Shown here in pieces: positions 1 to 64,000 of a stretch of 64,000 nt of DNA. Origin of the DNA: Naegleria gruberi. Its lineage: Eukaryota. How positions within the stretch are numbered: position 1 is the stretch's first letter; each line of letters starts with the position of its first letter. The translations under genes were made by a program, and so were the position numbers. Location: the NCBI GenBank assembly GCA_000004985.1, contig GG738857.1; one strand, given 5' to 3'. The notes under the pieces were generated by a model. That model did not search any database and was not told the DNA's origin. It worked only from the letters and a program-made list of their open reading frames with translations.

Positions 1-1444
1 GTACATTGGAGCATTTACAAATTAATTCCTTCAAATTGGAATAGACTGATGAATCGAAAATGATTTCGAATAAAGATTCTAAACAAGTCAAGTCAGAAAT
101 ATCCAAGTATTCCAAATTAGATAAGGTAGGAGCACTCAAAAAGGTAACATAGGTACTTTTCAATAATTCCTTGTTTTCGCAATCTAAAGCATATGAATTA
201 GAGATGGTGAGCCTCTTTAGATTTGGGCAATGATAAGTGAGGGAAGGAAAGGTTGAAATGTAGGTATTTTTCAAATACAAATCAGTAATTGAGCTTTGGG
301 AGTTTGGAGGACACTGTACAACCTCTGAATTTTCTTTGGTATACTGTGTTCTCTCTTTAAATATGTTTGCATTTGTCCAATTAAACCGTTCAGCTTTGAG
401 TGTTGTGAGTTTTGGTAAACTTGGAGAAAAAATTAAATTTACAAATTCACTATTTGGCATGTAACCGTAGGAAAGATCAAGGCTAGTAATATTGGTTAAA
501 CTTGTAAACAAGTTTGGGTATTGAGATTCATTCAAGCTACGATTTCTAATAGCCAAATATTCCAGATTGACCTTATCTTTCAAAAATGGGACTAGTCCAT
601 TATCTCCTTTCTTCAAATATTGAACATGTTGTGGTAATTTTAAATGAGTGAGTTGATTCAAATATTTGGATTCTGACATGATTTGAAGAATTGTTTCTGG
701 ATAATCATGACTTGATAAATCTAATTTTTTAACACTAGACATGAAACTGCTATTGAGCAACTCTTTTACCTCCTTTTCTGTAAACTTTCTCATACCGGAC
801 AAGTTTAATTTTGTCAAATTCTTAATTGAACATTTCTTTAAATTCTTCACAGTTTGAATTCCCATATTATTAGATGATAAATCCAATTTTGTCAAATTGT
901 CCAACTTTTTACAAGAAGCAAGAGCTTGAAATGTATCCACACCAGCAGAAAACAATGACAATGAAGTGACATTCTTGATAAATGATCCATCTAATAAACT
1001 GGTAATCTCTTCCTTTCCAATTTTGACTGAATTTCTTTTTGTATAACTTTTAGAACCTAATTTCACTTTAAACGAAAGTCTCTTCAAGGTTTCTCTCCAA
1101 GTCTTGGATACCAATTGACAGGAATTCATCAGAATTGGTAAATCCAAAAATTGATAAATGTGAAATAAATTATCAGAGTTTAATTGATCGGACGAAACTT
1201 TTCTTCTATGCACATCCAAATCCTTCAAGAATTCGTTAATATTGCCCACAAATTCATCAATCATGGAACTATTATTTACAAAATAATGATGACCAACCAA
1301 TTTCACCTTTTTAGAAAGTGAAAGTAATTGATCATTGACAGAGGTCATTTCATTAAATAAAACACCATCAATATTTTCATCAACATGTTCTTCTTTAGAT
1401 GATGATGTTTCTGCGTGTTTTCTCTTCTTGTTTTGTTTTGGCAT
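1..1444 (-). CDS. F-box-like / leucine-rich-repeat protein, N-terminal 481 codons (C-terminus lies beyond window start)
   Basis: This ORF is absent from the supplied track because it stays open to the window edge. The reverse-strand ATG at 1444..1442 sits in an AAAAAAATG context (MPKQNKKRKHAETSSSKEEH...) and the frame is open down to position 1. 'IYQFLDLPILMNSCQLVSKTWRETL' looks like an F-box. It is followed by LRR-like units (LTKLDLSSNNMG, LTKLNLSGM, VKKLDLSSH, LEYLDISDL). Confidence 0.6.
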   Translation of the reverse strand, partial: MPKQNKKRKHAETSSSKEEHVDENIDGVLFNEMTSVNDQLLSLSKKVKLVGHHYFVNNSSMIDEFVGNINEFLKDLDVHRRKVSSDQLNSDNLFHIYQFLDLPILMNSCQLVSKTWRETLKRLSFKVKLGSKSYTKRNSVKIGKEEITSLLDGSFIKNVTSLSLFSAGVDTFQALASCKKLDNLTKLDLSSNNMGIQTVKNLKKCSIKNLTKLNLSGMRKFTEKEVKELLNSSFMSSVKKLDLSSHDYPETILQIMSESKYLNQLTHLKLPQHVQYLKKGDNGLVPFLKDKVNLEYLAIRNRSLNESQYPNLFTSLTNITSLDLSYGYMPNSEFVNLIFSPSLPKLTTLKAERFNWTNANIFKERTQYTKENSEVVQCPPNSQSSITDLYLKNTYISTFPSLTYHCPNLKRLTISNSYALDCENKELLKSTYVTFLSAPTLSNLEYLDISDLTCLESLFEIIFDSSVYSNLKELICKCSNV

Positions 1445-1553
1445 TTTTTTTCTGGTGATTTTCATTCAGATGTTCCAGAAAATGGTAGAAGATTTTTTTT
1501 TCAATTCTTTCATTATTGCCCTTAATAAAAGAAACTAGTTTAAATTAATTTAT

Positions 1554-4548
1554 TTACACATCATTTAAAACATCAAAGAATGAAATCTCCTGATTATACG
1601 AGTTTGTTGAAGCTCTTCTATCTGCAGATGGAGAGAGAGGAGTGTTACTTCCACCTAATTCCAAACTAGTATTATTCAAACTCGTTCCAAGAGGAGATGG
1701 GCTAATTAGTGAGCCACCACTTCCAATTGAACCAGCCAAAGTTTGTGCTGTGCTTAATAAATCGGTGGTTGGTGTATTGGCTTTGTCACTTCCAACACTC
1801 ATAGTTCTTCTCAATTCTCTCATTCTAATTTCACCAAAGAGAACACATCCATCAATCGGTTTGGCATATTGATTGAGCATTGGAATACTTCTGCAACCTT
1901 TCTTTAATTGACGAACTGGAAGATAATTTTCACATAAAAATTCATTCGCAGTCTTGTTCTTGTCATAAACTGAAATACGAATTACAGCCAACTCTGGACA
2001 GGTAATGCTAAAGGCAAATCTCTTGTTAAAAACTGGATTGAAACCATTGTCAGTTACACTTTCTGACTTTTCATCATATTCATCTTGTGGAATACCTAAT
2101 ACTTGAAGTCTGACAAATGGATCAACAATTTCTCCCTTATCACTCATACCTGGTTTTGGCAATTGTTCTCCACAAACAACCTTTCCAATAAAATATTCCA
2201 GTAATTTCATTCAATTATTTAAAATATAAAGTTAATAATAAAAATAAAGAATAGAAACTCACTGTAAAAACAACAGATAATACTGGTGAAGTTCCAGCAG
2301 AGAATGGACTTGGAATGCCCTCTAAACGTAAAAAGTCAGGTTTTACAACATAGCCACATTTTCCATTCTCCTCGAATAAAACTTCGTTAAATCTCATATG
2401 TTCATCATAGGTCTGATAATTGAGAGCAACCATTTGACAACCAGTGGCCCAGCCCAACATTGGATTGTAATTACTTGATGAAATTCTGGTACCTCTTGGA
2501 TAGGTTCTAGAGATGTGATTCTTATTATACTTGACAAGGGCTTCTGGATCCTTCTTTAGGAGCTTTTCCAATTTACCTTCAGAGAAGCTGTGCATTTTCC
2601 AACATGGCTCAGCAAACTCTCCATGGAATGAAACTGCACACAATGCAATTATATCTGAGAGACCTTTGGCAACTTTGGACTTTTTCTTTTCCTTCTTTGG
2701 TTTCTCCTTCGAGGAGGATGGAGTAGAGACAGCTTCGTCATCCTCATCGTCTTCCTCCTCATCGTCATCTTCATCAGTTCCACTGCACAATCTCTTACCT
2801 TTGAGAAGGATCTTTCTCCTCAATTCGTGAGGAGATGGATATGTCACAATATCTTCAGGTGGAGGCATGTACAAATCCTCTCCAAATATTTGGACCATAA
2901 TCTTGGCCATCATTTCTTGTTGTGGTTCACTGCAGTGAACTTCCAATGATAAAATTACAGGGTACTCTGACGCTTTGAAGGCATAGTCGTGAATAATTTG
3001 GACTACATCTCTGAATTTAATTTTAGAGACGAGAGTGTGACCATGGAAAATGATTGGTTCATCCTTACCATCCCAACAATCCAATTCGACACAACGACAG
3101 CCAGTCAACAGTACATCTCTATACTTTTCAACAGAGCTTTCTCCTTTCAATTGATGTCCTGTCAGGTAGGTATTGTGAGAAGATGAAATAAAGTAGTGAG
3201 ACAGTGGTAGAGTCATATCTTGATGTAATTTCTTAAATCCTGGTTTCAATATTGAGTTTGCTTGTGAAAATAAATATCTGGTAAAATCATAACTTGTCAA
3301 ACCCAATCCCATTTCTGTTTGAATGGCTCCATGATTTTGCATTAATTTTTCTGCATCTTCAACTGTTTTAATATCTTGATCATCTTGTTGGGAGAGAATA
3401 AACTCAAAGAATTGTTGAGAGAGTACTAATTGGTGTTTCTTTGAATATCTGGCAAAGATTGTACTTTCAATTTCAGGTCTTCTCATCATAGATTTGTAAA
3501 ATTCAACAAATTCTTGGTATTCAATATATCCACTTCCATCTGTATCAAATTGTTTGTATTTTTGTTTCATTGATTTACTTGACATGTCAATATTCAACTT
3601 TTGGCATAATTTTACAACTTCCTAATAATAGCAAAAATTGTTTAATACATTAAATAAAAAAATTGAATGTGAATAAAACTTACCTTGTAATCCAGTTGTC
3701 CATCATTATTCACGTCAGCTTTCATCCAATGTTTTAAAATCAACAACTTGGTTGGATCTCTATCATAACTAATTCTTGATTCTCTAATCAAGTAATTGAG
3801 TAAACAAATATTTTCATTAAATTCATTCAAACTCTCACACATGATATCAATTTGTTCATCCTTGGCACCATAAATAATTGTATATCCATGTTCCAATTGT
3901 GGTGACTCTATTTTTCTACCAAAATAACCTTTTGATTGAGTTTTTGCTGCTTTACCCATCATGTCACTACCACAAATTTGTTTAATATCTCGTAAAAACA
4001 CTATCAATATCAAATCATTAAATTTCAATTATTTTCATCAATATTACACATCATAATAATAAATAGTACGTGTTTGTTTTGATAATAACAGGTTTAAATA
4101 GTTTAGAATATTTCCTACATACCATGTACTTTAGTTTCCTTCTTTTTCGAATCCTTTACCTCTATAAAAGTTTCCTCATCATCCAATACAAAATAATGAT
4201 CCTTGAGTGTGGTAGCTTTCTTCTCAAGGGATGATTTTAACTTTCTTCCCGACTTGAATTCTTGTAAAATCTTGTTAATATAGGCTGGTTCAGCATATTG
4301 ATAGGTTTGTAGTAAATGTTGATCAATGCAAATCTGTTCACACAATTCACTATTATCACTTCCAACGTGGAAGCTCCACCTCGAGGTGAAGATTCATTAT
4401 TGTGATTTGTTGTTGTTATTGTTGTTGTTCTACTATTATTGATGATGGATGAGGTGATGATGGGTGGTTGTAGTGGTGAGGGTGATGAAGATAATGATGA
4501 TGAAGGCAAATCATCCAATGCTCCTGGGCTTGTTGGATAGGATGACAT
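1554..4548 (-). CDS. Phosphoinositide-specific phospholipase C (delta-type: PH-like, EF-hand, X, Y, C2)
   Basis: Exons on the minus strand are 1554..2180, 2263..3621, 3684..4000 and 4123..~4345, plus an N-terminal ORF reaching ATG 4548 whose junction is unresolved. Introns 2181..2262 (82 nt), 3622..3683 (62 nt) and 4001..4122 (122 nt) are GT-AG and phase-consistent. Motifs seen are an EF-hand ([13 protein letters not shown]), the X box ([20 protein letters not shown]), an acidic X/Y linker, the Y box ([28 protein letters not shown]) and a C-terminal C2 ([10 protein letters not shown]...). Confidence 0.85.
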
Positions 4549-4931
4549 TTTTTTCTAATTGTCAAATGTCGGAGCATGTTGCCAAATGGTTGTGTACCAG
4601 GTGGATACTCATTTGATATTTACACAACAAAGCGTTAATTGTTATTTCAATGAAATTCTTAACATCACTTATTTTCTACCTAACTTCATGTAACATTACA
4701 AGTTCATTCCGAAGCCTAAAATTCTAAATTTTAATGCCTAAAATTAAACAAGCTATTAATATCAATAAGAATAGACACGTTTTCCTTCCAATTTAATAGA
4801 TTCACCTTACTGATTCCATAACAAACGTACTCTATTTTAAATATCTTTGGAGCAATATCACGTTACCGGCAATCTCCTCTATTTAAATTGTGCTTTCACG
4901 TTTTGTTTTTTTAAATCTAAAAATAAAAAAA

Positions 4932-5579
4932 ATGTCTGTTACAAGTAACAGCAATAGTAGTAACGAGATGAAGGAAAATGCGGTTCTGCAGTTTGTTGTA
5001 CACGATGAACAGCAGCCATTATTATTAGGATTAGAATTGGATGGTAATACGAATGAATTGCTATCAATAATTAATAACATGATACCGAGAGAGGATGTAA
5101 ATGATGATCAGGATGAATTTTTAATATTTGATAATTTTGATTTTAATTTACAGTCGCCGAATAATTTGAATTCGAAAAGTGGAAATGATACCCTTATGAA
5201 TAATAGTGATTCTACTTTTAATGCTACAAATAATTATTTATTTAACAATGTGAGAGTAGAGGAAGGGAAGAACAATGAGGATGAATCTGATTTAATATTT
5301 CCCAAACAGTTATGTCTTCCAACTGGAATGACAATAATTTGCAACAATATGGAAGAGTATAAACTGTTTAGGACAATATGTAAGGATCAAGAGACTGGGG
5401 ATTTTATACCTATTGTACAGGAAACTAAACCACCACCATCAGTTCTCAAACGAATGGAAGAAAGAAGGAAGGAATTATCTTTAAGGAATAATCAAAATAA
5501 TCAAAATAATCAACATAATAGGGAGAGTCATTTAATGAATCGGGGTTGTGAAACCTCACAAGATGAAAAAGAAACTTGA
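4932..5579 (+). CDS. Hypothetical Asn/Asp-rich protein
   Basis: Uninterrupted ORF. I place the start at the first ATG (4932, AAAAAAAATG context), not the track's non-ATG start at 4890. No domain recognised. Confidence 0.5.
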   Translation: MSVTSNSNSSNEMKENAVLQFVVHDEQQPLLLGLELDGNTNELLSIINNMIPREDVNDDQDEFLIFDNFDFNLQSPNNLNSKSGNDTLMNNSDSTFNATNNYLFNNVRVEEGKNNEDESDLIFPKQLCLPTGMTIICNNMEEYKLFRTICKDQETGDFIPIVQETKPPPSVLKRMEERRKELSLRNNQNNQNNQHNRESHLMNRGCETSQDEKET

Positions 5580-5977
5580 ACGAATGATTGGGTCAACTGT
5601 GTATGAAAAGGATTTTTTCGGGATGTAAAAGAATCGAGAAAATATTCCCACTCACTAGGTACTAAAATTTATCAGTCAGAGTAGTATCATCTGATTAGAT
5701 CTAGGCATGCTTGAAAGGAATTAGCAAAATTCTATTACAAAATTTGAATAGTTTTTTGTAAATAATAACAAGAATAAGCTCAAAATTATTCTTTTTATCC
5801 TTTTTTCTATTCTTTTAAAATATAATTTAAGGTTTACACAAGCAACACTACCAATAAATTGACCATCAACGTGGAAATGGTCCATGATCTGGTGGTTGTT
5901 TGAGTTCGTTGATAATCACAAAAATTACAAACCAAATTTTTATTGCTCTTATTAACATTTTTTTCAAAGAAGCCAGA

Positions 5978-6058
5978 GCAGACTTGGCCGAGAGGTTAAG
6001 GCGCGAGACTCGAAATCTCGTGGGGAAACCTTCGTAGGTTCGAATCCTGCAGTCTGCG
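5978..6058 (+). tRNA. tRNA-Ser(CGA): tRNA-Ser (anticodon CGA), class II with long variable arm
   Basis: Folds as an 81-nt cloverleaf. Acceptor GCAGACT/AGTCTGC, anticodon stem CGAGA/TCTCG with loop CT-CGA-AA, 13-nt variable region, T arm GTAGG-TTCGAAT-CCTGC, discriminator G. Confidence 0.9.
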
Positions 6059-6411
6059 ACTGACTTTTACTTTCTCCCAATATCAGCGATCTTTTCTCCC
6101 GTTGTTTAACTTTAAATACTTCAACTTTCTATATCTTCACATCCACAACTGTTATACTATCATATCTGAAAATATTACCTCTCTTCTCCAAGTAATTATC
6201 TAGAACGAGCTGTTCTAAACTGTCGATAGGTTTTTTAGCTTGAACTTTTCTTCGTCAAAGAGTTGGGACTATGCAGATGTGGAGAGTGTATGTGAAGAGA
6301 ATCTTGATAAATGTAATTATTGTGCTCATAGGAATGTTGAGCAAAAGTCTAGTTGTTATGTTTTTCTGCAAATATGAAATTGAAATTGCAAATAAAGTTC
6401 ATTAATAAAAA

Positions 6412-7353
6412 ATGTCGCAACTTGAAGACCCATCTTGATAAATTCTCTTCCCATAGAATTAATTTTGGATATTTATTCATTTTGCAATTTGGATGATTTA
6501 CGTAATTTAATGTTGTCTTTTTCACAATTTTATGAATTGTTGAAAAGTTCGGAAGCATATAGAGTGTGGATGATTCAATTACATCATCTCGATCTTATAC
6601 GAAACTCGAAAGAGAGAAAAACAAGGAAACAATTCAAGAATTTTTCCTTTTTGGAATTGAGTGATAATTTCGAAAGAGTTGGAAAGAATGGTTCCATTGA
6701 AAATAGAACGACAGTAATAATGAAGGTAATTCGTAAACAGTTACATTATTGTATTTTGAAGGAATTGGGTAGTGCAACTTTTTTAGAGAAATGCCATGAA
6801 AGACCAAGGTATTTGGAGGATTTTAGAGATTTGGTGATTGAAAAATTGACCAAAACTTGTGTCATTACATCGATGAATAGATATTTACTGGAATATGATC
6901 CATTCTATTTGTTTAAATATTCTAGTACAAGTACGATTGATCAGATCTTTTTGCAAACAGTTTGTAGATTTATGTTTTTGACAGAAAGTAGTTCTTTTGG
7001 AAGTGATAGTCCATTTCTCCAAACTTGGAAAAAAATGTCAAATAATCAATTGGAACCTAATGTTAAAATTTGGAAGGAAGTTTACCAGAAAAGGTTTTGC
7101 AAGAATACCAAAGCTTGTTTGTTGGCCTATTCAACTGCCTTATTATTTACATGACGGAGAATACAAGACAGCTAGTGAGTTGGTGAAAGAAGAGGGCAGA
7201 TTGAAATGGTTACCACGTTTCATTGAAGAGTTTGAATGTGGTGAAGAATTCAAAAATTTGACGAATCCAAACTGTGAGGAAGCATTAGGATACTGCCAAC
7301 ACTATTTCTACAAGTTCAATATCAATACTGGAAAAAGGCAGTACTTTTATTAA
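6412..7353 (+). CDS. F-box protein, with two unresolved reading-frame changes
   Basis: F-box 'SLPIELILDIYSFCNLDDLRNLMLSFSQFYELL' lies in ORF 6435..7154. The only well-placed ATG (6412, AAAAAATG) is in a different frame and hits TGA after 8 codons. The C-terminal part continues in ORF 6997..7353. That junction needs either a 52-nt GT-AG intron (7062..7113) or a 1-nt change in the T4 run 7095..7098. Confidence 0.5.
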
Positions 7354-7437
7354 CCTGAACAAAGGACTGATTCACTTGGAATATTTACTTAGTTTATCTT
7401 ATAAATAGTTCAATATTATGATTTTTGTATTGTGGTT

Positions 7438-7555
7438 GGCTACGGCCATATCACGATGAATGCACCTCATCCCGTCCGATTTGAGAAGTTAAGCATCGTC
7501 GAGCCACATCAGTACTGAGGTTGGAGACAACTTGGGAACCTGTGGTGCTGTAGTC
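7438..7555 (+). rRNA. 5S ribosomal RNA
   Basis: 118 nt matching the eukaryotic 5S pattern (GGCTACGGCCATATCAC...GAAGTTAAGC...AGTACTGAGGTTGGAGACAACTTGGGAA...GTGCTGTAGTC). The termini pair to form helix I. A T5 run (7556..7560) follows immediately, typical of a Pol III terminator. Confidence 0.85.
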
Positions 7556-7730
7556 TTTTTAGTGAGCTTTTTCAATTTCCTTTTGAACAATAATTCAATA
7601 GGACATTAATACAGTTGCTTAATAGTTTAAGCAAAGAGAGTATAATTTCCTGCGAAATAAGATTTATTGAACATTGTAGTTTTAATACTTTAATACGGAG
7701 AAAATCCCCTTAATTGTTTTTCAAAAAAAA

Positions 7731-8876
7731 ATGGCTGAAACACTATTGTTCTCAACTCATAACCAAGCTGTACGGAAGAATATTGAACATTGGAAAACTT
7801 ACATCCACAAAAAAACTAATTTCTTAAAGGAAAACAAACTTTTCTTTAAATCACGAATGTCTGAAAATATGGAACAACGAAGCAGATTATTATATGATGT
7901 TTTATCTCCCGAGCAAAGAGAAGAAATAATTATTGATAAGTTTGTTCTTGATTTGTTTCTGATATGGAATGTACAAGATTACTATGATGATCTTGAGAAA
8001 AGCTTTCAAGTTCCGTTTTTTTTGAATGACCATTTCGATAAATATACCATGTACAGCTTGCTGTTTTTTAGAAAGATATTGTTTGAATCTGATTCTTATA
8101 TGGAGGAATACATTAGAGAATACCCAAAGATAGCAATTTATTCTCCCATGTTCAAATGTTTTTCTAGTTTTGTAAAGGAAGAATATGACTTGAAGAGTAA
8201 GAGATCCTCAATGTTAAATCACATTCCCTTCTTGAATTTCATTATTAAGCTTTTTAATTCTATGGGAGTTGAAGTTAAGGTGAATGATTATTTAAGAGAT
8301 GAGAATGGAAATATCCTAGTCAATCAATTACTAGCAATTAGCTATGAACAATTTAATATGTGTGGAATAGTTTCAAATGACTTGTCAATAGAGAGTGAAG
8401 AGGAATGGAGAAACTGTATTTTCACTTCACACATAATGCAAAGAAAACAAACAAACTTCAAAAAAGGTAGTATGTTCTCTCTTTGTTTCATTATCCATGG
8501 TTGTAAAATTACTTTCTTTTGTTCACATCAACCTTATTCATTGGATTATTTCGTATTCAACAAGATTCAAACCTGGGACTTTTGCAATGTGGATCATCTT
8601 ATTGAAATAGTTGGATGCCTTTTCATGTTTATAAGTCTTTCGTGGATGAATTCAAAAACAAATCCTTTTGAATATAAAACTGGAGAGATTCTTTCTGCAA
8701 TGAACACTGTTGAACTTTATGAACAAAAACTAAAAGAAAAACAAAAATATGAACAGGAGAGACAACAGTATAGGATAATTAAGGAAAAGCATAGATTGTT
8801 AAAGAGAAAGGACAAAAAAATTAAGTTTACTGATAGTGTTATAGAGCAATTATTAAAATGTACAATTAATAAATAG
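7731..8876 (+). CDS. Hypothetical protein (381 aa), Lys/Glu-rich C-terminal tail
   Basis: Single long ORF starting at an ATG in an AAAAAAAAATG context. No recognisable domain. Confidence 0.55.
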   Translation: MAETLLFSTHNQAVRKNIEHWKTYIHKKTNFLKENKLFFKSRMSENMEQRSRLLYDVLSPEQREEIIIDKFVLDLFLIWNVQDYYDDLEKSFQVPFFLNDHFDKYTMYSLLFFRKILFESDSYMEEYIREYPKIAIYSPMFKCFSSFVKEEYDLKSKRSSMLNHIPFLNFIIKLFNSMGVEVKVNDYLRDENGNILVNQLLAISYEQFNMCGIVSNDLSIESEEEWRNCIFTSHIMQRKQTNFKKGSMFSLCFIIHGCKITFFCSHQPYSLDYFVFNKIQTWDFCNVDHLIEIVGCLFMFISLSWMNSKTNPFEYKTGEILSAMNTVELYEQKLKEKQKYEQERQQYRIIKEKHRLLKRKDKKIKFTDSVIEQLLKCTINK

Positions 8877-8991
8877 AATAACCAAAGTTTAAACACCTTC
8901 TGACCTAGATGTTGGTTAATTAAGAGATTTTAGGTTCCGATTTATTAAGATATTAAGACATTAGCATATTTTTATGAGGAATGAATAAGAT

Positions 8992-9063
8992 TCCCGTGTA
9001 GTCCAATGGCTAGGATACCTGGCTTTCACCCAGGAGGTCCGGGTTCAATTCCCGGCATGGGAG
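8992..9063 (+). tRNA. tRNA-Glu(UUC): tRNA-Glu (anticodon UUC)
   Basis: Folds as a 72-nt cloverleaf. Acceptor TCCCGTG/CATGGGA (one G-U pair), anticodon stem CCTGG/CCAGG with loop CT-TTC-AC, 4-nt variable loop, T arm CCGGG-TTCAATT-CCCGG, discriminator G. A T-rich tract lies downstream. Confidence 0.9.
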
Positions 9064-9707
9064 AATCATTTTGTTTATTATTCAAAAAACTAGTCTTAAT
9101 TCGTGATAGTTCCTGTTTGAGATTTTCGACCACAAGCTTAGGTCAGAAATTATTTCCTTCCAAACAATCCGATGGGATATCCTGTTGTTTTTCTTATCTA
9201 CCATTGACGCACTTGTCCCTTCTTCAATGAAACTGAATATTTTTAAAATTCTTACTTCATTCCAATAGAAATAGTTCTCATCTTCAACGCTTAGTGTTTT
9301 TAATTAAAAAATGAACAGTTCTAACTAATTTACTAGACTTGGGCTAGTTCCATTGTTTTCGTTTGTAAAAGCAAATGTCGAGATGTGGCCACATTTGACT
9401 CCTCAAAGAAATTCTTCGCTCAACAACAAATTCCATTTAACTTTTTTCGAATCGTAAAATAAATTAACAAAATAATCATGAAGTTAACAAGTATCTAAAA
9501 TAGTTTCTGACTACCATTCTAAACAAATAACTTTTCACAAGAATCATTTTCACATCATCAAGTACCCAATTACCCAACCAAAAAAAAATCATTCAATACC
9601 CTACCTCATCCTAGTCTGGTCAATTGATACGTATTGACGTTAATTTTCACAACAACACTCATCAACGCCTGTTTTCCATCAAAACTAATCAAAACTAATT
9701 CAAACTA

Positions 9708-11516
9708 ATGAGGAAAAAGTCTTCTGCTTCATCCCACCTGTATTATTTTCCGTTGAGTTGTGTAATTCTTGATGGTGCCACTAATTTATTGACCACCATT
9801 GTGGACTCGTTCTCTCAACAAGATTCCACATCTTCAGCAGCAACTGGAAATAACCAAACTTTCAATGATACTTCATCAAATTGTAGCTCGCCATCATTAA
9901 TGACCGTTGACAGTTCAATGACATTTACAGAATATCATGATGGAAGATCGTTCACTGTTCCATGTGTTTATGAACTGAGAGATCGTTTTCAGAGGTTTTT
10001 GAAAGAAACTTCAACTAGGAGAGCTGATGATTATCTCATCAAGTTGCATAAATTAATGTTTTTAGATGAATTTTATGATCCAACAAGGAATAGAAGAAAG
10101 AGAATTGAGAATTGTGAAACATTATTCAGAATGTGTGATCAATATTTGACATTGATTCATATTCAATCAAAAAATTCACTTTCCTTTTCATTATTAGATA
10201 CATTCCCATATTTGTATAACTTTGAAGAAATGCAAAAGATTCAACCTGACAATTCCATTTTGAAAAATCATGAATATTTGGTGAAATGGTTCAGAAAACA
10301 ATCTGAAAATTTAAAGAAATATTTGGCAGAGAAAGCTAATCAAGAAGTATTGAATGGTGGAGAATCCACTTCACCAGTTTCACCAGAGGAATCAACACAT
10401 GACCTAAATGAATCGATGGCTTCTCCAACATTGAGTGGATATATTAATTCTCCAACAAAATCCATACCTGGCATTGAGGAAAAACAAGCAGAACAATCGA
10501 AACTTGCCGATTATTTGGATGAAAATGAATTGAAAATGTTAACATACATGTTGAGTTCTGAATTGGAAGATTACTTTTCACTCTTCCAAAAGTCAAATGT
10601 TAAATACATGAAAAAGTGGTTGGAAAAGAATGTAAAAAGTTTGCCAAACTATATTATTGACACAATATCCAAAAAGAGAAAGAAATATTTACATTATCAT
10701 GAAAATTACAAATTGAGAGAAGAAGATTTGAATATGAAAACAATTCTCGACTCTGATTTTGAATTCATTCAATATTTAGCAGAACATACTGAAGATTGGA
10801 CAATAATGAATTCAGATTCTCCCATCATTCAAAGTTTCAAATCAAAAGAAAACTATTCGAAAATTCCAGATATGAAAATGCAAAAGTTCATTTCAAAAAT
10901 CAATTATTCCATTGAAAATGTCTTGAAAACAACTCTTTGTAACACAGATGAAATTGGTGAAAAGGATAACATGATTGAATGCTCTGAATATCATCACTAT
11001 ACTGAAATTGATCCTTCCGTTTCGAGTAGAAAATATTCTTCAGTCATTCAAACTTCAATTATGAATTATGGATCGATATTTAAGAAACGTTCATTGGAAA
11101 ATGTAATTTCATGTAGGGCAACGTTTTGTGGAGATGAAATACAAGATGCCATTCATCTCTACAAGACATGTTCCTATGTTTCTAATAAGAATGAAGATTC
11201 TAAAGCTCCTGTAAAGATAGTTATTGTTGGAGGGAGAATCTTTTCAAGAATCGATTCGAATAGAACAAAAGTAATTGATGTACGAATGTTCAATGTTGGT
11301 GGAATGTTTTTCAATTCAGATTTTGTAGTGCACAAACTTTCGTCCAAGAAAATGCTAGACGATACTTTGGAATATTTGGAAAAATCAATGAAGAAATCAG
11401 AAAAGGAAGGTTTCCCAATGCCACAATCTGATAAGCATTTTATTTGGAAAACTTTTGCAGATTATTGTAAAGTTCATTGTAAAGTAAATGTTGAATTGAA
11501 ATGGGAGAAAAACTAG
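9708..11516 (+). CDS. Hypothetical protein, tandem paralogue A (C-terminal ~200 aa possibly START/Bet v1-like)
   Basis: Uninterrupted 602-aa ORF, colinear with the next gene. The START-like idea rests only on the spacing of W/hydrophobic/R-K patterns (DWTIMNSDSPII...FKKRSLENV...VIDVRMFNVGG) and is weak. Confidence 0.6.
   Translation: MRKKSSASSHLYYFPLSCVILDGATNLLTTIVDSFSQQDSTSSAATGNNQTFNDTSSNCSSPSLMTVDSSMTFTEYHDGRSFTVPCVYELRDRFQRFLKETSTRRADDYLIKLHKLMFLDEFYDPTRNRRKRIENCETLFRMCDQYLTLIHIQSKNSLSFSLLDTFPYLYNFEEMQKIQPDNSILKNHEYLVKWFRKQSENLKKYLAEKANQEVLNGGESTSPVSPEESTHDLNESMASPTLSGYINSPTKSIPGIEEKQAEQSKLADYLDENELKMLTYMLSSELEDYFSLFQKSNVKYMKKWLEKNVKSLPNYIIDTISKKRKKYLHYHENYKLREEDLNMKTILDSDFEFIQYLAEHTEDWTIMNSDSPIIQSFKSKENYSKIPDMKMQKFISKINYSIENVLKTTLCNTDEIGEKDNMIECSEYHHYTEIDPSVSSRKYSSVIQTSIMNYGSIFKKRSLENVISCRATFCGDEIQDAIHLYKTCSYVSNKNEDSKAPVKIVIVGGRIFSRIDSNRTKVIDVRMFNVGGMFFNSDFVVHKLSSKKMLDDTLEYLEKSMKKSEKEGFPMPQSDKHFIWKTFADYCKVHCKVNVELKWEKN
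10044..10325 (+). repeat. Near-identical 282-nt block shared with 12153..12434
   Basis: My by-eye alignment gives 5 mismatches in 282 nt, all synonymous third-position changes. The flanking coding sequence of the two paralogues is far more diverged. Confidence 0.85.
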
Positions 11517-11741
11517 ACAAATAAAAATTAACAGATCACACAATTTAACCAATAGTTGTTTAAAATGGAGGGAAATGTCCATAAATACTTGTTATCATCT
11601 CTTAAACGCATAAATACTATCACATGTCATTTGACTTTTGGCAAGTGTTTGATAAAATTAAGTTTAAAAAAAAATTAGTGAAAAACTAACACATATCCAA
11701 TAAGAGAATCATCTTTTAAAGGTGCGACACCCAATTCTTCA

Positions 11742-13613
11742 ATGAAATCTGCAGTTAAACCTTCATCATCATCCAAACATTTGTATTACTTTCCACTCAG
11801 CACAATTATCGTGGATGGATCAACAAGAAGTTTGTCATCCATGCTTTCTGAGAAAGCCACAACAACAGAAGAGGAAGTTATTAGAAAGTCAATAATGAGT
11901 AGAAGTAAGAGTGTTTCGTCTGCTTCAGGTTCTTTCGGTTCTACTCAACTTACAGTTGGTCCACTCTATACGAATGATTCGTCATCTGGTTGTAGTAGTT
12001 CTCCTTCACAATTAACTATTGATAGCAATGCAACGTTTACTGAATTTCATGATGGAAGATCATTCACGGTTCCATGCATTGTCGAATTGAGAGATCGCTT
12101 TCAACAATATTTAAAGTCAACTAGTGGAAATTCTGGTGATTTCCTATTGAAATTGCATAAATTAATGTTTTTAGATGAGTTTTATGATCCAACAAGGAAT
12201 AGAAGAAAGAGAATTGAGAATTGTGAAACATTATTCAGAATGTGTGATCAATATTTGACATTGATTCATATTCAATCAAAAAATTCACTTTCCTTTTCAT
12301 TATTAGATACATTTCCATATTTGTATAACTTCGAGGAAATGCAAAAGATTCAACCTGACAATTCCATTTTGAAAAATCACGAATATTTGGTGAAATGGTT
12401 CAGAAAACAATCTGAAAATTTAAAGAAATATTTGTCAGAGAAAGCTAGTCAAGAAATTGAAGTTTCCTCTTCACCTGAAGATAATACTGGAATGTTCTTG
12501 TCACCTTCAGTATCATCAACAACACTAAGTTTTGTAAATTCTCCAACATTGTCATTCCCTGGAAGTGATGTTGGACAGCCACTAGAAAAGACAAATCCCT
12601 CTTCTCAATTATTACTAGAATATTTGGATGAAAATGAATTGAAAATGTTAATTTACATGTTGAGTTCTGAATTGGAAGATTACTTTTCACTTTTTCAAAA
12701 AGCTAATCCCAAGTTTGTTAAAAAGTGGTTGGAAAAGAATGTAAAGAGTTTGCCAAACTATATTATTGACACAATTTCCAAAAAGAGAAAGAAATATTTA
12801 CACTATCATGAAAACTACAAATTAACTGAAGAAGATTTGAATATGAAAACAATTCTAGACTCTGATTTTGAATTCATTCAATATTTGGCCGAACATACTG
12901 AAGATTGGAAGATTCTAATGGATTCAAATCCAATAATAGCAGGATTTAAATCAAAAGAAAATTATTGTAAATTTACTGACATGAAAATGCAAAAATTCGT
13001 TACAACGGTCAATTATTCACTGGAAAATGTATTGAAAACCATGTTTGCTAACATTGAAGAATTAGGAGGTAGTGATAACATGATTGAAAGTTCTGAATAT
13101 CATCACTATACTGAAATTGATCCTTCCATTTCGAGTAGAAAATATTCTACTGTAATTCAAACATCATTGTGGAATTATGGATCAATATTCAAGAAACGTG
13201 CATTGGAAAATGTCATGTCATGCAAGGCAACATTTTGTGGAGATGAAATACAAGATGCCATTCATCTCTACAAGACATGTTCCTATGTTTCTAATAAGAA
13301 TGAAGATTCCAAAGCTCCAATTAAAATTATTGTGGTAGGAGGCAGAATATATTCCAAAATAGATTCAAATAGAACAAGAATTGTAGATGTAAGAATGTTC
13401 AATATTGGTGGGATTGTTGGAAACTTTGATTTTGTAACTTCAAACAAGTTGGTAGTGAAAAAGTCAATTGATGGAATTCTAGAATACTTGAAAAAAGCCA
13501 TGACCAATGCAGAAATGGAAGGTTTTCCAGTTCCTGATAGTTCTAAACACATTTGGAGAACACTAGTCGATTACTGTAGAGTGCATTGTAAAGTAGATAT
13601 TTCTAAATGGTAA
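11742..13613 (+). CDS. Hypothetical protein, tandem paralogue B
   Basis: Uninterrupted 623-aa ORF. It shares the N-terminal 'HLYYFPLS..I.DG.T', the central block LHKLMFLDEFYDPTRNRRKRIENCETLFRMCDQYL... and the C-terminal domain with paralogue A. Confidence 0.6.
   Translation: MKSAVKPSSSSKHLYYFPLSTIIVDGSTRSLSSMLSEKATTTEEEVIRKSIMSRSKSVSSASGSFGSTQLTVGPLYTNDSSSGCSSSPSQLTIDSNATFTEFHDGRSFTVPCIVELRDRFQQYLKSTSGNSGDFLLKLHKLMFLDEFYDPTRNRRKRIENCETLFRMCDQYLTLIHIQSKNSLSFSLLDTFPYLYNFEEMQKIQPDNSILKNHEYLVKWFRKQSENLKKYLSEKASQEIEVSSSPEDNTGMFLSPSVSSTTLSFVNSPTLSFPGSDVGQPLEKTNPSSQLLLEYLDENELKMLIYMLSSELEDYFSLFQKANPKFVKKWLEKNVKSLPNYIIDTISKKRKKYLHYHENYKLTEEDLNMKTILDSDFEFIQYLAEHTEDWKILMDSNPIIAGFKSKENYCKFTDMKMQKFVTTVNYSLENVLKTMFANIEELGGSDNMIESSEYHHYTEIDPSISSRKYSTVIQTSLWNYGSIFKKRALENVMSCKATFCGDEIQDAIHLYKTCSYVSNKNEDSKAPIKIIVVGGRIYSKIDSNRTRIVDVRMFNIGGIVGNFDFVTSNKLVVKKSIDGILEYLKKAMTNAEMEGFPVPDSSKHIWRTLVDYCRVHCKVDISKW
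12153..12434 (+). repeat. Near-identical 282-nt block shared with 10044..10325
   Basis: See the partner feature. A second mosaic block (about 10513..10805 versus 12618..12910) is also nearly identical. Confidence 0.85.
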
Positions 13614-13623
13614 ATTAAAATAT

Positions 13624-15363
13624 TTAATCTACATTATTGAGCAACTCGTCCATCTTTCTCTTTTTTGATTGTGATTCCTCTTCGTCTTCTGATTCACTCG
13701 AATAATATTCAGCATATTCGCTATCAGAATCAAATACTTCATCAAACTCCTTAGTTTCCTCTCTGTATCGTTTTGGTTTTGGAATATCATATACTTCACT
13801 TCTTGTACCCCAATAATTAAACCAATCTTTGTATTCCCTCTCATCTAGTTCTTTTACAAGTTTTCTGAGTCTCCAATTTTGTTTCAATCTATTTGAGGCA
13901 TACTCAATGCTATAAGAATTATCCTTCACAGCCTCTGTAACAATTTCTAGATCATCCTTGAATGTATCAGATACATGCTGGAGTACAAATCCATTACCTT
14001 TAACAGTCTCCAAAATAAACTCTCTATCACTTTTCAACTCCTCTGGAATCTGCTGGAAAAGTGCTGAGTTTTTTTTGAGTGCATTCAATAGCATGTTTCT
14101 GTCAACATTACCAAAATCTTTCATTTTCTCTAAAATTAATGGAACATTTTCTCGTGATAAAAGTGTGGCCTTCTTAATGTCATCCTCTCTTTCCATAATA
14201 TATTCTATTGCATTGGTGTGAGTGGATGTTGTCATGGATAGAACTTCCCAGTCATTTTGTAAATCAGGATCAGCATACACAATAGCACTTCCATCATTGG
14301 AAACGGCTGCCAAAACAATTTCCTTATCTGCCTGAAGCTCTTCTGAGGCATATTCCAAAGATAGCCCACAATTTCTTACTGCATTCAATACAATTTCACG
14401 ATCATCTCCATAATCTTCCCAAATATAACTCAAAACTTCTCCATTTTCATTTACACATTCCAAAATGAAATCTCTATCCTGATATAGTTCATCACACGAA
14501 TATTGAATTGCATATGGAAAGGTTTTGATAGCTTCCAAAATGATTTCGTTGTCTCGGAGGAATTCATTGTTCACAAATTGAATAGCCTCTCCATTATTCT
14601 TTAGGGCAAGTAAAACCATTTCTCTGGTTTGATTCTCTGCATAAAACAACATTTCCCCACAATGTCTCACCATACGGCAGAAATCTTTTGTGTTCACATA
14701 AAATGGTTGTCGGAACTGCCAGTCATCCAATGGATTCTGACTATATTTTACAGATATTCTTTGCAGTTCGTCACTGGCATCTAGGTCCAGTTCAAAGATA
14801 TTTAGATCTGGATGCTCTTTTGTTAATCGTTTAAGAAAATCCATATTCGTTTGGTAATGCTGACCAGTCGCAAAAACTCCTGAATTCAAAGCCACGTACT
14901 TTCCCACACTTTGACTGATATAATATTCATCATTTTCCAAATAAGGATCATCAATACATGCAATTTCAAATAGCTCTGTACAAGCATGTCCACATGAATC
15001 CACAAATTGATAAGCTGATCCATCGTTCTTAATAGCTTCCTTACAAACATCATAAGTGACCAAACCATGATCTGAAACACAACTCAGAGCATACCCATTT
15101 TGTTTAACAGCTTCTAACAACAATCCATACTCTACAATTTCATCATCATTGAAATATTCCATTGCCATTCCATTGTGTTGTACAGCTTTTAAAGCAAGCT
15201 TCTCACGAAGATCATCGCTAGCCAAGTCAATCAATTCACAACAATACATGCCAGCCTTTAACATGAATTCTTCATCGGAGCCTAATATTTTCATCATTGA
15301 AGCTTCAATAGGAAAGTCAGAACAAACCGATGGATAATATTCCATGAGCCTCATGTTAATCAT
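13624..15363 (-). CDS. DUF4116-repeat protein
   Basis: 579-aa ORF built from repeated ~30-aa units of the DUF4116 type (ELQADKEIVLAAVSNDGSAIVYADPDLQND; ELKSDREFILETVKGNGFVLQHVSDTFKDD; LEIVTEAVKDNSYSIEYASNRLKQN), with an acidic C-terminal tail. The upstream ORF 15356..15562 (ATG in GAAAAAATG context) may be its true 5' end, but it lies in another frame. Confidence 0.7.
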   Translation of the reverse strand: MINMRLMEYYPSVCSDFPIEASMMKILGSDEEFMLKAGMYCCELIDLASDDLREKLALKAVQHNGMAMEYFNDDEIVEYGLLLEAVKQNGYALSCVSDHGLVTYDVCKEAIKNDGSAYQFVDSCGHACTELFEIACIDDPYLENDEYYISQSVGKYVALNSGVFATGQHYQTNMDFLKRLTKEHPDLNIFELDLDASDELQRISVKYSQNPLDDWQFRQPFYVNTKDFCRMVRHCGEMLFYAENQTREMVLLALKNNGEAIQFVNNEFLRDNEIILEAIKTFPYAIQYSCDELYQDRDFILECVNENGEVLSYIWEDYGDDREIVLNAVRNCGLSLEYASEELQADKEIVLAAVSNDGSAIVYADPDLQNDWEVLSMTTSTHTNAIEYIMEREDDIKKATLLSRENVPLILEKMKDFGNVDRNMLLNALKKNSALFQQIPEELKSDREFILETVKGNGFVLQHVSDTFKDDLEIVTEAVKDNSYSIEYASNRLKQNWRLRKLVKELDEREYKDWFNYWGTRSEVYDIPKPKRYREETKEFDEVFDSDSEYAEYYSSESEDEEESQSKKRKMDELLNNVD

Positions 15364-15973
15364 ATTTAACGTTGAGAAACTTGGTTCTTTCTTGTGATGT
15401 TTCCATCAAGTGTTTTTTCAACAACCTCCGCAGCCATAATTCATCATGATCACCATCACCATCACGATTAGAATATTCCAATAATGATGGATTCGATGAT
15501 GATGTTGTTATTTGATGATGAAAATCTATCAAAGTAATCACAACGTTATCTTGTCGGGACATTTTTTCTTGTTTCTACCAAAGAATGGAAATGTTCACTG
15601 TTGTACATTTGCAGGAACTATTTACACTTGTTTTGTTGCAACATGGGTATCTGTGGTTTTTTTTAAATTAATTATATATATATTTAAAATTATTGTTAAC
15701 GGTACCCAACAGCGCCATTTCTACTATTGGGCAGTCTAGACTACGGCACTGAGTCAATTCTGGTTTCAAATTGTAACAATAATTATTTTAATAATCAATT
15801 CACTTGCTGTAGTAAAATAGAATTTTCAACAGAGTTCAGGTCAACTTGGAAATTTCTAAACGGAATAAATCAATTTCTCCATTGTCGCATCCAGTGAATT
15901 TCACAATCCAACGAAATTCCACTGTATCCACTAATAACATGTCAATAGTTTGGACTGTTCGAAAGAAAAAAAA

Positions 15974-17717
15974 ATGTTACTCACTGCTTTCACCATACTT
16001 TCGTATAGTTTATTGTTTATTCTTTCTGTTGCTTTTCTATTTCTACTGCACAGATATGTAGTTTATAGAAAACATTGTAAAATGGTTTCACATATTCCTG
16101 GTCATTGTCAATTTGTTCCTCCGCCACTTGTCAAATTTATTCCACAATTTTTACGAGATGAAAATTGGATTACTGACATGGGTGATGTTTTTTCATTGGA
16201 TACTTTATTAAACAGCCAGAAGAAATTCAAAACAGATCATTACAAAATGGTCTTTGGATTCTTAAATGCTCCAATGATAATTATTGATAATCCAAAAATG
16301 GGAAAGGAAATTGCAACCAAGAAGAAATTTAAAAAACCAAACATGTTAAAATCAGCTCAAGTTGAACTATTTTCTGGAACTAATATTTTTGTAGAAGATG
16401 AATATCATACTTGGTTACATCAGAGACAATTAATGGATCCAAGTTTTACTCCAGAAAGTTTGAGAATGGTTGCACATGTTACTTCTGAAACTGTTCGAAA
16501 CGATATGATTCCATTTATAGAAAGTAATAGAAATGGAAATGATATTATGGGTGATTTTGCAAAATTAACAATGAATGTTATTGGAATTGCTGGATTTGGT
16601 AAGTTTTTATTGATTATTTTTTATATGATAAATTCGAATTGTAAAAGGTTACAATTTTGATACTTTCAATAATAAGGATGAAAATAGTTTGGAAAAGAAA
16701 TCAGCTCTCTATATTAATTCAATTAATACTTATAGAACTTGTCCAAAAGTTATTAGAAACCACATTAATATTGGATTGTTTGGGAAGGTTAGAGATGCAG
16801 CCACATGTTTCAAACAAGCTATTGGAAAGATTATTCAAAAAAGAGAAATTCATGAAGAAAATGAATCAACTTCAGATGACCAAAAGTCAGACGTCTTGTC
16901 AATCTTATTAAGAGAAAGAAAAACTAAACAGAAAGATGAAAATGGCTCTCTCACCAATGATGAACTAATCTCTAACTCGTTTGTTCTTTTAGTTGCCGGC
17001 CATGAGGTTCGTGTTTTATAATTAATTTTACAAGTATTTTACAAAATATTTGAGACAACTGCAAGAACTCTTGGATTTGCAACTTTTGTGTTGGCAACTA
17101 ATGAAACAGTTCAACAACAAGTTCATGAATTCATTGATGGATTTGTCAAGCAAAATAATGGAAGGGAACATTTCGATTATGATGATTTTGCATCTGGTAA
17201 ATTGGATTATCTCAGAGCTCTATTCCGTGAAACTTTGAGATTATATCCAGTGGCATTGGGTGTTCCAAGAGAGCTCACTTCCAATTCATCAGAATTTAAC
17301 AATGTTTTACTGCCAAAAGGTTCACTAGTTCTCTATTCATGGGCAAATACATTGAGAAATGAGGAATATTGGAAGGATGCCGAAACATTTAATCCTCTCA
17401 GATTTTTGAAAGATGAAGATGAAAGAAGAATGGGTGTTTTTGGTGCATTGCATAATCCACAAACTAATCCATTTGTTTATTCTGTATTTGGAATTGGTGG
17501 AAGAGTTTGTATTGTAAGTTTTTACAACTAATTGAAATCTAATAATACCTTGTAGGGAAGATATTTTAGTGAAGTTGAATCAGTTATTGCTCTTGCCTAT
17601 CTCACAAGAAAGTATTCATTCAAATTGTCTGATCCAAATTATAAGCTTGTATTAAAGACAAGAGTGACACTCTCTCCACAGGACACTATTCTCATTGATT
17701 ATGTTCCTAGAAATTAG
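15974..17717 (+). CDS. Cytochrome P450
   Basis: Four exons: 15974..16598, 16648..17006, 17055..17513, 17556..17717. Introns are 49, 48 and 42 nt, GT-AG and phase-consistent. Splicing restores the I-helix AGHE|TT, the K-helix ETLRLYP and the heme-binding FGIGGRVCI|G motif across exon junctions. An N-terminal membrane anchor is present (LLTAFTILSYSLLFILSVAFLFLL). Confidence 0.9.
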
Positions 17718-17847
17718 ATCAAGAATTGAGAGAGTTATTGTTAAACAATCAGATCAATAAAGTTGTAAAACTCTCAATAGTATCATGTATAATATTTATT
17801 TGATTGTTAAATGGAATAGAATTTCAAGTCTTGTACACCTCTGCTGA

Positions 17848-20068
17848 TCAATCAGATTGTTTATCACGCTTTTTGTTGTAATACTTTTGATAGCACGAAT
17901 TGCAAATCAAACCAAGTCCAATATCTTTTCCCAAATACTTGTTGTAATCATCGATTGTTGTGTAGGAGGTATTATGTTTGCTGGCGAGTGAAGTTGCACC
18001 TCCACAATTTACACATTTTGACAAGTGTTTCTTCAAGGAATTCAAATCTTCATCATTTAAACATTCAATTTCCTCCTCTTCGTCATGATCGTTATATTCT
18101 TCAATTTCATCTCTAGGTCCAGTCCCCAACTCTTCATCCATCTTGTCTTTGCGAATTGGTTTTTGAGTGGCAATTGAAACCACACATACAGTTTTATAAC
18201 CAACTCCGTACTCTTTCAAGTCTGCCTTTACGTTCAATTTTGACGGCCACCTTAAAGAAGTTTCTCTTTTTCTTATAATAGATGTGACTGGCAAGGTAAT
18301 CTTTTTCTAATTGTAATCTTAAATAGAAACAATGTTTGATAGGATCAATACTTCTATCAAAGTAAATCTTCAATCTGGTAAATCTAAGGAATTCTAGGAG
18401 TCCAATCCTTTCACAATTTTCCTGAGTGATGGTTTTAACTTTGTTAATATCAATCAGTGGGCTAAATCTTAATAGGAATAATTCAGTATCTTGTTTAACA
18501 TACATGTCAAACAGTGTACCATTCAACACAAGCTCCTTAATTGTTGAAGTTTTCCCATCCTGCTCTATTTCGCTCTCTTGTATCATAGCTGGGACAAATT
18601 GGTCCTCTGTTTCATTGGTGCTGTTGGTTCCAACAACTGAAGGTTCTTCTTTGAGAATCAAAGGAATTGACGCATTGGATGGGTTGTTATCATCTCTGGA
18701 TTTTAGAGATGATGTAATGATTGATTCAATACCTCTTAGAAGAGCACTACCACCAGAGCTTTCTTCAATAATTTCACATGATTCAACATTCTTATTCAAA
18801 TATTCATCTTTTAGGTAGGGGCTCAATTCTTTTTTAACTTGTTCTAATCTTTCAACTGAAACCATTTTTTCCAAACTTTTTCTAAAATACACTAGCTTGG
18901 TAATGGCTCCACAGAAATATAAGAGTTTAACACCATTGTGAAACATCATCATGGCCAATGGTTTGGTAATCTTCTCGAGTGCTTGTTGAATTTCATCTTC
19001 CAAATCTTGATAATGAGGTGGAAGTTCTTCACTCTCTGGATCATCAAATAGTTCAGCCATAGCTTCACATGGATCAATACCATGCTTGGTAAAAACGTCA
19101 TGAATCAATGAAATGCCACTTGCATTTCCATTCTTGAATGTTACAATCGGTTCCTTCTCTTTCATCTCAAGCATGATAACATCAAGAGTCAGATGTCCTA
19201 AATCAGCAATCATAACACCACTATTACTGACGAGTAAACTGGCATGGACAAAATGCTGCAAACAAGAACTCTCTTCCGTAATGTAGACGTCATTAAGATT
19301 GAGCGTGTTTGATGAAAGTCTTGTAAAGGCATCAAGAATCGCATTTCTATAAATCAACTTTACATAATCTGATGTACCAGTTGGACATGTGAAAAACAAT
19401 GCGCTCACACCATGGAAATATGACTTGTTGCGTGTTTTTTTAGTGGTCAAATTTTTGAAAATGTTTGTAGTAATTAATGAAATTAAATCAGCAACCCTTT
19501 CTCTTCTGCCACCCTTGAACTCAATTTCTAATAACTCTGAGACCATGAACACCTTTTTGATATTCTCAATTTCTTCCCATGATGATGGGGATGTTGAGAC
19601 CTCTTCAGGAGAGCCAGTTTTTACTTCAGGAGAACCAGTTTGGTTGACCCTTATCCAAGATCTACTTGGAAGAAAATCTTTTTTGTCTCCATCAAACCTC
19701 AAGAATCTGCAGAGAAGGTCGGTTCCTTCTTTCGGTACAGTACAATTACATGCCTTAATAAAACTTGAACCCATATCAATATAATAGATTGTCTTTCCAA
19801 TATACTTGGAAACGTTGAATTCTTTTTGGAGAGAAGGAAGATTATCAACTGATTCCAAACTACTTGGTGCAACTTTGGATTTGGTTTGAGTTCTAACGAC
19901 TTGGAAGGCTTCTTGTCCATCGTAAATTACTTGGTGGACATGTTCGTTTATATCCTCAGCTTGATTGTTCTCTTCTGTTTTCTTGTCGGTGGTTGTTTTT
20001 CGTTGTTTTGGCACTGGTTGGTGTTTACAGTCTTTCCTCTTGCTGTTTTTCCTTTTTCTTGCTGGCAT
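17848..20068 (-). CDS. Highly divergent Hsp70/actin-fold (ASKHA)-like protein with acidic linker and C-terminal CxxC...CxxC zinc-finger-like tail
   Basis: Two-exon model: 18331..20068 and 17848..18287, joined by a 43-nt intron 18288..18330 (GTTTCT..CAG, phase 1) that links the two overlapping track ORFs. Degenerate Hsp70-like motifs occur in the right order (YYIDMGSSFIKA; FFTCPTGTSDYVKLIYRNAILDAF; VMIADLGHLTLDV; GGSALLRG). The tail reads CVNCGG...LICNSCYQKY. Confidence 0.45.
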
Positions 20069-20706
20069 GAGTTGTTTTATTTTTTTATCTGTTTTTTATT
20101 TAAATATTTTTTTGAGTTTACAAGAAATTTTGACCAGAACAAAAAAGTTAGTTCCAATGCAACCTCCTTTCCAGCATTTGGTTTGCTTGTTGAGTATACC
20201 ACTACAATACCCTACCAACCGAAACCATCTCGCCGAGACAAGCAATCCAGCTTGTTAGTATCCAAGTTTGCTGTTTGTAAAATTCATAACTTTGCTTTAA
20301 ATCAATCTTGTGGATTTCCGAGAAAGCGAGAACGTTTTTAAACGTAGTAGAATCAAATCATCGTGAAGCTGTTTGTTTTTTCAACTTAACACTATGCACT
20401 TCGTTTTGCTTTAGCCCCTCAGTATTAGGAGTTTGAGTTGTTATTAGTAGTGGTAGTATTCATTAATTAATGAATACTATCTAGAAAGACAAGCGTCCCT
20501 CTGAGCAAGCTCATGTAGTCCTAAAATCTACAACCTTTTTGTTAGTAAAATCACACTTATTTTGTTATTAACAAAACAACATCTTTCTTATCAAAATCGG
20601 AATAATGGTCTTGCTGGACATGATTTTAAGCTCGTTTCCTTTGGAATGATGTTACGTTTTGCTTCAAATCATTCCCTCTCTCAGGAAATCCTGTAGAATG
20701 TTGGTT

Positions 20707-23079
20707 TTACATGAATTGAGAAAAAAATTCCTCAATATTATCCAACACCTTGTCAAAAGTAACCTCTTTGAGTTCTTTTAGTGGTTCAAGATGCGAGACA
20801 TCATGATCTGTACGCTTCTCCTCATCGTCTGTACACTTCTCTTTATCCTCTTTCTTGCCAGATCTAAAATAACAAAAAGGAGTCCAATAGAATATTTCAC
20901 CAGCAGCCTTTCCACAAATAACAATGTCCTCAAACCCACAAACGATAGCACAATAGTGGAAATCGTACTTTCCTTTCACATAGTATAAATTCTTTTCCTT
21001 ATATTCAAAATCGTAGACATCACCAATTCCATCTGAATAAAATCTCATAGAATCTTGCAGAGCACGATATTTCTGCGAAAATATTGAGTCTCTCTGGATT
21101 GATCTATATTCTGCAATGAGATCTAAAACAAAACCATACACTTGATCTTTGATTTTTGGATTTCTTGTTTCGGCTACATCTCCATACTGATGATGAGTTG
21201 TCGGTTCCTCATCTACCCAAAATATTGTAAGAGGATCAAGATCTTCAACATCCCCTATTTGTGCTGGTTCAATTGAAGCAGATAGAGTCTTTCTTCTTCT
21301 TGTTGGTATTTCAATATTTTCCCAAACAGATTGATTCATCACAGATTCACAAGGATTTTCATCCTTTCTAATATTAATGAGGTATCCTCTAAGAAATACA
21401 ATACACATTACAGAATTACACAATGACTCAAAACTTAGTTCCTCAAGTCCTGAGATGTGTTTTTGCACTGCATTTTGCACAAGACAATCATCAGAGCCAA
21501 AGCATTCTTTCTCAAATATATTTTCTGCTGGATCTAAAATATGAATCTTGAAGAATTCGTAGGGGTTTGTTGAATCACTATCTTTTTCAGGTCTAAAATG
21601 TACAAGTTTAAACGTTCCACCATTTGACTTTCTCAAGGTTACTATATAGGTTTGTTCTCCATCATTATCATAACATTTTCCTGAAATGAATTGATTTGCA
21701 ATATGTGGTAAACAGAATTTGGTTGCAATTTCAGAGGAAACAGAGAAAGAGGCCACCGATCTATAAGTTAAATCCATTACATATTTGGCCATATTTTCAG
21801 TGTGTTGAGAATCATCTCCAAATTTCATTAAATCAATTAAGGAATCAATTTGATGCGTTAATGGACACCAACGATAATCCACACCATCCCTTTCCTCACG
21901 AAATTTCTCATTTCCAAAATAACTAACAGGTGCACGAAGCTGCTGTTGCTGATTTTGATTATTATTCTTTTTCTTCTTTTTACCTGGTTGTTGATTGACT
22001 GGAGGGGGTGGAGGTGGAGGTGGTGGAAGAGGAGGGGGTGGTGGATTTTTAGCATACTCATAAGAACTCAGAATGCAATCCAAATAACGATCTATCTTCT
22101 TAACGCCTGCAATTCCTAACATTATTCTAAAGAATACCTCCATTTGAAAATTTCCCCTAATTGTAAACAATAAATTGTCAAAAGAGCTATCAAATATTCT
22201 TTTCTGCGAAATTTCAACCAATTTTTCCAATGAGGAATCGTTCAATTCCCTTGCCAAATAATAATGACCAACTCCCCTTGTTAATTTCACATTCTGATGC
22301 AAGACAACTGGCTCATTAGCGCATGTGAAAAATTTCACATGAATTGATGAATAAATATCTTCTTCCTCCTCTCGCTCATCATCACCACTATCCTCGTCCT
22401 CCGAATGATAATAATCATCCCTGCAACTTTTTAATCTGCTTTTAATCTGAGTTTTTTGGATTTAAATAAATCTTGAAGTCAAAAATTTGCTTGACTTTTT
22501 TGCAGATTTTTTTGTTTTGATTAAAGCTGAAAAAAAAAACGTTCGTATAATCTTTGCGAGTTAATAGGTGTTTTTTGGTTTTATTTGAAGCCTGCTTTAT
22601 GGATTTAATTAAATCTTGTTGNNNNNNNNNNNNNNNNNNNNNNNNNNNNNNNNNNNNNNNNNNNNNNNNNNCAATAAAATCCCAACACTTCAATCAATCC
22701 ACTCTTGAAATAAAAGTTATGAGCATTCAATGAATGACAATTCACCTTTCCCAATGTTTCCTCAATATCATGAATCATCAATGGATGACTAAATTCCACA
22801 CCTTGTGCAATATATAAATTACGTAAAAAACCATCAAGTCTATATAACATTGCCTTTGCTTGTTTGTTTTTATCATTCATTTCATGAACATTTGAAGAGG
22901 AAGAATAATAGGCATGGAGAATCTACATAGGAGAGAATTGTATCAAGTATTTGAATACATGATGATAATGTTGTGAAGAGTGAAAACTTTTCATGTTTAG
23001 ATTCAATTTTCTTCTTTTTGTTCTTTGATTCAAATTCACTTGTTGGATCATCAAAATCTTCAACAAGTCTTTTTAACAT
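20707..23079 (-). CDS. Hypothetical protein with poly-proline tract; multi-exon, structure unresolved because of an internal gap
   Basis: The large ORF 20707..22338 stays open upstream to ~22461 without an ATG (acidic ...DDYYHSEDEDSGDDEREEEED...). ORFs 22605..22880 and 22882..23079 (ATG 23079 in AAAAAAAATG context) are probably upstream exons. A 73-nt GT-AG intron candidate would link the last two. The N gap 22622..22671 interrupts the model. Confidence 0.45.
22622..22671. other. Assembly gap (50 N)
   Basis: Run of N in the sequence. Confidence 1.
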
Positions 23080-23338
23080 TTTTTTTAAATATTAATTAAT
23101 TGAAAGATGGCACAATTGCTTTTTTATCTTCTCAAACAATTGTCATAAAACGGTCAGACCTCCCTTAGTATTTGTTTATTCATTTCAAAGGTTCTGACCT
23201 TTGAGTTTACATAGAATGAGATTTTGTATTTCAATTTCCCAATCATACCAGGTTTGAAACATTGCTTTGGATTTCGGCCATATCTTACTATTTGAGTGAG
23301 GTTAAAATCTTATTCAAAAATTGATTTATTTTCTCTAT

Positions 23339-26227
23339 TTACTTTTTTACAATAATTGTACTTCCTTGTTCTTCCTCTTTCTTTGTCAACTTGAGAAGTA
23401 CACTCTTTGGAAGGAATTTGAGAGCACCATCTCTGACCATTCTTTTAACTCCTGATTTTGCTAGATAAACATCCACACCTTCCCAAACAGTCTTCTTTTG
23501 AACTGTTTTAATTCTTTCTTGCATTGCATTTTCATACTTTTCAAAAGCTTGTTGTAAGCAACTATCGAAATAAATACTCTTCTCCAATGGGATTGTATGT
23601 AAATTATCTTCACCTTCTGTCGAGGCATGGGTTTCTAAAACATTTCTCAATTCCAAAGCAAGAGTTTTAGCAGCAACAATGGCCAAAGCACCACCTTTAC
23701 CACTCAATGGAGTACAAGCTTGACAAGCATCACCAACTAGTACGCATTTGCCCTTGTACCAATTGTCTAAATTTCTAATTTGAGCCAAATCGTCATAGTA
23801 AATGATTCTGCTATCAAAAACGAGATCCATAATGTCGTGGAATAAGAATCCACAATCATCAAACTTGTTCTTTAAGAAATTCTTTCTATCTTCAGCTGAA
23901 ATAAAGAAAGTCTTTGAGTGGTGTGACTTTTCAACCTTTTTCTTCTTTTGTTTCTTTTCTGATTTTTCATTTGGAGACTTTTCGTCATTGCTTGTTGGTG
24001 AACTGCTGCTGTTGTTTGAGTTTGGAGTAACACATTTTTCTTCCAAGTTTTGGACGCTTGCTGATTCTCTGTTGGCCATCGACTCGTTAACCATTTCCAT
24101 AAAAGCTTCAGCAATTTCCTCATCCTCTTCCTCCATTACTTCCTCATGATCTTCAGAGCTGTCACTTGAGTGAGTAACTGATCTTTGATCGTCATTGTCA
24201 TGATGATCTTCAAACTTGTTAATGTCGAATGAGTAGAAATGATTTGTTAAAGATGAAGCAGATGAAGATGGATCTTGAGCCAAGTCATTCTTGATTGGAG
24301 ATTCGGTATGTTTTCTAAATAGAGAAAATCTCTTTCTCCACTTTTCATGAGTTGAAGGTGATTTGCTATCATTTGGTGAATCAATAAGTGCATCATCTAC
24401 AAATGATTTACTCTTACTGACAGTGTAACTTGAGCTTTCTTTCAACATGTCCTCTTCTTTTGGTTGTCTGTACACCAATGATACTGAAAGCTTGTTACCA
24501 TACCTCAGCACATTCATATAACGTCCATGATTTAACAAAACTGAGCTAGATTCTCCATCTTTGATTAACTCGGCAAGTTTCTTAGAAACTTCTTTCATTT
24601 TGGCAATTCTGTCGGGTGTCAATGGTTCTAATCCCTTAATTCCACTAATTTGTGTTGGGTCAAAAGATTCTGTCGACTTCTTCTCCGATCCATAAACATT
24701 ATTCCAATACTTTTCACTCACTTGTTGCTCATCTGCCTCTGTCAAAATCATGTCAACAATAAAGCAAAAGTATCCAACTCCCAAAAAATGTTTAAAATTG
24801 CTCTCATCACCAAAGATTAGTGCTCTAGTTTGACTGTGAATACCATCAGACCCAACCACTAGATCATATTCTTCTCTTTCTATTTGATATAATTTACGAT
24901 CTTCTGTCGATTGATAAACTGAACTCTCAAACGAATCACCTTCATTGAAAGTTACAAGTAAATCATTCATTGAAGTTCTCTTTGGATCATTGATAGTATT
25001 CAATGGAGCAGACATTGGACTACCTTCAAGTAAAATGTTACTTGAACTATCGGACTTGGTTTTTTGTGATGGAGATTGAGCATTTGATTCCTTCTTTTGG
25101 AAAAATCTTCTCCAACCTGCTGATTCCTTTCCTGCACTGTTTGGTGTTGCAATTTCTGCTGGTGTTGTTGTTGAGCTCTTTTTCATTGCTTCCTCTTCCA
25201 TTTGTTGCAAATCTCCTGAAGAACCAGTTGACTTTCTCTTGTGAAGTTTTGAAAGTCTATTAGTAGGACTATCCTTCCTTTCTAAATTTGAAATATCATT
25301 CAAAATTCTAGTATTAAGTGGTGAATTAACACTACAAACTGAACTTGATCTCTTCATTTGAATATTTTCTTGTTGTTCCTTTTGATATTGTAAATGCAAC
25401 CAATCATTCTTATTCATTAGAGTAACTTCAATCTTTTCCTTGTTAAATAAACTTGGTCTCATACTGTAAATTACTCTATTCATCTTGAAATGTTTATCAT
25501 CGGAAAGTTCATCATCTGAAGAAGGTGTTGAACTATTCGAATGTAAATTAGCATTGGAAAGAATGGTTAAATTTCCATCTCGTCGGACTATTAATGGTTT
25601 AATTCTCTTCATTAAAATCTCATGAAATTTATGTCTTTCATATCTTCTACCTTCTTCTTTATATTTAATAACTGAAGATTCATCAAAACTTCTTACGTGA
25701 CGTCCATTCTTGGTGTAGAAATGTTGTTTGGATCTTGGAATTTCAATTTGATGGAGCTCTTCTTCTAGATTCATTTCTTTGAGAGCTCTTATAACTTGTT
25801 CTCCTTCTAGTGTTATGATGGCACCTACTTGTCTATAGTTTGAAATTATAATAGGACTTTCGAATAAATTATTTGAAACTTACCTATACACTGAAGCCTT
25901 CTCTACAATAGTAATTTCGATTGGTAAATTGTTGTGTTTATGACTCAATGAATGAAGTAAATAATAGGAAAAGACTAAACCTGCAAAACCTCCTCCACTC
26001 ACTAACACTTTATAGGTATGATGACTATTCGAATGATGATTCGAATGATGTTTATGATTATTTTGTTGAGAAATCAATGACGATGAACGTCCATAAGAGA
26101 AAAAGTAATTATTATCCTGTTGTTGATTTGTAGATGGAGGTGATTGTGAAGATGATGAATTTTCCTCATCATCATTATCTCCAAAATATCTATGAGTGCT
26201 GATATCTTGATTGTTGGAAAGCATCAT
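23339..26227 (-). CDS. FAD-dependent monooxygenase (aromatic-ring hydroxylase-like family) with very large low-complexity insertions
   Basis: Two exons, 25884..26227 and 23339..25832, with a 51-nt intron 25833..25883 (GTAAGT..TAG, phase 2). Motifs are the Rossmann dinucleotide motif VLVSGGGFAGL, the DG motif VVGSDGIHSQTR and the GD motif VLVGDACQACTPLSGKGGALAI. Hundreds of Ser/Asn/Glu-rich residues separate them. Confidence 0.75.
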
Positions 26228-26935
26228 TGTGTGGCAGTAAAATTATGTGTGTTATCTGATTGTTGTTGTTGTTGTGTGTTGAATGAGTTTTGGCTTTTTT
26301 TATGAATTGTTTTCAAAGCAATGAAACGAATTTTGCTCTTTTATGGAAATTTTAAAAGGAAGGCTTGAACAGCTTTTTTGTGTAGTCCTTTATGGTGTAC
26401 CACTTGCCTAATGTTTGTCAAATATTAAAAATAGTGCTGCAGCAGAGTGGTGTTTTGTATTTCTCCAATTTACCATCGATTTGATTTTTGCAATTTGATT
26501 GAATTTTGGGATTATGAATCTACGGTTTTTAAAAAAGTACAAAATGAATAAAATCGAATATTACTCGAGCGGTTTTTTGTGCACCATTTTAAATAAAAGA
26601 ATCTTCTTTTGGCTGGCTGGAATAGTAAATAATAAAATACTGCTATGGAGCGAAAGAATGGGATATCAGAAATTGTGTAATTTTAGAAACCATTTCCAAG
26701 ATGAGATTCTTTATTTCAAATTGAAGATTATACTAATATATTAAATGTGCACCTAACTACAGCTCAATGTTAATAATTTTAAAAGAGTTTGAAAAACAAA
26801 GATTTCAAAGTGATAAGAATAGAGTTGAACAACAGAAAATTGTAAACAAGTAATTCCACCTCATCATCCTTGTCATCATGGACTCAACGATGTAATAAAA
26901 ATCATGAAAAATTATAGAGATGAACTTTAAAAAAA

Positions 26936-28859
26936 ATGCTCAACAATAGAATCATCCCTACCACTCCCTACATTAATCCAAAACTTAATTATGGTGCTGC
27001 TGTTATAGCAAATTTACATCTTGATCAAGTTGTAGAAGTGAAGGGATCGCATTGGTATTGTGATCCATCCGTTGTAACAAAAGAAAAGATATTCGGACCT
27101 ACAACAACTCTTCAAGTTGGTGGAATGGACGCCATTGATACTGCTTTTGTTAAAAGTGTTCAAAATTCAATGTTTTTCCGATTTGATCTTGATGATGAAT
27201 TTGTAGTCAATAGAAATTATTCGCTAATTATTAATGGAAATACTTTACAAGTTGATAAGGAACTTGTTTGTAAATATTCAAGTGTATTGAAACAATTAAT
27301 TGATTCGTCTTCATCATCGGAAGTTGTGATTGAAGAGAGTCAAGGTGAATATTTACAACATGTATTAACATTTATTCATGAAGGAAAGTTAGGTGTTGAA
27401 TCATCTAAATTCTCCTCTCAACAAGATGCTGGATTGATCAATTTGAAACAATTAATAGAATTGATTAAAATAGCAGACAAGTATCAAGTTGAAAGTTTAT
27501 TAGTAGAAATTGCAAATATTGTTAATGATATGATTGCCATGATTATTATTGAGAAATGTAAAACTATTTCAAATGAGGGCAAGAAGATAGTATTTGAAAA
27601 GTGTTATGAATTTATTGGATTCAATCCAGCAAGTGTTGTTGCTGCTAAAGTTTACAATGACCAACCAATTATCACAAACTTTTTAGAAGATTTCAGGATA
27701 AAGATGCAAGAACTTCAATTAGCTTCAGAAGATATGATTATTGATTATTTATTCTCAGAAAATGGATATGATGTCAATGTTGATATTACAAACAACAAGA
27801 AGACTTTTGCTAAAATGATTGGTGCCCTAAAAACCGATGCATCATTGATTGCCTTTTCTGAATTGGATGCTGAAACATTGATGGGAATTTTGGGTAGCAA
27901 GTTTTTATCAATGAAAACTGAAGTATTATTGAGCGTTCTTGTAGGATGGTATTTAGCTGATACTAGTAGACTTGAAGATGCATGCAAATTTTTATTAGCA
28001 AACGATTGGAGTGATTGCGAAAGAGAAGCTTTTAACCTATTATTTTACAATATTTTCATATTTGGAGCTAAAAAACATGAAAATACTGAACTGTTGGACA
28101 AACTTAGAGATAAGCTCAGCCAAAATATGTTCAAGAAAGAAAATGTTATGGGTGATGAGTGGCATGTTTACAATGAAAATAGACCACCAAGATCAGCTTA
28201 TCGTAATAACTCTGGAGATTTGAGAGTTTTATTGCTTGGATTGGATGCTTCAGGAAAGACCTGCATCTTATACATGATGAAATTAGGAGAAAGAATTACA
28301 ACAGTAAGTAATTAGTCGCTTTGCAAGTTTTTGAATGTTTGTGAAGATTCCAACAATTGGTTTCAATGTGGAAACAGTGAATAGTTGTGGAAAGAATTTA
28401 ACTGTTTGGGATGTTGGTGGCCAAGATAAGATTCGCCCATTGTGGAGACACTATTATTCCAACACCTCAATTGTCATGTTTGTTGTTGATGCTTGTGACA
28501 GAGAAAGATTTGAGGATGCTTGTGATTGCATTCAAAGACTTGGATCAGAAGATGATTTGAAGGATTGTACCATTTTGGTATTTGCAAACAAGATGGATTT
28601 ACCAAATAGTGCCTCTATCAAAGAAATTGTTGAAAAATTAGAATTGAATAGATTGAAAAATCCAAATTGGATGGTTCAAGGTTGCAGTGCAACTCAAAAC
28701 ATTGGTTTAGAGGAGGGTTTCAAACTTGTAATTAAGGCTCACCAATACCAATCCCAGAATACTGCTGTTATTGAACAGTTGACCTCTCAAGAACATGAGA
28801 AGCCACCAAGAACCACTACTCACTTTGGACTCTTTGAACCTAAATTTAACACATTTTAA
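26936..28859 (+). CDS. BTB/POZ-domain protein fused to a C-terminal ARF-family small GTPase
   Basis: Exons 26936..28303 and 28347..28859, with a 43-nt intron 28304..28346 (GTAAGT..AAG, phase 0). BTB-like segment: IINGNTLQVDKELVCKYSSVLKQLI...EYLQHVLTFIHEGKL...LIKIADKYQVESLL. The ARF motifs span the junction: LLLGLDASGKT, ITT|IPTIGFNVE, WDVGGQDKIRPLW, ANKMDL. Confidence 0.8.
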
Positions 28860-29051
28860 TTAAAAAAATTATTGTATAATACATTTGGTTTTTTTATCAA
28901 TTATGTTAATTTTCCATAAAAGCTCTATGGATTATCCTACTGAGCTTGTTGTCACTTTCCAAAAATGTGTATTTTCCTTTTTCAGATGAAACCTCAAATT
29001 CTTTCATTCTTAACCAGAGAAAACATTCCAACAAGAAAAAAAAACACAAAC

Positions 29052-29273
29052 ATGAAATTCCCATTCAACACAAGTGGTACTCGTTCAACCACAACAACCA
29101 CCACCAACACAACAACCATTGTAAACAATCCAAATACAGTAAGAATGTCAATTGACCAACCGATTAGTGATTTAGATAGAAGAGAAATGATTGGTTTAGA
29201 TGATGTCGAGGATATTCATTCTGCTCTCATCTTTGAAAACATTCCTCGCAGACGTTTCAGTTTCCAAAAATAG
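29052..29273 (+). CDS. Small hypothetical Thr/Asn-rich protein (73 aa)
   Basis: First ATG inside ORF 28965..29273. No homology recognised, and it may be non-coding. Confidence 0.25.
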   Translation: MKFPFNTSGTRSTTTTTTNTTTIVNNPNTVRMSIDQPISDLDRREMIGLDDVEDIHSALIFENIPRRRFSFQK

Positions 29274-29533
29274 AAAATATCATTTTATTTATTGTAAATA
29301 TATCAACCAACTATTAAACTATTATATCAATTACAAAAGAATTTCAAAATTGCATTCCACAAAAAATCTGTTGTAACTAAAATGGTAGCCACCTCTGACT
29401 CAATCTTGCAACCCTAGACCAATAAATTTGTTATATTATTAGAAATGGATCTCATTCCAATTCACAAACTTCACAAGCCTTTGAATTCTTTGAAAAAAAA
29501 GCCTTCAACAAAACCTTTGCATCTACTTTTCAA

Positions 29534-31756
29534 ATGGTAAAGAAAAGAATCAGCAACAAGAATGAAGAGAAGGACGACCTTCTTGATGCGAACTCCGGAG
29601 AGGATGCAATAACTTCGGAATCATCAACTATAGCATCTGCTGTTAGTAGTACAATGCAACAACAACAAGTAGACAATAACAATATGCATCATCGTAAACT
29701 TGCATTGGAGGAGGATGAATCATGCAATACTAATTCTCATCATCATGCTAATGATTATTCCAAGCAAGTAGTAGAAGATTCAGAACAAGAAGGTACTTTG
29801 AATGCACAAGGTGTGAATGATGAGACTGATCATGCACAAGTAGCAATTTCTAATAATCAAATACAGAATGAAGTGACTAGTAATGAAGTGAATATTCCTG
29901 ATGGCATGACTAGAAAGCAAAGAATTATAAATCACTTGAAAATGGGAAAGAATGAGCTGATTCAAGTTTTAAAATTATGTTGGCCTGCTGTTGTGATGAA
30001 TGTTTGTTTTCAATTACTTGGTTTGGAAAGTTTGTCTTTTATTGGACATATTACTTTGGAGGATAATGAAATTCCAGGCATTACTAAGGATAAAGTTGGT
30101 GAATTGTATATGGCAGCAGCATCTTTGGGAAATTCATTCTTTTTCTGTATGTTTATTTAACATTTTCATTTTAATTTTCAACTATTTCTAAAATAGGTCT
30201 TGGATTTGTAATTGTTGGATTAATTCATGGTCAAGATACACTCGTTTCACAGGCGGTTGGTGCTAAAAATTTCATTAGAGCTGGTCACGTTTTAGCACGA
30301 TCCCTACTTACCATTCTATTGTGTTCAATTCCAATTTGTGTAGCATTGTGTTTTGCTAATTATTCTCTCTATTGGATGAATCAGGAAAAAGTTTTGGTTG
30401 ATCTAGTTGGAAATTATTTAAGAATTTTAACACCTGGTATGATTCCATTTGTGGTTTGTGAGGCATTGTCTCTGTATTTAATTGCTCAGAATATTTTAAT
30501 GCCAAATGTCATTATTTGGATTATTTCTGTAATTATTAATTTTGGATTGAATTGGTTATTAGTTTTTGGATTTGGATTTGATTCTCTTGGATTTGTAGGA
30601 GCTCCAGTAGCATTAACCATTACAAGATATATCATGTTGGTCATGTACATTGTATTTATTTATTTCAAAGGTTATATGAAAGAAACATGGAAAGGATTTA
30701 TTGATATTAAGGCTGTTTTTAAATGGGATGGATTTAAGGAATATTTGAAATTGGCTCTTCCAGGTTCTGTCATGTTAGCAGTAAGTAATTATTCTATTCT
30801 CAAAACAAATTTGAAACATATTGATATGAAGGCTGAGGTTTGGGGATTTGAGTTATCAACAATTACTTCCTCCTTCTTAGGACCAACTGCATTGGCATCC
30901 CATAGTATTGTTCTTAATATTTGTGCCTTGACATTTATGGTTCCTTTATCAATCGCTACTGCAACAGCCATCAAAATTGGACAATATATGGGTGGTAGAG
31001 AACCAATCAAAGCCAAATATACATCTTATGCATCAATGGTCTTCTCAGGATTATTCATGTTCTGTTCTGGAACTACATTGGCCATATGTAGAGAGTGGAT
31101 TCCACAAATTTACACACAAGATGCTGATATTATTTACAATGCTTCCATTATCTTCCCATTGTGTGCTCTCTTCCAATTCTTTGATGGTGTTCAAGCAATT
31201 GCTGGAGCTACCATTAGAGGTGTCGGCAAGCAAATTGTTGGTGCTGCCAGTACTCTCATTGCTTATTACGTAAGTTGTTCACACAATACTATTACTAATT
31301 CCTGCAAATTTAAAGATTATTGGTTTACCTATTGGAGCTGTATTAGCCTTTGTTGCTGGTTGGGGACTTGTTGGTATTTGGTCTGGATTAGCCATTGCTC
31401 TCTTCTCTGTATTTGTTGGCATGTTATTGTTCATTCGTTTTAGAATTAATTGGGAGAAGGAAGCAGAGGTTGCCTACAATAGAGCAACAACAAAAACATC
31501 AGAAGGATCTTCATCAGTAGAACTGGAAGCAACAGCAGCAGATGAATCAACAACAAGCAACAAGATGATGACAACACAAGTAGAATTGGAGGAAGGAAGA
31601 GTGGATGAAGAAAACAAGGCTGTTGTTATTGATGGTCAAGCAGAAGATTCTAGTGTATCGCCATCTTTGGAAGAAGATGAGGACTATTCAAGAGTGAATA
31701 GCAGAGTAAATTTACTGCAGAGCACGAGCACAGTTGCGCTGGAGGATGAAGAATAA
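29534..31756 (+). CDS. MATE-family multidrug/toxin efflux transporter
   Basis: Exons 29534..30146, 30197..30780, 30832..31269 and 31316..31756, with introns of 50, 51 and 46 nt. The protein has a long hydrophilic N-terminus, then multiple TM helices with MATE-like segments (GQDTLVSQAVGAKNF; AEVWGFELSTITSSFLG; FDGVQAIAGATIRGVGKQ). Removing the third intron restores the frame to the C-terminal ORF 31421..31756. Confidence 0.8.
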
Positions 31757-31967
31757 CATTTTTATTTGATTTTAAAACTAATTTTTAATATTTTAATTGT
31801 TCAAGTAAGATCGAATGGTTCATTCCCAAGAACGAAAAATTGTGTGATAAAAGAGAAAATTTATACATTTATAAATTAATCGTTAACCTTGTTCAAAAGT
31901 TGTCATTCTCCCCCGCAGTTCTATTGTAGTTTTTTGGCGCCAATACAAATACAAATATTTCAAAAAA

Positions 31968-33826
31968 ATGGCTTCTCTTTCTGCTTCAGCCTCATCAAAA
32001 AGTTTAACGGGAAACAACAAGCAAAGTTCCGAAGATCATGTCTGGATAAATGGTTTGTATTGTATTGTATAAGAATATGAATTAATTGTTCTTCTTTAGC
32101 TTGGTATGATCCTCTTGCTTCCGTTACCTCTCTTTCACAATGTATGATGTTTTCTGATATTAATGGTGATGGAGACTACAAACTTGTGGTAGCTACTGCA
32201 AGTAAGAATCCCTTAGAAAGTAAAAAGACAAAACAAGCTCACAGATTGAGAGTCTATAAAGGTACTGGTATTATCAGCGAAAATGTTTTAATGGAGGAAC
32301 CTATTGCACTCGCTTCCTACTACACTGACTACTCATCACCTAAAAGACCTATGATTGTCGTCGCAAGTAGTAATCACATTTACTATTACAAAAACCTACA
32401 ACCATTCTACAAGTTTACTATGCCGGCAAAGACTACAGAAGAAAAGGAAGTGGAAATTTGGCAATATTTAAAGGAATCTAAATATGATGCCAAGACTGGT
32501 TACGCTGAATTAGCAAGACTTAGAGATCATAATATTACTCTTAGTACAAGGAGTTACGAACTTCTTTCTCTTACATCAAATGAAGATATTAAGGCGTTCA
32601 TTGATACCAGGAAAAATTTTGCCTTGGAGAGTCCAAATAATATTACAACTCTATCAATTCTTCCAAAAGACAGAGAAGGAGATGACGCAATTGGATGTCC
32701 AGTTGTCGGTACAGAGAGCGGAATAGTTTTTATCTTAACTCCCCAAGGATCACAAATCATGAAAGCTGTTCAATTGCCTTCAGCACCTGTAAAATTTTGT
32801 ATTGCTGGTAACTATGATAGTGATTATAGAATTACAGCAGCATGTAGAAATGGAAATGTATATACCATTAAAAATGGAGAAGTGAGTGGCGTGGTTATTG
32901 AGTTGGAATCTCATCCAGTTTCTATTGTAAAAATAGACAAAACTTTTGCTATTGGCCTTATGAACAATAGTATTCATTGCTACAATACAAGAGGAAAGAA
33001 ACAATACTCTATCTATTTACCATCTAATATTAAGGACATGGAAGTTCTTGAAATGAGAGGCCAACGTAGTGTGAAATGCATAATAGTAGCTATGGAGAAC
33101 AAGGAATTGAGAATTTATAATGGTAAAAATTTGGTAAATAGGATTGAATTATTTGAAAATATTGCCAGTCTCAGATATGGAATATACGGATCTGAGGTTA
33201 ATAGTTTAATCATTTCTTATAGAAATGGCGGTCTTGATTTTAAAGTTATCTCAAGAAAGGCAAGTTTGGAGAGCAAATCCAAAACTGGTCCACCACCAGA
33301 ACAGGAAGAGCCTTTGGATTTACCCTCCAAGACTTTCCTTTATTTGGAACAAACAAAGAGAGAAGTGGATTATTGCTCTGAAATGCATAATGTTTTCCAA
33401 AAAGATTTGGCAAGAATTAGACTTCACACTGCGAGGGCATATGTTAAAATTTTGACAGATGGCCAAGGTCCATTATCTTACACTTCCGGATCCTCTATTC
33501 GCTTGACGGCCCAAGTGCAAGGACTAGGTCCAAAGTTTAAGATTAATATTGAGGTTCAGAATACTGGCAAAAAGTCAATTTCCCAGTTATTCATTCTATT
33601 TGTTTTTAATGAAGATCTTTACTCGGTGGAGGGTGATGCAAGAAGATTGCTTCTTCCTCCTCTTCTTCCAGGACCAGTATACAGATTTAGTAAGGCAGTA
33701 ACCATGCTTGATCCTTTAGTTGCCCCAGAAACAATGAAATTATATGTTTGTAGTAAGGAGAGTCAAACACCTGTAATAACTGCTGTTGTAAATATGCCAC
33801 CAACAGAAATGATTGAATTAGTATAA
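31968..33826 (+). CDS. BBS1: Bardet-Biedl syndrome 1 protein homologue (BBSome subunit)
   Basis: Exons 31968..32052 and 32100..33826, with a 47-nt intron (GTTTGT..TAG, phase 1). Several blocks match my recollection of animal BBS1: W.NAWYDP; DINGDGDYKLVV; IYYYKNLQPFYKFTMP; AACRNGNVYTI; VQGLGPKFK. Confidence 0.85.
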
Positions 33827-34046
33827 ACTTTTTATTAATAATTTGAAACTCTATAATTGCCATTTTACCAGAGAATATTACGATTAATTGAGATATGGAA
33901 ATATCATGATTTAACTTCGCAAGCCATAATGTTCATGATCTTAGAATTCTTTTAAATTCACGGTTTTGTTTTTTGGAGTGCTCCCAAAAAGTCATTCTGC
34001 AAACATTGTGATTTCTTCCCAGTGCTCTGTGGAAGCAAAATAGATG

Positions 34047-34162
34047 TTAATTTGGTTTGGAATCTTTAGTAAGGGTGTTGAAACAACTCAAAAAGCTCTC
34101 TAATTTTAAAAAAAAACCACTGCTAAAATATTTGGGCCCCTAAAGATTCCAAACCAAATTAA
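34047..34162. repeat. 23-bp perfect inverted repeat with a 70-nt spacer
   Basis: TTAATTTGGTTTGGAATCTTTAG at 34047..34069 is the exact reverse complement of 34140..34162. It lies in the intergenic region between BBS1 and the first coiled-coil gene. Confidence 0.8.
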
Positions 34163-34303
34163 TATTTATTTTGATGGAATCATTCTTGAGAAGTGATACC
34201 ATCATTCCATTAGAGTGGGTCCAGTCTTTGTGCTATTCTTTGAATCCAAATTTTGAGGAGAAGGACAAATCAAATTGATAAAAATTCTACCATGGCATTC
34301 CTG

Positions 34304-34327
34304 TGTCAAAAGTGAATTGACGAGTCA
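34304..34327 (+). promoter_or_regulatory. Candidate promoter-proximal element: TGTCAAA plus the 16-mer GTGAATTGACGAGTCA
   Basis: The 16-mer at 34312..34327 is identical to 40505..40520. TGTCAAA at 34304..34310 recurs 25-80 nt upstream of four cluster ATGs. Confidence 0.4.
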
Positions 34328-34334
34328 ACAAAAA

Positions 34335-35500
34335 ATGCGTAAATCAACATCTGAAAAAACTCTTCCAGAAACAATCAACATAAAAAACCCATCCGAAGAT
34401 GAAAAATCCACTCTCCAACAACAAGATTGGTTTTGTGAATTAGTTTCAACCTACACAGAGCACAAGATAAACGCACTTGAGAAGGAAAATCAAAACCTAA
34501 TCCAAAAGTTGTTGGCTCTAACAGTTGATCAACGCTATATTAAATTTCTTGAATCTATTCCTTCATTGATGCAAAAACAACAAGAGCACAACAAACAAGG
34601 AAACTCTGACAATGAGTACAAAAAGTTAAACGAGAAGCTTGATGAAGTAATTGATGATTATGAGGACGTCAAGAGGAAATTAAAAAAAGCAGAAGAGAAT
34701 GCAAAAAAACCAAAGATGCTTTTGTTGAACAGCACTATTATAATGAAGAGAATATTAAAGAAATCACCAGGAAAGAAGAGAAGGTACGTGAAGAATTGGC
34801 TACCTTGAATGGAAAGTACCTTTATGAAAAGGAATCGTTCTTGAAACAAGTGTCCGAGTTAACAAAAGAAAGAGATCAACTAAATGATCAAATTTCAATT
34901 TACAAAACTCGAAATGATCCTGCCTTGCTGATGAATGACTTTTCTGATAACACAGTCAAAAAGATACATGATGAATATGTCACTTTGAAATCACACGATT
35001 TGAATTCTTTTGTGGGAAGAGTAGTTGAAGAACATTCATTAAGTGAAGATCAGGAATTTGATTTTGATTTAAAAATTGTTGCATTTGCATTCAAAACAGT
35101 CCGTAAACTCATTGAAGAAACCTATTCTGAAATGAATTTCGAACTAATTGGCAAGAAACTTACAAATGAAGAATCAGAAAGAAACCGCCTTATTGAAACC
35201 CTCGTCCAGACAATTGCAAAAATGGAAGAAATTGGAAAGAACAAGAAATTACAACAAGCTGCCAGAGAATTTATAACCAAACTCGTGAAATTCTATTGTA
35301 ACATGTTTCTCATTGATAAGAAGCTTGAATTGGTTTGGGCTTCAACTGGATCTCTCTACAATCCTGAATGGTACGATTCAAGAAATGCAACCAGTAACAT
35401 TGTAGTCACTAATGTTTTCAAACCTGCTCTCATGGACACATTCACCAAAACAGTCTACGAAAAAGGAATTGTTGAAACTACCCAAAAAAGGAAAAAATAA
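34335..35500 (+). CDS. Coiled-coil protein with conserved C-terminal domain (cluster family member 1); 1-nt frame break
   Basis: ATG 34335 (CAAAAAATG context). Frame A reads ...VKRKLKKAEENAKK, then frame B reads TKDAFVEQHYYNEENIKEITRKEEKVREEL... The switch is at the A7 run 34703..34709. The C-terminal domain begins 'KTRNDPALLMNDFSDNT' and ends '...LELVWASTGSLYNPEWYDSRNATSNIVVTNVFKPALMDTFTKTVYEKGIVET'. Confidence 0.65.
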
Positions 35501-35522
35501 CAATTATTACCTATATCAATAT

Positions 35523-38500
35523 TTATATTAAAACTCTCTTGTATGTAATTAAATATTCAGGATAGCATTGATTCCTATCATAGATAATATATTCATTGTA
35601 GGTGTGTTGTGATACCGACTTGGATCTTCCAATAACACTGTCATAAACTCTTCCATTTGAGTTTTCAATGACAGGTGGTCTTCTTTCATTTCTCATCTTT
35701 TCCCTTGTTTTGAAAACCATCTGACCTAACAGAACTCTACTGAGAAATATAAAACACTCACCATCCTTATTCGAAACACAATATTGATCACTCTTACTAC
35801 AGCAATCAGCAAAGTATATTCCAGCTCCAAACAAACCACTCAAAGCACTCAATCTTTCATCAAAGCCGTGTTCTGAAATGATTGACTTGACTACTTCTGT
35901 TGTTCCATGCCATAAATAAACTTCATTCACATTGGAATCTAATTCACACATTTCGTCAACAAAATCATTTCTAATTGGTATATCCATTACCTTCTTTTTA
36001 TCCTTATAGGAAATTAGGTGTTTCTTCTTTGATAGATACATTTCATAAAGTGATAAATTCTCAATTCTTTCCACTTTTAGAACTTGTAACTTGTTATATG
36101 GAAATGAATCTTTTTCATGGTTTCGTTTCTTTCCTAATGTAATTGTTACACATGTCTTATCCAATAAATCTTGAATATCCTCTTTTAATTCAGCGGTAAC
36201 ATCTATAATTGACATGTTATTTTGATTTGATTTCCAATAGGAAGGCTTTTGTTTCGTTTCCTTTCTTCTTGTCCCACGAAAGAATTCATGTCTTAATAAC
36301 TCAGATGCAGATAAAGTACAAATTTCTTCACGAATATTAATTGAGTCCATTAGCGTTTTCAAAAGAGATGAATATTCATCGAGTCGTTCCATTGACATGA
36401 TGTCAATTACCATTTTCACGAAACAAAACATTTCTTTCTGGAATGGTAATTTGTTTCCCTTTTCCTCTATTTTCACAACATTATCAAATCCATCCAATAT
36501 TAATTTAACTTGTTCATCTTCAATAATTTTCACATACACATTCGCAGCTCTAATATTTCCATGAACAAATGAATAGGTATGAAAATGATGAATGGCTGAA
36601 AGAATCTGAAACCAAATATCTTCCCATCCTGATCTAATGGATGAAAAATCTTTCAATGTTCCAATTGAGTAATATGGCATAACAATACAAAGTTTATCTT
36701 GACAAAGATAAAATCCAATTAATTCTGCAATATTTGAATGTTTGATTTTCTCTAGAATTTCAACTTGTTCAATTACCATTTCAATTTTATCCAATGAATA
36801 TTGTTTAACACGATAGAAAATATTCGAATTCTTATCAACTGCCTCAATAAGCATATAATTCAGAAATGCAGTTTCACTAATTGTAGTCAATTCCAAAGTG
36901 CTTACATCTTGAATTCCTATAATTTCTGATAGTAAATCATAGAATCCTGATCGATAGAGTGTAATTGATTTGTTTCGAATATCATTTCTGTTAATTTGAA
37001 GAGTTTCGAGTTCAGTTTCTTGTTCCATAATTTTTAGACAGGGCGCAGTTGATGTTGAGTTGTTTGTTTCCCACAATTTTTTCTCAATTTCAATTGATCT
37101 TTTGCGTGCTTCAATGTTCTCACTCATTAATTTGTAATTAATTCCATATTTAGAAATATCAAATTTAGAAATTATTGTTAAAGTTAATTGCATATTTTTA
37201 AATTCATTACAGATGGTAGTAATATTATTGATAAAATCAAGGCAATTATTTTTCATATCATCAATAAAGTAGCAATATCCTTTCAATTTCTTTTTCAATA
37301 AATGATACAATTCCAAATTTGGATTTTCTTTCAATAAGGAAAATAATTTTGAAATGGAATCTCCAATATCATTTGTATCATTGCTTATTTCTGAAAATTC
37401 AAGTGTTGAAATATTACTTGAAAAATTTGAAAGAAAATTTGCAACTCCACTCAATTGCTTATTACATGTATTAATCCATTTCTCCAAATTAGTCGAATAT
37501 TCTTCAAATGTTAATTCCAATTCTTCATAATTCGATATTTCATTACATGGAATTTCTTCTCCACCATTCAAAAATTCATTAATTTCTTTAGAAATTTCAC
37601 TCAAACTCTTTACAAATTCAATAAGAAAATTTCCATAATCACTTTTCTTAATTTGATTATTCATTGATTCATGGATTTGAAATTTGCTTCGAAATTCAAT
37701 TAAATCTTGAGGATTTTGTGATGAATAAATCGATTTTGAATTAATTTGGATAGGGCTGAGAAGATTCTTAATATCTGTAAACTTTTTCATGTCATATTCG
37801 TTAATTATGATATTTCTAATAAGTCTATCAGTGGTAAATCTTATAGTTTCCAATTGATTTTTCCTATTTTTGTATTCGAAACCTAATTGGGAAAGCTCTG
37901 TAAATATTGATGCAAAATGAATGAATTTAATTTCTATTGGAGATGTGCTAGTAGATGCTTGACTCACTTCTACATTAATTTCTTTTGTTTCCACATTAGT
38001 CTTATTTCTTTTTTCAGATTTCATTTCCTTTTGAATCGTTTTTATGGATTTCCCGCCACATTTCAATGCTATTGATATTTTGATATTAGGATGTTCTAAT
38101 AATAATTTTCACAATTTCAATTTTATCTCTTTCGCAAGCAACTTGCAAAGGTGTTTTAACCTTCCAAAATTGGTAAAATAAAAACTTGCAAATTAATACT
38201 TACCATCTTTAATCTTAAAACTCAATTAATTAAATATCAAACTTACATTCTGAATAATTCAATAAATGTATACTCATCATTAACAAGTTACTTACACCCT
38301 TATTAACATCCAATTCATTTGATTCCAATAATAATTTCACAATTTCAAGATGACCATCATAACATGCAATAAACAAACAAGTTTGTTCTGATTCTACACC
38401 ACAAAATGTCTTGAATAACAAGCTAATAAGTATTCATTTTGCTTCAAATCATACTTACTTCATTGACATTGACAAGTGACAGTAAATATTTGACAATCTC

Positions 38501-38782
38501 AACATTTCCACTTCTACAAGCATGATACAATGGAACCTAAACACATTTAACAATATATGATGATATAAAACCTACTCCGATTCTTGGATTTACCTTCTTT
38601 TCTTCTAACAAGTATTTTGTAATTCTTGTTGAATTATTAGAAATTGATTCTTCTAATAGAGTTTTGTTCGAAACAAGAGTTTTTGAAAAATCGGACAAGG
38701 ATTCAGCTAATGAAATGAATTGCTCTAAATTATCACTTGAAATTGACGAGATTACTTTCTTCTCAAGTTTCTTTTTCAACAT
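35523..38782 (-). CDS. Ankyrin-repeat / pseudokinase-like / PARP-catalytic-domain protein; 1-nt frame break
   Basis: Exons 38576..38782, 38459..38536, 38296..38409 and 35523..38160, with introns of 39, 49 and 135 nt. Ankyrin units: VPLYHACRSGNVEIVKYLL; TCLFIACYDGHLEIVKLLLESNELDVNKG; KTPLQVACERDKIEIVK|LLLEHPNI, where | marks the frame break at the T4 run 38106..38109. The kinase-like region lacks the catalytic Asp (HGNIRAAN where HRDxxxxN is expected, DGF where DFG is expected). The C-terminal PARP signature is H (LWHGT), Y (GAGIYFA), E (YNEYIIYD). Confidence 0.75.
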
Positions 38783-38800
38783 TTTTTTTAAACTAAACTT

Positions 38801-40432
38801 TTAATTCTTTTTTGACACTCTGACAATTACTTTTGCCTTCTCATAAATACTTCTCGATTGCAACTGCATTAGGGATGGAAAGACTGTGCACTGAATCTTT
38901 GGAATGGTTGTGTTATTTCTTGCATCTTGTTCGTATGGATTAAAATTGTCCTTTGCTTTATACCAAACGAATTCCAACTTTTTTGAATTGGTAAACATTT
39001 TCATGTAGAGTTCAATTGCCTTATCAAGTAATTCTGAGGTTAGATTACTAACTTCCCGATCTCTACAAATATGCTCAGGATTCTCAACTTTGAATTTGTT
39101 GAAAACGTGTTCAATGGAGGTGAAAATCTCATTGTGGCAGCTTTTGAGTAGTTTTTTCTTATCTGAATCTTCCAATGGCTTGCATCCATAACCTAATTTC
39201 TTGTCTTTCAATCTGTGTTGTAATGATTTGCCCTTATTGTCGTCTTGAGCTGGTGAAAAGAGGTATTTGGCTAATTCCATTTCAATTTCACATTCAAAAT
39301 CTTGTGCTACATCATCTCCATTAAGATTTTCACTCATTTCTTCACAAAGAGAACCCAATGAATTCTTAATTTCAAAATAAGCATCCTTAATTGACTTGGT
39401 GGTATTGTCGGAGAAATTGTTCATCTCAAGAGCTGGATCATGTTCTGCTTTGACAATTCTAAAATTATCTTCAAGTTGAGCAATCTTTGATTCTAAACCA
39501 TTTTTCAGTTCGATTAGTGCTTCTTTTTCTTTCTCAAATCTTGATTGGTTTTCACTTGCTTCGGTTCTCATTCTGTTTTTATCCTTTTCCAGATTTGAGA
39601 TTTTACTTTCAAGAGATTGAAGGTTTGCCTGGAGTTCAAGTGTGTCATTTTTAAGATCCTTATTATCACTTCTCAAATCTTCAAGCTTTTTGGTTGTATT
39701 TTTGTGGCTGTCTTGTTCAGTCTTCAACTTTTGTTTAGTTTCATCATGTTCACTTCTCAATTTGTTGAAATTCTTTTCTAAAGTGTCCTTTTCCTTCTTG
39801 AGATCTGTAAATTCTTTTTTCTTTGTATTCAATTCAGTAATCTTTTGATCTTTTTCACTAACCAATTGCTTTTCACGGTTCTGCAAATCATCATTTTCTT
39901 TCTTTAATTTCTTCTCATTATCTCTTGCTTCATTGCTTTCTTTGGTTAATTTTTTAATTCTTTCATCTTGATTTTGGGATTTTTCTAATGAGATTGATTT
40001 AAGGAATTCAACAAGTTTCTTATCAACTTGTACAGTGTCTAATATGTCTCTTAATCTGTCAACTTCCTTGGTATGCTTTTCTGACTCTTCCTGGATGTGG
40101 TTAACTTTGTTTTTTTCCTTATCAAGATTACTTTGGAGAATAGAAACTTGTTTTCTTTGACTCTCTAAATCTTGTTTAACCTTGTCAAGTTCGTGTTGGA
40201 GGATTTGTGCTACATTCTTTTCCTGGTCCCAATTACTTTGCAGATTGGAGGTTGTTAGCTTTTCTTTATTAAAGGCCTCTTCAATTGACTTGAGTTGAGT
40301 TTGAAGTTGTGAAATTCTTTTTTGATAATGGGAGGGATCTACTTCTTGTGTTGGGGGTGGAACATCACTTGTTGGTTGTTGTTGGGGTTTGATGGTGGAT
40401 GATGGTTTATTTGAATTGGATTCGTTTGTCAT
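38801..40432 (-). CDS. Coiled-coil protein with conserved C-terminal domain (cluster family member 2)
   Basis: I place the start at ATG 40432 (AAAAAAAATG context), not the track's non-ATG start at 40528. A long heptad-rich K/E/Q/L region is followed by 'KAEHDPALEMNNFSDNT...LEFVWYKAKDNFNPYEQDARNNTTIPKIQCTVFPSLMQLQSRSIYEKAKVIV'. Confidence 0.75.
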   Translation of the reverse strand: MTNESNSNKPSSTIKPQQQPTSDVPPPTQEVDPSHYQKRISQLQTQLKSIEEAFNKEKLTTSNLQSNWDQEKNVAQILQHELDKVKQDLESQRKQVSILQSNLDKEKNKVNHIQEESEKHTKEVDRLRDILDTVQVDKKLVEFLKSISLEKSQNQDERIKKLTKESNEARDNEKKLKKENDDLQNREKQLVSEKDQKITELNTKKKEFTDLKKEKDTLEKNFNKLRSEHDETKQKLKTEQDSHKNTTKKLEDLRSDNKDLKNDTLELQANLQSLESKISNLEKDKNRMRTEASENQSRFEKEKEALIELKNGLESKIAQLEDNFRIVKAEHDPALEMNNFSDNTTKSIKDAYFEIKNSLGSLCEEMSENLNGDDVAQDFECEIEMELAKYLFSPAQDDNKGKSLQHRLKDKKLGYGCKPLEDSDKKKLLKSCHNEIFTSIEHVFNKFKVENPEHICRDREVSNLTSELLDKAIELYMKMFTNSKKLEFVWYKAKDNFNPYEQDARNNTTIPKIQCTVFPSLMQLQSRSIYEKAKVIVRVSKKN

Positions 40433-40454
40433 TTTTTTTAAAGACGTACGAAAA

Positions 40455-40536
40455 TTTGACGAGTTGTAATGTAATTTTGAAACCTGCATTCCGTGTTCCG
40501 TTCTGTGAATTGACGAGTCATCATTCACTTGTCAAA
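40455..40536. promoter_or_regulatory. Divergent promoter with repeated TTGACGAGT / TGTCAAA motifs
   Basis: The 134-nt region between ATG 40432 (-) and ATG 40567 (+) contains TTGACGAGT at 40456..40464, GTGAATTGACGAGTCA at 40505..40520 and TGTCAAA at 40530..40536. Confidence 0.4.
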
Positions 40537-40566
40537 TGTTTAACTATCAAACAAATAATCAAAAAA

Positions 40567-41778
40567 ATGGGATTCTTTGGGTTTTTCAGTGATGACAATA
40601 AAGAAGAAATAAAGAAGGAGTTGAAGGCGGCAAAGGAACAAATTGAATACCAAAAGAAAGAGGTAGAAAGCCAGCGAAACAAAATTATAACATTAGAAAC
40701 AAATAACACCAATTTGCAAACTAGAAACACAACTTTACTCCAAGAATTTAAAATTTTAAACCCGAAACTTGAAAAATTAACACTTGAAAAACAAAATTGC
40801 GAATATATTTCCTCTCAATATCAAGCAAAAGCACAAGAATTGAACAAGAAATTACAAGAACTCGACAAGCAGTACAATTCCACTGTTCAAAATCTCAACA
40901 CTGAATTACAATCTTGTAAATTTCAATTCAATCAAGCAATCACTGAGTGGAAGCAAGAGAAGAACAAATTTGAATTAGAATTGAAAAGTGTAAAACAATC
41001 AAGAGATCAACAAATTTCTTATTCCACTCAATTACATTCAGCATTGACTGAAGAAAGAGAGAATTTCATAAACTTGTCCCAAACCAAAGAACAAGAAATT
41101 GAAAAGTTGAAAGCTGACATTATTTTAATCAAAGCTCAAAATGATCCAGCACTTGTTGTCAATGATTTCTCAGATGAAAGTCCTAAACAAATTAGAGATT
41201 TGTATCTTCAATCAAAATCAAGTATTGACACTTTGACAACAACCTTGGAAGACAATTTGACAGAAGATGAACAAGAACAATTGGAAATTATTATAGCCAA
41301 GACACTCTTTGAGAAATTAGAAGAGACTGTTATGAAATTTGTGTGTGAAACAAAACAAGTTGACAGCAGTGATAGAAAGCTCATTGGTGAATTATTGAAA
41401 TCAGATATTGAAATGAGAAAGCTTGTTATTTATCATACTTCAGTTGGATTAATGAATCAAATTAAGGAACAATTTGCCAGTTTTAGTAATTTTATTGAAA
41501 ATTGTAAAGATGAAGAAAGAATTCAAATTCAAAATGAAATTGACACAATGTCAACAAGTTCAATTTCAATGCTAGCAATGATCTTGAGAAATGAGCAAAA
41601 TATTGGTTTCGTTTGGTATAAACCAAAATCAGATTTCAATACTTTAGAACAAAGATCAAGAAATGCTGATAAGAAAATTGTAATTGATACTTGCATTTAT
41701 CCTTGTTTAATGTTGAAGGGATCAAGAAGTGTTTTTGAACAAGCAGTTGTTACAACAAAATTAACAAAACACAAATAA
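40567..41778 (+). CDS. Coiled-coil protein with conserved C-terminal domain (cluster family member 3)
   Basis: ATG 40567 (AAAAAAATG context). Coiled-coil N-terminal half, then 'KAQNDPALVVNDFSDES...IGFVWYKPKSDFNTLEQRSRNADKKIVIDTCIYPCLMLKGSRSVFEQAVVTT'. Confidence 0.75.
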   Translation: MGFFGFFSDDNKEEIKKELKAAKEQIEYQKKEVESQRNKIITLETNNTNLQTRNTTLLQEFKILNPKLEKLTLEKQNCEYISSQYQAKAQELNKKLQELDKQYNSTVQNLNTELQSCKFQFNQAITEWKQEKNKFELELKSVKQSRDQQISYSTQLHSALTEERENFINLSQTKEQEIEKLKADIILIKAQNDPALVVNDFSDESPKQIRDLYLQSKSSIDTLTTTLEDNLTEDEQEQLEIIIAKTLFEKLEETVMKFVCETKQVDSSDRKLIGELLKSDIEMRKLVIYHTSVGLMNQIKEQFASFSNFIENCKDEERIQIQNEIDTMSTSSISMLAMILRNEQNIGFVWYKPKSDFNTLEQRSRNADKKIVIDTCIYPCLMLKGSRSVFEQAVVTTKLTKHK

Positions 41779-41994
41779 ATATTTACAAATATTACAAAAT
41801 ATTTAAAAATATTGAAAAAATTACTGTAAATTTTGATCATCACACTAAATCTGCATTAACTTTCTACACAATTGTAGTTGACGGAATTTACGGAATTGAA
41901 AATTGTAATATGACTTAATTTGACATGGGAAGTGTCCATTTCAACACGTCATGTCAAAGTTTCTAATTATCAATTCTCAAAAAACAAAAAAAAT

Positions 41995-43871
41995 ATGAGC
42001 ACCAGCACCCTCATCAAACCACAAGCAGGTAAAAACTTTGTCGTTTGCATTGACTTTGGATCTTCAGGTTCTGGCAGTTCAATTCTCTTCGTAAAGGATG
42101 AAGATAAAATTTTCACTCTCAAAACTTATCCAGACTCCCCTAACGTAGTTTACAATAAGAATATGTCATGTATTTTATATGAAGATGGTAAGAGACATAG
42201 TATTGGTTATACTGCTAGAAAGACAATGTTCTTTGAAAATGATGACGAAGATTCAGATGAAGATTCCGGTGAAGATTCGGATAGAGATTCAGATAGTGAA
42301 AGTGAAGAATCTCATGGATCAACTTCAACTGCTCCATCAAAAAAATCAGCAACTCCACTAAAAGATAGAAAATTTATCAGAGATTTAAAAATTCAATTCA
42401 TGGAAGCAACAAAAGATGAGAAGGAAATTTCAATTCCAGAAATAGTAATTTCCAATGATGGAACAACCAAATCTTTACTTGATGTGATGGCAGATTACTT
42501 ATCCATGTTATTCACAGATTTTATCATGAAGAGTTTAAAGAATAACGATAGCTCTGTTAAGAAAACTGATGTTCGTTGGTGCATTACAGTTCCCGCCAAC
42601 TATTCAGAACATCAAAAATCCCTAATGAGGAAAGTGGCATGTAAGGCAAAGATTATAGATAAGGAAAATTGTGATGAGAGTGATTTGATTATCATTTCTG
42701 AACCAGATGCTGCTACCATGTTCTGTATGAAACATAAGGCTAAATCTAAACCACTTACAAATGGTGAAACTTTTATGGTAGTTGATGCTGGTGGTGGTAC
42801 TGTAGATGGTAAGTTTGAGAAATTCTTGATTTAACATTTAAATTCTGTAACAGTCAGTTGTCATATGCTTGAAAATGGTAAATTGAAAGAGTTGGCAGTT
42901 CAAAAGGCAGAGCTATGTGGTTCTACATTTATTGATAGAGAATTTATTAAGATTTTAGAAGAAAATTGTGATAATTTCAAAGAATTTACAGAGAAAAATC
43001 CAGAAACTCTTGTCAAGATATTATCAATTTGGGAAGATGTTAAGAGAGGTACTTTGACAGTTGACAAGAAATTGACATTTGACACATCTCCAATGTTTAA
43101 AAAAGCAAAACCTAATAGTTCAATTTACAAATCAAGATCTACCAAGATTGCATTAACAGATGAACAAATGAAAAGAATATTTGACAGTCAAGTGTCAAAA
43201 GCACTCAAATTGATTGATGAAGTTTATAGAGATTATGAAGAAGATTATCCAAGTAGAAAGATGGATCACTTATTTATTGTTGGTGGTTTAGGAGATAATG
43301 GTTATTTCCAAAATCGTATTAAGGAAAGATTTGAAAAGAAATTTAAGGAAATTTTAATTCCACTTTTCTGTTCGACAGCTGTCATGGAAGGAGGTGCATT
43401 ACTTGCTAAGGATCCATCATTCGTTCAAGAAAATCAAAGTTATCATATGGTGTTGGTGTCATGGAAGAATTTGAAGAAGGGCATCATGCTGAAAGCAAGT
43501 ACAAGGTCATTAATGGTAAACATATGGCAGTTGACGTGTTGGATGTTTTTGTTGAACAACGTGAAGAAGTTGAAATTGATAGAGAAATTGTTAGAGAATA
43601 TGAATGTTTACCAGGTGCTACTCAAATTGATGTTGTTCTCTATTCATCTATTAAGAGAAGAGAAGCAATTCCTTATATTGATTCACCACTAGTTTCTAAA
43701 GAGGAAACAATTACAATTCCTTTTAGAGATTCATCAAAGGAGGCAGATAGAAGAGTTTTTATTAAATTCTTCTTTGGTAAATCAGAATTAATGATTACTG
43801 TTGAAAATGCACAAGGTGAAGTTAAGGAAATTAAGAGAGATTTTGAAGCAAACTCACTTGCCCTAAAATAA
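41995..43871 (+). CDS. HSPA12-type Hsp70-like ATPase (paralogue 1); 1-nt frame break
   Basis: Exons 41995..42808 and 42854..43871, with a 45-nt intron (phase 1). The junction GGGTVD|VSCHMLE matches GGGTVDLTCHKFE in the paralogue. Motifs: VVCIDFGSSGSG; WCITVPANYSEHQK; IISEPDAATMFC; FMVVDAGGGTVD; LFIVGGLGDN. The frame changes at the A4 run 43430..43433, after which the second frame gives ..SKLSYGVGV, aligning with RMRMTYGVKA in the paralogue. Confidence 0.75.
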
Positions 43872-44116
43872 ATAGTTGAAATTCCATTCACAAAAATCTT
43901 AATATTTATTAGTATGAGCGAAATATAACCTCAATATCATTATTACAATCTGATCTTTTTCGTTTATCAAAACTGTAGAAAGCTTTTTTTGAACTGTAGT
44001 CACTCTCGAATCGTGATTCATTGTAAAACTTGTCAAACTTACCGATCAGAATTCCGTATGACGTACGATTTCTCATTTCTCATCAGTTTATTCTGTTCCA
44101 TTAACACACAAAAAAA

Positions 44117-46556
44117 ATGTCATCATCAACTGTTCCTGTTCGTTCAGGTTCCCTCAACAAGAAGAAAGTTGTCATTTCCATTGATTTTGGTACATCAAGA
44201 ACTGGTTTCTGTTATTCACTCACCAATGATGTGAAAAAGACTCGAGTTAAGAATACCTCATGGAAAGATGCACCAAGTGGAGTTTCATTCCCAAAGACTC
44301 TCACTCAATTACTTTATGAAAAGAGTGATACAAGAAAACCTGTTGCTTGGGGTTACACTTCACTTGACATGTTGTCAAGAGAATTTGAAGATGAGAGTGA
44401 ATCTGATGAAGATGAAGAAGGTGGTGAAGAGATTCCAGCACAAAATAGCAAGTATTATCATTTCAAGACATTCAAAATGGGATTATTCAATAATCCATCT
44501 GGTATGGTGAAGGATACAACTGGTGTTTTTGAAAAGAATGTTGGTGAATTGATAGTTGACTATTTGAAATTATTATTCCATGATCAGATTAAGCCAACTG
44601 TTGAGAAATCATTGGGATCTAAATTGAATCTTGATGAAGTTACTTGGTGTTTAACAGTTCCAGCCATTTGGAAAGATGAACAAAAATCAGATATGAGATT
44701 AGCTGCTTACACTGCTGGTTTAACAAAGACACCTGAAGCATCTTCTGATGATTTTAAGATTATTCTTGAACCAGAAGGAGCTGCTGCTTATTGTATGGAA
44801 TATCAAGCTTCTAAAGGTAAACCATTGAGAGAGGGCGAATCATTCCTTGTTTGTGATCTTGGTGGTGGTACAGTTGACTTGACATGTCATAAATTTGAAA
44901 AGGCAAGATTGAGAGAATTAGCTGAAGGATCTGGTGATGCATGTGGTTCTACATATTTAGATGATGCTTTTATTATTTATTTGGAAGAATGTTTTGGTAA
45001 GAAATTTGTTGAAACCTTAAGGAAAAAGTATGGCCAAACTTATTTGGACATTTTAAAGATTTGGGAAAGAACAAAAGTTACAACAACAGATTTAACAAAA
45101 GATATTAATGTTGATATGCCTGGTCAATTAAGTAGTTTTTTAGAAAGTGCCAATGTTAAAAGTGATAAATTCAGAGCTAAAAGAGGTCAACTCAAAATTA
45201 CAAGTGAAGCTTTACAAACAATTTATCAAGATTCATTAGAAAAAACAAGAAATCTTGTTGAAAAGCAATTAGAAACAATCCAATCAGAGACTGGTAAAAT
45301 GGTTGATTATATTTTCATAGTTGGTGGTTTTGGTGCTTCCAAAGTAGTTCAAAACTTTCTAATTGACAATTTCTCTTCACAAGTTAAGGGAATTGTAATT
45401 CCAAATGAACCTGCTGAAGCTGTTGTTGATGGTGCTGCATTATTAGGTATTGATGATTCATTAATTTCAACACGTAGAATGAGAATGACTTATGGAGTTA
45501 AAGCTCAAAAAGGAAGTGAAGAAATATTCGATACTTTTGTAATTGCTAATCAAGAACTTGAAGTTGATCAAGGAATTTCAAGAGAATACAAAGTTCAAAG
45601 AGCTAATCAACAAGCTATGAAAATAATCATCTACAGCACTAAATTGAAATCAATTACAAAAGTTGACGAAACTAAATGTCATAAGATTGGTGAAATTCAA
45701 GTACATATGACAGATATGACAGGTGGCATGGATAGAATAGTGAAAGTTACAATGTATTTTGGTAGATCAGAAACTAGAGTTACTGCCATTGAAAAGAATA
45801 CTGGAATTGAGTATAGTGCATTAATTAAGTATGATGGTGAATTATTTTCACATGGTGAAAGTATTGCTGACACTCCACCAGTTCAACCTCACCATTTGTA
45901 AGTATAGAATGTTATATTGAAGTTTACAATTTCTAACTGTTAAAAGAATTTTTGCAAATGATGTTTCAGGATCAATGTGGGCAAGAGATGCTTTACCAAC
46001 AATGAGTTTACTTAAAGTAAGTATTCTTCCATGATGTTTTTTACTAATATTCAATTAGACCTCTCATAATAACAGAGTAGGAGCACTTTATGAAGCATGT
46101 TATGCCTTTTTAGAAACAAGAAAAGAAACTTCAGATATTTCATCGTGTATTCTTCATAATCATGATTCAATCATTATTTATGATAAAAAACCTGCAACTC
46201 CATCACTTGTTTCTGATTACATGATGAAATATAATGCCGACGGTGGCAACAACTTTTTAAAAGTATTCGAAACTGTCGAACAAGTTCTCAAATCGAGTAA
46301 TAACGAGGAATTCAAACCAATAGTTTTCTTTATGACAGATGGTGCTTGGCACGACGACGGAGCACCTGCCTACTTGGAAGGCTTAATGTTAAGATATCCA
46401 GATTTAACAGTTCATGTCATTAATTTGGGTAGTTCAATTAATTTTGAATTGATGAATAGAATTGCAAAGATTGGTAGAGGAACCATTTCAACATCTGGAA
46501 TGAGCGCTGTAGAATTGAAGAGTACCTATCTCAGCTTGCTTCCTTACTTGGATTAA
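44117..46556 (+). CDS. HSPA12-type Hsp70-like ATPase fused to a C-terminal von Willebrand factor A (vWA) domain
   Basis: Exons 44117..45897, 45947..46016 and 46059..46556, with introns of 49 and 42 nt (phases 2 and 0). ATPase motifs: VISIDFGTSRTGF; WCLTVPAIWKDEQKSDMRLAAYTAGL; ILEPEGAAAYC; FLVCDLGGGTVDLTCH; IFIVGGFGAS. The vWA MIDAS motif DVSGSM appears only after splicing, and a later FFMTDGAWHDDG follows. Confidence 0.8.
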
Positions 46557-46659
46557 TAATATTTCCCATAAAACATTCCCATGGTGGATATCCTTGTATT
46601 GTACAATATTATGAAACTAATAGTATTAATGAATAATTTAATAAAAAGTATTGGTAGTA

Positions 46660-48539
46660 CTACCAATTTGGTTGTGGATTTTTAGTTCTAGATTGATATT
46701 TTCTATCAAACATTTGATATAAATAACCTTCACACATTCCTTGTACTTTGTTGAAATGACATCTAACAAATGGATCAATTTTAGATGCTAAAATAGTTCT
46801 CTTAACATTTGGTCCTAAAATTGGTAATAAGAATTTCTTAAACCACCAATTACCACCTTTAGCATCTAATTGTAAATCAACCATTGTTGCCATAATATAT
46901 GGTGGAATATAAATTCTATAAACACGTGTTTGGAACTCTTCAAATGTTTTGTAATCAATTGTAGAAACATCTCTTCTTAAAATTTCATCTAAAATTAATT
47001 GACATTCTGTCATACATGTAACACCTTGTCCATAGACAGGATTTAATGATCCAACTATTTGCAATTAGTTAATGAATTAATCAATTAGTCAATTAGTAAA
47101 TGAATCAATCTTAATAAATCTTAATAAAATTGCTTACCTGAATCACCAAGTGCAAGGAAATTTTCAAGAACATGTTGATTTCCATTTTCATCCTTATATT
47201 GTGTAATCTTTTCCCAATGATTTAAAACAGTTCCATCCTTCTTATAATTTGACCAATCAATAACTGGACCTTGTTCTAAATCACAATGTTCAAAGAATAA
47301 TTTAGTCTTTTCTGAAATATCAGGTGAAACCTTACTTAAATAATCAATACAATCTTCATGATTCTTAATTTTAACACATTCTGGATTTTTACTACCAGTT
47401 TCACCAATAATAAACATTCCCTTATCTTGTGAAACTCTATAGTAAATCATACCACTTTTAGTTGGAAAACCAACATTACCAATATATGCCCAAACAGGTG
47501 TTTTACCATCTTTTTTAAAGAATCCATCTTGCATATTTGGATCTTTCAATTTGTAAATTGCTGAAGTGTAGGTTGTTGTGAGAATAATCTTACTCTTTTC
47601 CATTTCAAATTTTCTATTAGAATCTTTGGAAAATTCTTCTTCAACCCAAATTGGTGTTTGAGTTGTTAAACCTGAACAATCAATTACTAAATCTCCATAA
47701 ACTTGTTCACCTTCTTGTAATTTAACACCTTTAACACGATGAATAATTTTAGAATCTTGTGTTTGAACCTTTTCAAATATTAAACCACTAACTGTTTGAT
47801 CATCTCTGAATTGAATTTTACCCAATGGTGATGAATTTTCATCAATAGTACTACTATTATTACTACTATTATTACTATTACTATTATTATTGGTGTTGAC
47901 ATTAGTTGAAGTAGATGATTTTCCAATTAATGATGAAGAATTCTTATTAATATTCATAATTAAATCTCTAATATAAGATTCAATTTGATATCTTGTCATT
48001 TGATAACCAGGTGGACAAATAGTTTGACCTTCAATTAAACCACATAATTTATCAGATTTACCATCAATGGCAGCATAATCTGTATTTTCAATTAAAATTT
48101 TAAAAGCTCCCATCTTTTCAATTTCATTAATAAAATCAATATTTAAATAACCACCAAATAATTTCTTGAAAATTGTAATACATCTCAATAAAAAAATGTG
48201 AGTTTGAGTTCCTTGTGGAGCAGTTGACTATTACAATAATATTTAATATTAAATATTAAATTACAATATTTAACATACCTTGTTAGTTTCATATCTCTTC
48301 TTTTCAAATAAAATAACATTTTCAAAATGGAAACAAGCATTGAGTGCAGTTGTAATACCACCAATACTACCACCAATAATAATACATGTACCTTTCTTTT
48401 TCTTATCTGAAACTTGTCCAAGTTTAGAATTTTCCAATTTGACTTGAGCATCAAAGAATGGTTTAATATTATTTAACCAATAATAATAGGCATAACATGG
48501 AAGTGCAACTAGTGCAGACAATGCAAGATATCCTAACAT
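46660..48539 (-). CDS. FAD-dependent oxidoreductase/monooxygenase-like protein with N-terminal membrane anchor
   Basis: Exons 48279..48539, 47138..48227 and 46660..47054, with introns of 51 and 83 nt. Motifs: TM anchor MLGYLALSALVALPCYAYYYW; Rossmann CIIIGGSIGGITTA...VILFEKK; PQGTQTHIFL; and the GD motif split by an intron, LALGDS|VGSLNPVYGQGVT. An Asn/Ser-rich insertion is present. Confidence 0.7.
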
Positions 48540-49180
48540 TTTGGACTATAGTATAGTTTAGGTGTTGAATTAATAATTATAAATATATTTGTATATTGGA
48601 GTGGTGTTATATGATGAAGTGGAGAAGAGTAATATGAATCAACCATTCGTTATATGGTTTAATAGTAATAGTTGTTGTTGTGATAATGATGAGAGGAATG
48701 GAGCGGCTATTAACACTTACTTTTTTTTCTATTCGAAAGATTTTAATTGATGCGTGCTGGAATGCTGTCATTCGATTGATTTGGAAAGCTACTTTGAAAG
48801 ATGGTAGTCAAAATACGGTATGAAACCTTCAACAGTTGATTATCAGATCTGATTACGAATTTTTCAAAAGGCTTTATGAAATTACTGTGAAATAATTGAT
48901 GAAAATATTATTTCTCAGAACTGGTAATTATTTGGTACCGAGTATTACGACATCTACTGTTACTTTACAGTTTTCCGATTTCAACAGCATCATCAAATGA
49001 GAAAAGCCTTATTCCTTGTTACTCCTTCATCAAACACAGATTGTGCTCACTATTAAAAATCAAATGCATTTTTTTAATAATCTAGATTATTGATAAGAAT
49101 TTTAGCAAACCAAAATGCAATCGAATTAAAATCTGCTCAAACAACTAGTTCTTTCGAATACGTTATTCATGATTGAAAAT

Positions 49181-49340
49181 GGATGTGTAGCTCAGTTGGA
49201 AGAGCAAGGAAAACTAGTCCAAGCTGTGTATCAAGTGAAGTGGATGGGAGATGGATGGGAATAAAACTTGATTAAAAAACAGCTAGACTCTGGGACAGAT
49301 CCCAGGCCCCTGGTCGCACGATCGAAACGTGTCACATCCA
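49181..49340 (+). ncRNA. tRNA-like Pol III-type gene: tRNA 5' and 3' halves separated by ~110 nt that do not fold as a canonical anticodon arm
   Basis: The 5' end GGATGTG-TA-GCTC-AGTTGGAA-GAGC gives an acceptor strand plus D arm (A box). The 3' end GCACG-ATCGAAA-CGTGT-CACATCC-A gives a T arm (B-box-like) plus a complementary acceptor strand. The T5 run 49350..49354 lies 10 nt downstream of the gene end. The interior contains a long hairpin (AGTCCAAGCTGT ... ACAGCTAGACT). I could not find a 5-bp anticodon stem consistent with a 37/38 intron. Confidence 0.4.
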
Positions 49341-49413
49341 ATAATATTAATTTTTCATATAAATTGATTGGCAAACAAATATCAACTATGACTAAAATAG
49401 TTTATTTACAATT

Positions 49414-50790
49414 TTAGTAACTTTCTATTACACACGCTTTTAAAGATGAAATAATTATTTCAAATTGTTGTGAACAATTAATATTATGATTTCTTTCTTT
49501 GCAAAATTCAATTAATGGAATAAAATTAGCAAGAAAATGAGTTGTAAAAAGAGATCTCTCACCAATTTCAGTTTTAAATTCATTCTCCAAATTGCTAGAA
49601 TCACAGCAATCGTCACAAATATCAAATGAATCATAACCATCCACTGTTGATTGATAAAATCCTGAACATGTTTGATCACATATTTTACATGTCTTTGTTG
49701 ATTCAATTTTAAAAATATCAAAATTATTTCCATACTTTTGTTTCATGTTTGGAATCAAGTTACTTATTTCTGATGGTAAATGATTTAATAATTCAAAATA
49801 TTGTAAAAATTCAACAATACTTCTTCCTACACATGTCAATTTGTGATCATTTAGGTATGATTTGATTAACCATTTTAGTGATTCTTCCATATTTGGCAAT
49901 GTACCAACACCAACACAATACATGTAAGCTACTCCATATTGTGCAAAGCAATAGTTTTGTTTGGCTGATTTTAACAACCATTCAAGTCCAAGTTTTAAAT
50001 CTTTTTCATAATATTCACCAGAATAGTAATAAATACCAATCCAATATTGAGCTAAACAATTTCCATTTCCAGCAGATTTGAAATACCAATCTGTTGCTTT
50101 TTTGAACTCTTCATTAAGTCTATAATGTCTAGCGAGTTTATGTTGATATTTACTATTTCCTAATTCAGCTCCTTTTAAAAGCCATTTTTCTTTCATTTCT
50201 GATGAATTTTTGTTTAATTTTTTCATTTTCTTTATGGCAGGAAAATAATTTAATTCTGCTGATTTTTCCAAAAATGTAATATCCTTATTATATAAATAAA
50301 TTAAATAGTTAAAAATTGGATTATTGGTTTGTTTGGCACATTTTTTATAAACCTTGTTCAATTTAATTCTACTTTTAATATTTGGTAAATCAATTTCAAA
50401 TTTTTTTAATTGTTTAATAATTGAATTTGGAGAAATAATTAATTTTTCCAATACTTTTAAACTAAAATCACCACTTAAATATAATTTTTCCAATTTTGTA
50501 AATAATTTACAATTAAAAATAGTTTTTAACATTTCAGTATTTACATTATTAAAACTACATTTACAAATTTGTAATACTATTTGACTATTACAAAATTTTT
50601 CCATATCCGAAAGTGAAACAAAACGTGTAGAAACCATTTTCAATTTTAAATAGTAATAAATAGACATATCAGACCAATATTTACAAACAAGTCTATGAAC
50701 CAACCATTCATTTGGTAGATAACTTGAAATGTGTGCTAAAATCTCAGGTGGAATTTCATCATTGAAATTTCGTTTTGATAAATTAGACAT
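49414..50790 (-). CDS. F-box / Sel1-like repeat protein with C-terminal Cys-rich (ZZ-like) zinc-finger motif
   Basis: Single 458-aa ORF. F-box IPPEILAHISSYLPNEWLVHRLVCKYWSDM; Sel1-type repeats (GNSKYQHKLARHYRL..; GNCLAQYWIGIYYYSG..; NYCFAQYGVAYMYCVGVG); C-terminal CKICDQTCSG...FDICDDCCDS. Confidence 0.75.
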   Translation of the reverse strand: MSNLSKRNFNDEIPPEILAHISSYLPNEWLVHRLVCKYWSDMSIYYYLKLKMVSTRFVSLSDMEKFCNSQIVLQICKCSFNNVNTEMLKTIFNCKLFTKLEKLYLSGDFSLKVLEKLIISPNSIIKQLKKFEIDLPNIKSRIKLNKVYKKCAKQTNNPIFNYLIYLYNKDITFLEKSAELNYFPAIKKMKKLNKNSSEMKEKWLLKGAELGNSKYQHKLARHYRLNEEFKKATDWYFKSAGNGNCLAQYWIGIYYYSGEYYEKDLKLGLEWLLKSAKQNYCFAQYGVAYMYCVGVGTLPNMEESLKWLIKSYLNDHKLTCVGRSIVEFLQYFELLNHLPSEISNLIPNMKQKYGNNFDIFKIESTKTCKICDQTCSGFYQSTVDGYDSFDICDDCCDSSNLENEFKTEIGERSLFTTHFLANFIPLIEFCKERNHNINCSQQFEIIISSLKACVIESY

Positions 50791-51212
50791 TTTTTTTAAA
50801 GTTGATCAAAACTCCACAATTTCTAATTCTATTAATAAAAGTGCAAAATCACCATCACGTTTATCACGTTTTGTCAAGTTAGAAAGTTCCAACTCAATTT
50901 TATTTAAATAAAATTTCATTGTTTTTGAATATTACTTAATCATTGAGAGTTGATGAAACCAGGCTTCAATACATGTCTTAATGAGCCTTCCGAGTTCTCG
51001 CATTGGATTAAAAAAATTGTTTAATATTCTTTACAATCCATTCAACAATGAAGGCTTGATTGAAAGGCTTTCATGAATTAGAACTCATGAACTTGATATT
51101 AATATCATTAGAAAAAATATCTTTTCATCATCAACTACCACTCTCTTGTAGAAATATTCATCATCCGATCACATCAAAGTAGTACTGATAGAAACAATTT
51201 GCTATTTTGTTC

Positions 51213-52668
51213 ATGGGTAATAAATCTTTTAAACAAGCGAACAACAAATCAATTTCATCAACAAGTTTATCATCACAACCCAATTCCAATTTTAATAACA
51301 ATAACAACAACAATAATAACATGTATCAAAGAAATACTCATCATCTTAGAACTGGTGGGAAGAGTGTAGTTTTTGGTTGCGGATATAATTCAGCATCATT
51401 ACTCGGAGTATCACACTCTGATGTTGAAGATAATGGAGTTCATGGATCAAATTCCTTTTCTCAAGATGTAACACAATTTGTTTTCTTATCAACATTACAA
51501 GAATTATTGAATAATGATTCTCCTGGACAACATGTTTGTCAAATTGTTGTTCAATTTTCCAAAACCTACTTTTTAACATCTCATGGTCATGTCTATACTT
51601 CATTTCCATTAGCAAGAGATGTTCAATTTGATAGTATTTTACCTGATCGTGTTGTGGAAATGAGATCAGGACAGAATAGAACATTATTTAGAACTGAATT
51701 TGGTCAAATTTATGTAAAAGCAGATGGTCCACTCTCTAAAATTACTGGAGTTACTAATACACAAGTAAATAATGTAAAATTATTTGGAGTTGGTGGTTTA
51801 CATTACTGGTTATTAGATGATGAAACTAATCGTTTATATGGTGAAGGAGAAATTAATGGAGCTAGTGTTGAAAAAGTTATAGAATTGAATGATTATTTAC
51901 AGAAAGATGAAAAAGTTAGAGATATTGTTACAGGTGGTAATTCGTATGTTTTTTTTATTTCATTTTATAGTAACAATTATATATAACATTGTTTAAATAA
52001 TGATGAATTGAAATTTGAAATTTGATAATAGATTTGTTTTAATAACAAATAAGAATAATATTTATGTATATGGAGAGAAGGAAGCTTTTGGATCAACAGT
52101 TGATGAACATTATTCTAAACCAACAAGATTAAGACAATTTGATGGAATGGTAAAATCAGTTGTTTGTGGATGGTATTTTACAATTATTTTAACATTTAAT
52201 GGACAATTATGGATGGCAGGTAGAAATACATATCAACAACTTTCATCTAAAAATCTATCATCTCATGATAATGTTGTTCAATGGTTTATAGATGATTCAT
52301 TAGTATTAAATCCAAATGAAGAAATTGATCAAATTGGATCTGGATCAGATCACGTTTTAATATCAACAACAATTGGAAGAATTTTCACAAGAGGAATGAA
52401 TACATATGGTCAACTTGGTAGAGATAATAGAACTCAATCTGGAGTATTTATGGAACCAAGTTTTAAAAATCAAAATTACAAGGAAATTATTTCTAAATTT
52501 GTTGGACCAAAATTTTCAATTTCATTTGCAGATAATAATTTTAATACTTTAAGTTCCTTTTTAATTATTCATTCAGTTAGAGAATCAAAGGAACTTATTC
52601 AAATGAGATCAAAACTTTTAAATTGTTCAAAACAATCTTTATTATCAGATTTAGTAATTTTACATTAA
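51213..52668 (+). CDS. RCC1-repeat (regulator of chromosome condensation-like) protein
   Basis: Exons 51213..51943 and 52032..52668, with an 88-nt intron (GTATGT..TAG, phase 2). RCC1-like blades: VVFGCGYNSASLLG; GGLHYWLLDDETNRLYGEGE; IYVYGEKEAFGS; GQLWMAGRNTYQQL; GRIFTRGMNTYGQLGRDN. Confidence 0.7.
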
Positions 52669-53247
52669 AACATTTTAATTTATTATTTAATATATTATTT
52701 TGATGATTGTAAAGTTAAAATGATGATCATGTGAGGATTAGTTATTATTGATTCAAGTCATTAGAGATAGATGAATAATAATTGATGAAATTTGAATGAA
52801 AATTTATTGTTTTTAGAATGTACTGTCAACATAATTTTTCCATAAAAGTAACAATTGTGAATCTTCGTAATGTTAAATATCAAAAATCAAAAACTGATTG
52901 ACGTTGTGTAAAACCAAACGTCATCAAAAATCGACTCGTCATTAAAAAAAATATCTGAACAGCTCTTAACAATAACAATCATCATCACCTGTTTCTGATA
53001 ATAAAATTATTATTATTTGATTATTATCGGTTTCTAATAACAATAGAGGTTAAGTGGCAGTAGAGTAATATAGAAGTTTTTTATAGAAGGAGTAGAAACA
53101 AATCATCATCATCATCATCTCTCTCCAGTTACTCACTCCATAACTATATTGTTATCATCATCAATATCATCAATTTATTATTATTATTAATAATATTAAA
53201 TAGTGTACATATTACAATAATAATAATAATAATATTAAAAAATTAGA

Positions 53248-54992
53248 ATGTCAGGTTTTTCATCACAATCTATTCAAGCATCACTTGTTAGACCATCCAA
53301 ATATAGACATTTAAATGGATTTGAAACTAAAAGTGAGAGATATGAAAATATTAATGTTGGTTATGGTCAAAAATTAAGTAATACATTAAAAACCAATGGT
53401 TCAATCTATGCATTACCATTTAATGTAACAGGTGGTACTTTATCATTTAAATATTTAAATGATTATGGTAGATGGGATGAAAAATTACAAAATTATGGAA
53501 TTATTAAGGCTCACAAGGGAAGATTATCAGATTTTGATATTTCCCCTTTTAGAAATAGAGATCATTTAGTAACTGTTTCTAATTCTGATAATATTATTAG
53601 ATATTGGAAATTACCTACAAATAATAATGATAATGATAATAATAGCAATGATATTTCTTCTTCTAATATTACTTCTACTAATACTTCCAATATAAATGGT
53701 AATAATACTATATATAGAACCTATGAAGAAATGGATTGTGATTTGGAATTAAATGATACAAATAATACAAAATCAACTATTAGTAGAATATCATTTAATC
53801 CACTTGTTGATAATTCACTTGTTAGTATTCAAGGAGATTTAATCCATTTTTGGGATGTTGAAAAAAAGAAAATTTTAAATTCAATTCAAAATTTACCAAA
53901 TCCATCAATTTCTAGTAAAACATTACCAACAGTTGAAAGTTTAGGATGGAATGAATATGGTAATTTATTTATATGTGGTACAAATGATCGTTCCATTAGA
54001 ATTTATGATATTAGATTATCTTCCAATTATAGTAATAATAATAATAATAATAATAATCAATCTAATAATCAACAAATATGTATAACTGAAGGACATTCAA
54101 GTATGAAACCATTTCAAACATTATATTGTGAAAATATGTATATATGTAGTGTTGGATTTTCTAAAAATGGAGGTAGAGAATTAGCCATGTATGATATTAG
54201 AAAAGATTTGAAATGTTTACAAAGAATTTCCATTGATAATGGTGGTTCAGTTTTAACACCATTTTATGATTCAGATATTAAATTACTATATTTAGTAGGT
54301 AGAGGAGATGGTAATATTAGATTTTATGAATTAGAAGGTGGTATTATGCATTATTTAAATGATTATAATTGTCAATCTACATCTGCATCTGTTGATTGGT
54401 TACCAAAATGGAAATTAAATGTTAATAATTTTGAATTGGCTAAATTTTTAAGATTAACAAATGAAAAAACAATTGAAACTCTTTCAATGAGAGTTTCTAG
54501 AAAATCAAATATTGAACAATATTTTCAAGAAGATATATTTCCAGATACTTGGAATGGTCAACCTATTTATAATAATACTAATCAATGGTTAAATACTATT
54601 ATTAATAATAATACTACTTCTATTAATAATAATACTATACAAAGTAATATTAATAATAGTAATGGTAATGGTAATGAAAATTTGAATGAAAATGAATTAT
54701 TACAAACTAGACCAACCATGTCATTAAAACCATCTGATAAAATATCTATCTATGATGTACCTATTAGTGAAGGTGGTAAAATTAGACCATCCACTACTAA
54801 TTTAAGTAAATTACATTCATCATCATCTTTAAATAGTATTGAAAATACTCCAACTACTACATTAGATACCCCAACTACTATTACAAATTATAATACAAAT
54901 GAACAAGTTGATGATGAATTTAAAGATTTAAATGAAAATCAACAATTTGATGACAATGAAGAAGAAGAAGAAGAATTAATTACCATTAATAC

Positions 54993-55023
<31 letters not shown>

Positions 55024-58000
55024 GAACATAATCATAATAATTTTAATGATTTAAATGATATAGATTCATTAATGTCACCAACAGAAGCAACTTCCAAATC
55101 CATTTCCATTGGATTAGTTTCTAGTTTAGGTAAAAATGTAGCACTTGCATCAGCTCATATTCCATGGTATAAAAGAATTACAATGGGAATGGGTTATTAT
55201 TTAGGAATGGCAATGTTTTTAATATTTAAATTTACATTCATTTCAATACCTGTTTGGGTTTATCGTAAATCTACTGGTTACACTCCTCCACCTATTAAGG
55301 AACGTTTCGAACAAGTACCTGTTATTAAGGTTATTAAGAAACCTTCAAGAAAAGTTTCATCAAATATCAATTCTTCTACAAGTGTTAAACGTAATATTGT
55401 TGGTGGTGGTGCTAATACTAATAATAATAATACTGATAATAATAATATAACACCTACTACACCAAATGATTATATTAAATCATCAGTATCTAATACATCA
55501 TTATCATTAACTCCACAAACTCCAAGTGGTAGCGGCAATAATTTAATCATTTCAGATCCACTTGCAAGTGAATCAAGTCGATTACTATCACGTGAATATG
55601 GTAGAATTATTATGGAAGAATATATTGGTAAATTAACTAAAGAAGATATATTTCCTAAAAGAGCACATGATAAAGATACCAATCTAAAACAAGTTCTTGA
55701 AATTGATGTAGTTGACTTGAAAAAAGGTCTCACTCATGTACTAATTTGGGTAAAAGGACGTAAAAAATCGAGAGCAACACTTGCACCACTTTATTGGACA
55801 AGTTTAAATCATAATGATTGTTTCATTTTGGATTGTGGTAAAATTTGTTACATTTACAATGGACAATATTCTAACAAATTATGTAGAGCTAAAGCATTAG
55901 ATATTTCACAAATGATTAAATATAAGGAAAGAGGTGGTGATTGTCAAGTTGTAATTATTGATGGTATTGATTATTCTAATAATGGAAATAATTCTAATAA
56001 TAATTCTAATAACAATGACATGACACCATTATATAAAAAACAAGTATTACAATTTTGGAAAGAATTAGGATTAACAAGTGAAAATGAATTTTGTGAATTA
56101 TTAAATATTCACTTTCCTAAAAAGGAAGATTCTAGTAGTAGTAGTAATAATAATGTATTAAACAGATTAAAATTAACAGATAAATCTAAATTTACATCAA
56201 AAGATGAATTAAATGATGATTTATATCAACAATTTAATGATTTAGGTCAAAGATTATATAAATTAAATTCAGAAATCTTTGAAGAACTTCCACTAAAAAT
56301 AGAATTAAATGAAACACAAGATGAATACATAGAAAGAATATCACCATATATGTTAAGTGTTATAAAATTAAATCAAATACCAGGTGGTGAAATTGTAAAT
56401 TTAAAAGAATTAGAAAATTTATTAAATAATGAAAAGAATTTAATTGATCCAAATAAGGTATCAGAAATTACACAACCATCACATCATGTTTTACATTCTG
56501 ATCAATGTTACATTTTTGAAAGTTTATTTACAAATGAAGTTTTCTTTTGGAGTGGAAAACAAAGTAATTTAAATATTAGAAAATGGGGAATTGCTATTGC
56601 TAAAAAATTAGCACAATATAGATCTTTAAATAATAATCCATTTTCATTGAAAAATCCAATTTTACAACGTTTTAAATCTATTTTAAATAATTCTATTAAT
56701 ATTACTATAAATGGAAGTAATTCTATAAATGGAAATCAATTACCTAATAATAGAAAATATTTATCATCCATTACACGTGTTATAGAAGAAGGTGAACATT
56801 CTATTTATAAACAAAAATTTAGTGATTATCCAGGAATGTTAATGATTCAAACACAATCACAAGAATCACGTGGAAATGTTGCAGAAAAAAAGAAACAATC
56901 AAAAATTAATTTTTTAGAATTATTAAAATCTAAAAATAATTTAAAAGAAGAATTAAAATCTAATTCACAAAAACAATTTATTGATCCAACTTTAGTAACT
57001 ACCATATATAGTAGTAAAATTAGAATGTGGAGAGTGAGTGATTTTCAAAAAATACCATATCAACATTTAGGTCATTTCTTTACAGGTGATGCATTTATTA
57101 TTTTATTTACCTATACAAAAATAGAAGGTGGTAAATCTTTCCATAAATTATTCTTTTGGCAAGGAAGAGATATTAAAAAGAAAGATAAAGGAACATCTGC
57201 ATATAAAACTGTTGAAATTAATGAAATGATTGATGAAGGTGTTGTAGAAAATCAAATTAGAGTTGTACAAGATAAGGAACCTAAACTATTTTTAGATTTA
57301 TTTAAATTTAACCCAAATAGTATGGAAGAGAGTACTACTATTGAAAATGATAAACATTATAAGAAGGTACCTTATTTTATTCATAAGGGTAAATATAGAC
57401 CTTCTGTTTTGGAATCTTTTGAAAAGGCTAACAAATTATCTTCTATTATTGGTAATATTTCTAATAATAATAATAATGGAAATATTAATCCAAAATCATC
57501 ACCATTACCAAAATTAAATATTTCTAATAATACAAATGATAATAATAATACAAATAATACCACTACAACTACACCAACAACACCTACAATTTCAAATGAT
57601 GAAGAAATGAATCTTGCACCTGTTAAATTATTTACTTCCATAAATGGAAATTTAGATGAAAATGAAAAATTTTCACCTCAAATTTTACAATTCCAAACAG
57701 AAATGATTGAAAGAATAATTTCTAAAAATATAAAATTAGAATATTTAAAATCCTATGATTTTAGAAATGGAATTTTATGTGAAACTGATGATTTACATCC
57801 AAATTATTTAAATCCATTTAATTTAATAATTTTTTCAAATTTAAATTTTAATGTTTATTTAAATAGAATTGAACTAAATAAGGAAATTGAACAAGATGAT
57901 TTAAAAACTATTATTTATTATGGAAAATATTGTAAAGAATCTGATAAGAAATTTATTGAAAATAATGTTTTAAATTTATTTAATAATAATAATATAATTA

Positions 58001-58908
58001 CTATAAATGGAAATAATCAAGAATTATTAGAAAATGTATTTACTAAGGAAATTGATCCAACATTTGAATATTTTATTTCTAGATTTAATAATTATTTAAA
58101 TACTTTTGAATTTAAAAATAATTATAATATTTCCTTTTATAATATTAATGATCATTCAGGTGAATTTACTTTAAATAGATTGGATCCATTTGGTGAAATT
58201 GATTTATCTTCTTCACAAGCCTTTATTTTAGATTGTCTTGATTTAGAAGGTAAAATCTATGTTTGGATTGGAATGTTATGTAATATTGAAACAAAGAAAT
58301 TTGCACTTTCAACTACCATTCAATATTACTATACATGGAAATCACAAACTTGTAATGATGAATTTTATAAGAAGAAACCTCAAAATGATGACATGGATGA
58401 TTTTGATCCAAGTAAATTTTTACAAAAATCAGATGAACAATCATTACTTGTCATTCAAGAAATGGAAGAACCACAAGAATTTACAAAACATTTCATTTCA
58501 TGGTCAATTAATTCAACTTCATTCAAAGTTAGATTTAAACAATTACAAGATCCAAATTTAATTTCAAAGGGTTTTGTTAAAACACCAAGAACTCCAAGAA
58601 GATCAAATATTAATGTTCAAATTTCTAAACATGAAAAGAATTTATTTGAACATTCTTCATCCATTTTTGAAATTGAACATTGTTCAAATGTTTTACAATT
58701 ATATAACAAATTATTTACTCACAAAACTTATAGTTATGCAATTTTAACAAGTGGTGCAAATATTCCAGAAGGTATTGATAAATCTAAATTAGAATCTTAT
58801 TTATCAAATGAAGAATTCCAAAAAGTATTTGGAATGGATAAAAAGAAATTTGCTACTTTACAAAATTGGAAACAAACCTCTTTGAAAAAGGAAAAGAATT
58901 TATTTTAA
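53248..58908 (+). CDS. Villidin-like giant: coronin-type WD40 N-terminus + gelsolin repeats + C-terminal villin headpiece
   Basis: Single 1886-aa ORF. Coronin-like start: RPSKYRHLNGFETKSERYENINV...NIIRYWKLP...IRIYDIRL. Gelsolin-type segments: LIWVKGRKKSRATLAPLYWTSLNHNDCFILDCGKICYIYNG; IRMWRVSDFQKIP...GDAFIILFTY...LFFWQGRD; AFILDCLDLEGKIYVWIG. Headpiece: LSNEEFQKVFGMDKKKFATLQNWKQTSLKKEKNLF. Long Asn/His/Thr low-complexity linkers are present. Confidence 0.85.
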
Positions 58909-58975
58909 ATCACTCGCATATATTATTATTAAATTTGTATATTTTTTAAAATGATCATATTCTTTCAAAAGAAGA

Positions 58976-61607
58976 TTAATAATTTGTACATCCATTTTCC
59001 TTCATGTACTTTTCTGCATCAAGTCTAGAAGTAAATGATTTAAATTTTGCTCCTTGAAATTGATCAACTTGAATTTTACATTCGTCCCACGTATTAAATA
59101 TACCTGTTCTTCTACCAATACAAACACAATATAATTTACCACTCTTTGACATTCCACTACTTCCACTTCCACTTCCACTACTACCATAACTTTTAGATGT
59201 ATTACTGTTACTGTTGGATGTTATTGCTCTTCCAGGATTAAGTTTTGATTTTTTCATAATTTGTGAATGATAAGATGTTCCACTCTGAGTAGAATTTGAA
59301 TCATTTTTACGTTTCTTTGTATTTCCACCACCACTTGTAAAATCTGATAAATCTAAATTTTGTAAAGTTTCTTCAAATATTTTTCTTCTCTTTTCAAAAG
59401 ATTCTTCATTCTTTTTTAATAAATTTTCAATAAATAAATCTTTTGAACTTGTATCTTGTGCTGAATATTGTTCTTGTTTTTTAAGTTTGTTATAAAAATC
59501 AATTGCTTCTCTATTTATATGTCTAGTTAAATTATATGAATTAAAATTTGTAACTTTTAAATATTTCATTGTTTTTGCACGTGATAATGCAACATAGATT
59601 TGACCTGGACTAAACACTGTTGATAAATCAATTACACATTTTTGTAATGTTAATCCTTGTGTTTTATGTACTGTCATGGCTATTATTATTAAATTTAAAA
59701 ATATAAAATATTAAATATTAAATATTAATATAAATTAAATATTAATATAAAAATATTAAATTATTAAATATTAAATTAAAAAACATACCATAAGCTAATT
59801 TTAAAGGAATTTGAATTCTAACACCTTTAGATTTTTTTGGACCATCTGTTTCAAAAATGGTAGGATGTACAATTTTAATAATTTTAATTTCCTTTCCATT
59901 TTCTTCTCTTGTAAAAACCACTTTTGGAAATAATTCACCATTTTCATTAATATATTGTTCAGCATATTGTTTAATATTCTTATTTGAACTTTGTAAATCA
60001 CTTGGTGTTTGTTTAATAAAACCAATAATTTCACCTCTTGTTCCATTCACTAATTGATTTGTAAAATCATTTTTAATTATCATTACTTGTGCTCCAATAC
60101 GTAAATTAATTTCCTGTGATGCATTAGATGAATTAAAATTTGTTAATATAGCACTTTTAATATATTCTTTAATAGTTGGATGATCTACTTTTGGATCATA
60201 ATCTCCATATGAAAAAAATGTTTGATCTCTATAAGTATATTGTGGTGGTGATAATTTTAATAATTCTGTATCATTCACTGTATCTACATTCTTATTTAAT
60301 GTATGAATAACTGTTGCCTTTTCAATTCCATCAAATTTATTATTTTCTAATCTTTTTAATGTTTGTACTATATTATTATTAGTTTGACAACATCTAATAG
60401 AATTTAATATTGATATCCATTCTTTTTCTTCCTGTCTAAATACATTACTCAATTCAAATGTATATTTAATTGTACGTTCCCAACATGTAGCTTTAAAACA
60501 CATTTCCTTTTTTTGATAAATAGTTTCACCATGTTCATTTTTAAATGATTTACTAACAGGTGGTAACTATAAATATATTTGATAGATTTTGAATAGATAT
60601 TGTAGTAGAATTATTATTATTAGATTAGATTAATGTGAATATGAATATTATATTTTGAGATTAAATTGAATGGTATTAGATTTGATTGGTGTGAATATGA
60701 TTGAAAATCATTAAAAAAAACAAACCTGTAAGAAATCACCACATAAAATAACTTGAATTCCACCAAATGCAGGTAATTGTTTCATAATAACTTCTTTAGG
60801 TGCTCTAGATGCAGCAATTTCAAAGAAACATCTAATTTCAGTTGCAATTGATTCTAATTGATCAAAATATTGACCATCAATCATTGAAATTTCATCAACA
60901 ATTAAAACATCAACACTTCTCCATTCTTTTTCATTTCTCCAAGCTGTTTTACTATCAACTTTACCATTATCCAATGTTCTAATACCTGCAAATGAGCTAA
61001 TTAATTTTTAAATAAAGTATTACAATATAATTACAATGTTAAATATAAGTATACTATAATAATTAGAAATATTTACATACTGTATAGTTGATCCACCAAT
61101 ATTAACAGCAGAAATACCAGTTGAAGCAGTCACCACAACTTTCTTTTGTTGAACATTTGATAAAGTTTGAATAATACATTCTAATAAGAAACTTTTACCA
61201 GTTCCAGCAACACCTGTAATAAAAACTGAATGTCCTTCCATTACACATTTCAAAACATTCATTTGTTCATCACTTAATTTTGATAACAAGCCTTGATAGG
61301 TATCACATTGATTTAAATCAAAACTAGCTAATTCGGGAAATATTGTTGAAGGTAATTCTTGTTGTTTACTTTTCAATTTCATATCATTTGCAAATGATGT
61401 AATTGATCCGAGTGTTTTTGGAGGTGCTTTAGTTGTTGTTGCTGTTGATGTTGTTGTACTATTACTAACACCAGTACTAAAGGAAGGCTTTTTAGATGCT
61501 GAAGCTTTCTTAATTTTAGGTGGTGCACCTCCTCCGGAAGAAGGCATTGATCTTGGTTTTGGCTTTGCATTTGCAGGTACAAATACTACTCCATTCTTTT
61601 CTAACAT
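58976..61607 (-). CDS. PIF1-family 5'-3' DNA helicase fused to a C-terminal RNase H1-type hybrid-binding domain (HBD / Cauli_VI-like)
   Basis: Exons 61081..61607, 60726..60996, 59789..60566 and 58976..59679, with introns of 84, 159 and 109 nt, all phase-consistent. Helicase motifs are restored across junctions: Walker A GVAGTGKS; GGSTI|H SFAGI; LIVDEISMI; LCGDFLQ|LPPV; LAY|AMTVHKTQGLTL; GQIYVALSRAK. The C-terminal 45 aa (LYCVCIGRRTGIFNTWDECKIQVDQFQGAKFKSFTSRLDAEKYM) match the HBD pattern. I place the start at ATG 61607. Confidence 0.8.
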
Positions 61608-62226
61608 TATGATGATGAATTTGTGTTCAAAGCCTTTGTTGAATGTTTGAAGGCTTTTTTTTTGATTCAAAGTGTTTTTAACGTTCTATTAAAAATTAGA
61701 ACATTTTGGCGGGTTGAACGATTCTTGAACTAAGACACTTCTCAATAGAATTTATTAACAGGTAACAATGTCGAAATAACTTTATGATTAAGGGCATCCT
61801 GCTAACTCCCACTGATTTAAAAAGTCAGACGAAATTCACTAAAGTGGTAGTAGCATTGAATAATAATAAATAATTTAATTTTAAAATTGTAAAACGAAAT
61901 GATTATTATTCAATAATATCTTCACTGTTGGAGCACAATTTCCAATAATAATGCGATCATCAATGTCATTGTCATTTCCTTTCACATCATAATCACAAAA
62001 AAATCACTGATTCAAATCTATTCAATTAGCCTTTGTATTTGACTCTACTATTGTTGTTTCTCTGATTTTAACGTTTGATTCTCTCCAACTCACCTCTATT
62101 GGAGCCTTCATAACTTATAATACTCAACAGCGCTCTCTTTCACGAAATATCACAACACCTCATCAATAATAATTCATTGAAAAAAAACAATTCTATTGTA
62201 TCATATATATATTGTAGAGCAAAGAG

Positions 62227-63675
62227 ATGAATAACCGATTACTTGATGATGATCATGACGATGATAATGATTCACTCCTTACACCTGGATTAAATCAACA
62301 ACAACAACAACAACAAGCCTTCAGTAAGTCAACAAATCCAAACTCAACTAGTAGTTTACACGACCGATATGATGATGATGATGATATTTCTGGTGATGAA
62401 TATTTACCTCATAATTCACTATTATTGAATAATCAAAAAGACTCCAATACAACACAAGCCTCTAAAACAAATAAGAAATGGTGGAATTTAAAAAAGGATC
62501 GTAAATCACACGTCGTTTGTTGGATGATGATTTTAGGATCTGGATTATTATTGACTTCTATTGGTATCGTTTCAATGGTTTTATTAGTCATTTACTCTCC
62601 AACTCCAAAGGAAATGTATGTTTTCATATCGTTTTGATATATTTAAATAATAATATTATTTTTTACTTCAATATTTTTTATTCAATTAAATGAATGAAAA
62701 AATTTTGTAATAATTTTAATAATAATTTTAATAATAATTTAAAAATAGTTTGAATGGTACAAGTCCAATTAGTGAAAAACAATGGAAAGAAATAGTATTA
62801 GAAACATTTGGAGTAGTGAGTGGATTTGTTATTGGTATTGGAATAGTTTTATCAGTTACACNNNNNNNNNNNNNNNNNNNNNNNNNNNNNNNNNNNNNNN
62901 NNNNNNNNNNNNNNNNNNNNNNNNNNNNNNNNNNNNNNNNNNNNNNNNNNNNNNNNNNNNNNNNNNNNNNNNNNNNNNNNNNNNNNNNNNNNNNNNNNNN
63001 NNNNNNNNNNNNNNNNNNNNNNGCACAATTGTCATCTCAATTGAATCACAACAAGAAACAGCAAGTCAAGCTCAAAGAGAAGTTGGTACTAAATCAACTT
63101 CAGTGATTGCTGTATTGAAGAATATTAATTTTGTAACAAAATTAAGAACTGCCTCTATTACATTATATCCAATTTATCCATCAACATTGAATCCATCTGT
63201 TACAATACCATATAATGAAAGTATGAGAATTGTTGGATATAAATCATCTAATACTATTTCATTCACAGTTACAAGTTTAACAATTATTGGTGAAGTATTG
63301 GATAAATTAATTGAATTGGGTGTAACACAAATATCAAGTATTAATATGCAAGCAAATGAAACAGCTGTTAATAATGCACGTGAACAAGCTCTTTCATTGG
63401 CTGTACAAGATGCTAAATCTAAAATTGAAAAAGTTGTTGCAACATTGAATCCTGATTTAACCATTGAAACTATTAGAAGTAGAATGTATACCTATGATGT
63501 TAATATTGATAGTGTTAATAGACCAATTCCAATCGCATTCCCTTATTTTGCTCAAGGTGCTTCATATAGAATGGATGCTGCTCAATCACAATCTGTTCCA
63601 GTAGTAGGTGGTGATCAGACTATTGATTCATATGTTACTGTAAAGATGGTTTTTAGACAACAACAACAACAATAG
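62227..63675 (+). CDS. Membrane-anchored SIMPL/DUF541-domain protein (interrupted by an assembly gap)
   Basis: Exon 1 is 62227..62615, followed by a 133-nt intron 62616..62748 (phase 2). Exon 2 runs 62749..62861, then the gap, then 63023..63675. Two hydrophobic segments (VVCWMMILGSGLLLTSIGIVSMVLLVIY; VVSGFVIGIGIVLSV). The C-terminal ~200 aa follow the DUF541 pattern (...ITLYPIYP...IVGYKSSNTISFTV...LIELGVTQISSI...AREQALSLAVQDAKSKIEKV...). Confidence 0.6.
62862..63022. other. Assembly gap (161 N)
   Basis: Run of N inside the SIMPL-domain gene. Confidence 1.
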
Positions 63676-63942
63676 AATATTTGAATTATGATTCCTTATT
63701 GATTTTTTTGAGATTAATTTGAAAGACCTTTTTGTATTTTTTAATAATAAATTGCGAAACTTTTTTGTCAAGTTTTTGGAAGAAATTTCTGACAAGCCTC
63801 TTGTGAAGATAACTTGAAAGGCTTTGTTCTTCGAGCAAAAAATAGAATATCACCACTCAAAAAAATACCTAAGTGATCCACCTAGTGATTCACCCCAACA
63901 ACTGTAAATAACAATCATTCCGAATCAAAGCCTTTGTACAAT

Positions 63943-64000
63943 ATGTCCCGTAAAACAACCTCTCAAGAAGAAAAGCTCGACATTGTTGTTGACTTTTTCC
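63943..64000 (+). CDS. 5' end of a gene running off the window (first 19 codons, MSRKTTSQEEKLDIVVDFF...)
   Basis: An ATG at 63943 followed by open frame to the window end. The S..EEK...F start is faintly reminiscent of Mnd1-family N-termini, but 19 residues cannot support a call. Confidence 0.25.
   Translation, partial: MSRKTTSQEEKLDIVVDFF

Follow-up and report, generated by a model that had tools for sequence, protein, structure and literature searches.

Tankyrases 1 and 2 (PARP5a/b) join about 24 ankyrin repeats, arranged in five clusters, and a SAM polymerization domain to their PARP catalytic domain. In the clade 3 enzymes PARP10, PARP12, PARP14 and PARP15, the position of the catalytic Glu is occupied by I, L or Y, and activity consists of single-unit transfer. 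PARP3 and PARP4 possess the complete H-Y-E triad, yet they also perform single-unit transfer; the triad is no proof of polymerase activity. Outside the PARPs, RNase L uses ankyrin repeats to bind its activating ligand, and dimerization of its pseudokinase switches on the C-terminal effector. Two surveys of PARPs describe many accessory domains, with a kinase in neither (Citarelli et al., 2010, PMC2964712; Perina, 2014). The first of them reports six PARPs for Naegleria gruberi without mentioning a kinase, and the gene NAEGRDRAFT_47537 is not among the six. Two PARP-like proteins of this species, 72525 (XP_002672366, P0006) and 80603, with short gene models of 265 and 219 aa, were left unclassified in that survey, which describes them as free of N-terminal domains (Citarelli et al., 2010, PMC2964712).

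The sequence analyzed here is a window of 64,000 nucleotides of N. gruberi nuclear DNA, taken from a draft assembly with an N-run at about 22670..22620. In DNA of about 28% GC, a minus-strand ORF at 35523..38066(-) stays open for 847 codons. This ORF corresponds to NAEGRDRAFT_47537 (XP_002679562, UniProt D2V8J6; P0001), whose public model of 833 aa starts at the ATG at 38022..38024 and is 100% identical to ORF residues 15-847. All features of the gene listed below lie on the minus strand. The stop codon (35523..35525) is 22 nt from that of a convergent gene ending at 35500, gene density is very high, with tail-to-tail gaps of 10-70 nt, and three MIEAP-like coiled-coil paralogues are located around the gene. 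Neither a second PARP nor an ADP-ribosylglycohydrolase gene was found in the window. Clustering at 90% identity leaves P0001 alone in its cluster, so the protein collection contains no second copy, and no orthologue above 50% identity was detected among about 15 billion proteins. The best explanation, with a probability of roughly 0.6, is that NAEGRDRAFT_47537 is one gene with three unannotated upstream exons. It would belong to a kinase-PARP family found across eukaryotes, in which a PARP of the tankyrase / PARP10-15 type is directly preceded by a Ser/Thr-kinase domain, and would be the most divergent of the Naegleria paralogues.

The PARP catalytic domain occupies 35526..36245 (ORF residues 608-847, N-terminal PxxW segment included) and matches Pfam PARP (PF00644) above the gathering score, with an E-value of 2.4e-25 over ORF residues 653-843. 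The H-Y-E triad named in the original prediction was recovered as H720 (35909..35907), Y751 (35816..35814) and E825 (35594..35592), within the motifs LWHGT (35915..35901), GIYFA (35822..35808) and YNEYIIYD (35600..35577). These three positions align residue for residue with HG, YFA and EY of tankyrase-2; relatives share H and Y without exception, and conservation of E among them is at least 90%. Since all NAD-site residues that were checked are intact (HG, the Y of GIYFA, the SKSxxY segment and the E of the NEY motif), the domain is most likely an active ADP-ribosyltransferase, for which the choice between chain and single-unit transfer is not readable from the sequence. The nearest solved structures are those of tankyrase and PARP15/12/10. 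A search for viral relatives gave PARP-domain matches on IMG/VR contigs, at 26-39% identity.

Identity with tankyrase was rejected on three grounds: a SAM domain is absent (no match at E<=1), there are only 3-4 ankyrin repeats (3 Pfam Ank stretches) instead of the 15-18 or more clustered repeats that characterize a tankyrase, and in the tankyrase-2 alignment the zinc-binding loop with its Cys/His residues is replaced by the shorter VSNKDGECFIF. In addition, 330 aa of helices and a pseudokinase stand between the ankyrin and PARP parts, unlike the arrangement in tankyrase. The difference from the clade 3 PARPs lies in the retained catalytic Glu (E825) and in the absence of macro, WWE and zinc-finger accessory domains. 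Further counterparts are 72525 and 80603, which show the same PARP subtype, keep H-Y-E and belong to none of the six named PARP clades; between 72525 and NAEGRDRAFT_47537, the PARP domains are 48% identical.

Upstream of the PARP domain, a helical region of about 350 aa and a kinase-like fold had been predicted, and both are supported. AlphaFold places eight long helices (pLDDT 50-84) in an all-helical region of about 330 aa (36951..37940; ORF residues 43-372), which belongs to no known family, gives no Pfam match at E<=0.1 and aligns weakly with the equivalent part of relatives from N. fowleri and N. lovaniensis. The following domain (36267..36914; ORF residues about 385-600) matches the HMMs Pkinase (E-value 2e-10) and PK_Tyr_Ser-Thr (1.6e-10), both above their gathering scores, and presents the bilobal fold of eukaryotic protein kinases. 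Comparison with relatives, PAK4 and PKA reproduced the motif losses first noted from the sequence alone (HGNIRAAN, and DGF for DFG): HGNIRAAN, located at 36563..36540, has HGN in place of HCD/HRD, and DGFD at 36494..36483 replaces GDFD. The APE segment, the alphaF Asp and the alphaH-I Arg are lost as well, and the beta3 Lys is kept. The GxGxxG loop is absent from every kinase of the family, including those that look active. Without its catalytic and metal-binding aspartates or an activation segment, the domain is predicted to be unable to phosphorylate and, judged by its residues, is a pseudokinase. It would persist as a structural or regulatory module that positions, dimerizes or gates the PARP domain.

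The term "kinase-PARP fusion family" is defined in this analysis, no published name having been found, and denotes proteins that end in a PxxW-initiated H-Y-E PARP domain immediately preceded by a kinase domain, an arrangement that NAEGRDRAFT_47537 displays. Full-text searches of the literature returned no description of a kinase-PARP fusion, of the locus tag or of the accession; the natural-history review of ADP-ribosyltransferases by Aravind and colleagues possibly mentions such a fusion. A kinase directly upstream of PARP occurs in about 40 of the best 150 PARP relatives, from at least six eukaryotic lineages, and in 42 sequences if the set comprises the top PARP matches and their cluster members; 19 of 46 long relatives (about 40%) have a Pfam Pkinase match. 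These sequences come from Heterolobosea, a prokinetoplastid, a diplonemid, a cryptophyte, an amoebozoan, a choanoflagellate and an ancyromonad. P0003, P0005, P0152, P0008, P0010, P0013, P0015 and about 30 more sequences agree in domain order and spacing, and 46 members all have the P and W of the PxxW segment. Many of the kinases look active. The N-terminal modules vary and include WD40, DUF4116 arrays and SNase, with ankyrin in the present case, and some related PARPs bear a UPF1/ZNFX1-like helicase in place of the kinase. No ankyrin repeats were found among the kinase-PARP relatives in the top 150 matches; the single weak ankyrin-like match among relatives, P0033, lacks the kinase. The comparison is therefore unable to confirm the ankyrin link.

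Within the genus, three uncharacterized relatives can be highlighted: FDP41_002169 (P0152, 1105 aa) and FDP41_002250 (P0005, 1353 aa) of N. fowleri and C9374_000562 (P0003, 917 aa) of N. lovaniensis. They share with NAEGRDRAFT_47537 the order helical region, kinase, PxxW-PARP, as well as a short kinase C-lobe and a degenerate glycine loop, and their PARP domains are 46-49% identical to that of NAEGRDRAFT_47537, with H-Y-E kept. In contrast to NAEGRDRAFT_47537, they retain HCD..N and DFD (and, in P0005 and P0152, APE) and have a coiled-coil linker of about 75 aa before PARP. None of them has ankyrin repeats; in P0005, SNase domains take their place. The N. fowleri homologue has an ADP-ribosylglycohydrolase gene immediately upstream, a gene absent from the N. 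gruberi window. In a rough neighbour-joining tree, NAEGRDRAFT_47537 forms the most divergent branch within the Naegleria clade. The architecture as a whole had been regarded as unusual, and this view stands in part: the dead kinase and the probable ankyrin N-terminus are, on present sequences, peculiar to NAEGRDRAFT_47537, whereas the placement of a kinase before PARP is itself widespread.

The ankyrin part is encoded by three short upstream exons, separated by GT..AG introns of 39, 49 and 135 nt, that provide 3-4 repeats. None of the retrievable annotations covers these exons, and the public model leaves them out by beginning at Met 38024, which speaks against the one-gene reading. Exon 1 (38576..38782) starts with the ATG at 38782 and consists of 69 codons, the first of which is the sole Met; it encodes an N-terminal helix and a degenerate first ankyrin-like repeat. 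Its frame is open, with a codon-bias score of +0.39 in frame 0 only, and AlphaFold, run on the single sequence, returned nothing but a long helix of low confidence. Intron 1 (38537..38575; GTAGGT...TTTAG, phase 0) is the 39-nt intron that had been predicted; it has a GC content of 23%, compared with 29-33% in the flanking exons, and its removal joins ...KKVNPRIG to VPLYHACRSGNVEIVKYLL, which creates a canonical ankyrin junction. Exon 2 (38459..38536) contains ankyrin repeat 2 (VPLYHACRSGNVEIVKYLLSLVNVNE), detected by Pfam Ank/Ank_2 on the spliced product and modelled by AlphaFold as a helix pair at residues 69-91 (pLDDT ~73). A search by hand identified intron 2 (38410..38458; 49 nt, GTAAGT...TTCAAG, phase 0) as the sole GT..AG pair that keeps the frame into exon 3, and its size and donor agree with those of two clear introns of the window, at ~42808 and ~28306. 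Exon 3 (38296..38409) contains ankyrin repeat 3 (QTCLFIACYDGHLEIVKLLLESNELDVNKG); the unspliced ORF 38230..38421 already matches Ank_2 (1.1e-06) and Ank (7.1e-06) in Pfam, and the strongest Ank stretch of the spliced model is found at residues 104-131, with a pLDDT of 75-85 for exon 3.

Intron 3 (38161..38295; 135 nt, GTAAGT...TTGGAAG) harbors two more GTAAGT signals and has negative codon-bias scores in all three frames. The enumeration of all one- and two-intron solutions yielded several in-frame variants, and these splice sites are provisional; the simplest variants vary by 0-1 residue (DVNKG[-/N/M]VKTPL), and longer in-frame insertions are also possible. A micro-exon within this intron that would add IKDG was rejected, as it is part of no in-frame solution. 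Of the 13 minus-strand GTAAGT hexamers in the 64-kb window, three lie in 38150..38460. Codon bias in the ankyrin exons ranges from +0.16 to +0.52 bits per codon, compared with +0.28 for the main ORF, and is seen in frame 0 only, with the exception of exon 2 (+0.164 in frame 0 and +0.155 in frame 1). Splicing out the three introns and deleting one A (see below) gives a product of 1011 aa, which matches Ank_2 (E-value 8.5e-22) and Ank (3.9e-17) in 3 stretches, in line with the three or more repeats initially proposed. A search with the spliced N-terminus returned only generic ankyrin proteins, at <=45% identity over more than one quarter of the query; P0001 itself was not retrieved, so that this search shows the lack of an identical match but is no proof that the ankyrin exons are unannotated. 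The phase-0 introns, the local GTAAGT consensus, the typical sizes, the coding-type bias and the continuity of repeat 4 all argue that the ankyrin exons probably belong to one gene with the long ORF, as the best explanation states. A single transcript would then span all exons.

As read, the ankyrin exons and the kinase/PARP ORF stand in different frames, and both are joined if one A of the AAAA run at 38106..38109 is removed, the position at which a frame break had been noted beforehand. The ankyrin frame runs as far as the TAA at 38088. The long-ORF frame is open from 38108, immediately after a TGA; a 1-nt change can therefore join the two frames only within this run. Ankyrin repeat 4, at the start of exon 4 (38061..38160; KTPLQVACERDKIEIVK then LLLEHPNIKIS), crosses the break. 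Its Ank score rises from 17.1 bits (profile positions 4-22) as read to 23.9 bits (positions 4-28), which exceeds the gathering score, once one A is removed, and AlphaFold predicts a helix pair at 135-154 across the frame junction (pLDDT 73-84). Because this last repeat carries on in the shifted frame, the ankyrin part and the long ORF appear to have formed one reading frame at least until recently. A four-part protein would be made only if the AAAA run is in error by one A or an atypical GTGAAA..AG intron is used. The break would represent a mistake in the assembly or else a lesion that arose very recently in the sequenced strain; if the lesion is real, translation from Met 38024 would still yield a helical-pseudokinase-PARP protein. 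The draft state of the assembly is visible in the N-run at about 22670..22620 and in a second frame switch, at an A7 run of a neighbouring gene (~34700). No match to the site, with either AAA or AAAA permitted, emerged from an exact-pattern scan of JGI metagenomes, exact-protein look-ups of P0001 and P0006 gave no recorded contig, and neither a transcript nor a second genomic copy of the locus turned up.

The same break would receive a different meaning if two genes were present, i.e. a small ankyrin-only protein (~156 aa) that extends from 38782 as far as the TAA at 38088, with the break as its genuine end, followed by the 833-aa helical-pseudokinase-PARP protein from Met 38024. The TAA as read, the start of the public model, the absence of ankyrin repeats from all kinase-PARP relatives and the tail-to-tail gaps of 10-70 nt in this very compact genome are consistent with such an arrangement. 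It is nevertheless considered unlikely: the gap from stop to ATG would be just 61 nt, compared with at least ~140 nt between other separate same-strand genes, and the long frame, open from 38108, encodes the expected continuation LLLEHPNIKIS together with the gain from 17.1 to 23.9 bits, which is hard to explain unless both frames were once one. Splicing might instead restore the frame through a non-consensus 85-nt intron from GTGAAA at 38112 to AG at 38028, connecting ...ERDKIEI to EMKSEKRNK and truncating the fourth repeat. In the enumeration, this GT..AG pair and a few longer ones rejoin the frames without any edit of the DNA; however, the donor matches the local GTAAGT consensus at only 3 of 6 positions, the excised stretch codes in the long-ORF frame for the remainder of the repeat, and the spliced form loses its Pfam Ank match. 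This route is very improbable.

The crowded 5' end of the locus has to be weighed as well, as it speaks against the one-gene reading. The ankyrin ATG at 38782 lies 18 nt past the TAA (38803..38801) of an upstream same-strand gene and in frame with it, compared with gaps of at least ~140 nt between other separate same-strand genes in the window, and with only 18 nt available the promoter would need to sit within the neighbouring gene. Such a configuration may point to a decaying locus, in which a MIEAP-like duplication 18 nt upstream deprived an intact gene of its promoter and a frameshift and erosion of the kinase followed, the product perhaps being no longer made or needed. The AAAA break, the three MIEAP-like paralogues nearby, one of which switches frame at an A7 run (~34700), the position on the most divergent Naegleria branch of the rough neighbour-joining tree and the absence of the coiled-coil linker of the relatives would fit this scenario. 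Against it stand the 847 codons open at ~28% GC, the intact conserved residues of the PARP site and a normal codon bias in every exon; working pseudokinases typically lose kinase motifs while keeping the fold, and in a draft assembly with gaps the indel may be an error. Decay of the locus is quite unlikely, and one gene with unannotated ankyrin exons remains the preferred reading. The public gene model is then probably short by about 165 N-terminal residues, and the frame break of the locus merits a recheck.

In the one-gene reading, the 3-4 N-terminal ankyrin repeats would bind a partner or target, as in tankyrase. The order of modules (ankyrin, pseudokinase, C-terminal effector enzyme) is that of RNase L, an analogy of layout only, as nothing points to a shared ancestry; RNase L combines 9 ankyrin repeats with a KEN ribonuclease as effector and has no long helical spacer, compared with 3-4 repeats, PARP and a helical spacer here. 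A broader and speculative scheme, which is unlikely to hold, would regard kinase-PARP proteins as eukaryote-wide two-headed enzymes that write both phosphorylation and ADP-ribosylation under interchangeable N-terminal sensors (ankyrin, WD40, DUF4116 arrays, SNase) and serve stress or anti-parasite defence in protists. The PARPs with a UPF1/ZNFX1-like helicase would fit this scheme, and the ADP-ribosylglycohydrolase of N. fowleri would act as the eraser. In N. gruberi, the kinase would have become a regulatory switch: in an RNase L-like manner, binding of a ligand or partner to the ankyrin repeats would drive pseudokinase-mediated dimerization and so turn on ADP-ribosylation.

PARPs are defined by the modules added to their catalytic domain, and kinase-PARP represents an architecture that recurs in distant eukaryotes. 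The dead kinase of N. gruberi and the live-looking kinases of N. fowleri and N. lovaniensis provide a natural comparison for the role that the kinase plays for PARP, and the pathogen N. fowleri itself carries uncharacterized homologues. A tankyrase-like H-Y-E domain outside animals that would have acquired its own ankyrin repeats independently also bears on the origin of tankyrase-type enzymes.

The minus-strand ORF 35523..38066 of NAEGRDRAFT_47537 comprises 847 codons, and its residues 15-847 are 100% identical to the N. gruberi protein XP_002679562 (EFC46818; UniProt D2V8J6; locus tag NAEGRDRAFT_47537), which is termed 'predicted protein' at NCBI and 'Poly [ADP-ribose] polymerase' at UniRef (D2V8J6). 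The DNA of the window is AT-rich (~30% GC), eukaryotic and equipped with short introns, and an N-run (~22670..22620) identifies the source as a draft scaffold. Around this assembly gap (22620..22670) there are open frames of 70 codons or more, and the long minus-strand ORF 20707..22338 follows shortly downstream of it. The original observation of an ANK - helical - pseudokinase - PARP (H-Y-E) architecture is real and accurately described; all of its motifs and coordinates are present in the sequence. The kinase-like and PARP folds that it proposed are recovered by Pfam, with Pkinase (E 2e-10) and PK_Tyr_Ser-Thr (1.6e-10) at residues 409-523 and PARP (E 2.4e-25) at residues 653-843, all three above their gathering scores. 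Sequence searches of the PDB retrieve PAK4 for the kinase-like domain (E 2.5e-09) and tankyrase-1/2 for the PARP domain (E 1.3e-17), followed by PARP12, PARP15 and PARP10. Foldseek against the PDB returns PAK1/PAK4 (E 2e-11) and PARP10/PARP15 (E 3e-12, target TM 0.78-0.83), respectively. Modeling by AlphaFold with 26 relatives as input reached a mean pLDDT of 74, with kinase and PARP blocks mostly at 76-96. The helical region, likewise anticipated, corresponds to residues 43-372, for which eight long helices are predicted (pLDDT 50-84) and no Pfam family was matched.

Alignment of the kinase-like domain with relatives, PAK4 and PKA reveals extensive motif loss. The catalytic loop HCDIKPEN of the relatives reads HGNIRAAN and their metal-binding motif GDFD reads DGFD, as originally noted. 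In addition, ~25 residues of the activation segment with the APE motif are deleted, the alphaF Asp (SDMYAFG in relatives) is replaced by Glu (KEMFCFV), the alphaH-I Arg kept in relatives (RPT) is lost and the alphaC Glu is apparently Gln, while the beta3 Lys is kept. These losses make the assignment as a predicted pseudokinase solid. The top PDB match is itself the kinase-dead D440N mutant of PAK4. All family members lack the GxGxxG loop and have a shortened C-lobe, and kinase activity of the relatives is plausible. The homolog P0010, which independently became HGN, is the sole other such member noted.

The PARP domain opens with a PxxW segment (PSYWK, 36245..36231), whose P and W are invariant in 46 relatives and which presumably resembles the start of PARP10/14/15 catalytic fragments, judging from the PARP15 sequence. 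In an alignment with tankyrase-2, WHG corresponds to FHG, GIYFA is found in both, SKSDQY matches SKSNQY and NEYIIY matches AEYVIY, so that the predicted H-Y-E triad is retained as H720, Y751 and E825. A set of 26 relatives shows no variation at H720, G721, Y751 and K758 and conserves E825 to at least 90%; the NAD donor site looks fully competent. The protein is not a tankyrase: by the alignment it lacks the tankyrase zinc loop, and Pfam gave no match to SAM, WGR, PRD, WWE or macro domains in the long ORF or in the 1011-aa product described below.

Ahead of the long ORF, its strand carries three short open segments that are connectable through phase 0 GT..AG introns of 39 nt (38575..38537, the intron of the original prediction), 49 nt (38458..38410) and 135 nt (38295..38161). 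The Hsp70-like and Arf-like genes in the window contain two clear introns with the same GTAAGT donor and a length of ~45 nt, and three of the 13 minus-strand GTAAGT hexamers in the 64-kb window fall within 38150..38460. Local codon bias in the ankyrin exons favors frame 0 only (+0.16 to +0.52 bits per codon; main ORF +0.28), with the exception of exon 2 (+0.164 in frame 0, +0.155 in frame 1); it is negative in all frames of intron 3, and the introns' GC is lower. Intron 3 permits several in-frame splice solutions. The simplest are within one residue of each other, the longer ones add up to ~29 residues, and the choice among them leaves the domain architecture unchanged. The ankyrin ATG at 38782 lies 18 nt past, and in frame with, the TAA of an upstream coiled-coil gene on the same strand (38801..40528; 38782..38803 reads …SKKN* KFSLKK MLKKK…). 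This spacing calls for caution, as other separate genes of the same strand in the window are at least ~140 nt apart, and it implies that the transcription units must overlap or be co-transcribed. The shared frame may be due to chance (1 in 3).

The frame break noted originally is present as well. The ankyrin frame stops at a TAA (38088) and the frame of the long ORF is open only from 38108, right after a TGA, which confines any joining to the AAAA run 38109..38106. Taken at face value, the TAA would end one gene ahead of another, yet two separate genes are an unlikely reading, given the behavior of the fourth repeat. As read (…EIVKIIIRTS*), it scores 17.1 bits against Ank (profile positions 4-22); with one A removed (…EIVKLLLEHPNIKIS), it reaches 23.9 bits (positions 4-28), above the gathering score. 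Deletion of one A and removal of the introns yields a 1011-aa product with Ank_2 at E 8.5e-22 and Ank at 3.9e-17 in three stretches, bearing out the claim of at least three repeats. For the corrected N-terminus, AlphaFold (single sequence) predicts helix-turn-helix pairs at 69-91, 99-123 and 135-154 (pLDDT ~70-85), the last of which spans the frame junction. Since the fourth repeat runs on in the shifted frame and this helix pair crosses the junction, we conclude that a single reading frame ran through the ankyrin exons into the long ORF at least until recently. An 85-nt GTGAAA..AG intron could also restore the frame, but the Ank match of the fourth repeat is then lost, and rescue by such an atypical intron is improbable. 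The extra A may have arisen in assembly or be a genuine lesion; the sequence collections searched contained no second copy of this stretch. The assembly is a draft and a neighboring MIEAP-like gene also shifts frame, at an A7 run near 34700. A decaying locus is a further unlikely reading. A single gene combining ankyrin repeats, helical region, pseudokinase and H-Y-E PARP domain is the best-supported reading.

Around the PARP gene lie three coiled-coil paralogs (34275..35500, plus; 38801..40528, minus; 40399..41778, plus), which share the ending ...FVW(Y/A)...NP.E.D.RN and look like a local gene-family expansion. One of them gives a weak match to PF16026, the MIEAP ('mitochondria-eating protein') C-terminal domain, at E 3e-4 and short of the gathering score. 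The first shifts frame at the A7 run (GCAAAAAAACC, ~34690..34710, plus), where frame 0 reads ...EENAKKPKMLLL... with a stop ~30 codons on and ...KKTKDAFVEQHYYNEENIKEI... follows in the +2 frame. It is a second homopolymer-associated break, located within 3.5 kb of that in the PARP gene, and hints either at poor local sequence quality or at damage to both genes. Further away, a 1886-aa intron-less ORF (53248..58908, plus) has the appearance of a giant actin-binding protein of the villidin-like kind, with a coronin-type N-terminus (DUF1899 and WD40), gelsolin repeats and a villin headpiece. Three ORFs abut each other at 58976..61670 (minus), where the AT content of the window is highest (22-27% GC). 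They carry parts of a Pif1 helicase and the N-terminal (Cauli_VI) domain of RNase H1, and may represent a disrupted helicase gene from a Helitron-like or other mobile element. At 1554..3597 (minus), a phospholipase C ORF (2215..3597; EF-hand, X and Y domains) and a C2-domain ORF (1554..2210), 4 nt apart, almost certainly belong to a single PLC-delta-like gene that a stop, intron or error has divided.

A HMMER scan of 1.84 billion representatives produced 60 matches at E<=1e-30. The best after self are P0003 (917 aa, N. lovaniensis C9374_000562), P0152 (1105 aa, N. fowleri FDP41_002169) and P0005 (1353 aa, N. fowleri FDP41_002250), which all share a helical-kinase-PARP layout, preceded in P0005 by SNase. 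A kinase HMM was positive in 42 sequences among top matches and cluster members (~40 of them top-150 representatives), with the kinase directly N-terminal to the PARP domain in every case checked. The supposed novelty of a pseudokinase beside a PARP domain therefore holds only in part: kinase-before-PARP recurs, whereas the version with ankyrin repeats, which were found in none of the kinase-PARP relatives among the top-150 matches, is seen only here. The ankyrin N-terminus, built from predicted exons, is so far unique. Among 46 long representatives, Pfam Pkinase is found in 19, a UPF1/ZNFX1-like helicase in three, and DUF4116 arrays, WD40 and PDZ in two each. Family sources include Apiculatamorpha (prokinetoplastid), Rhynchopus (diplonemid), Hanusia (cryptophyte), Nolandella (Amoebozoa), Bicosta (choanoflagellate) and Ancyromonas, as well as MMETSP and metagenome sequences. 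In a rough neighbor-joining tree, Naegleria PARP domains form one clade with NAEGRDRAFT_47537 as its deepest branch (46-49% identity to the other members, against 49-69% between those), and no ortholog above 50% identity was found in the protein collection searched. Unlike its Naegleria relatives, it has no ~75-aa coiled-coil linker between kinase and PARP. It is best regarded as a fast-evolving branch, specific to its lineage, of an old kinase-PARP family.

Several observations accompany this family. In P0008, the kinase-PARP protein of Apiculatamorpha, the N-terminus consists of 24 DUF4116 copies, and six such repeats (E 1.3e-84) are found in a 579-aa protein of the window (13624..15363, minus). 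On the N. fowleri contig ERZ2098899 NODE_869 (2431..4378 and 4442..7763, plus), ADP-ribosylglycohydrolase (PF03747) ORF fragments immediately precede the kinase-PARP gene on its strand, a possible writer-eraser gene pair; the N. gruberi window contains no such glycohydrolase gene. Ten large viral contigs (IMG/VR, 32-244 kb) code for PARP catalytic domains that share 26-39% identity with that of NAEGRDRAFT_47537, with tblastn matches spanning the PARP part of the query only.

Six N. gruberi PARPs were analyzed previously, among them 72525 (the homolog P0006) and 80603, short H-Y-E proteins outside all clades and without N-terminal domains; NAEGRDRAFT_47537 is missing from that list and a kinase is unmentioned (Citarelli et al., 2010; PMC2964712). 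By sequence, 72525 and 80603 are paralogs of its PARP domain. Ankyrin and PARP combinations have been reported in N. gruberi among others, with no mention of a kinase fusion (Perina et al., 2014; PMC4245714). In the full texts that were searched, neither this locus nor any kinase-PARP protein is described, and the family appears undescribed.

The order ankyrin, pseudokinase, effector is, by analogy, that of RNase L. The PARP domain is probably active, the ankyrin repeats could recruit partners or targets, as in tankyrase, and the dead kinase may regulate or scaffold the PARP domain. NAEGRDRAFT_47537 adds a new variant to the PARP superfamily and belongs to the kinase-PARP family. Both the architecture and the family would surprise PARP specialists, although the kinase and PARP pair is already visible in automatic database annotation.

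What the first reader, a model, noticed from the sequence alone, without database searches (positions are those of the whole stretch)
41995..46556. Tandem HSPA12-like ATPases, the second fused to a vWA (MIDAS) domain through two tiny introns
Both genes carry the HSPA12-type motif set (IDFG.S..G, TVPAIWK-like, EPE.AA.YC, D.GGGTVD). They lack a canonical Hsp70 substrate-binding domain. In the second gene, splicing introns of 49 nt and 42 nt joins the ATPase in frame to a vWA domain. Its MIDAS motif DVSGSM lies in a 70-nt exon that the ORF track misses. An Hsp70-like ATPase covalently coupled to a vWA adaptor is an uncommon fusion.
Basis: partly seen in the sequence, partly recalled or inferred. 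Interest (0 to 1): 0.6.

Follow-up and report, generated by a model that had tools for sequence, protein, structure and literature searches.

The report
Hsp70-like ATPase–vWA fusion gene cluster
In the amoeba Naegleria gruberi, two neighbouring genes for unusual Hsp70-type ATPases (one really spliced to a vWA docking domain, as already annotated) sit beside three coiled-coil genes resembling the Hsp70 cofactor GrpE, and bacteria keep the same ATPase–partner pairing as an operon, which points to a cofactor for the poorly understood HSPA12 chaperone family.

Summary
The window is Naegleria gruberi.

The fusion of an Hsp70-like ATPase to a vWA domain is real:
- Relatives encode it as one uninterrupted ORF.
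- One relative keeps intron 1 at the same codon and phase and lacks intron 2.
- A Flabellula transcriptome-assembly ORF carries the same fusion.
- The C-terminal domain models as a vWA fold at pLDDT 90.6.
- The MIDAS residues DxSxS and D are invariant, but the MIDAS Thr is Asn.

- Gene 1 is broken by a 4-nt deletion relative to a 98%-identical environmental strain.
- Gene 2 keeps a lid-less SBDβ-like domain.
- The nearest bacterial relatives pair with a different partner, not with vWA.

New finding: in 60 of 82 bacterial loci the next gene downstream encodes a coiled-coil protein with a GrpE/MIEAP-like C-terminal domain. Three homologues lie just upstream of the two ATPase genes in this window. 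The same cluster occurs in Acrasis kona and in another heterolobosean contig.

Likely mechanism (inferred): the ATPase is cycled by a GrpE-like partner, and the vWA domain docks it onto a target.

The gene model is already known. The fusion family and the cluster appear undescribed.

The parts
41995..42808 (+). Gene 1 (HSPA12-like ATPase) exon 1: start codon, phosphate-1 motif CIDFGSSGSG, acidic insert, TVPANY, SEPDAA, VDAGGGTVD
   Evidence: Identical to the N-terminal part of the annotated protein P0121.
42809..42853 (+). Gene 1 intron, 45 nt, GTAAGT...AACAG
   Evidence: The 98%-identical contig L003 has a 46-nt version, so a 1-nt indel is tolerated here.
42854..43871 (+). Gene 1 exon 2, interrupted by a frameshift. 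The frame before the lesion runs on to a stop at 43692; the conserved frame resumes and ends at the stop at 43871.
43416..43421 (+). Site of the 4-nt deletion in gene 1 (ATC|ATT here, ATCATATATT in L003). The annotated model P0121 bridges it with an implausible 59-nt 'intron' at 43381..43439.
44117..45897 (+). Gene 2 exon 1: Hsp70-type NBD (aa 1-447), lid-less SBDβ-like beta domain (aa 450-570), disordered linker (aa 573-587)
45898..45946 (+). Gene 2 intron 1, 49 nt, phase 2, GTAAGT...AAAAG. The in-frame TAA is formed by the 5' splice site itself.
   Evidence: Same position and phase in L004, where it is 65 nt. Absent in L001/L002.
45947..46016 (+). Gene 2 exon 2, 70 nt: first beta strand of the vWA domain and the MIDAS DVSGS (45960..45974)
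46017..46058 (+). Gene 2 intron 2, 42 nt, GTAAGT...ATTAG, contains an in-frame TGA
   Evidence: The junction is continuous coding sequence in L001, L002 and L004.
46059..46556 (+). Gene 2 exon 3: rest of the vWA domain (GGNNF in place of GGT; MTDG MIDAS Asp) and the stop codon
38801..40489 (-). CC1: coiled-coil protein with a GrpE/MIEAP-like C-terminal domain (...FNPYEQDA...FPSLM...YEKAKVIV), transcribed divergently from CC2. The start codon is approximate.
   Evidence: A profile containing no N. gruberi sequence scores it E=3.2e-10 among 297 window ORFs. hhalign against the bacterial partners gives 96.7% probability.
40567..41778 (+). CC2: paralogue of CC1 with the same architecture. The likely start is MGFFGFF.
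   Evidence: (E=1e-6)
34336..35500 (+). CC3: third paralogue. It needs a frame change between 34664 and 34808, which remains unresolved.
   Evidence: E=1.4e-6; Pfam MIEAP E=1.2e-4, 22.6 bits against a cutoff of 27

Best explanation
The locus is a Naegleria gruberi gene cluster at about 34.3-46.6 kb, built around HSPA12-type (lid-less, divergent) Hsp70-superfamily ATPases.

Shown:
- Gene 2 encodes one 782-aa cytosolic polypeptide. It has an NBD with the full Hsp70 catalytic motif set, an SBDβ-like beta domain without the helical lid, a roughly 15-residue disordered linker, and a C-terminal vWA domain.
- In the vWA domain the MIDAS DxSxS and Asp are invariant, but the MIDAS Thr is Asn.
- Two GTAAGT...AG introns of 49 and 42 nt join the parts.
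- Gene 1 is a 32%-identical paralogue without vWA. In this assembly it is disrupted by a 4-nt deletion.
- Immediately upstream lie three paralogous coiled-coil genes. Their C-terminal domain is homologous to the protein encoded directly downstream of HSPA12-like genes in bacterial operons.
- That domain resembles the C-terminal beta domain of GrpE and the Pfam MIEAP domain.

Inferred mechanism:
- The coiled-coil proteins are dedicated GrpE-like partners, most likely nucleotide-exchange or regulatory factors, that drive the ATPase cycle of the HSPA12-like proteins.
- The beta domain holds a client.
- The flexibly tethered vWA domain uses its metal site to dock the ATPase onto an acidic residue of a specific target or assembly. 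This is analogous to vWA co-chaperones of MoxR AAA+ ATPases.
- The vWA is a swappable C-terminal module. The same subtype is appended to GBP/URGCP-like GTPases in other protists, and the Acrasis counterpart of gene 2 carries a different C-terminal domain.

My confidence is about 0.95 for the gene and domain architecture, about 0.8 for the conserved ATPase-partner linkage, and about 0.35 for the specific exchange-factor and docking mechanism.
For: Gene model:
- The spliced product equals P0001.
- Orthologues are collinear across both exon junctions.
- L001 and L002 encode the fusion as uninterrupted ORFs.
- L004 has intron 1 at the same codon and phase and no intron 2.
- A fused ORF is in the Flabellula baltica transcriptome assembly; a further fused sequence comes from a 'merc' record whose sample type I did not verify.

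Domains:
- Pfam HSP70.
- Invariant D23/K120/E218/D247/GGGT/GG across 45 relatives.
- Alignment to DnaK motifs.
- Full-length AF2 model at pLDDT 89.7, with only residues 1-10 and 573-587 disordered.
- Foldseek aligns 575-615 columns to NBD+SBDβ structures, including lid-truncated DnaK and BiP.
- vWA. MIDAS conservation.

Family breadth: 19 further 50%-identity cluster representatives among the top 150 vWA hits carry an Hsp70-like region next to the vWA (upstream of it in all but one, P0257). Named sources: Willaertia, Flabellula, Anaeramoeba.

Partner linkage:
- 60 of 82 bacterial loci have a family member immediately downstream on the same strand.
- A profile without N. gruberi sequences picks exactly three of 297 window ORFs (E=3e-10, 1e-6, 1.4e-6; the next best is 0.39).
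- A bacteria-only profile picks the two coiled-coil genes flanking the fusion gene in L001.
- Acrasis kona L088 has ATPase, ATPase, CC, CC in a row.
- hhalign of the eukaryotic against the bacterial partner domain gives 96.7% probability, E=3.5e-10.

GrpE/MIEAP likeness:
- Pfam MIEAP hits 10 of 25 members (best 3.9e-6) and GrpE hits 10 of 25 (best 0.0015). No other family is hit by more than one member.
- CC3 scores MIEAP E=1.2e-4.
- GrpE chains take 5 of the top 7 PDB ranks, all aligned at the C-terminal beta domain.

Analogy: MoxR-vWA chaperone/co-chaperone pairs are described in PMC7159879.
Against: - No RNA-seq or protein data for N. gruberi were available, so splicing rests on comparative evidence.
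- The GrpE similarity is below significance for every individual hit (PDB E>=0.035; Pfam below the gathering score). CC1 and CC2 themselves hit neither GrpE nor MIEAP directly.
- Exchange-factor activity is pure inference, and no J-domain protein was seen nearby.
- The MIDAS lacks its Thr in the Naegleria/Acrasis-like clade, so metal-dependent ligand binding may be weakened.
- No partner gene lies within 10 kb of HSPA12-like genes in a chytrid or in Clytia, so the linkage is not general in eukaryotes.
- I could not count how many MIEAP-like paralogues N. gruberi has, so chance proximity in this one genome cannot be quantified.
- Relative domain orientation is not established (pTM 0.71 only).
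Confidence: 0.55

Rival explanations
1. The vWA segment is a separate gene or transcript. Gene 2 ends at the TAA at 45899 and gives a 594-aa ATPase, so the fusion is an annotation artefact.
For: The unspliced reading frame does stop at 45899..45901 and would give a protein about the length of gene 1. No transcript data for N. gruberi were examined.
Against: - The MIDAS strand lies in a 70-nt exon that has no start codon upstream of the motif.
- Orthologues are collinear across both junctions.
- L001 and L002 encode the fusion in one ORF.
- L004 conserves intron 1 in position and phase.
- A fused ORF is present in the Flabellula transcriptome assembly.
Confidence: 0.03
2. The proteins are not chaperones in the folding sense. 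They are NTP-driven switches of a conflict or innate-immunity-like system. The Hsp70-like module acts as the regulated switch, the variable C-terminal module (vWA, or another domain in Acrasis) acts as the effector or assembly domain, and the coiled-coil partner acts as a scaffold rather than an exchange factor.
For: - The same vWA subtype ends large GBP/URGCP-like GTPases, some with SAM or kinase domains.
- Bacterial relatives are concentrated in filamentous or multicellular bacteria. They sit beside SpoVK-like AAA+, a second Hsp70-like gene, nSTAND3-Schlafen and WD40 genes. This matches the kind of context described in PMC7159879.
- C-terminal domain swapping occurs in Acrasis.
- A kinase-PARP gene lies inside the cluster.
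- One HSPA12-like protein in bivalves carries a Death domain (P0096).
Against: - No recognised effector or sensor domain is present in the two N. gruberi ATPases.
- No expression or infection data exist.
- The catalytic Hsp70 motif set and the SBDβ-like domain are intact, as expected for a working chaperone-type cycle.
- This reading overlaps with the best explanation more than it excludes it.
Confidence: 0.25
3. The proximity of the coiled-coil genes to the ATPase genes is coincidental, for example because the family is large and locally duplicated in heteroloboseans. The coiled-coil proteins would have no functional tie to the ATPases.
For: - CC1 and CC2 hit no Pfam family directly.
- The family's copy number in N. 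gruberi is unknown.
- No linkage is seen in the chytrid or Clytia loci.
Against: - The same pairing occurs as a tight same-strand operon in 60 of 82 bacterial loci from several phyla.
- It recurs in three heterolobosean genomes with different gene orders.
- Homology between the eukaryotic and bacterial partners is supported at hhalign E=3.5e-10.
Confidence: 0.1
4. Gene 1 is a genuine, recent pseudogene in strain NEG-M, not an assembly error or one allele of a heterozygous site.
For: - There is a 4-nt deletion relative to the 98%-identical L003, at a TATAT-like microrepeat rather than a homopolymer.
- The annotators needed a non-consensus 59-nt 'intron' that deletes conserved NBD residues to keep the frame.
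- No N. fowleri orthologue appeared in the search.
Against: - Between the window and L003 there are 12 synonymous and 7 nonsynonymous codon differences. That implies purifying selection until very recently, including downstream of the lesion.
- No other stops or indels disrupt the frame.
- A single-assembly error or allelic variant cannot be excluded with these tools.
Confidence: 0.4

Closest known systems
Vertebrate HSPA12A/HSPA12B (atypical Hsp70s) and the 'HSPA12-like / actin-like ATPase domain-containing' proteins of invertebrates, fungi and Streptomyces
   Same: - Divergent Hsp70 NBD with the IDFGTS / TVPAxW / EPEAAA / DxGGGTVD motif set.
- No alpha-helical lid.
- The best named hits of both genes are HSPA12A/B-like proteins (25-28% identity, E about 1e-34 to 1e-44).
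- The function of the family is stated to be unknown in PMC13580251.
   Different: - Gene 2 has a C-terminal vWA domain that HSPA12A/B lack.
- The closest relatives are actually bacterial (32-35% identity).
- Orthology to the vertebrate genes was not tested by phylogeny.
MoxR-type AAA+ ATPase with vWA co-chaperone (e.g. RavA-ViaA, and the BchI/BchD and midasin arrangements; the named examples are from my own knowledge, the general pairing from PMC7159879)
   Same: An ATP-driven remodelling engine is coupled to a MIDAS-type vWA domain that provides metal-dependent binding of the target. In some cases the two are in one polypeptide.
   Different: - The engine here is an Hsp70/actin-fold ATPase, not a AAA+ ring.
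- No MoxR gene is present.
- The resemblance is functional analogy only.
DnaK-GrpE (Hsp70 with its nucleotide-exchange factor)
   Same: - An Hsp70-fold ATPase is genetically linked to a protein with a long coiled coil and a small C-terminal beta domain.
- That domain carries an F-[DN]-P-x-x-H-E ... P-G-Y ... K-A-x-V pattern.
- It aligns with the C-terminal domain of GrpE and GrpEL1.
   Different: - The similarity is sub-threshold.
- The partners are much longer (about 300-650 aa), with extended coiled coils.
- No DnaJ-like gene is linked.
- The ATPase lacks the lid.
- Exchange activity is untested.
MIEAP / SPATA18 domain family (Pfam PF16026)
   Same: The C-terminal domain of the partner family matches the last ~55-95 positions of the MIEAP profile (positions 100-195 for CC3, 140-195 for the bacterial L005 partner) in 10 of 25 members (best E=3.9e-6). 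CC3 scores E=1.2e-4. The coiled coil plus C-terminal domain layout is shared.
   Different: - Scores are below Pfam's gathering cut-off for the N. gruberi proteins.
- No paper in the searchable library links MIEAP to GrpE or to HSPA12.
- Animal MIEAP biology (mitochondrial quality control) was not examined here.
Intracellular vWA domains such as BatB, Rpn10 and TFIIH p44/Ssl1
   Same: These are the best structural matches of the modelled domain (TM 0.64-0.77). Rpn10, TFIIH p44 and the present domain are cytosolic/nuclear, without a signal peptide.
   Different: - Sequence identity is only 11-18%.
- None of them is fused to an Hsp70-like ATPase.
- The nearest sequence relatives are C-terminal vWA modules of protist GBP/URGCP-like GTPases.

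Membership tests
Hsp70 superfamily (Pfam PF00012) | Score above the Pfam gathering threshold | tested here: met
   Gene 2 scores 52.8 bits and gene 1 scores 38.4 bits against a cut-off of 20.6.
Hsp70 superfamily (Pfam PF00012) | Catalytic and nucleotide-binding motifs: phosphate-1 DxG, catalytic Lys, EP(E/T)AAA, DxGGGT(F/V)D, adenosine GG | tested here: met
   D23, K120, E218/P219, D247, G249-T252, D254 and G403/G404 are invariant or nearly so in 45 relatives. They align with the DnaK motifs.
Canonical Hsp70 (DnaK/HSPA8 type) | SBDβ plus alpha-helical lid and a C-terminal EEVD or other lid tail | tested here: not met
   The AF2 model has a beta domain at 450-570, then a disordered linker and the vWA domain, with no helical lid. 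The best Foldseek matches include lid-truncated DnaK and BiP. Sequence similarity to DnaK is only E=1e-6.
HSPA12 subfamily | Nearest named relatives are HSPA12A/B rather than canonical Hsp70s | tested here: met
   Named hits are HSPA12A/B(-like) proteins of fish, birds, a mite, a cnidarian and bivalves. No canonical Hsp70 appears in the lists.
HSPA12 subfamily | Orthology or monophyly with animal HSPA12A/B in a phylogeny | not tested
   No tree was built. Bacterial proteins are closer (32-35% identity) than animal HSPA12 (25-28%).
HSPA12 subfamily | C-terminal region matching Pfam PF27033 (DUF8340) | tested here: inconclusive
   A precomputed PF27033 hit is recorded for gene 1's annotated protein P0121 and for many relatives, but not for P0001. 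My Pfam scan returned no PF27033 hit for either gene.
vWA domain (PF00092/PF13519/PF13768) | Rossmann-like vWA fold | tested here: met
   AF2 gives pLDDT 90.6 and pTM 0.89. There are 193 PDB matches at E<=0.001, and the top 50 listed are all vWA domains. The profile search hits essentially only vWA-domain proteins.
vWA domain (PF00092/PF13519/PF13768) | Pfam gathering score | tested here: not met
   The N. gruberi domain alone scores 18.6 bits on VWA_3 and 15.3 on VWA_2 against a cut-off of 27. Relatives P0188, P0193, P0195 and P0197 pass.
MIDAS-type vWA | Complete DxSxS...T...D metal site | tested here: not met
   D599, S601, S603 and D711 are invariant. The Thr position is Asn in N. gruberi, N. 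fowleri, P0003 and P0004, and Thr in P0005.
GrpE (PF01025) | C-terminal beta domain homologous to GrpE, at family threshold | tested here: inconclusive
   Ten of 25 partner-family members hit GrpE, best E=0.0015, below the 25.8-bit cut-off. GrpE chains take 5 of the top 7 PDB ranks at E=0.06-0.5. CC1, CC2 and CC3 do not hit GrpE directly.
GrpE (PF01025) | Nucleotide-exchange activity on an Hsp70 NBD | not testable with these tools
   This needs biochemistry or at least complex modelling.
MIEAP (PF16026) | Match to the MIEAP profile at the gathering score | tested here: inconclusive
   CC3 scores 22.6 bits against a cut-off of 27 (E=1.2e-4). Ten of 25 family members hit, best 3.9e-6. CC1 and CC2 give no direct hit.
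MoxR-vWA chaperone systems | MoxR-class AAA+ ATPase paired with the vWA protein | tested here: not met
   No AAA+ gene lies in the cluster, and the ATPase is of the Hsp70 fold. This is a functional analogy only.

The most novel reading that the evidence does not exclude
HSPA12-type Hsp70s, whose function and cofactors are unknown, have a dedicated GrpE-like partner belonging to the MIEAP/SPATA18 domain family.

The pair is ancient. It is an operon in filamentous cyanobacteria, Thiotrichaceae, Chloroflexi and actinobacteria, and a gene cluster in Heterolobosea.

It has been elaborated by swappable C-terminal modules such as the vWA domain seen here.

If the partnership holds in animals, MIEAP/SPATA18 would act through HSPA12A/B.
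Probability: 0.3. Interest if true: 0.8.

Novelty: new variant of a known kind. Interest (0 to 1): 0.5.

Why it matters
The gene model itself is ordinary. It has been in the N. gruberi annotation all along, named only 'chaperone protein'.

Two things are worth a specialist's attention:
1. The Hsp70-like ATPase fused to vWA is a conserved protist protein family in Heterolobosea, Amoebozoa and Anaeramoeba. I found no description of it. It extends the 'ATPase engine plus MIDAS adaptor' design, known for AAA+ proteins, to the Hsp70 fold.
2. The locus exposes a conserved genetic link between HSPA12-type ATPases and a coiled-coil protein with a GrpE/MIEAP-like domain.

A 2026 review states that the function of HspA12 is presently unknown (PMC13580251). 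A candidate dedicated cofactor makes that question directly testable by binding and nucleotide-release assays.

Practically, the annotated gene 1 model (P0121) is probably wrong, and the Acrasis kona model P0006 is truncated by a contig end.

Tried and rejected
- Gene 1 frameshift as a one-base loss in the A4 run near 43432. Rejected after the L003 alignment showed a 4-nt deletion at 43418|43419.
- A 17-nt or 59-nt intron rescuing gene 1. Rejected because the 5' site is non-consensus and the segment encodes conserved NBD residues that are in frame in L003.
- Exact-sequence lookup of P0001 in the contig index found nothing on record.
- Third homologue search with the vWA profile returned only three short fragments.
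- Search for bacterial Hsp70-like/vWA pairs: only one marginal vWA hit in 82 bacterial loci.
- The 5-sequence partner profile (A4) against the PDB gave no GrpE hit. The 25-sequence profiles brought GrpE to the top but not to significance.
- Direct Pfam scans of the CC1 and CC2 C-termini found nothing relevant.
- Linkage in other eukaryotes: none in a chytrid locus or a Clytia locus.
- The C-terminal domain of the Acrasis 849-aa paralogue gave only a weak ThuA-like hint (E=0.0076) and no PDB sequence match.
- Foldseek against afdb50 was unavailable.
- Literature searches for HSPA12 with vWA, Hsp70-like with vWA, Naegleria Hsp70 with vWA, MIEAP with GrpE, and MIEAP/SPATA18 with HSPA12 gave no relevant description. 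The CoCoNuT paper mentions Hsp70-like and vWA proteins only as separate operon components.
- No canonical intron was found that would resolve the CC3 frame change.

Full report
**Identity of the window and check of the observation**

The window is AT-rich (about 30-35% GC up to ~50 kb, dropping to 22-29% beyond) and comes from Naegleria gruberi. It translates to 782 aa and is string-identical to P0001, which NCBI and UniProt call 'chaperone protein [Naegleria gruberi]'. All coordinates, intron lengths (49 and 42 nt) and the 70-nt MIDAS exon are as stated. The three introns in the two genes all begin with GTAAGT, end in AG, are 42-49 nt long and contain in-frame stops.

**Is the fusion real?**

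No RNA-seq data were available, so I used comparative evidence.
- The N. fowleri orthologue (777 aa, 61% identity) and three metagenomic or Logan relatives (43-44% identity) are collinear across both exon junctions.
- In two relatives the whole Hsp70-like plus vWA protein is one uninterrupted ORF on a genomic contig: L001 174..2519 and L002 1399..3888.
- In a third relative (L004) an intron of 65 nt sits at exactly the same codon and phase as intron 1. There is no intron at the position of intron 2, and splicing gives one ORF running from the beta domain into the vWA domain.
- The same architecture occurs in three Willaertia magna proteins, a Flabellula baltica transcriptome-assembly ORF, Anaeramoeba flamelloides proteins, and a sequence from a 'merc' record of unverified sample type.
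- Of the 150 best 50%-identity cluster representatives that carry this vWA subtype, 19 besides the query also carry an Hsp70-like region. It lies upstream of the vWA in all but one (P0257, reversed order), usually across a linker of roughly 10-25 residues.

A separate-gene reading is therefore very unlikely.

**Domains of gene 2**

- Pfam HSP70 is significant (E=2.7e-14).
- The catalytic and nucleotide-binding residues (D23, K120, E218, D247, GGGT, D254, G403/G404) are invariant or nearly so across 45 relatives, and they align with the DnaK motifs.
- A full-length AlphaFold model built on a 45-sequence alignment has mean pLDDT 89.7. It shows an NBD (to about residue 447), an all-beta domain (450-570), a disordered linker (573-587) and an alpha/beta domain (590-782).
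- Foldseek aligns 575-615 columns to two-domain Hsp70 structures, including lid-truncated DnaK and BiP. The fit is best to ATP-bound, docked forms.

So the protein keeps an SBDβ-like domain and lacks only the helical lid.

The C-terminal domain is below Pfam threshold on the N. gruberi sequence alone. A 7-sequence profile hits essentially only vWA-domain proteins in the PDB. The domain model has pLDDT 90.6, and its top structural matches are BatB, ITIH4, TFIIH p44, Rpn10 and vWF-A1. The MIDAS residues D599, S601, S603 and D711 are invariant. The MIDAS Thr is Asn in the Naegleria and Acrasis-like sequences and Thr in P0005.

**Gene 1**

Gene 1 is a 32%-identical paralogue, not a recent duplicate. 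It cannot be read through. Relative to a 98%-identical metagenomic contig (L003), which encodes ...DPSYIRSRKSKLSYGV... in frame, the window lacks 4 nt between 43418 and 43419. The annotated protein P0121 (590 aa) restores the frame with a 59-nt 'intron' at 43381..43439, starting GTCATG. That removes conserved NBD residues, so I regard the model as a workaround. Between the window and L003 there are 12 synonymous and 7 nonsynonymous codon differences. The gene was therefore under purifying selection until very recently. Whether the lesion is a real strain mutation, one allele, or an assembly error cannot be decided here.

**Where the vWA module comes from**

A full HMMER scan with the vWA profile found 646 cluster representatives at E<=1e-10. 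Besides the Hsp70-like fusions, the best hits are C-terminal modules of very large proteins. These carry GBP/URGCP/RHD3-like GTPase domains, sometimes with SAM or kinase domains. One example is a 2397-aa Gefionella okellyi transcript. The vWA is thus a mobile C-terminal module attached to different NTPases.

The closest non-fusion relatives of gene 2 (32-35% identity, closer than animal HSPA12 at 25-28%) are bacterial. A scan of GTDB species representatives returned 80 loci. They come from filamentous cyanobacteria, Thiotrichaceae, Chloroflexi, Myxococcota, Acidobacteria and many actinobacteria.

No vWA gene accompanies them. Instead, in 60 of 82 loci the ORF immediately downstream on the same strand encodes a coiled-coil protein with a conserved C-terminal domain of about 60 aa.

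The two divergently transcribed coiled-coil genes directly upstream of gene 1 in the window have the same C-terminal pattern. These are CC1 (38801..40489, minus strand) and CC2 (40567..41778, plus strand).

I ran three tests that avoid circularity:
- A profile built only from bacterial partners plus two L001 proteins picks exactly three of 297 window ORFs. These are CC1 (E=3.2e-10), CC2 (1e-6) and a third paralogue, CC3, at about 34336..35500 (1.4e-6). The next best score is 0.39.
- A bacteria-only profile picks, among 393 ORFs, only the two coiled-coil genes that flank the fusion orthologue in L001.
- Profile-profile comparison of the five heterolobosean domains against 16 bacterial ones gives 96.7% probability and E=3.5e-10.

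In Acrasis kona (L088) the order is HSPA12-like gene, second Hsp70-like gene, then two such coiled-coil genes. The pairing is therefore conserved in bacteria as an operon and in three heterolobosean genomes as a cluster. It was not seen within 10 kb of HSPA12-like genes in a chytrid or in Clytia.

**What the partner is**

- Scanned one by one against Pfam, 10 of 25 members hit MIEAP (PF16026, best 3.9e-6) and 10 hit GrpE (PF01025, best 0.0015). No other family is hit by more than one member.
- CC3 itself hits MIEAP at E=1.2e-4, which is 22.6 bits against a cut-off of 27.
- With the 53-position domain profile, GrpE or GrpEL1 chains take five of the top seven PDB ranks. All are aligned to GrpE's C-terminal beta domain, but at E=0.06-0.5.

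The layout resembles GrpE: a long coiled coil, a helical region and a small C-terminal beta domain. I call the domain GrpE/MIEAP-like. The homology to GrpE is suggestive but not established. I found no paper linking MIEAP to GrpE or to HSPA12.

**Mechanism**

Shown:
- The architecture of the two ATPases.
- The intact catalytic motifs.
- The tethered vWA domain with a conserved DxSxS/D site.
- The conserved genetic linkage to the coiled-coil family.

Inferred:
- The coiled-coil proteins act as dedicated GrpE-like exchange or regulatory factors for the HSPA12-like ATPases.
- The beta domain binds a client.
- The vWA domain docks the machine on a target through its metal site, by analogy with MoxR-vWA chaperone/co-chaperone pairs (PMC7159879).

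The main rival is a switch or effector reading. It draws on the multicellular-bacterial distribution, on neighbours such as SpoVK-like AAA+, nSTAND3-Schlafen and WD40 genes, on the GTPase-vWA relatives, and on the different C-terminal domain in the Acrasis paralogue. That reading overlaps with the main one, and I give it about 0.25.

**Verdict**

The Hsp70-like plus vWA family and, more interestingly, the HSPA12-like ATPase plus GrpE/MIEAP-like partner cluster appear undescribed. They give a concrete, testable lead on a chaperone family whose function is unknown.

Noticed in passing
window 43381..43439 and 43418|43419: The annotated gene 1 protein (P0121, 590 aa) bridges a 4-nt deletion with a non-consensus 59-nt 'intron' that removes conserved NBD residues. 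A 98%-identical environmental contig (L003) is intact here.
   Followed up: yes
window 34336..35500 (+): The third coiled-coil, MIEAP-like paralogue (CC3) needs a change of reading frame somewhere between 34664 and 34808. I found no canonical GTAAGT intron. The cause may be an indel in an A-run or an unrecognised intron.
   Followed up: partly
window 35523..38066 (-): An 847-aa ORF combines a partial protein-kinase domain with a PARP catalytic domain (Pfam PARP E=2.4e-25). It lies between CC3 and CC1, inside the cluster.
   Followed up: no
L088 12017..14563 (Acrasis kona): The second Hsp70-like gene of the equivalent Acrasis cluster is 849 aa. In place of vWA it ends in a different domain of about 230 aa (weak ThuA-like hit, E=0.0076). 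The shorter model P0006 is truncated only because its contig ends.
   Followed up: partly
L002 2..1441 (-): A second HSPA12-like gene lies head-to-head with the fusion gene in this relative. It is 30-34% identical to all the others and runs off the contig.
   Followed up: partly
P0198, P0202, P0206, P0242, P0245 (representative library): The same vWA subtype forms the C-terminus of 1300-2600-aa proteins with GBP/URGCP/RHD3-like GTPase domains. P0198 adds an N-terminal SAM domain and P0242 adds a kinase domain after the vWA. Named sources are Gefionella okellyi (P0198), an MMETSP transcript (P0202) and an Adiantum genome record (P0206); the sources of P0242 and P0245 were not looked up.
   Followed up: partly
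L007 1460..11224; L022 8608..11379; L030 7887..8789: Bacterial HSPA12-like/partner operons sit next to a two-domain SpoVK-like AAA+ protein, a second Hsp70-like gene, an nSTAND3-Schlafen-HEAT protein or a WD40 protein. The taxa are mostly filamentous or multicellular bacteria.
   Followed up: partly
window 42230..42310 and 44385..44435: Both ATPases carry a strongly acidic Asp/Glu/Ser-rich insert at the same place in the N-terminal part of the NBD (DEDSDEDSGEDSDRDSDSESEE and EDESESDEDEEGGEE). These could be ligands for a MIDAS site. This is pure speculation.
   Followed up: no
window 32144..33826 (+), 49414..50790 (-), 46660..48539 (-): Other neighbours are a BBS1 homologue (Pfam E=3.5e-76), an F-box plus Sel1-repeat protein, and a multi-exon minus-strand gene with a GxGxxG start and a weak Trp-halogenase-like hit.
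   Followed up: no
window 50000..64000: GC content drops from about 30-35% over most of the first 46 kb to 22-27% here. The region holds a 1886-aa ORF (53248..58908) that I did not examine.
   Followed up: no

Follow-up and report, generated by a model that had tools for sequence, protein, structure and literature searches.

A tRNA-shaped intergenic element of Naegleria gruberi with a two-hairpin domain in place of the anticodon arm

Between two genes of Naegleria gruberi there is an intergenic element of 160 bases, 49181-49340 (+), whose two ends read like those of a tRNA gene and whose interior does not. This raises the question of what such a locus encodes: a true tRNA behind an unusual intron, a tRNA gene that has been disrupted and is now decaying, or an RNA of a different kind that is built on a tRNA body. 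In the present work, we examine these possibilities by means of folding calculations, tRNA and RNA-family searches, simulations and comparisons with related loci. We will show that the outer frame of a class-I tRNA is whole in the element, and that the anticodon arm is replaced by a domain of ca 100 nt consisting of two hairpins. The explanation that we put forward, and to which we give about even chances of being correct, is that the element is a tRNA-derived, single-copy RNA polymerase III (Pol III) unit whose product would be a non-decoding, tRNA-shaped RNA of ca 160 nt.

The window, i.e. the whole stretch of 64,000 nucleotides that was analyzed, is nuclear DNA of N. gruberi with ordinary cellular genes. 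Its G+C content is ca 31%, and the genes include those of a phospholipase C, BBS1, an Arf-like protein and a coronin/gelsolin/villin-headpiece protein. The element is located in an 874-bp spacer between two minus-strand genes, one FAD-like (ending at 48539) and one of the F-box/Sel1 type (49414-50790). The product of the latter has 100% identity, over its full length, to an N. gruberi protein at NCBI. The RNA genes of the window and the parts of the element are the following:

5978-6058 (+): tRNA-Ser(CGA) gene, from ARAGORN/Rfam
7438-7556 (+): 5S rRNA gene, from ARAGORN/Rfam
8991-9064 (+): tRNA-Glu(TTC) gene, from ARAGORN/Rfam
49181-49187 (+): 5' strand of the acceptor stem, GGATGTG, tRNA positions 1-7, from sequence and fold
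49188-49205 (+): U8, A9 and the D arm GCTC-AGTTGGAA-GAGC, the D arm itself being 49190-49205
49206-49215 (+): A26 and the linker AGGAAAACT, of which AGG (49207-49209) can pair with CCT (49309-49311)
49216-49289 (+): hairpin 1, 74 nt, AGTCCAAGCTGT...ACAGCTAGACT, pair probabilities 0.7-1.0
49290-49305 (+): hairpin 2, CTGGGA-CAGA-TCCCAG, pair probabilities 0.78-1.0, z -2.7
49306-49315 (+): GCCCC linker and variable-loop-like TGGTC with G45, G46 and C48, read from the sequence
49316-49332 (+): T arm GCACG-ATCGAAA-CGTGT, pair probability about 0.76
49333-49340 (+): 3' strand of the acceptor stem, CACATCC (49333-49339), and the discriminator A73 (49340)
49351-49355 (+): TTTTT, likely Pol III terminator, 11 nt 3' of the discriminator

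The first three of these form a Pol III cluster of 3.1 kb (5978-9064), in which all genes are on the plus strand and ORFs are interleaved.

We begin with the outer frame. The acceptor stem GGATGTG/CACATCC has Watson-Crick pairs at all seven positions, with pair probabilities of 0.98-1.0, and the D stem follows with 0.77 (D and T arms: ca 0.76). The segment 49188-49205 contains the A-box-like TAGCTCAGTTGG together with A14, G15, G18, G19, A20 and A21, and this 18-mer occurs once in the window, where the chance expectation is 0. Directly 5' of the T arm there is a normal-looking variable loop of 5 nt, TGGTC at 49311-49315 (UGGUC in the RNA), and the T arm holds the B-box-like GATCGAAAC at 49320-49328, the pair G53-C61, the nucleotides U55, C56 and A58, and also A54 and A60. 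The tertiary interactions of class-I tRNAs are established from crystal structures, and all of the partners are present here: U8-A14, A9-U12-A23, G10-C25-G45, C13-G22-G46, G15-C48, G18-U55, G19-C56 and G53-C61. The sole departure from this core is the replacement of T54 by A54. The minimum free energy fold obtained with ViennaRNA gives the acceptor stem, the D and T arms and both inner hairpins, at -47.4 kcal/mol (z -2.3), and most pairs of the hairpins have probabilities of 0.8-1.0.

How often such a frame turns up was assessed with a scan for a T arm that is directly followed by the strand closing a 7-bp acceptor stem, and that is accompanied by U8 and a D arm within at most 400 nt. Only two matches were obtained in the 64-kb window, namely the true tRNA-Glu gene and the element, and none on either strand in 200 first-order Markov simulations of the window. 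The frame of the element is real, and far beyond chance.

The ca 100 nt that stand in place of the anticodon arm are made up of the 74-nt hairpin, the 6-bp hairpin and linkers. The initial annotation of this locus, made from the sequence alone, gave ca 110 nt for the insert, which holds as the length between the D and T arms; that figure includes the variable loop UGGUC, however, and the foreign part amounts to ca 100 nt. Hairpin 1 consists of the helices AGTC/GACT, AGCTGT/ACAGCT and ATCAAGT/ACTTGAT and a G-rich loop of 29 nt, in which GGATGGGA appears twice (49242-49249 and 49253-49260); the sequence antisense to the G-rich loop is 5'-TTCCCATCCATCTCCCATCC-3'. When folded alone, this hairpin reaches -15.3 kcal/mol (z -2.1), and 4% of the shuffles are equally stable. 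Hairpin 2 is perfect, with 6 bp and a 4-nt loop or, alternatively, 5 bp and a 6-nt loop, and in neither form is this a 7-nt anticodon loop. While each inner hairpin exceeds 96-98% of shuffles in stability, the complete insert has no excess stability over its shuffles (z -0.6). The inserted domain would be closed by a 3-bp helix between AGG and CCT, which forms in the insert folded alone and has a probability of only ca 0.1 in the full-length ensemble. All the parts that had been pointed out earlier, i.e. the acceptor stem, the D arm, the T loop ATCGAAA, the T5 run downstream, the hairpin and the duplication inside it, are indeed found in the sequence, and the general description, that of a tRNA-like gene whose outer halves are intact and whose interior is not tRNA, was right.

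It should be mentioned that the arms of hairpin 1 have a TIR-like look, with a flanking repeat of only 2 nt (CT); a MITE has TIRs together with a target-site duplication. A MITE or other repeat finds no support in the range searched, as blastn-short of the element and its insert against the window and all loci gave nothing beyond 12-mers, and hence no other copy of either in the 64 kb.

We now turn our attention to the question of whether the element could yield a tRNA. ARAGORN at its default threshold does not call the element, with or without introns allowed, and Rfam has no family for it at the gathering threshold or at E<=10 in three nested ranges down to 190 nt; the only Rfam match, SNORD75 (E=5.4, 11 bits vs a gathering score of 50), is noise. 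Used in place of tRNAscan-SE, the two programs thus gave a negative answer to the check for a standard intron-containing tRNA that might have been missed. We also cut each possible segment in turn out of the 110-nt stretch that separates the D arm from the T arm, and scored what was left for a 5-bp stem, a 7-nt loop and a variable loop of 4-6 nt. No paired 5-bp anticodon stem with a 7-nt loop was recovered in this exhaustive single excision. The best solution has four of the five stem pairs (AGGGA/CCCCT) and the loop UCCCAGG, with C33 and G37; the loop of a decoding tRNA has U33 and a purine at 37. An intron at 37/38 with an anticodon-intron helix was found neither by ARAGORN nor by the excision test, and inspection of the predicted structure showed no bulge-helix-bulge motif, which would consist of two 3-nt bulges with a 4-bp helix between them at the exon-intron junctions; hairpin 1 has one 2-nt and one 1-nt bulge. 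The absence of an anticodon stem-loop at the canonical positions, as noted from the start, is thus confirmed by ARAGORN, Rfam and the excision test. The RNA of the element cannot decode, as it lacks a 5-bp stem that carries an anticodon loop of 7 nt.

What the element may do instead is suggested by its promoter-like parts. The flanks are compatible with Pol III, and the A and B boxes are intact. TFIIIC would bind the A box at 49188-49199 and the initiator-type B box at 49320-49328, which are ca 120 bp apart, a spacing that TFIIIC tolerates; the B box has the form found in eukaryotic initiator tRNA genes. Pol III would then start just 5' of 49181 and stop at the T5 run. For comparison, runs of T4 or more are located ca 1-7 nt from the 3' ends of the two tRNA genes and the 5S gene of the window, and of two Willaertia tRNA genes. 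There is no TTTT inside the element, which carries little weight, since the same is true of 20% of random 160-nt windows. The ends of the transcript could be processed by RNase P, RNase Z and the CCA-adding enzyme by way of the intact acceptor/T minihelix and the D/T elbow, and the product would be a stable L-shaped RNA of ca 160 nt with a long, bifurcated "anticodon" limb. In this manner we infer transcription, processing and stability of the RNA. The element is a real, tRNA-derived gene that is probably transcribed by Pol III, and the chances that it gives an expressed tRNA-like RNA, whatever its function, are about half. This RNA would be either a selected non-coding RNA, of a tRNA-scaffolded regulatory or RNP type, or what is still transcribed from a copy of a tRNA gene that has recently suffered an insertion.

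There are several other explanations that have to be weighed against the Pol III unit. One is that the element is a true tRNA gene whose intron is very long and lies at a non-canonical site, for example that of a functional tRNA-Trp(CCA) that is spliced to 74 nt, as ARAGORN offers at thresholds of 80% or 70% with the intron after 31/32. At 80% the intron is 88 nt long and the stem is AGGAA/CCCCT with three of five positions paired, the "anticodon stem" being the AGG/CCT helix described above. The four pairs of the best excision also speak for a long intron, as does a giant-virus-like gene discussed below (L024/L060), in which an insert of ca 85 nt is found inside a properly paired anticodon stem. 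However, ARAGORN is silent at default even when introns are allowed, the two stem mismatches adjoin the loop, the loop UCCCAGG carries C33 and G37, and the proposed 3' splice site falls within the perfect hairpin 2. There is furthermore neither a bulge-helix-bulge motif nor a 37/38 position, and the D arm is presumably unlike that of eukaryotic tRNA-Trp, which counts against this parse. The long or non-canonically placed intron among the original suggestions thus has no valid excision behind it, and we consider it very improbable. Much more serious is the possibility of a dead or decaying tRNA pseudogene, which we regard as quite conceivable, although we do not favor it. It would derive from a duplicated, possibly initiator-like gene through one complex insertion or replacement in the anticodon region, and it would be functionless, with arms that are intact owing to its youth. 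The element is single-copy in the 64 kb and is recognized by no tRNA or RNA-family model, its insert is as a whole not unusually structured, and intact stems are equally expected of a very young pseudogene. Since N. gruberi has about 924 tDNAs (PMC2888827), occasional disrupted tRNA copies are to be expected. In Willaertia, the orthologue of the neighboring gene lacks an adjoining counterpart of the element, which is uninformative here, as the homology stops at 48799. What argues against a pseudogene is that the departures from a canonical tRNA are several and separate and that they all lie within the anticodon region (ca 84 nt inserted at 26/27, a loop of 6 instead of 7 nt, and 5 extra nt before the variable loop), whereas no change is seen at ca 56 structural positions, at any of the tertiary nucleotides, in either promoter box or in the terminator. 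The high stability of each inner hairpin relative to 96-98% of shuffles points in the same direction. With its A and B boxes intact, even a pseudogene ought to be transcribed.

Another option considered was a Pol III RNA that serves as an RNP scaffold, vault-RNA-like or otherwise, and in which a tRNA-shaped handle would be joined to a protein-binding or guide domain. The element shares with the vault RNAs (RF00006; trypanosome vtRNA) the type-2 Pol III layout, the terminal stem, the tRNA-like A-box region, the variable center and a similar size class. Known vault RNAs are 86-141 nt long, however, and the element is longer with its 160 nt. It has no sequence or covariance-model similarity to RF00006, and no match to this or any other Rfam family at E<=10. 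With complete D and T arms of its own and an acceptor strand that abuts the T arm, it is far more tRNA-like than vault RNAs, and the likeness that exists is generic to tRNA-derived Pol III genes. On the other side, vault RNAs are defined by A and B boxes inside the gene, by 5' and 3' ends that pair into a terminal stem, by a center that varies and by a T-run (PMC3762200), and the element has all four. [quoted passage not shown] No Naegleria vault RNA was found in the literature searched. We judge this possibility to be unlikely. After a functionless relic and an expressed tRNA-like RNA have received their share, the rest of the probability is divided between the vault-like RNP RNA and a true tRNA whose intron is unusual.

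Returning to the Pol III unit, a more far-reaching version is that of a functional "natural tRNA scaffold", in which the intact tRNA body would provide nuclear processing, stability and export and would display the 100-nt two-hairpin domain as an effector. Naegleria would then have in this RNA its missing small RNA of the vault/TEP1 or Ro type, or else Heterolobosea would have a new class of regulatory RNAs with a tRNA body. This must be regarded as speculative, and we give it only a small chance. If the element is expressed and conserved, it would constitute a clean eukaryotic case of a tRNA body reused to carry another RNA domain. It would then also be a concrete candidate for the small RNAs, vault-type or other, that Pol III makes in Naegleria, a eukaryote that branches deeply and has homologues of the major vault protein. 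Should it be merely a young disrupted tRNA copy, gene finders would still be overlooking an intact TFIIIC/Pol III site, and the locus would exemplify tRNA gene decay that proceeds from the anticodon arm inward.

It is instructive to compare the element with known systems. With nuclear class-I tRNA genes (RF00005), those with introns included, it shares the acceptor stem of 7 bp, the D arm, the variable loop of 5 nt, the T arm, the tertiary core, the A and B boxes, the discriminator base and the downstream T-run. The differences are that the element lacks the anticodon arm of 5 bp and 7 nt, that its insert is not at 37/38, and that the detectors are silent. A20, A54 and A60 are features of eukaryotic initiator tRNA-Met, with its T loop AUCGAAA, and the element has all three. 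In addition, the stem CUGGG/CCCAG of hairpin 2, with three G-C pairs, is identical to the anticodon stem of the human initiator. However, the initiator has A1-U72 where the element has G1-C72, and there is no CAU in the element, the loop being ACAGAU. The three adenosines are not diagnostic of an initiator either, because elongator tRNA-Asn genes from metagenomes have them too. An initiator origin is thus a lead and not a finding.

In tRNAs with bulge-helix-bulge introns (Archaea, Cyanidioschyzon, nucleomorphs) and in the split tRNAs of Nanoarchaeum the frame is broken outside 37/38, as it is here, but the element has no bulge-helix-bulge motif, and no single removal restores a tRNA. A split tRNA of the Nanoarchaeum type is rejected, as both halves are in one 160-nt stretch on one strand. 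The label "split tRNA" in the initial annotation is accordingly a misnomer, the halves being contiguous in one transcription unit and not separate genes. The topology is like that of tmRNA and bacterial YrlA, where the termini form an acceptor/T-arm module and foreign RNA takes the place of the anticodon arm. The element is a eukaryotic nuclear gene, however, and G3-U70, the alanine identity pair, is absent, as is a tag ORF, and pseudoknots were not detected; a tmRNA is rejected in view of A3-U70 and a negative ARAGORN tmRNA search.

SINE heads, tRNA pseudogenes and trypanosomatid companion genes resemble the element in that the A and B boxes are kept and the anticodon function is lost. A SINE head is a contiguous tRNA copy followed by a body and a tail, and it is multi-copy. 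In the element the tRNA part is not a contiguous 5' head, and the 64 kb contain no second copy of it or of its insert, so that the proposed SINE does not agree with the architecture and is not supported. Of the readings listed originally, a regulatory tRNA-derived RNA and a disrupted pseudogene therefore survive, while the intron and the SINE are unsupported. The tRNA-like companion genes of trypanosomatids lie ca 95 bp from a divergent small-RNA gene, and a companion promoter of this style is also rejected, there being no recognizable small-RNA gene or Rfam family upstream on either strand. The same holds for a box C/D snoRNA host, as the insert lacks both a C box (RUGAUGA) and a D box (CUGA). 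Telomerase RNAs of the Pol III type have a template of ca 1.5 telomere repeats. The candidate telomere repeat of N. gruberi is TTTGGG (PMC3622300), and a telomerase RNA is rejected, as the RNA strand of the element contains no permutation of CCCAAA.

Two scans with the frame pattern, one of metagenome and one of viral contigs, gave 78 loci, of which 76 are tandem tRNA-Tyr/tRNA-Asn genes and two (L024 and L060) contain a giant-virus-like frame gene. The 76 tandem loci (L002-L023, L025-L059 and L061-L079) come from estuarine and marine contigs, many of them classed as viral, and share a conserved tandem, in which a tRNA-Tyr(GTA) gene with an intron precedes a tRNA-Asn(GTT) gene. The T loop of the tRNA-Asn is ATCGAAA (A54/A60), and the "initiator-type" T loop is thus also present in elongator tRNAs.

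The gene in the other two loci (L060 204-349, plus strand; L024 1732-1877, minus strand) is a 146-nt tRNA-frame gene on a giant-virus-like linear contig. It has the same D arm and T loop as the element, but these were imposed by the search pattern. Beyond the pattern, the two have in common a 7-bp acceptor closure, a long insert (ca 85 nt in the viral-like gene) and an immediate T-run. They differ in that the insert of the viral-like gene is inside a paired anticodon-type stem, CCGGG/CTCGG, and the interior sequence is unrelated to that of the element. The gene lies ca 200-300 nt from the contig end and is followed by a run of T7-T10, and the two versions have the anticodon-like loops ACCCCAA and ACCTCAA, respectively. 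The neighboring genes on the contig encode a family-B DNA polymerase of 1609 aa and a RING-H2 protein. L024 (2119-2178 listed) ends in ciliate-type CCCCAA/CCCAAA repeats, and part of its insert is duplicated ca 150 nt upstream.

Finally, some observations were made on the surroundings of the element. For the F-box/Sel1 neighbor there is no eukaryotic orthologue among the matches, and the two best that were examined are bacterial loci. The FAD-like neighbor has one match, its orthologue in Willaertia magna, and the two genes (46661-48553 vs L001 9989-11909) have 81% DNA identity over the full length, introns included. The gene has no Pfam match, and the flanking genes of the two species are unrelated. 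The value of 81% is unusually high for two genera, and could reflect recent transfer or a mobile or viral origin. Upstream of the gene there is a conserved non-coding block (48701-48799 vs L001 9718-9823) with 72% identity over 108 nt. The block, with the core AACACTTACTTTTTTTTCT..TTCGAAA..GCGTGCTGGAAT, precedes the FAD-like gene by ca 160-260 bp in N. gruberi as well as in W. magna, and is probably the promoter or 5' UTR of this gene. The DNA homology ends at 48799, 380 bp before the element, and the finding of nothing tRNA-like in the Willaertia spacer is thus uninformative.

Within the spacer, ca 180 nt upstream of the element on the minus strand (48910-49003), a TGATGA (48995-48990) is followed ca 75 nt later by a CTGA (48918-48915). 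The pair is box C/D-like, but it has no convincing terminal stem and no Rfam match, and the resemblance is probably due to chance. As to the rest of the window, runs of N mark assembly gaps at 22622-22671 and 62862-63022, and between 50000 and 64000 the G+C content falls to 22-27%. In this last part, two adjacent ORFs on the minus strand (58976-60503) encode fragments of a Pif1-type helicase and an RNase H1 N-terminal (Cauli_VI) domain, and may be a Helitron-like or viral remnant.

What the first reader, a model, noticed from the sequence alone, without database searches (positions are those of the whole stretch)
58976..61607. PIF1 helicase fused to an RNase H1-type RNA:DNA hybrid-binding domain
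After removing three introns, all PIF1 helicase motifs are contiguous. The protein ends with a low-complexity Ser/Gly/Asn linker and a ~45-aa module (LYCVCIGRRTGIFNTWDECKIQVDQFQGAKFKSFTSRLDAEKYM). That module matches the hybrid-binding domain found at the N-terminus of eukaryotic RNase H1 and in caulimovirus protein VI. PIF1-family helicases are known to unwind RNA:DNA hybrids efficiently. A built-in HBD would be a neat targeting device for R-loops or Okazaki/telomeric hybrids. I do not recall this fusion being described.
Basis: partly seen in the sequence, partly recalled or inferred. Interest (0 to 1): 0.6.

Follow-up and report, generated by a model that had tools for sequence, protein, structure and literature searches.

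The report
PIF1 helicase with RNase-H1 hybrid-binding tail
This is a real four-exon gene from a Naegleria-type amoeba that encodes a PIF1 DNA helicase ending in the small RNA:DNA-hybrid-binding domain of RNase H1; the combination is sound and suggestive, but it was reported for amoebae in 2016 and is common in public databases.

Summary
On the minus strand, four exons (61607..58976) joined by three GT..AG introns give a 759-aa protein. It has a complete PIF1 helicase core (Pfam PIF1 1e-36; PDB PIF1 structures to 1e-68), a ~130-aa low-complexity linker and a C-terminal RNase H1 hybrid-binding domain (HBD; PF01693, 58.6 bits against a cut-off of 21). An AF2 model of the tail superposes on human HBD 3BSU (target-normalised TM-score 0.92).

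The fusion does not depend on any splice. Helicase motifs V (its second half) and VI lie in the same uninterrupted ORF as the HBD.

The locus is orthologous and syntenic with a Naegleria lovaniensis gene that has the same architecture. Willaertia and Acrasis also carry a C-terminal HBD.

PIF1+HBD is not new:
- Andis et al. 2018 cite Harman & Manna 2016 for amoebal PIF1s with "RNase H1-like RNA binding" accessory domains.

[quoted passage not shown] I found no biochemistry on any such protein. Interest is modest.

The parts
58976..61607 (-). Whole PIF1-HBD gene from ATG to stop: 4 exons, 759 aa
   Evidence: Searches give the model. One search aligns it end to end with N. lovaniensis P0001 (66% identity in the A1 multiple alignment; 69% by BLASTP), including the start (MLEKNGVVFVPA / M-NRNGIYFVPA). 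One search recovers the exons independently with a profile.
61081..61607 (-). Exon 1: N-terminal low-complexity region (aa 1-109) and the start of helicase domain 1A, with Walker A GVAGTGKS at 61214..61191
   Evidence: The donor is GTATGTAA at 61080. The intron lies at the same position as in N. lovaniensis.
60726..60996 (-). Exon 2: motif Ia continuation (TIHSFAGI), motif II VLIVDEISM (60908..60882), PIF1 signature region DQLESIATEIR (60863..60831), and the start of motif III
   Evidence: One search aligns it to the Pif1 structure 7OTJ.
59789..60566 (-). Exon 3: rest of motif III (LPPV), motif IV FELSNVFRQ (60458..60432), 2B/SH3-like domain (60104..60018), and the first half of motif V
   Evidence: One search gives Pif1_2B_dom PF21530 at 29.3 bits against a cut-off of 23.9.
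58976..59679 (-). Exon 4, a single uninterrupted ORF: second half of motif V (AMTVHKTQG), motif VI (59605..59573), linker, HBD and stop
   Evidence: One search lists the ORF 58976..59677 (233 aa). One search gives the acceptor AATAATAG. The intron position matches N. lovaniensis.
59138..59530 (-). Linker, aa 576-706: a short conserved helical-looking stretch (SKDLFIENLLKK..FEETLQNLDL), a KKRK basic cluster (59317..59306, NLS-like, inferred) and a Ser/Gly/Asn tract
   Evidence: Identity to P0001 is only 37% here, against 80% in the helicase and 61% in the HBD.
59006..59137 (-). RNase H1-type hybrid-binding domain, aa 707-750
   Evidence: Pfam PF01693: E=7e-16, 58.6 bits, cut-off 21, profile positions 1-44 of 44. 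PDB sequence hits: 3BSU 1.7e-10 and 1QHK 1.8e-10. The AF2 model has pLDDT 86 and a beta-beta-alpha-beta-alpha fold. The top Foldseek hit is 3BSU, target-normalised TM-score 0.92, rmsd 0.9 A.
59680..59788 (-). Intron 3 (109 nt, GT..AG), containing an AAAATAT-type 7-nt tandem repeat. If retained, it terminates the protein after ...LAYGMFFNLIFNNLIFLY

Best explanation
This is a nuclear, single-copy cellular gene of a Naegleria-type heterolobosean amoeba. It encodes a PIF1-family SF1B 5'-3' DNA helicase whose C-terminus carries one copy of the RNase H1 hybrid-binding domain on a flexible linker of about 130 residues. Proposed mechanism, by analogy with RNase H1, where the same domain raises hybrid affinity and gives processivity through a flexible connection: the HBD docks on the minor groove of an RNA:DNA duplex, and this raises the local concentration of the helicase motor at hybrids. 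The motor loads on adjacent single-stranded DNA, moves 5'-3' and strips the RNA strand. PIF1 enzymes already do this preferentially. Likely substrates are co-transcriptional R-loops met by replication forks, Okazaki primer hybrids, and telomerase-RNA or telomeric hybrids. Shown here: the gene structure, the identity of both domains, the physical fusion, orthology and synteny, retention of four of five known hybrid-contact residues, and stronger conservation of the HBD than of the linker. Inferred: hybrid binding by this tail, its effect on helicase targeting, nuclear localisation, and the substrates.
For: Gene model and motifs. Domains: (PIF1 127 bits, Pif1_2B 29 bits, PF01693 58.6 bits). The helicase core matches solved PIF1 structures 7OTJ, 5O6B and 6HPH at 1e-68 to 1e-59. 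The tail matches the human and yeast RNase H1 HBDs, and its AF2 model superposes on the HBD/hybrid co-crystal 3BSU. Contact residues Y709, W723, F738 and K739 correspond to human Y29, W43, F58 and K59, and are kept in ours and in nearly all PIF1-fused HBDs. W43A abolishes hybrid binding in human HBD, and K59A/K60A lower it about 10-fold (PMC6846478). The HBD is 61% identical to N. lovaniensis against 37% for the linker, so the domain is under constraint. The N. lovaniensis locus has the same neighbour and the same first and last intron positions. The fusion recurs with the HBD at the opposite terminus in a separate helicase clade, which argues that selection favours the combination. [quoted passage not shown]
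Against: There is no biochemical or cellular data for any PIF1-HBD protein in the papers I could search. Human K60 is Ser740 here and Ser in most PIF1-fused HBDs, so affinity or specificity may differ from RNase H1. HBD-family domains also bind dsRNA, though more weakly (my own knowledge of the yeast and human domains). No transcript data were available, so expression and splicing rest on homology. An HBD bound ahead of the motor could in principle hinder unwinding rather than help it.
Confidence: 0.7

Rival explanations
1. The tail is a generic double-stranded nucleic-acid or dsRNA binder, or an organelle or nucleoid tether. It gives the helicase general substrate affinity or processivity, as the WYL domain does for bacterial TePif1, rather than hybrid-specific targeting.
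For: Human K60 is replaced by Ser in ours and in most fused HBDs. [quoted passage not shown] HBD-family domains were first described as dsRNA-binding (my own knowledge).
Against: W43, K59, Y29 and F58 equivalents, which form the DNA-strand-specific aromatic and basic patch, are retained. The model is nearly superposable on the hybrid-bound human domain. PIF1 motors track DNA, so a dsRNA tether has no obvious use.
Confidence: 0.17
2. The HBD is a regulatory or protein-interaction module, for example autoinhibition of the helicase relieved on hybrid binding, or recruitment of a partner, rather than a simple tether.
For: The linker is long and contains a conserved helical segment. Other amoebal PIF1s carry non-nucleic-acid accessory domains such as U-box, CUE and Orc3 (U-box PF04564 in the Dictyostelium PIF1).
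Against: No evidence of intramolecular contact was sought or found. The residues conserved in the HBD are the nucleic-acid-contacting ones.
Confidence: 0.08
3. The helicase is part of a mobile element (a Helitron or Helentron-type Pif1-like helicase) or a recent horizontal acquisition, and not a host genome-maintenance gene.
For: Pif1-like helicases are common in Helitrons, and amoebal Pif1 phylogeny is scattered (PMC8788227). The only solved-structure match to a transposon helicase, Helraiser 7LCC, is weak (2.8e-11).
Against: There is no Rep/HUH domain. The window holds a single copy. The gene has spliceosomal introns, two at positions shared with N. lovaniensis, and conserved synteny with the WD40-gelsolin-villin-headpiece neighbour. 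The closest solved relatives are cellular PIF1s.
Confidence: 0.03
4. The fusion is a gene-model artefact: two adjacent genes, a helicase and a small HBD protein, wrongly joined.
For: No RNA-seq was available here. Many stand-alone short HBD proteins exist.
Against: The second half of motif V, motif VI and the HBD lie in one stop-free ORF of 233 codons. The same continuous arrangement occurs in N. lovaniensis, Willaertia, Acrasis and in intronless metagenomic genes P0004 and P0008.
Confidence: 0.02

Closest known systems
Amoebal PIF1 helicases with accessory domains (Harman & Manna 2016, Mol Phylogenet Evol 103:64, as summarised by Andis et al. 2018, bioRxiv 10.1101/163188)
   Same: A PIF1 helicase core fused to an 'RNase H1-like RNA binding' accessory domain in amoeboid protists, identified bioinformatically with a proposed nucleic-acid-binding role.
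   Different: I could not read the original paper, so I cannot say whether it covers Naegleria, or which terminus carries the domain. It reported no biochemistry, as far as the citing papers say.
Naegleria lovaniensis hypothetical protein C9374_014019 (P0001), Willaertia magna ABK040_016370 (P0002) and Acrasis kona PIF1 (P0010)
   Same: Orthologues or close homologues with the identical order PIF1 core, linker, C-terminal HBD. P0001 is 69% identical, lies next to the same neighbour gene and shares two intron positions.
   Different: They come from different species. The linker and N-terminus diverge strongly, and N. lovaniensis has extra or shifted internal introns.
N-terminal HBD-PIF1 proteins of Agaricomycetes (e.g. 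Volvariella P0012, Phanerochaete P0018 and P0069, Hypsizygus P0024) and Physarum (P0009)
   Same: The same two domains in one polypeptide, with the same HBD contact residues retained.
   Different: The HBD is at the N-terminus, sometimes in two tandem copies (P0153, P0155, P0166, P0269). The helicase cores form a separate clade in a rough NJ tree, so this is probably an independent fusion. These fungi also keep a canonical HBD-less PIF1 (e.g. Volvariella P0047).
Eukaryotic RNase H1 (human 3BSU/6VRD, yeast 1QHK)
   Same: The same HBD fold and key residues, joined by a flexible linker to a catalytic module that acts on RNA:DNA hybrids.
   Different: The catalytic partner is a helicase that displaces RNA, not an RNase H nuclease that degrades it. 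There is no RNase H domain. The HBD is C-terminal rather than N-terminal. Human K60 is Ser here.
Thermotoga elfii Pif1 with a C-terminal WYL domain (Andis et al. 2018)
   Same: A PIF1 motor with a small C-terminal accessory nucleic-acid-binding domain that tunes coupling of ATPase to unwinding.
   Different: WYL binds ssDNA and is bacterial. The fold is unrelated and the predicted ligand differs.

Membership tests
PIF1 family (SF1B helicases) | Significant match to the PIF1 helicase profile above the curated threshold | tested here: met
   PF05970: E=1e-36, 127.1 bits against a cut-off of 25.9. PDB PIF1 chains match at 1e-68 to 1e-59.
PIF1 family (SF1B helicases) | Complete set of SF1 motifs I, Ia, II, III, IV, V and VI with intact Walker A (GxGKS) and Walker B (DE) | tested here: met
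   GVAGTGKS, TASTG, VDEISM, GDFLQLPPV, VFRQ, VHKTQG and YVALSRA are all present and invariant across the clade.
PIF1 family (SF1B helicases) | PIF1 signature motif between motifs II and III | tested here: met
   DQLESIATEIR aligns with NKLNEIAKNLR of Pif1 structure 7OTJ. It is followed by a ~16-residue clade-specific insertion before FGGIQ.
PIF1 family (SF1B helicases) | 2B SH3-like domain | tested here: met
   PF21530: 29.3 bits against a cut-off of 23.9, aa 415-449.
PIF1 family (SF1B helicases) | ATP-dependent 5'-3' unwinding activity | not testable with these tools
   Needs recombinant protein.
RNase H1 hybrid-binding domain (Pfam PF01693, 'Cauli_VI') | Full-length profile match above the curated threshold | tested here: met
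   58.6 bits (63.9 for the tail alone) against a cut-off of 21; profile positions 1-44 of 44.
RNase H1 hybrid-binding domain (Pfam PF01693, 'Cauli_VI') | Three-stranded sheet plus two helices (beta-beta-alpha-beta-alpha) superposable on solved HBDs | tested here: met
   The AF2 model has pLDDT 86 with elements E-E-H-E-H. Foldseek top hits are 3BSU (target-normalised TM-score 0.92, rmsd 0.9 A) and 1QHK. This is a predicted structure, not a solved one.
RNase H1 hybrid-binding domain (Pfam PF01693, 'Cauli_VI') | Hybrid-contact residues equivalent to human Y29, W43, F58 and K59 | tested here: met
   Y709, W723, F738 and K739. For their functional importance see PMC6846478.
RNase H1 hybrid-binding domain (Pfam PF01693, 'Cauli_VI') | Second lysine of the FKK motif (human K60) | tested here: not met
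   Ser740. The position is Ser in most PIF1-fused HBDs, with Lys, Ala or Gly in a few. The consequence is unknown.
RNase H1 hybrid-binding domain (Pfam PF01693, 'Cauli_VI') | Preferential binding of RNA:DNA over dsRNA and dsDNA | not testable with these tools
   Needs binding assays.
RNase H1 (the enzyme) | RNase H catalytic domain with the DEDD active site | tested here: not met
   No RNase H family appears among the Pfam hits at E<=0.1. The protein is not an RNase H1; it only borrows that enzyme's targeting domain.
Helitron/Helentron RepHel transposase | HUH Rep endonuclease domain N-terminal to the Pif1-like helicase, and a multicopy element | tested here: not met
   There is no Rep domain. 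The window holds a single copy. Synteny and introns are shared with N. lovaniensis. Genome-wide copy number was not testable.

The most novel reading that the evidence does not exclude
PIF1 and the RNase H1 hybrid-binding domain have been joined at least twice independently. The HBD is C-terminal in Heterolobosea and some unplaced environmental eukaryotes. It is N-terminal, sometimes duplicated, in Agaricomycete fungi and in Physarum and other amoebozoan-like sequences. Such convergent fusion would mark RNA:DNA hybrid removal as a core, selected activity of a dedicated PIF1 paralogue. It would also supply a natural, experimentally tractable 'R-loop-targeted helicase' that the R-loop literature I searched does not discuss. 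The convergence itself may not have been pointed out before.
Probability: 0.4. Interest if true: 0.45.

Novelty: already known. Interest (0 to 1): 0.3.

Why it matters
Natural domain fusions act as 'Rosetta stones': they point to activities that belong together. A PIF1 motor permanently wired to the cell's best-characterised RNA:DNA-hybrid reader supports the view, drawn from yeast genetics and biochemistry, that stripping RNA from DNA is a genuine physiological job of PIF1 helicases. It also offers a compact natural protein for testing how hybrid recognition and unwinding are coupled. The recurrence at either terminus in distant lineages strengthens that reading. The architecture itself has already been reported for amoebae and is automatically annotated in many genomes. 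The open value therefore lies in biochemistry and cell biology, not in the discovery of the fusion.

Tried and rejected
(1) A profile search of the word-indexed protein database with the HBD alignment A3, meant to survey all HBD architectures, returned only 24 short HBD-only fragments and said nothing about helicase fusions. The exhaustive representative search with the last exon, classified with my own HMMs, replaced it.

(2) The key paper, Harman & Manna 2016, is not held. A title search found only two citing papers. I therefore rely on the one-sentence summary in Andis et al. 2018 and cannot confirm which species or which terminus they reported.

The neighbouring 1886-aa protein is not on record. 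The source species therefore remains 'Naegleria-type'. No exact match exists in the collection even though orthologues do.

(4) A mixed alignment of the tail with full-length N-terminal-HBD proteins (A2) misaligned. I used trimmed domain segments instead.

(5) The bacterial promoter and terminator scan matched the shuffled expectation and is irrelevant for a eukaryote.

(6) I considered and rejected two-gene mis-joining, a Helitron origin, and a true RNase H1. The reasons are given under the rival explanations and in the membership table.

(7) The NJ tree is a rough distance tree without support values. I use it only to show that C-terminal and Agaricomycete N-terminal fusions sit in different helicase clades. 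Acrasis P0010 did not join the C-terminal clade in it, which I treat as unresolved.
Full report
**Observation**

The region was read on the minus strand. A four-exon model was assembled: 61607..61081, 60996..60726, 60566..59789 and 59679..58976. The three introns are 84, 159 and 109 nt and all have GT..AG ends. The CDS is 2280 nt and encodes 759 residues.

After splicing, all SF1B/PIF1 motifs are contiguous:
- Walker A GVAGTGKS
- motif Ia, running into TIHSFAGI across junction 1
- motif II VLIVDEISM
- the signature region DQLESIATEIR
- motif III FGGIQVILCGDFLQ|LPPV, across junction 2
- motif IV FELSNVFRQ
- the 2B domain
- motif V LAY|AMTVHKTQG, across junction 3
- motif VI IYVALSRAK

The quoted tail is present at aa 708-751, behind a Ser/Gly/Asn-rich stretch. 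A six-frame scan of the whole window with HMMs I built from the homologues finds one HBD (59143..58982). It also finds four colinear helicase-core pieces that coincide with the exons. This recovers the model independently.

**Is the fusion real?**

The terminal exon is one stop-free ORF of 233 codons (58976..59677). It holds the second half of motif V, motif VI, the linker and the HBD. The HBD is therefore joined to indispensable helicase sequence without any splice. The only splice needed is the one that completes motif V. If intron 3 were retained, the protein would stop after ...LAYGMFFNLIFNNLIFLY, leaving a dead helicase.

Orthologues bridge all three junctions without gaps. In the N. lovaniensis locus (L001) the first and last introns sit at the same codon positions, and the last exon again runs from AMTVHKTQG to the HBD. 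Two environmental homologues, P0004 and P0008, encode the whole PIF1-linker-HBD protein in a single intronless ORF.

**Domain identities**

Pfam results:

| Family | E-value | Bits | Cut-off | Extent |
|---|---|---|---|---|
| PIF1 (PF05970) | 1e-36 | 127 | 25.9 | aa 110-314 |
| Pif1_2B_dom (PF21530) | 7e-7 | 29.3 | 23.9 | aa 415-449 |
| Ribonuclease H1 N-terminal domain (PF01693, 'Cauli_VI') | 7e-16 | 58.6 | 21 | aa 707-750, all 44 profile positions |

No RNase H catalytic domain and no Rep domain is present.

The helicase core matches solved PIF1 structures: 7OTJ at 1.3e-68, yeast 5O6B at 1.8e-63 and human 6HPH at 1.5e-59. The tail matches the human RNase H1 HBD (3BSU, 1.7e-10) and the yeast domain (1QHK, 1.8e-10) by sequence.

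An AlphaFold2 model of the last 61 residues was built on a 19-sequence alignment of PIF1-attached HBDs. It has mean pLDDT 86 and the expected strand-strand-helix-strand-helix order. Its best Foldseek matches in the PDB are the five chains of 3BSU, the HBD bound to a 12-mer RNA/DNA duplex, with target-normalised TM-score up to 0.92 and rmsd 0.7-1.2 A. 1QHK comes next, and nothing else falls below E=3.

**Hybrid-contact residues**

Numbering is offset by 680 from human RNase H1:

| This protein | Human equivalent |
|---|---|
| Y709 | Y29 |
| W723 | W43 |
| F738 | F58 |
| K739 | K59 |
| S740 | K60 |

Y709, W723 and K739 are invariant among the seven C-terminal-HBD proteins and are kept in nearly all 22 PIF1-attached HBDs aligned. 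The K60 position is Ser in most of these, with Lys, Ala or Gly in a few.

For the human domain, W43A abolishes heteroduplex binding, and the K59A/K60A substitutions lower it about 10-fold (PMC6846478). So four of five known contact residues are kept. The effect of K60S is unknown. A basic residue (K737) occupies the position of human R57.

**Whose gene is it?**

The closest protein is a Naegleria lovaniensis hypothetical protein (P0001, 69% identity, same Pfam architecture). Next are Willaertia magna (P0002, 53%) and Acrasis kona (P0010), all Heterolobosea.

In N. lovaniensis the gene converges on a 2014-aa gene with DUF1899/WD40, gelsolin and villin-headpiece domains. In the window the same kind of gene (53248..58908, + strand, 1886 aa) ends 67 bp from the PIF1 stop codon and has DUF1899, WD40, gelsolin and VHP domains. 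The locus is therefore orthologous and syntenic, and the window is from a Naegleria-type amoeba with roughly 22-34% G+C.

Neither this protein nor its neighbour is in the exact-match collection. I cannot name the species.

Identity to P0001 by region is 80% in the helicase, 37% in the linker and 61% in the HBD. Against Willaertia the same regions give 68%, 27% and 57%. The HBD is thus conserved as a domain while the tether drifts.

**How common is the combination?**

- Among the 120 best PIF1 homologues, 22 carried PF01693.
- Locating the HBD with a small HMM showed two arrangements. It is C-terminal in the Heterolobosea and in the environmental proteins P0004, P0006 and P0008. It is N-terminal in Agaricomycete fungi (Volvariella, Phanerochaete, Tricholomella, Hypsizygus, Antrodiella, Mycena), in Physarum and in other environmental sequences.
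- An exhaustive phmmer search with the last exon against 1.84 billion 50%-identity representatives, classified with my HMMs, brought the total to 45 distinct PIF1+HBD proteins. Eight have a C-terminal HBD and 37 an N-terminal one. Four have two tandem N-terminal HBDs.
- In a rough neighbour-joining tree of the helicase core, the Naegleria/Willaertia/P0004/P0006/P0008 proteins form one clade. The Agaricomycete N-terminal fusions form another, separate from the canonical HBD-less fungal PIF1 clade. Volvariella has one of each, P0012 and P0047.

Opposite termini in different helicase clades make at least two independent fusions likely. The tree has no support values, and Acrasis was not placed with the other C-terminal forms.

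**Literature**

Full-text searches pairing Pif1 with 'hybrid binding domain' or 'hybrid-binding domain' returned only R-loop reviews that mention the two separately. The decisive statement is in Andis et al. [quoted passage not shown] That paper is not held. I cannot verify whether Naegleria, or the C-terminal arrangement, was among its cases. The Dictyostelium PIF1 in my hit list does carry the U-box the paper describes (P0014, PF04564), which fits the summary. I found no biochemical study of any PIF1-HBD protein.

**Mechanism**

Established background:
- PIF1 helicases suppress R-loop-mediated instability (PMC5413955).
- In RNase H1 the HBD, tethered by a flexible connection, raises hybrid affinity (PMC6846478, plus my own knowledge of the 3BSU work).

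The most economical reading is that the C-terminal HBD, on a ~130-residue flexible tether, concentrates the helicase on RNA:DNA duplexes. The motor then loads on flanking single-stranded DNA and displaces the RNA. A KKRK cluster in the linker (59317..59306) and the lack of an obvious presequence suggest a nuclear protein; this is inference only.

The rivals are a generic dsRNA or nucleic-acid tether, a regulatory or autoinhibitory module, mobile-element origin, and a mis-joined model. Each is weighed in its own section. The last two are effectively excluded by the single ORF, the introns, the synteny and the absence of Rep.

**Comparison and membership**

The protein passes every sequence-level test for the PIF1 family. 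Its tail passes those for the RNase H1 HBD family, except for the K60 equivalent. It is not an RNase H1, because it has no catalytic domain, and it is not a RepHel transposase. It works 'like RNase H1' only in its presumed substrate recognition. The chemistry is unwinding, not cleavage.

**Verdict**

The novelty claim is not. The architecture was reported for amoebae in 2016, is annotated in orthologues, and recurs in dozens of eukaryotic PIF1s. What remains open is function, since no such protein has been characterised, and possibly the point that the fusion arose more than once at opposite termini. Interest is 0.3.

Noticed in passing
window 53248..58908 (+): A giant single-ORF gene (1886 aa) combines a coronin-like DUF1899/WD40 N-terminus, gelsolin repeats and a C-terminal villin headpiece, with long Asn-rich and His-rich tracts (a villidin-like architecture, from my own recollection). 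It converges on the PIF1 gene with only 67 bp between the stop codons. The same neighbour is present in N. lovaniensis (2014 aa).
   Followed up: partly
window 48001..64000: G+C falls from about 0.31-0.34 over most of the window to 0.22-0.28 in the last 16 kb, the part that holds the villidin-like and PIF1 genes. No cause was sought.
   Followed up: no
window 60767..60831 (aa ~232-252): A ~16-residue insertion (CFFEIAASRAPKEVIMKQLPA) lies between the PIF1 signature motif and motif III. It is absent from the solved Pif1 7OTJ and conserved in the Naegleria/Willaertia clade, and shorter in P0004 and P0006. Its function is unknown.
   Followed up: no
window 59698..59781 (intron 3): The last intron is largely a degenerate 7-nt tandem repeat (AAAATAT, about 12.6 copies).
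   Followed up: no
L002 3001..5409 (metagenome contig Ga0606064_0385) and L003 358..2430: The environmental C-terminal PIF1-HBD genes P0004 and P0008 are intronless. P0004 sits on a compact contig among trypsin, spermine synthase, PfkB and TPR genes. The organism is unidentified, so the C-terminal arrangement may extend beyond Heterolobosea.
   Followed up: partly
proteins P0153, P0155, P0166, P0269: Some N-terminal PIF1 fusions carry two tandem HBD copies, as yeast RNase H1 does.
   Followed up: no
window 62227..62637 (+): A 136-aa ORF lies divergent from the PIF1 gene. It has poly-Gln and Asp-rich tracts and a hydrophobic C-terminal segment, and has no Pfam match. It may be the first exon of a larger gene.
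   Followed up: no
whole window: Neither the PIF1-HBD protein nor its neighbour occurs in the exact-match or 90%-cluster collections, although orthologues from N. lovaniensis and Willaertia do. The source genome is either unannotated at this locus or absent from those collections.
   Followed up: partly
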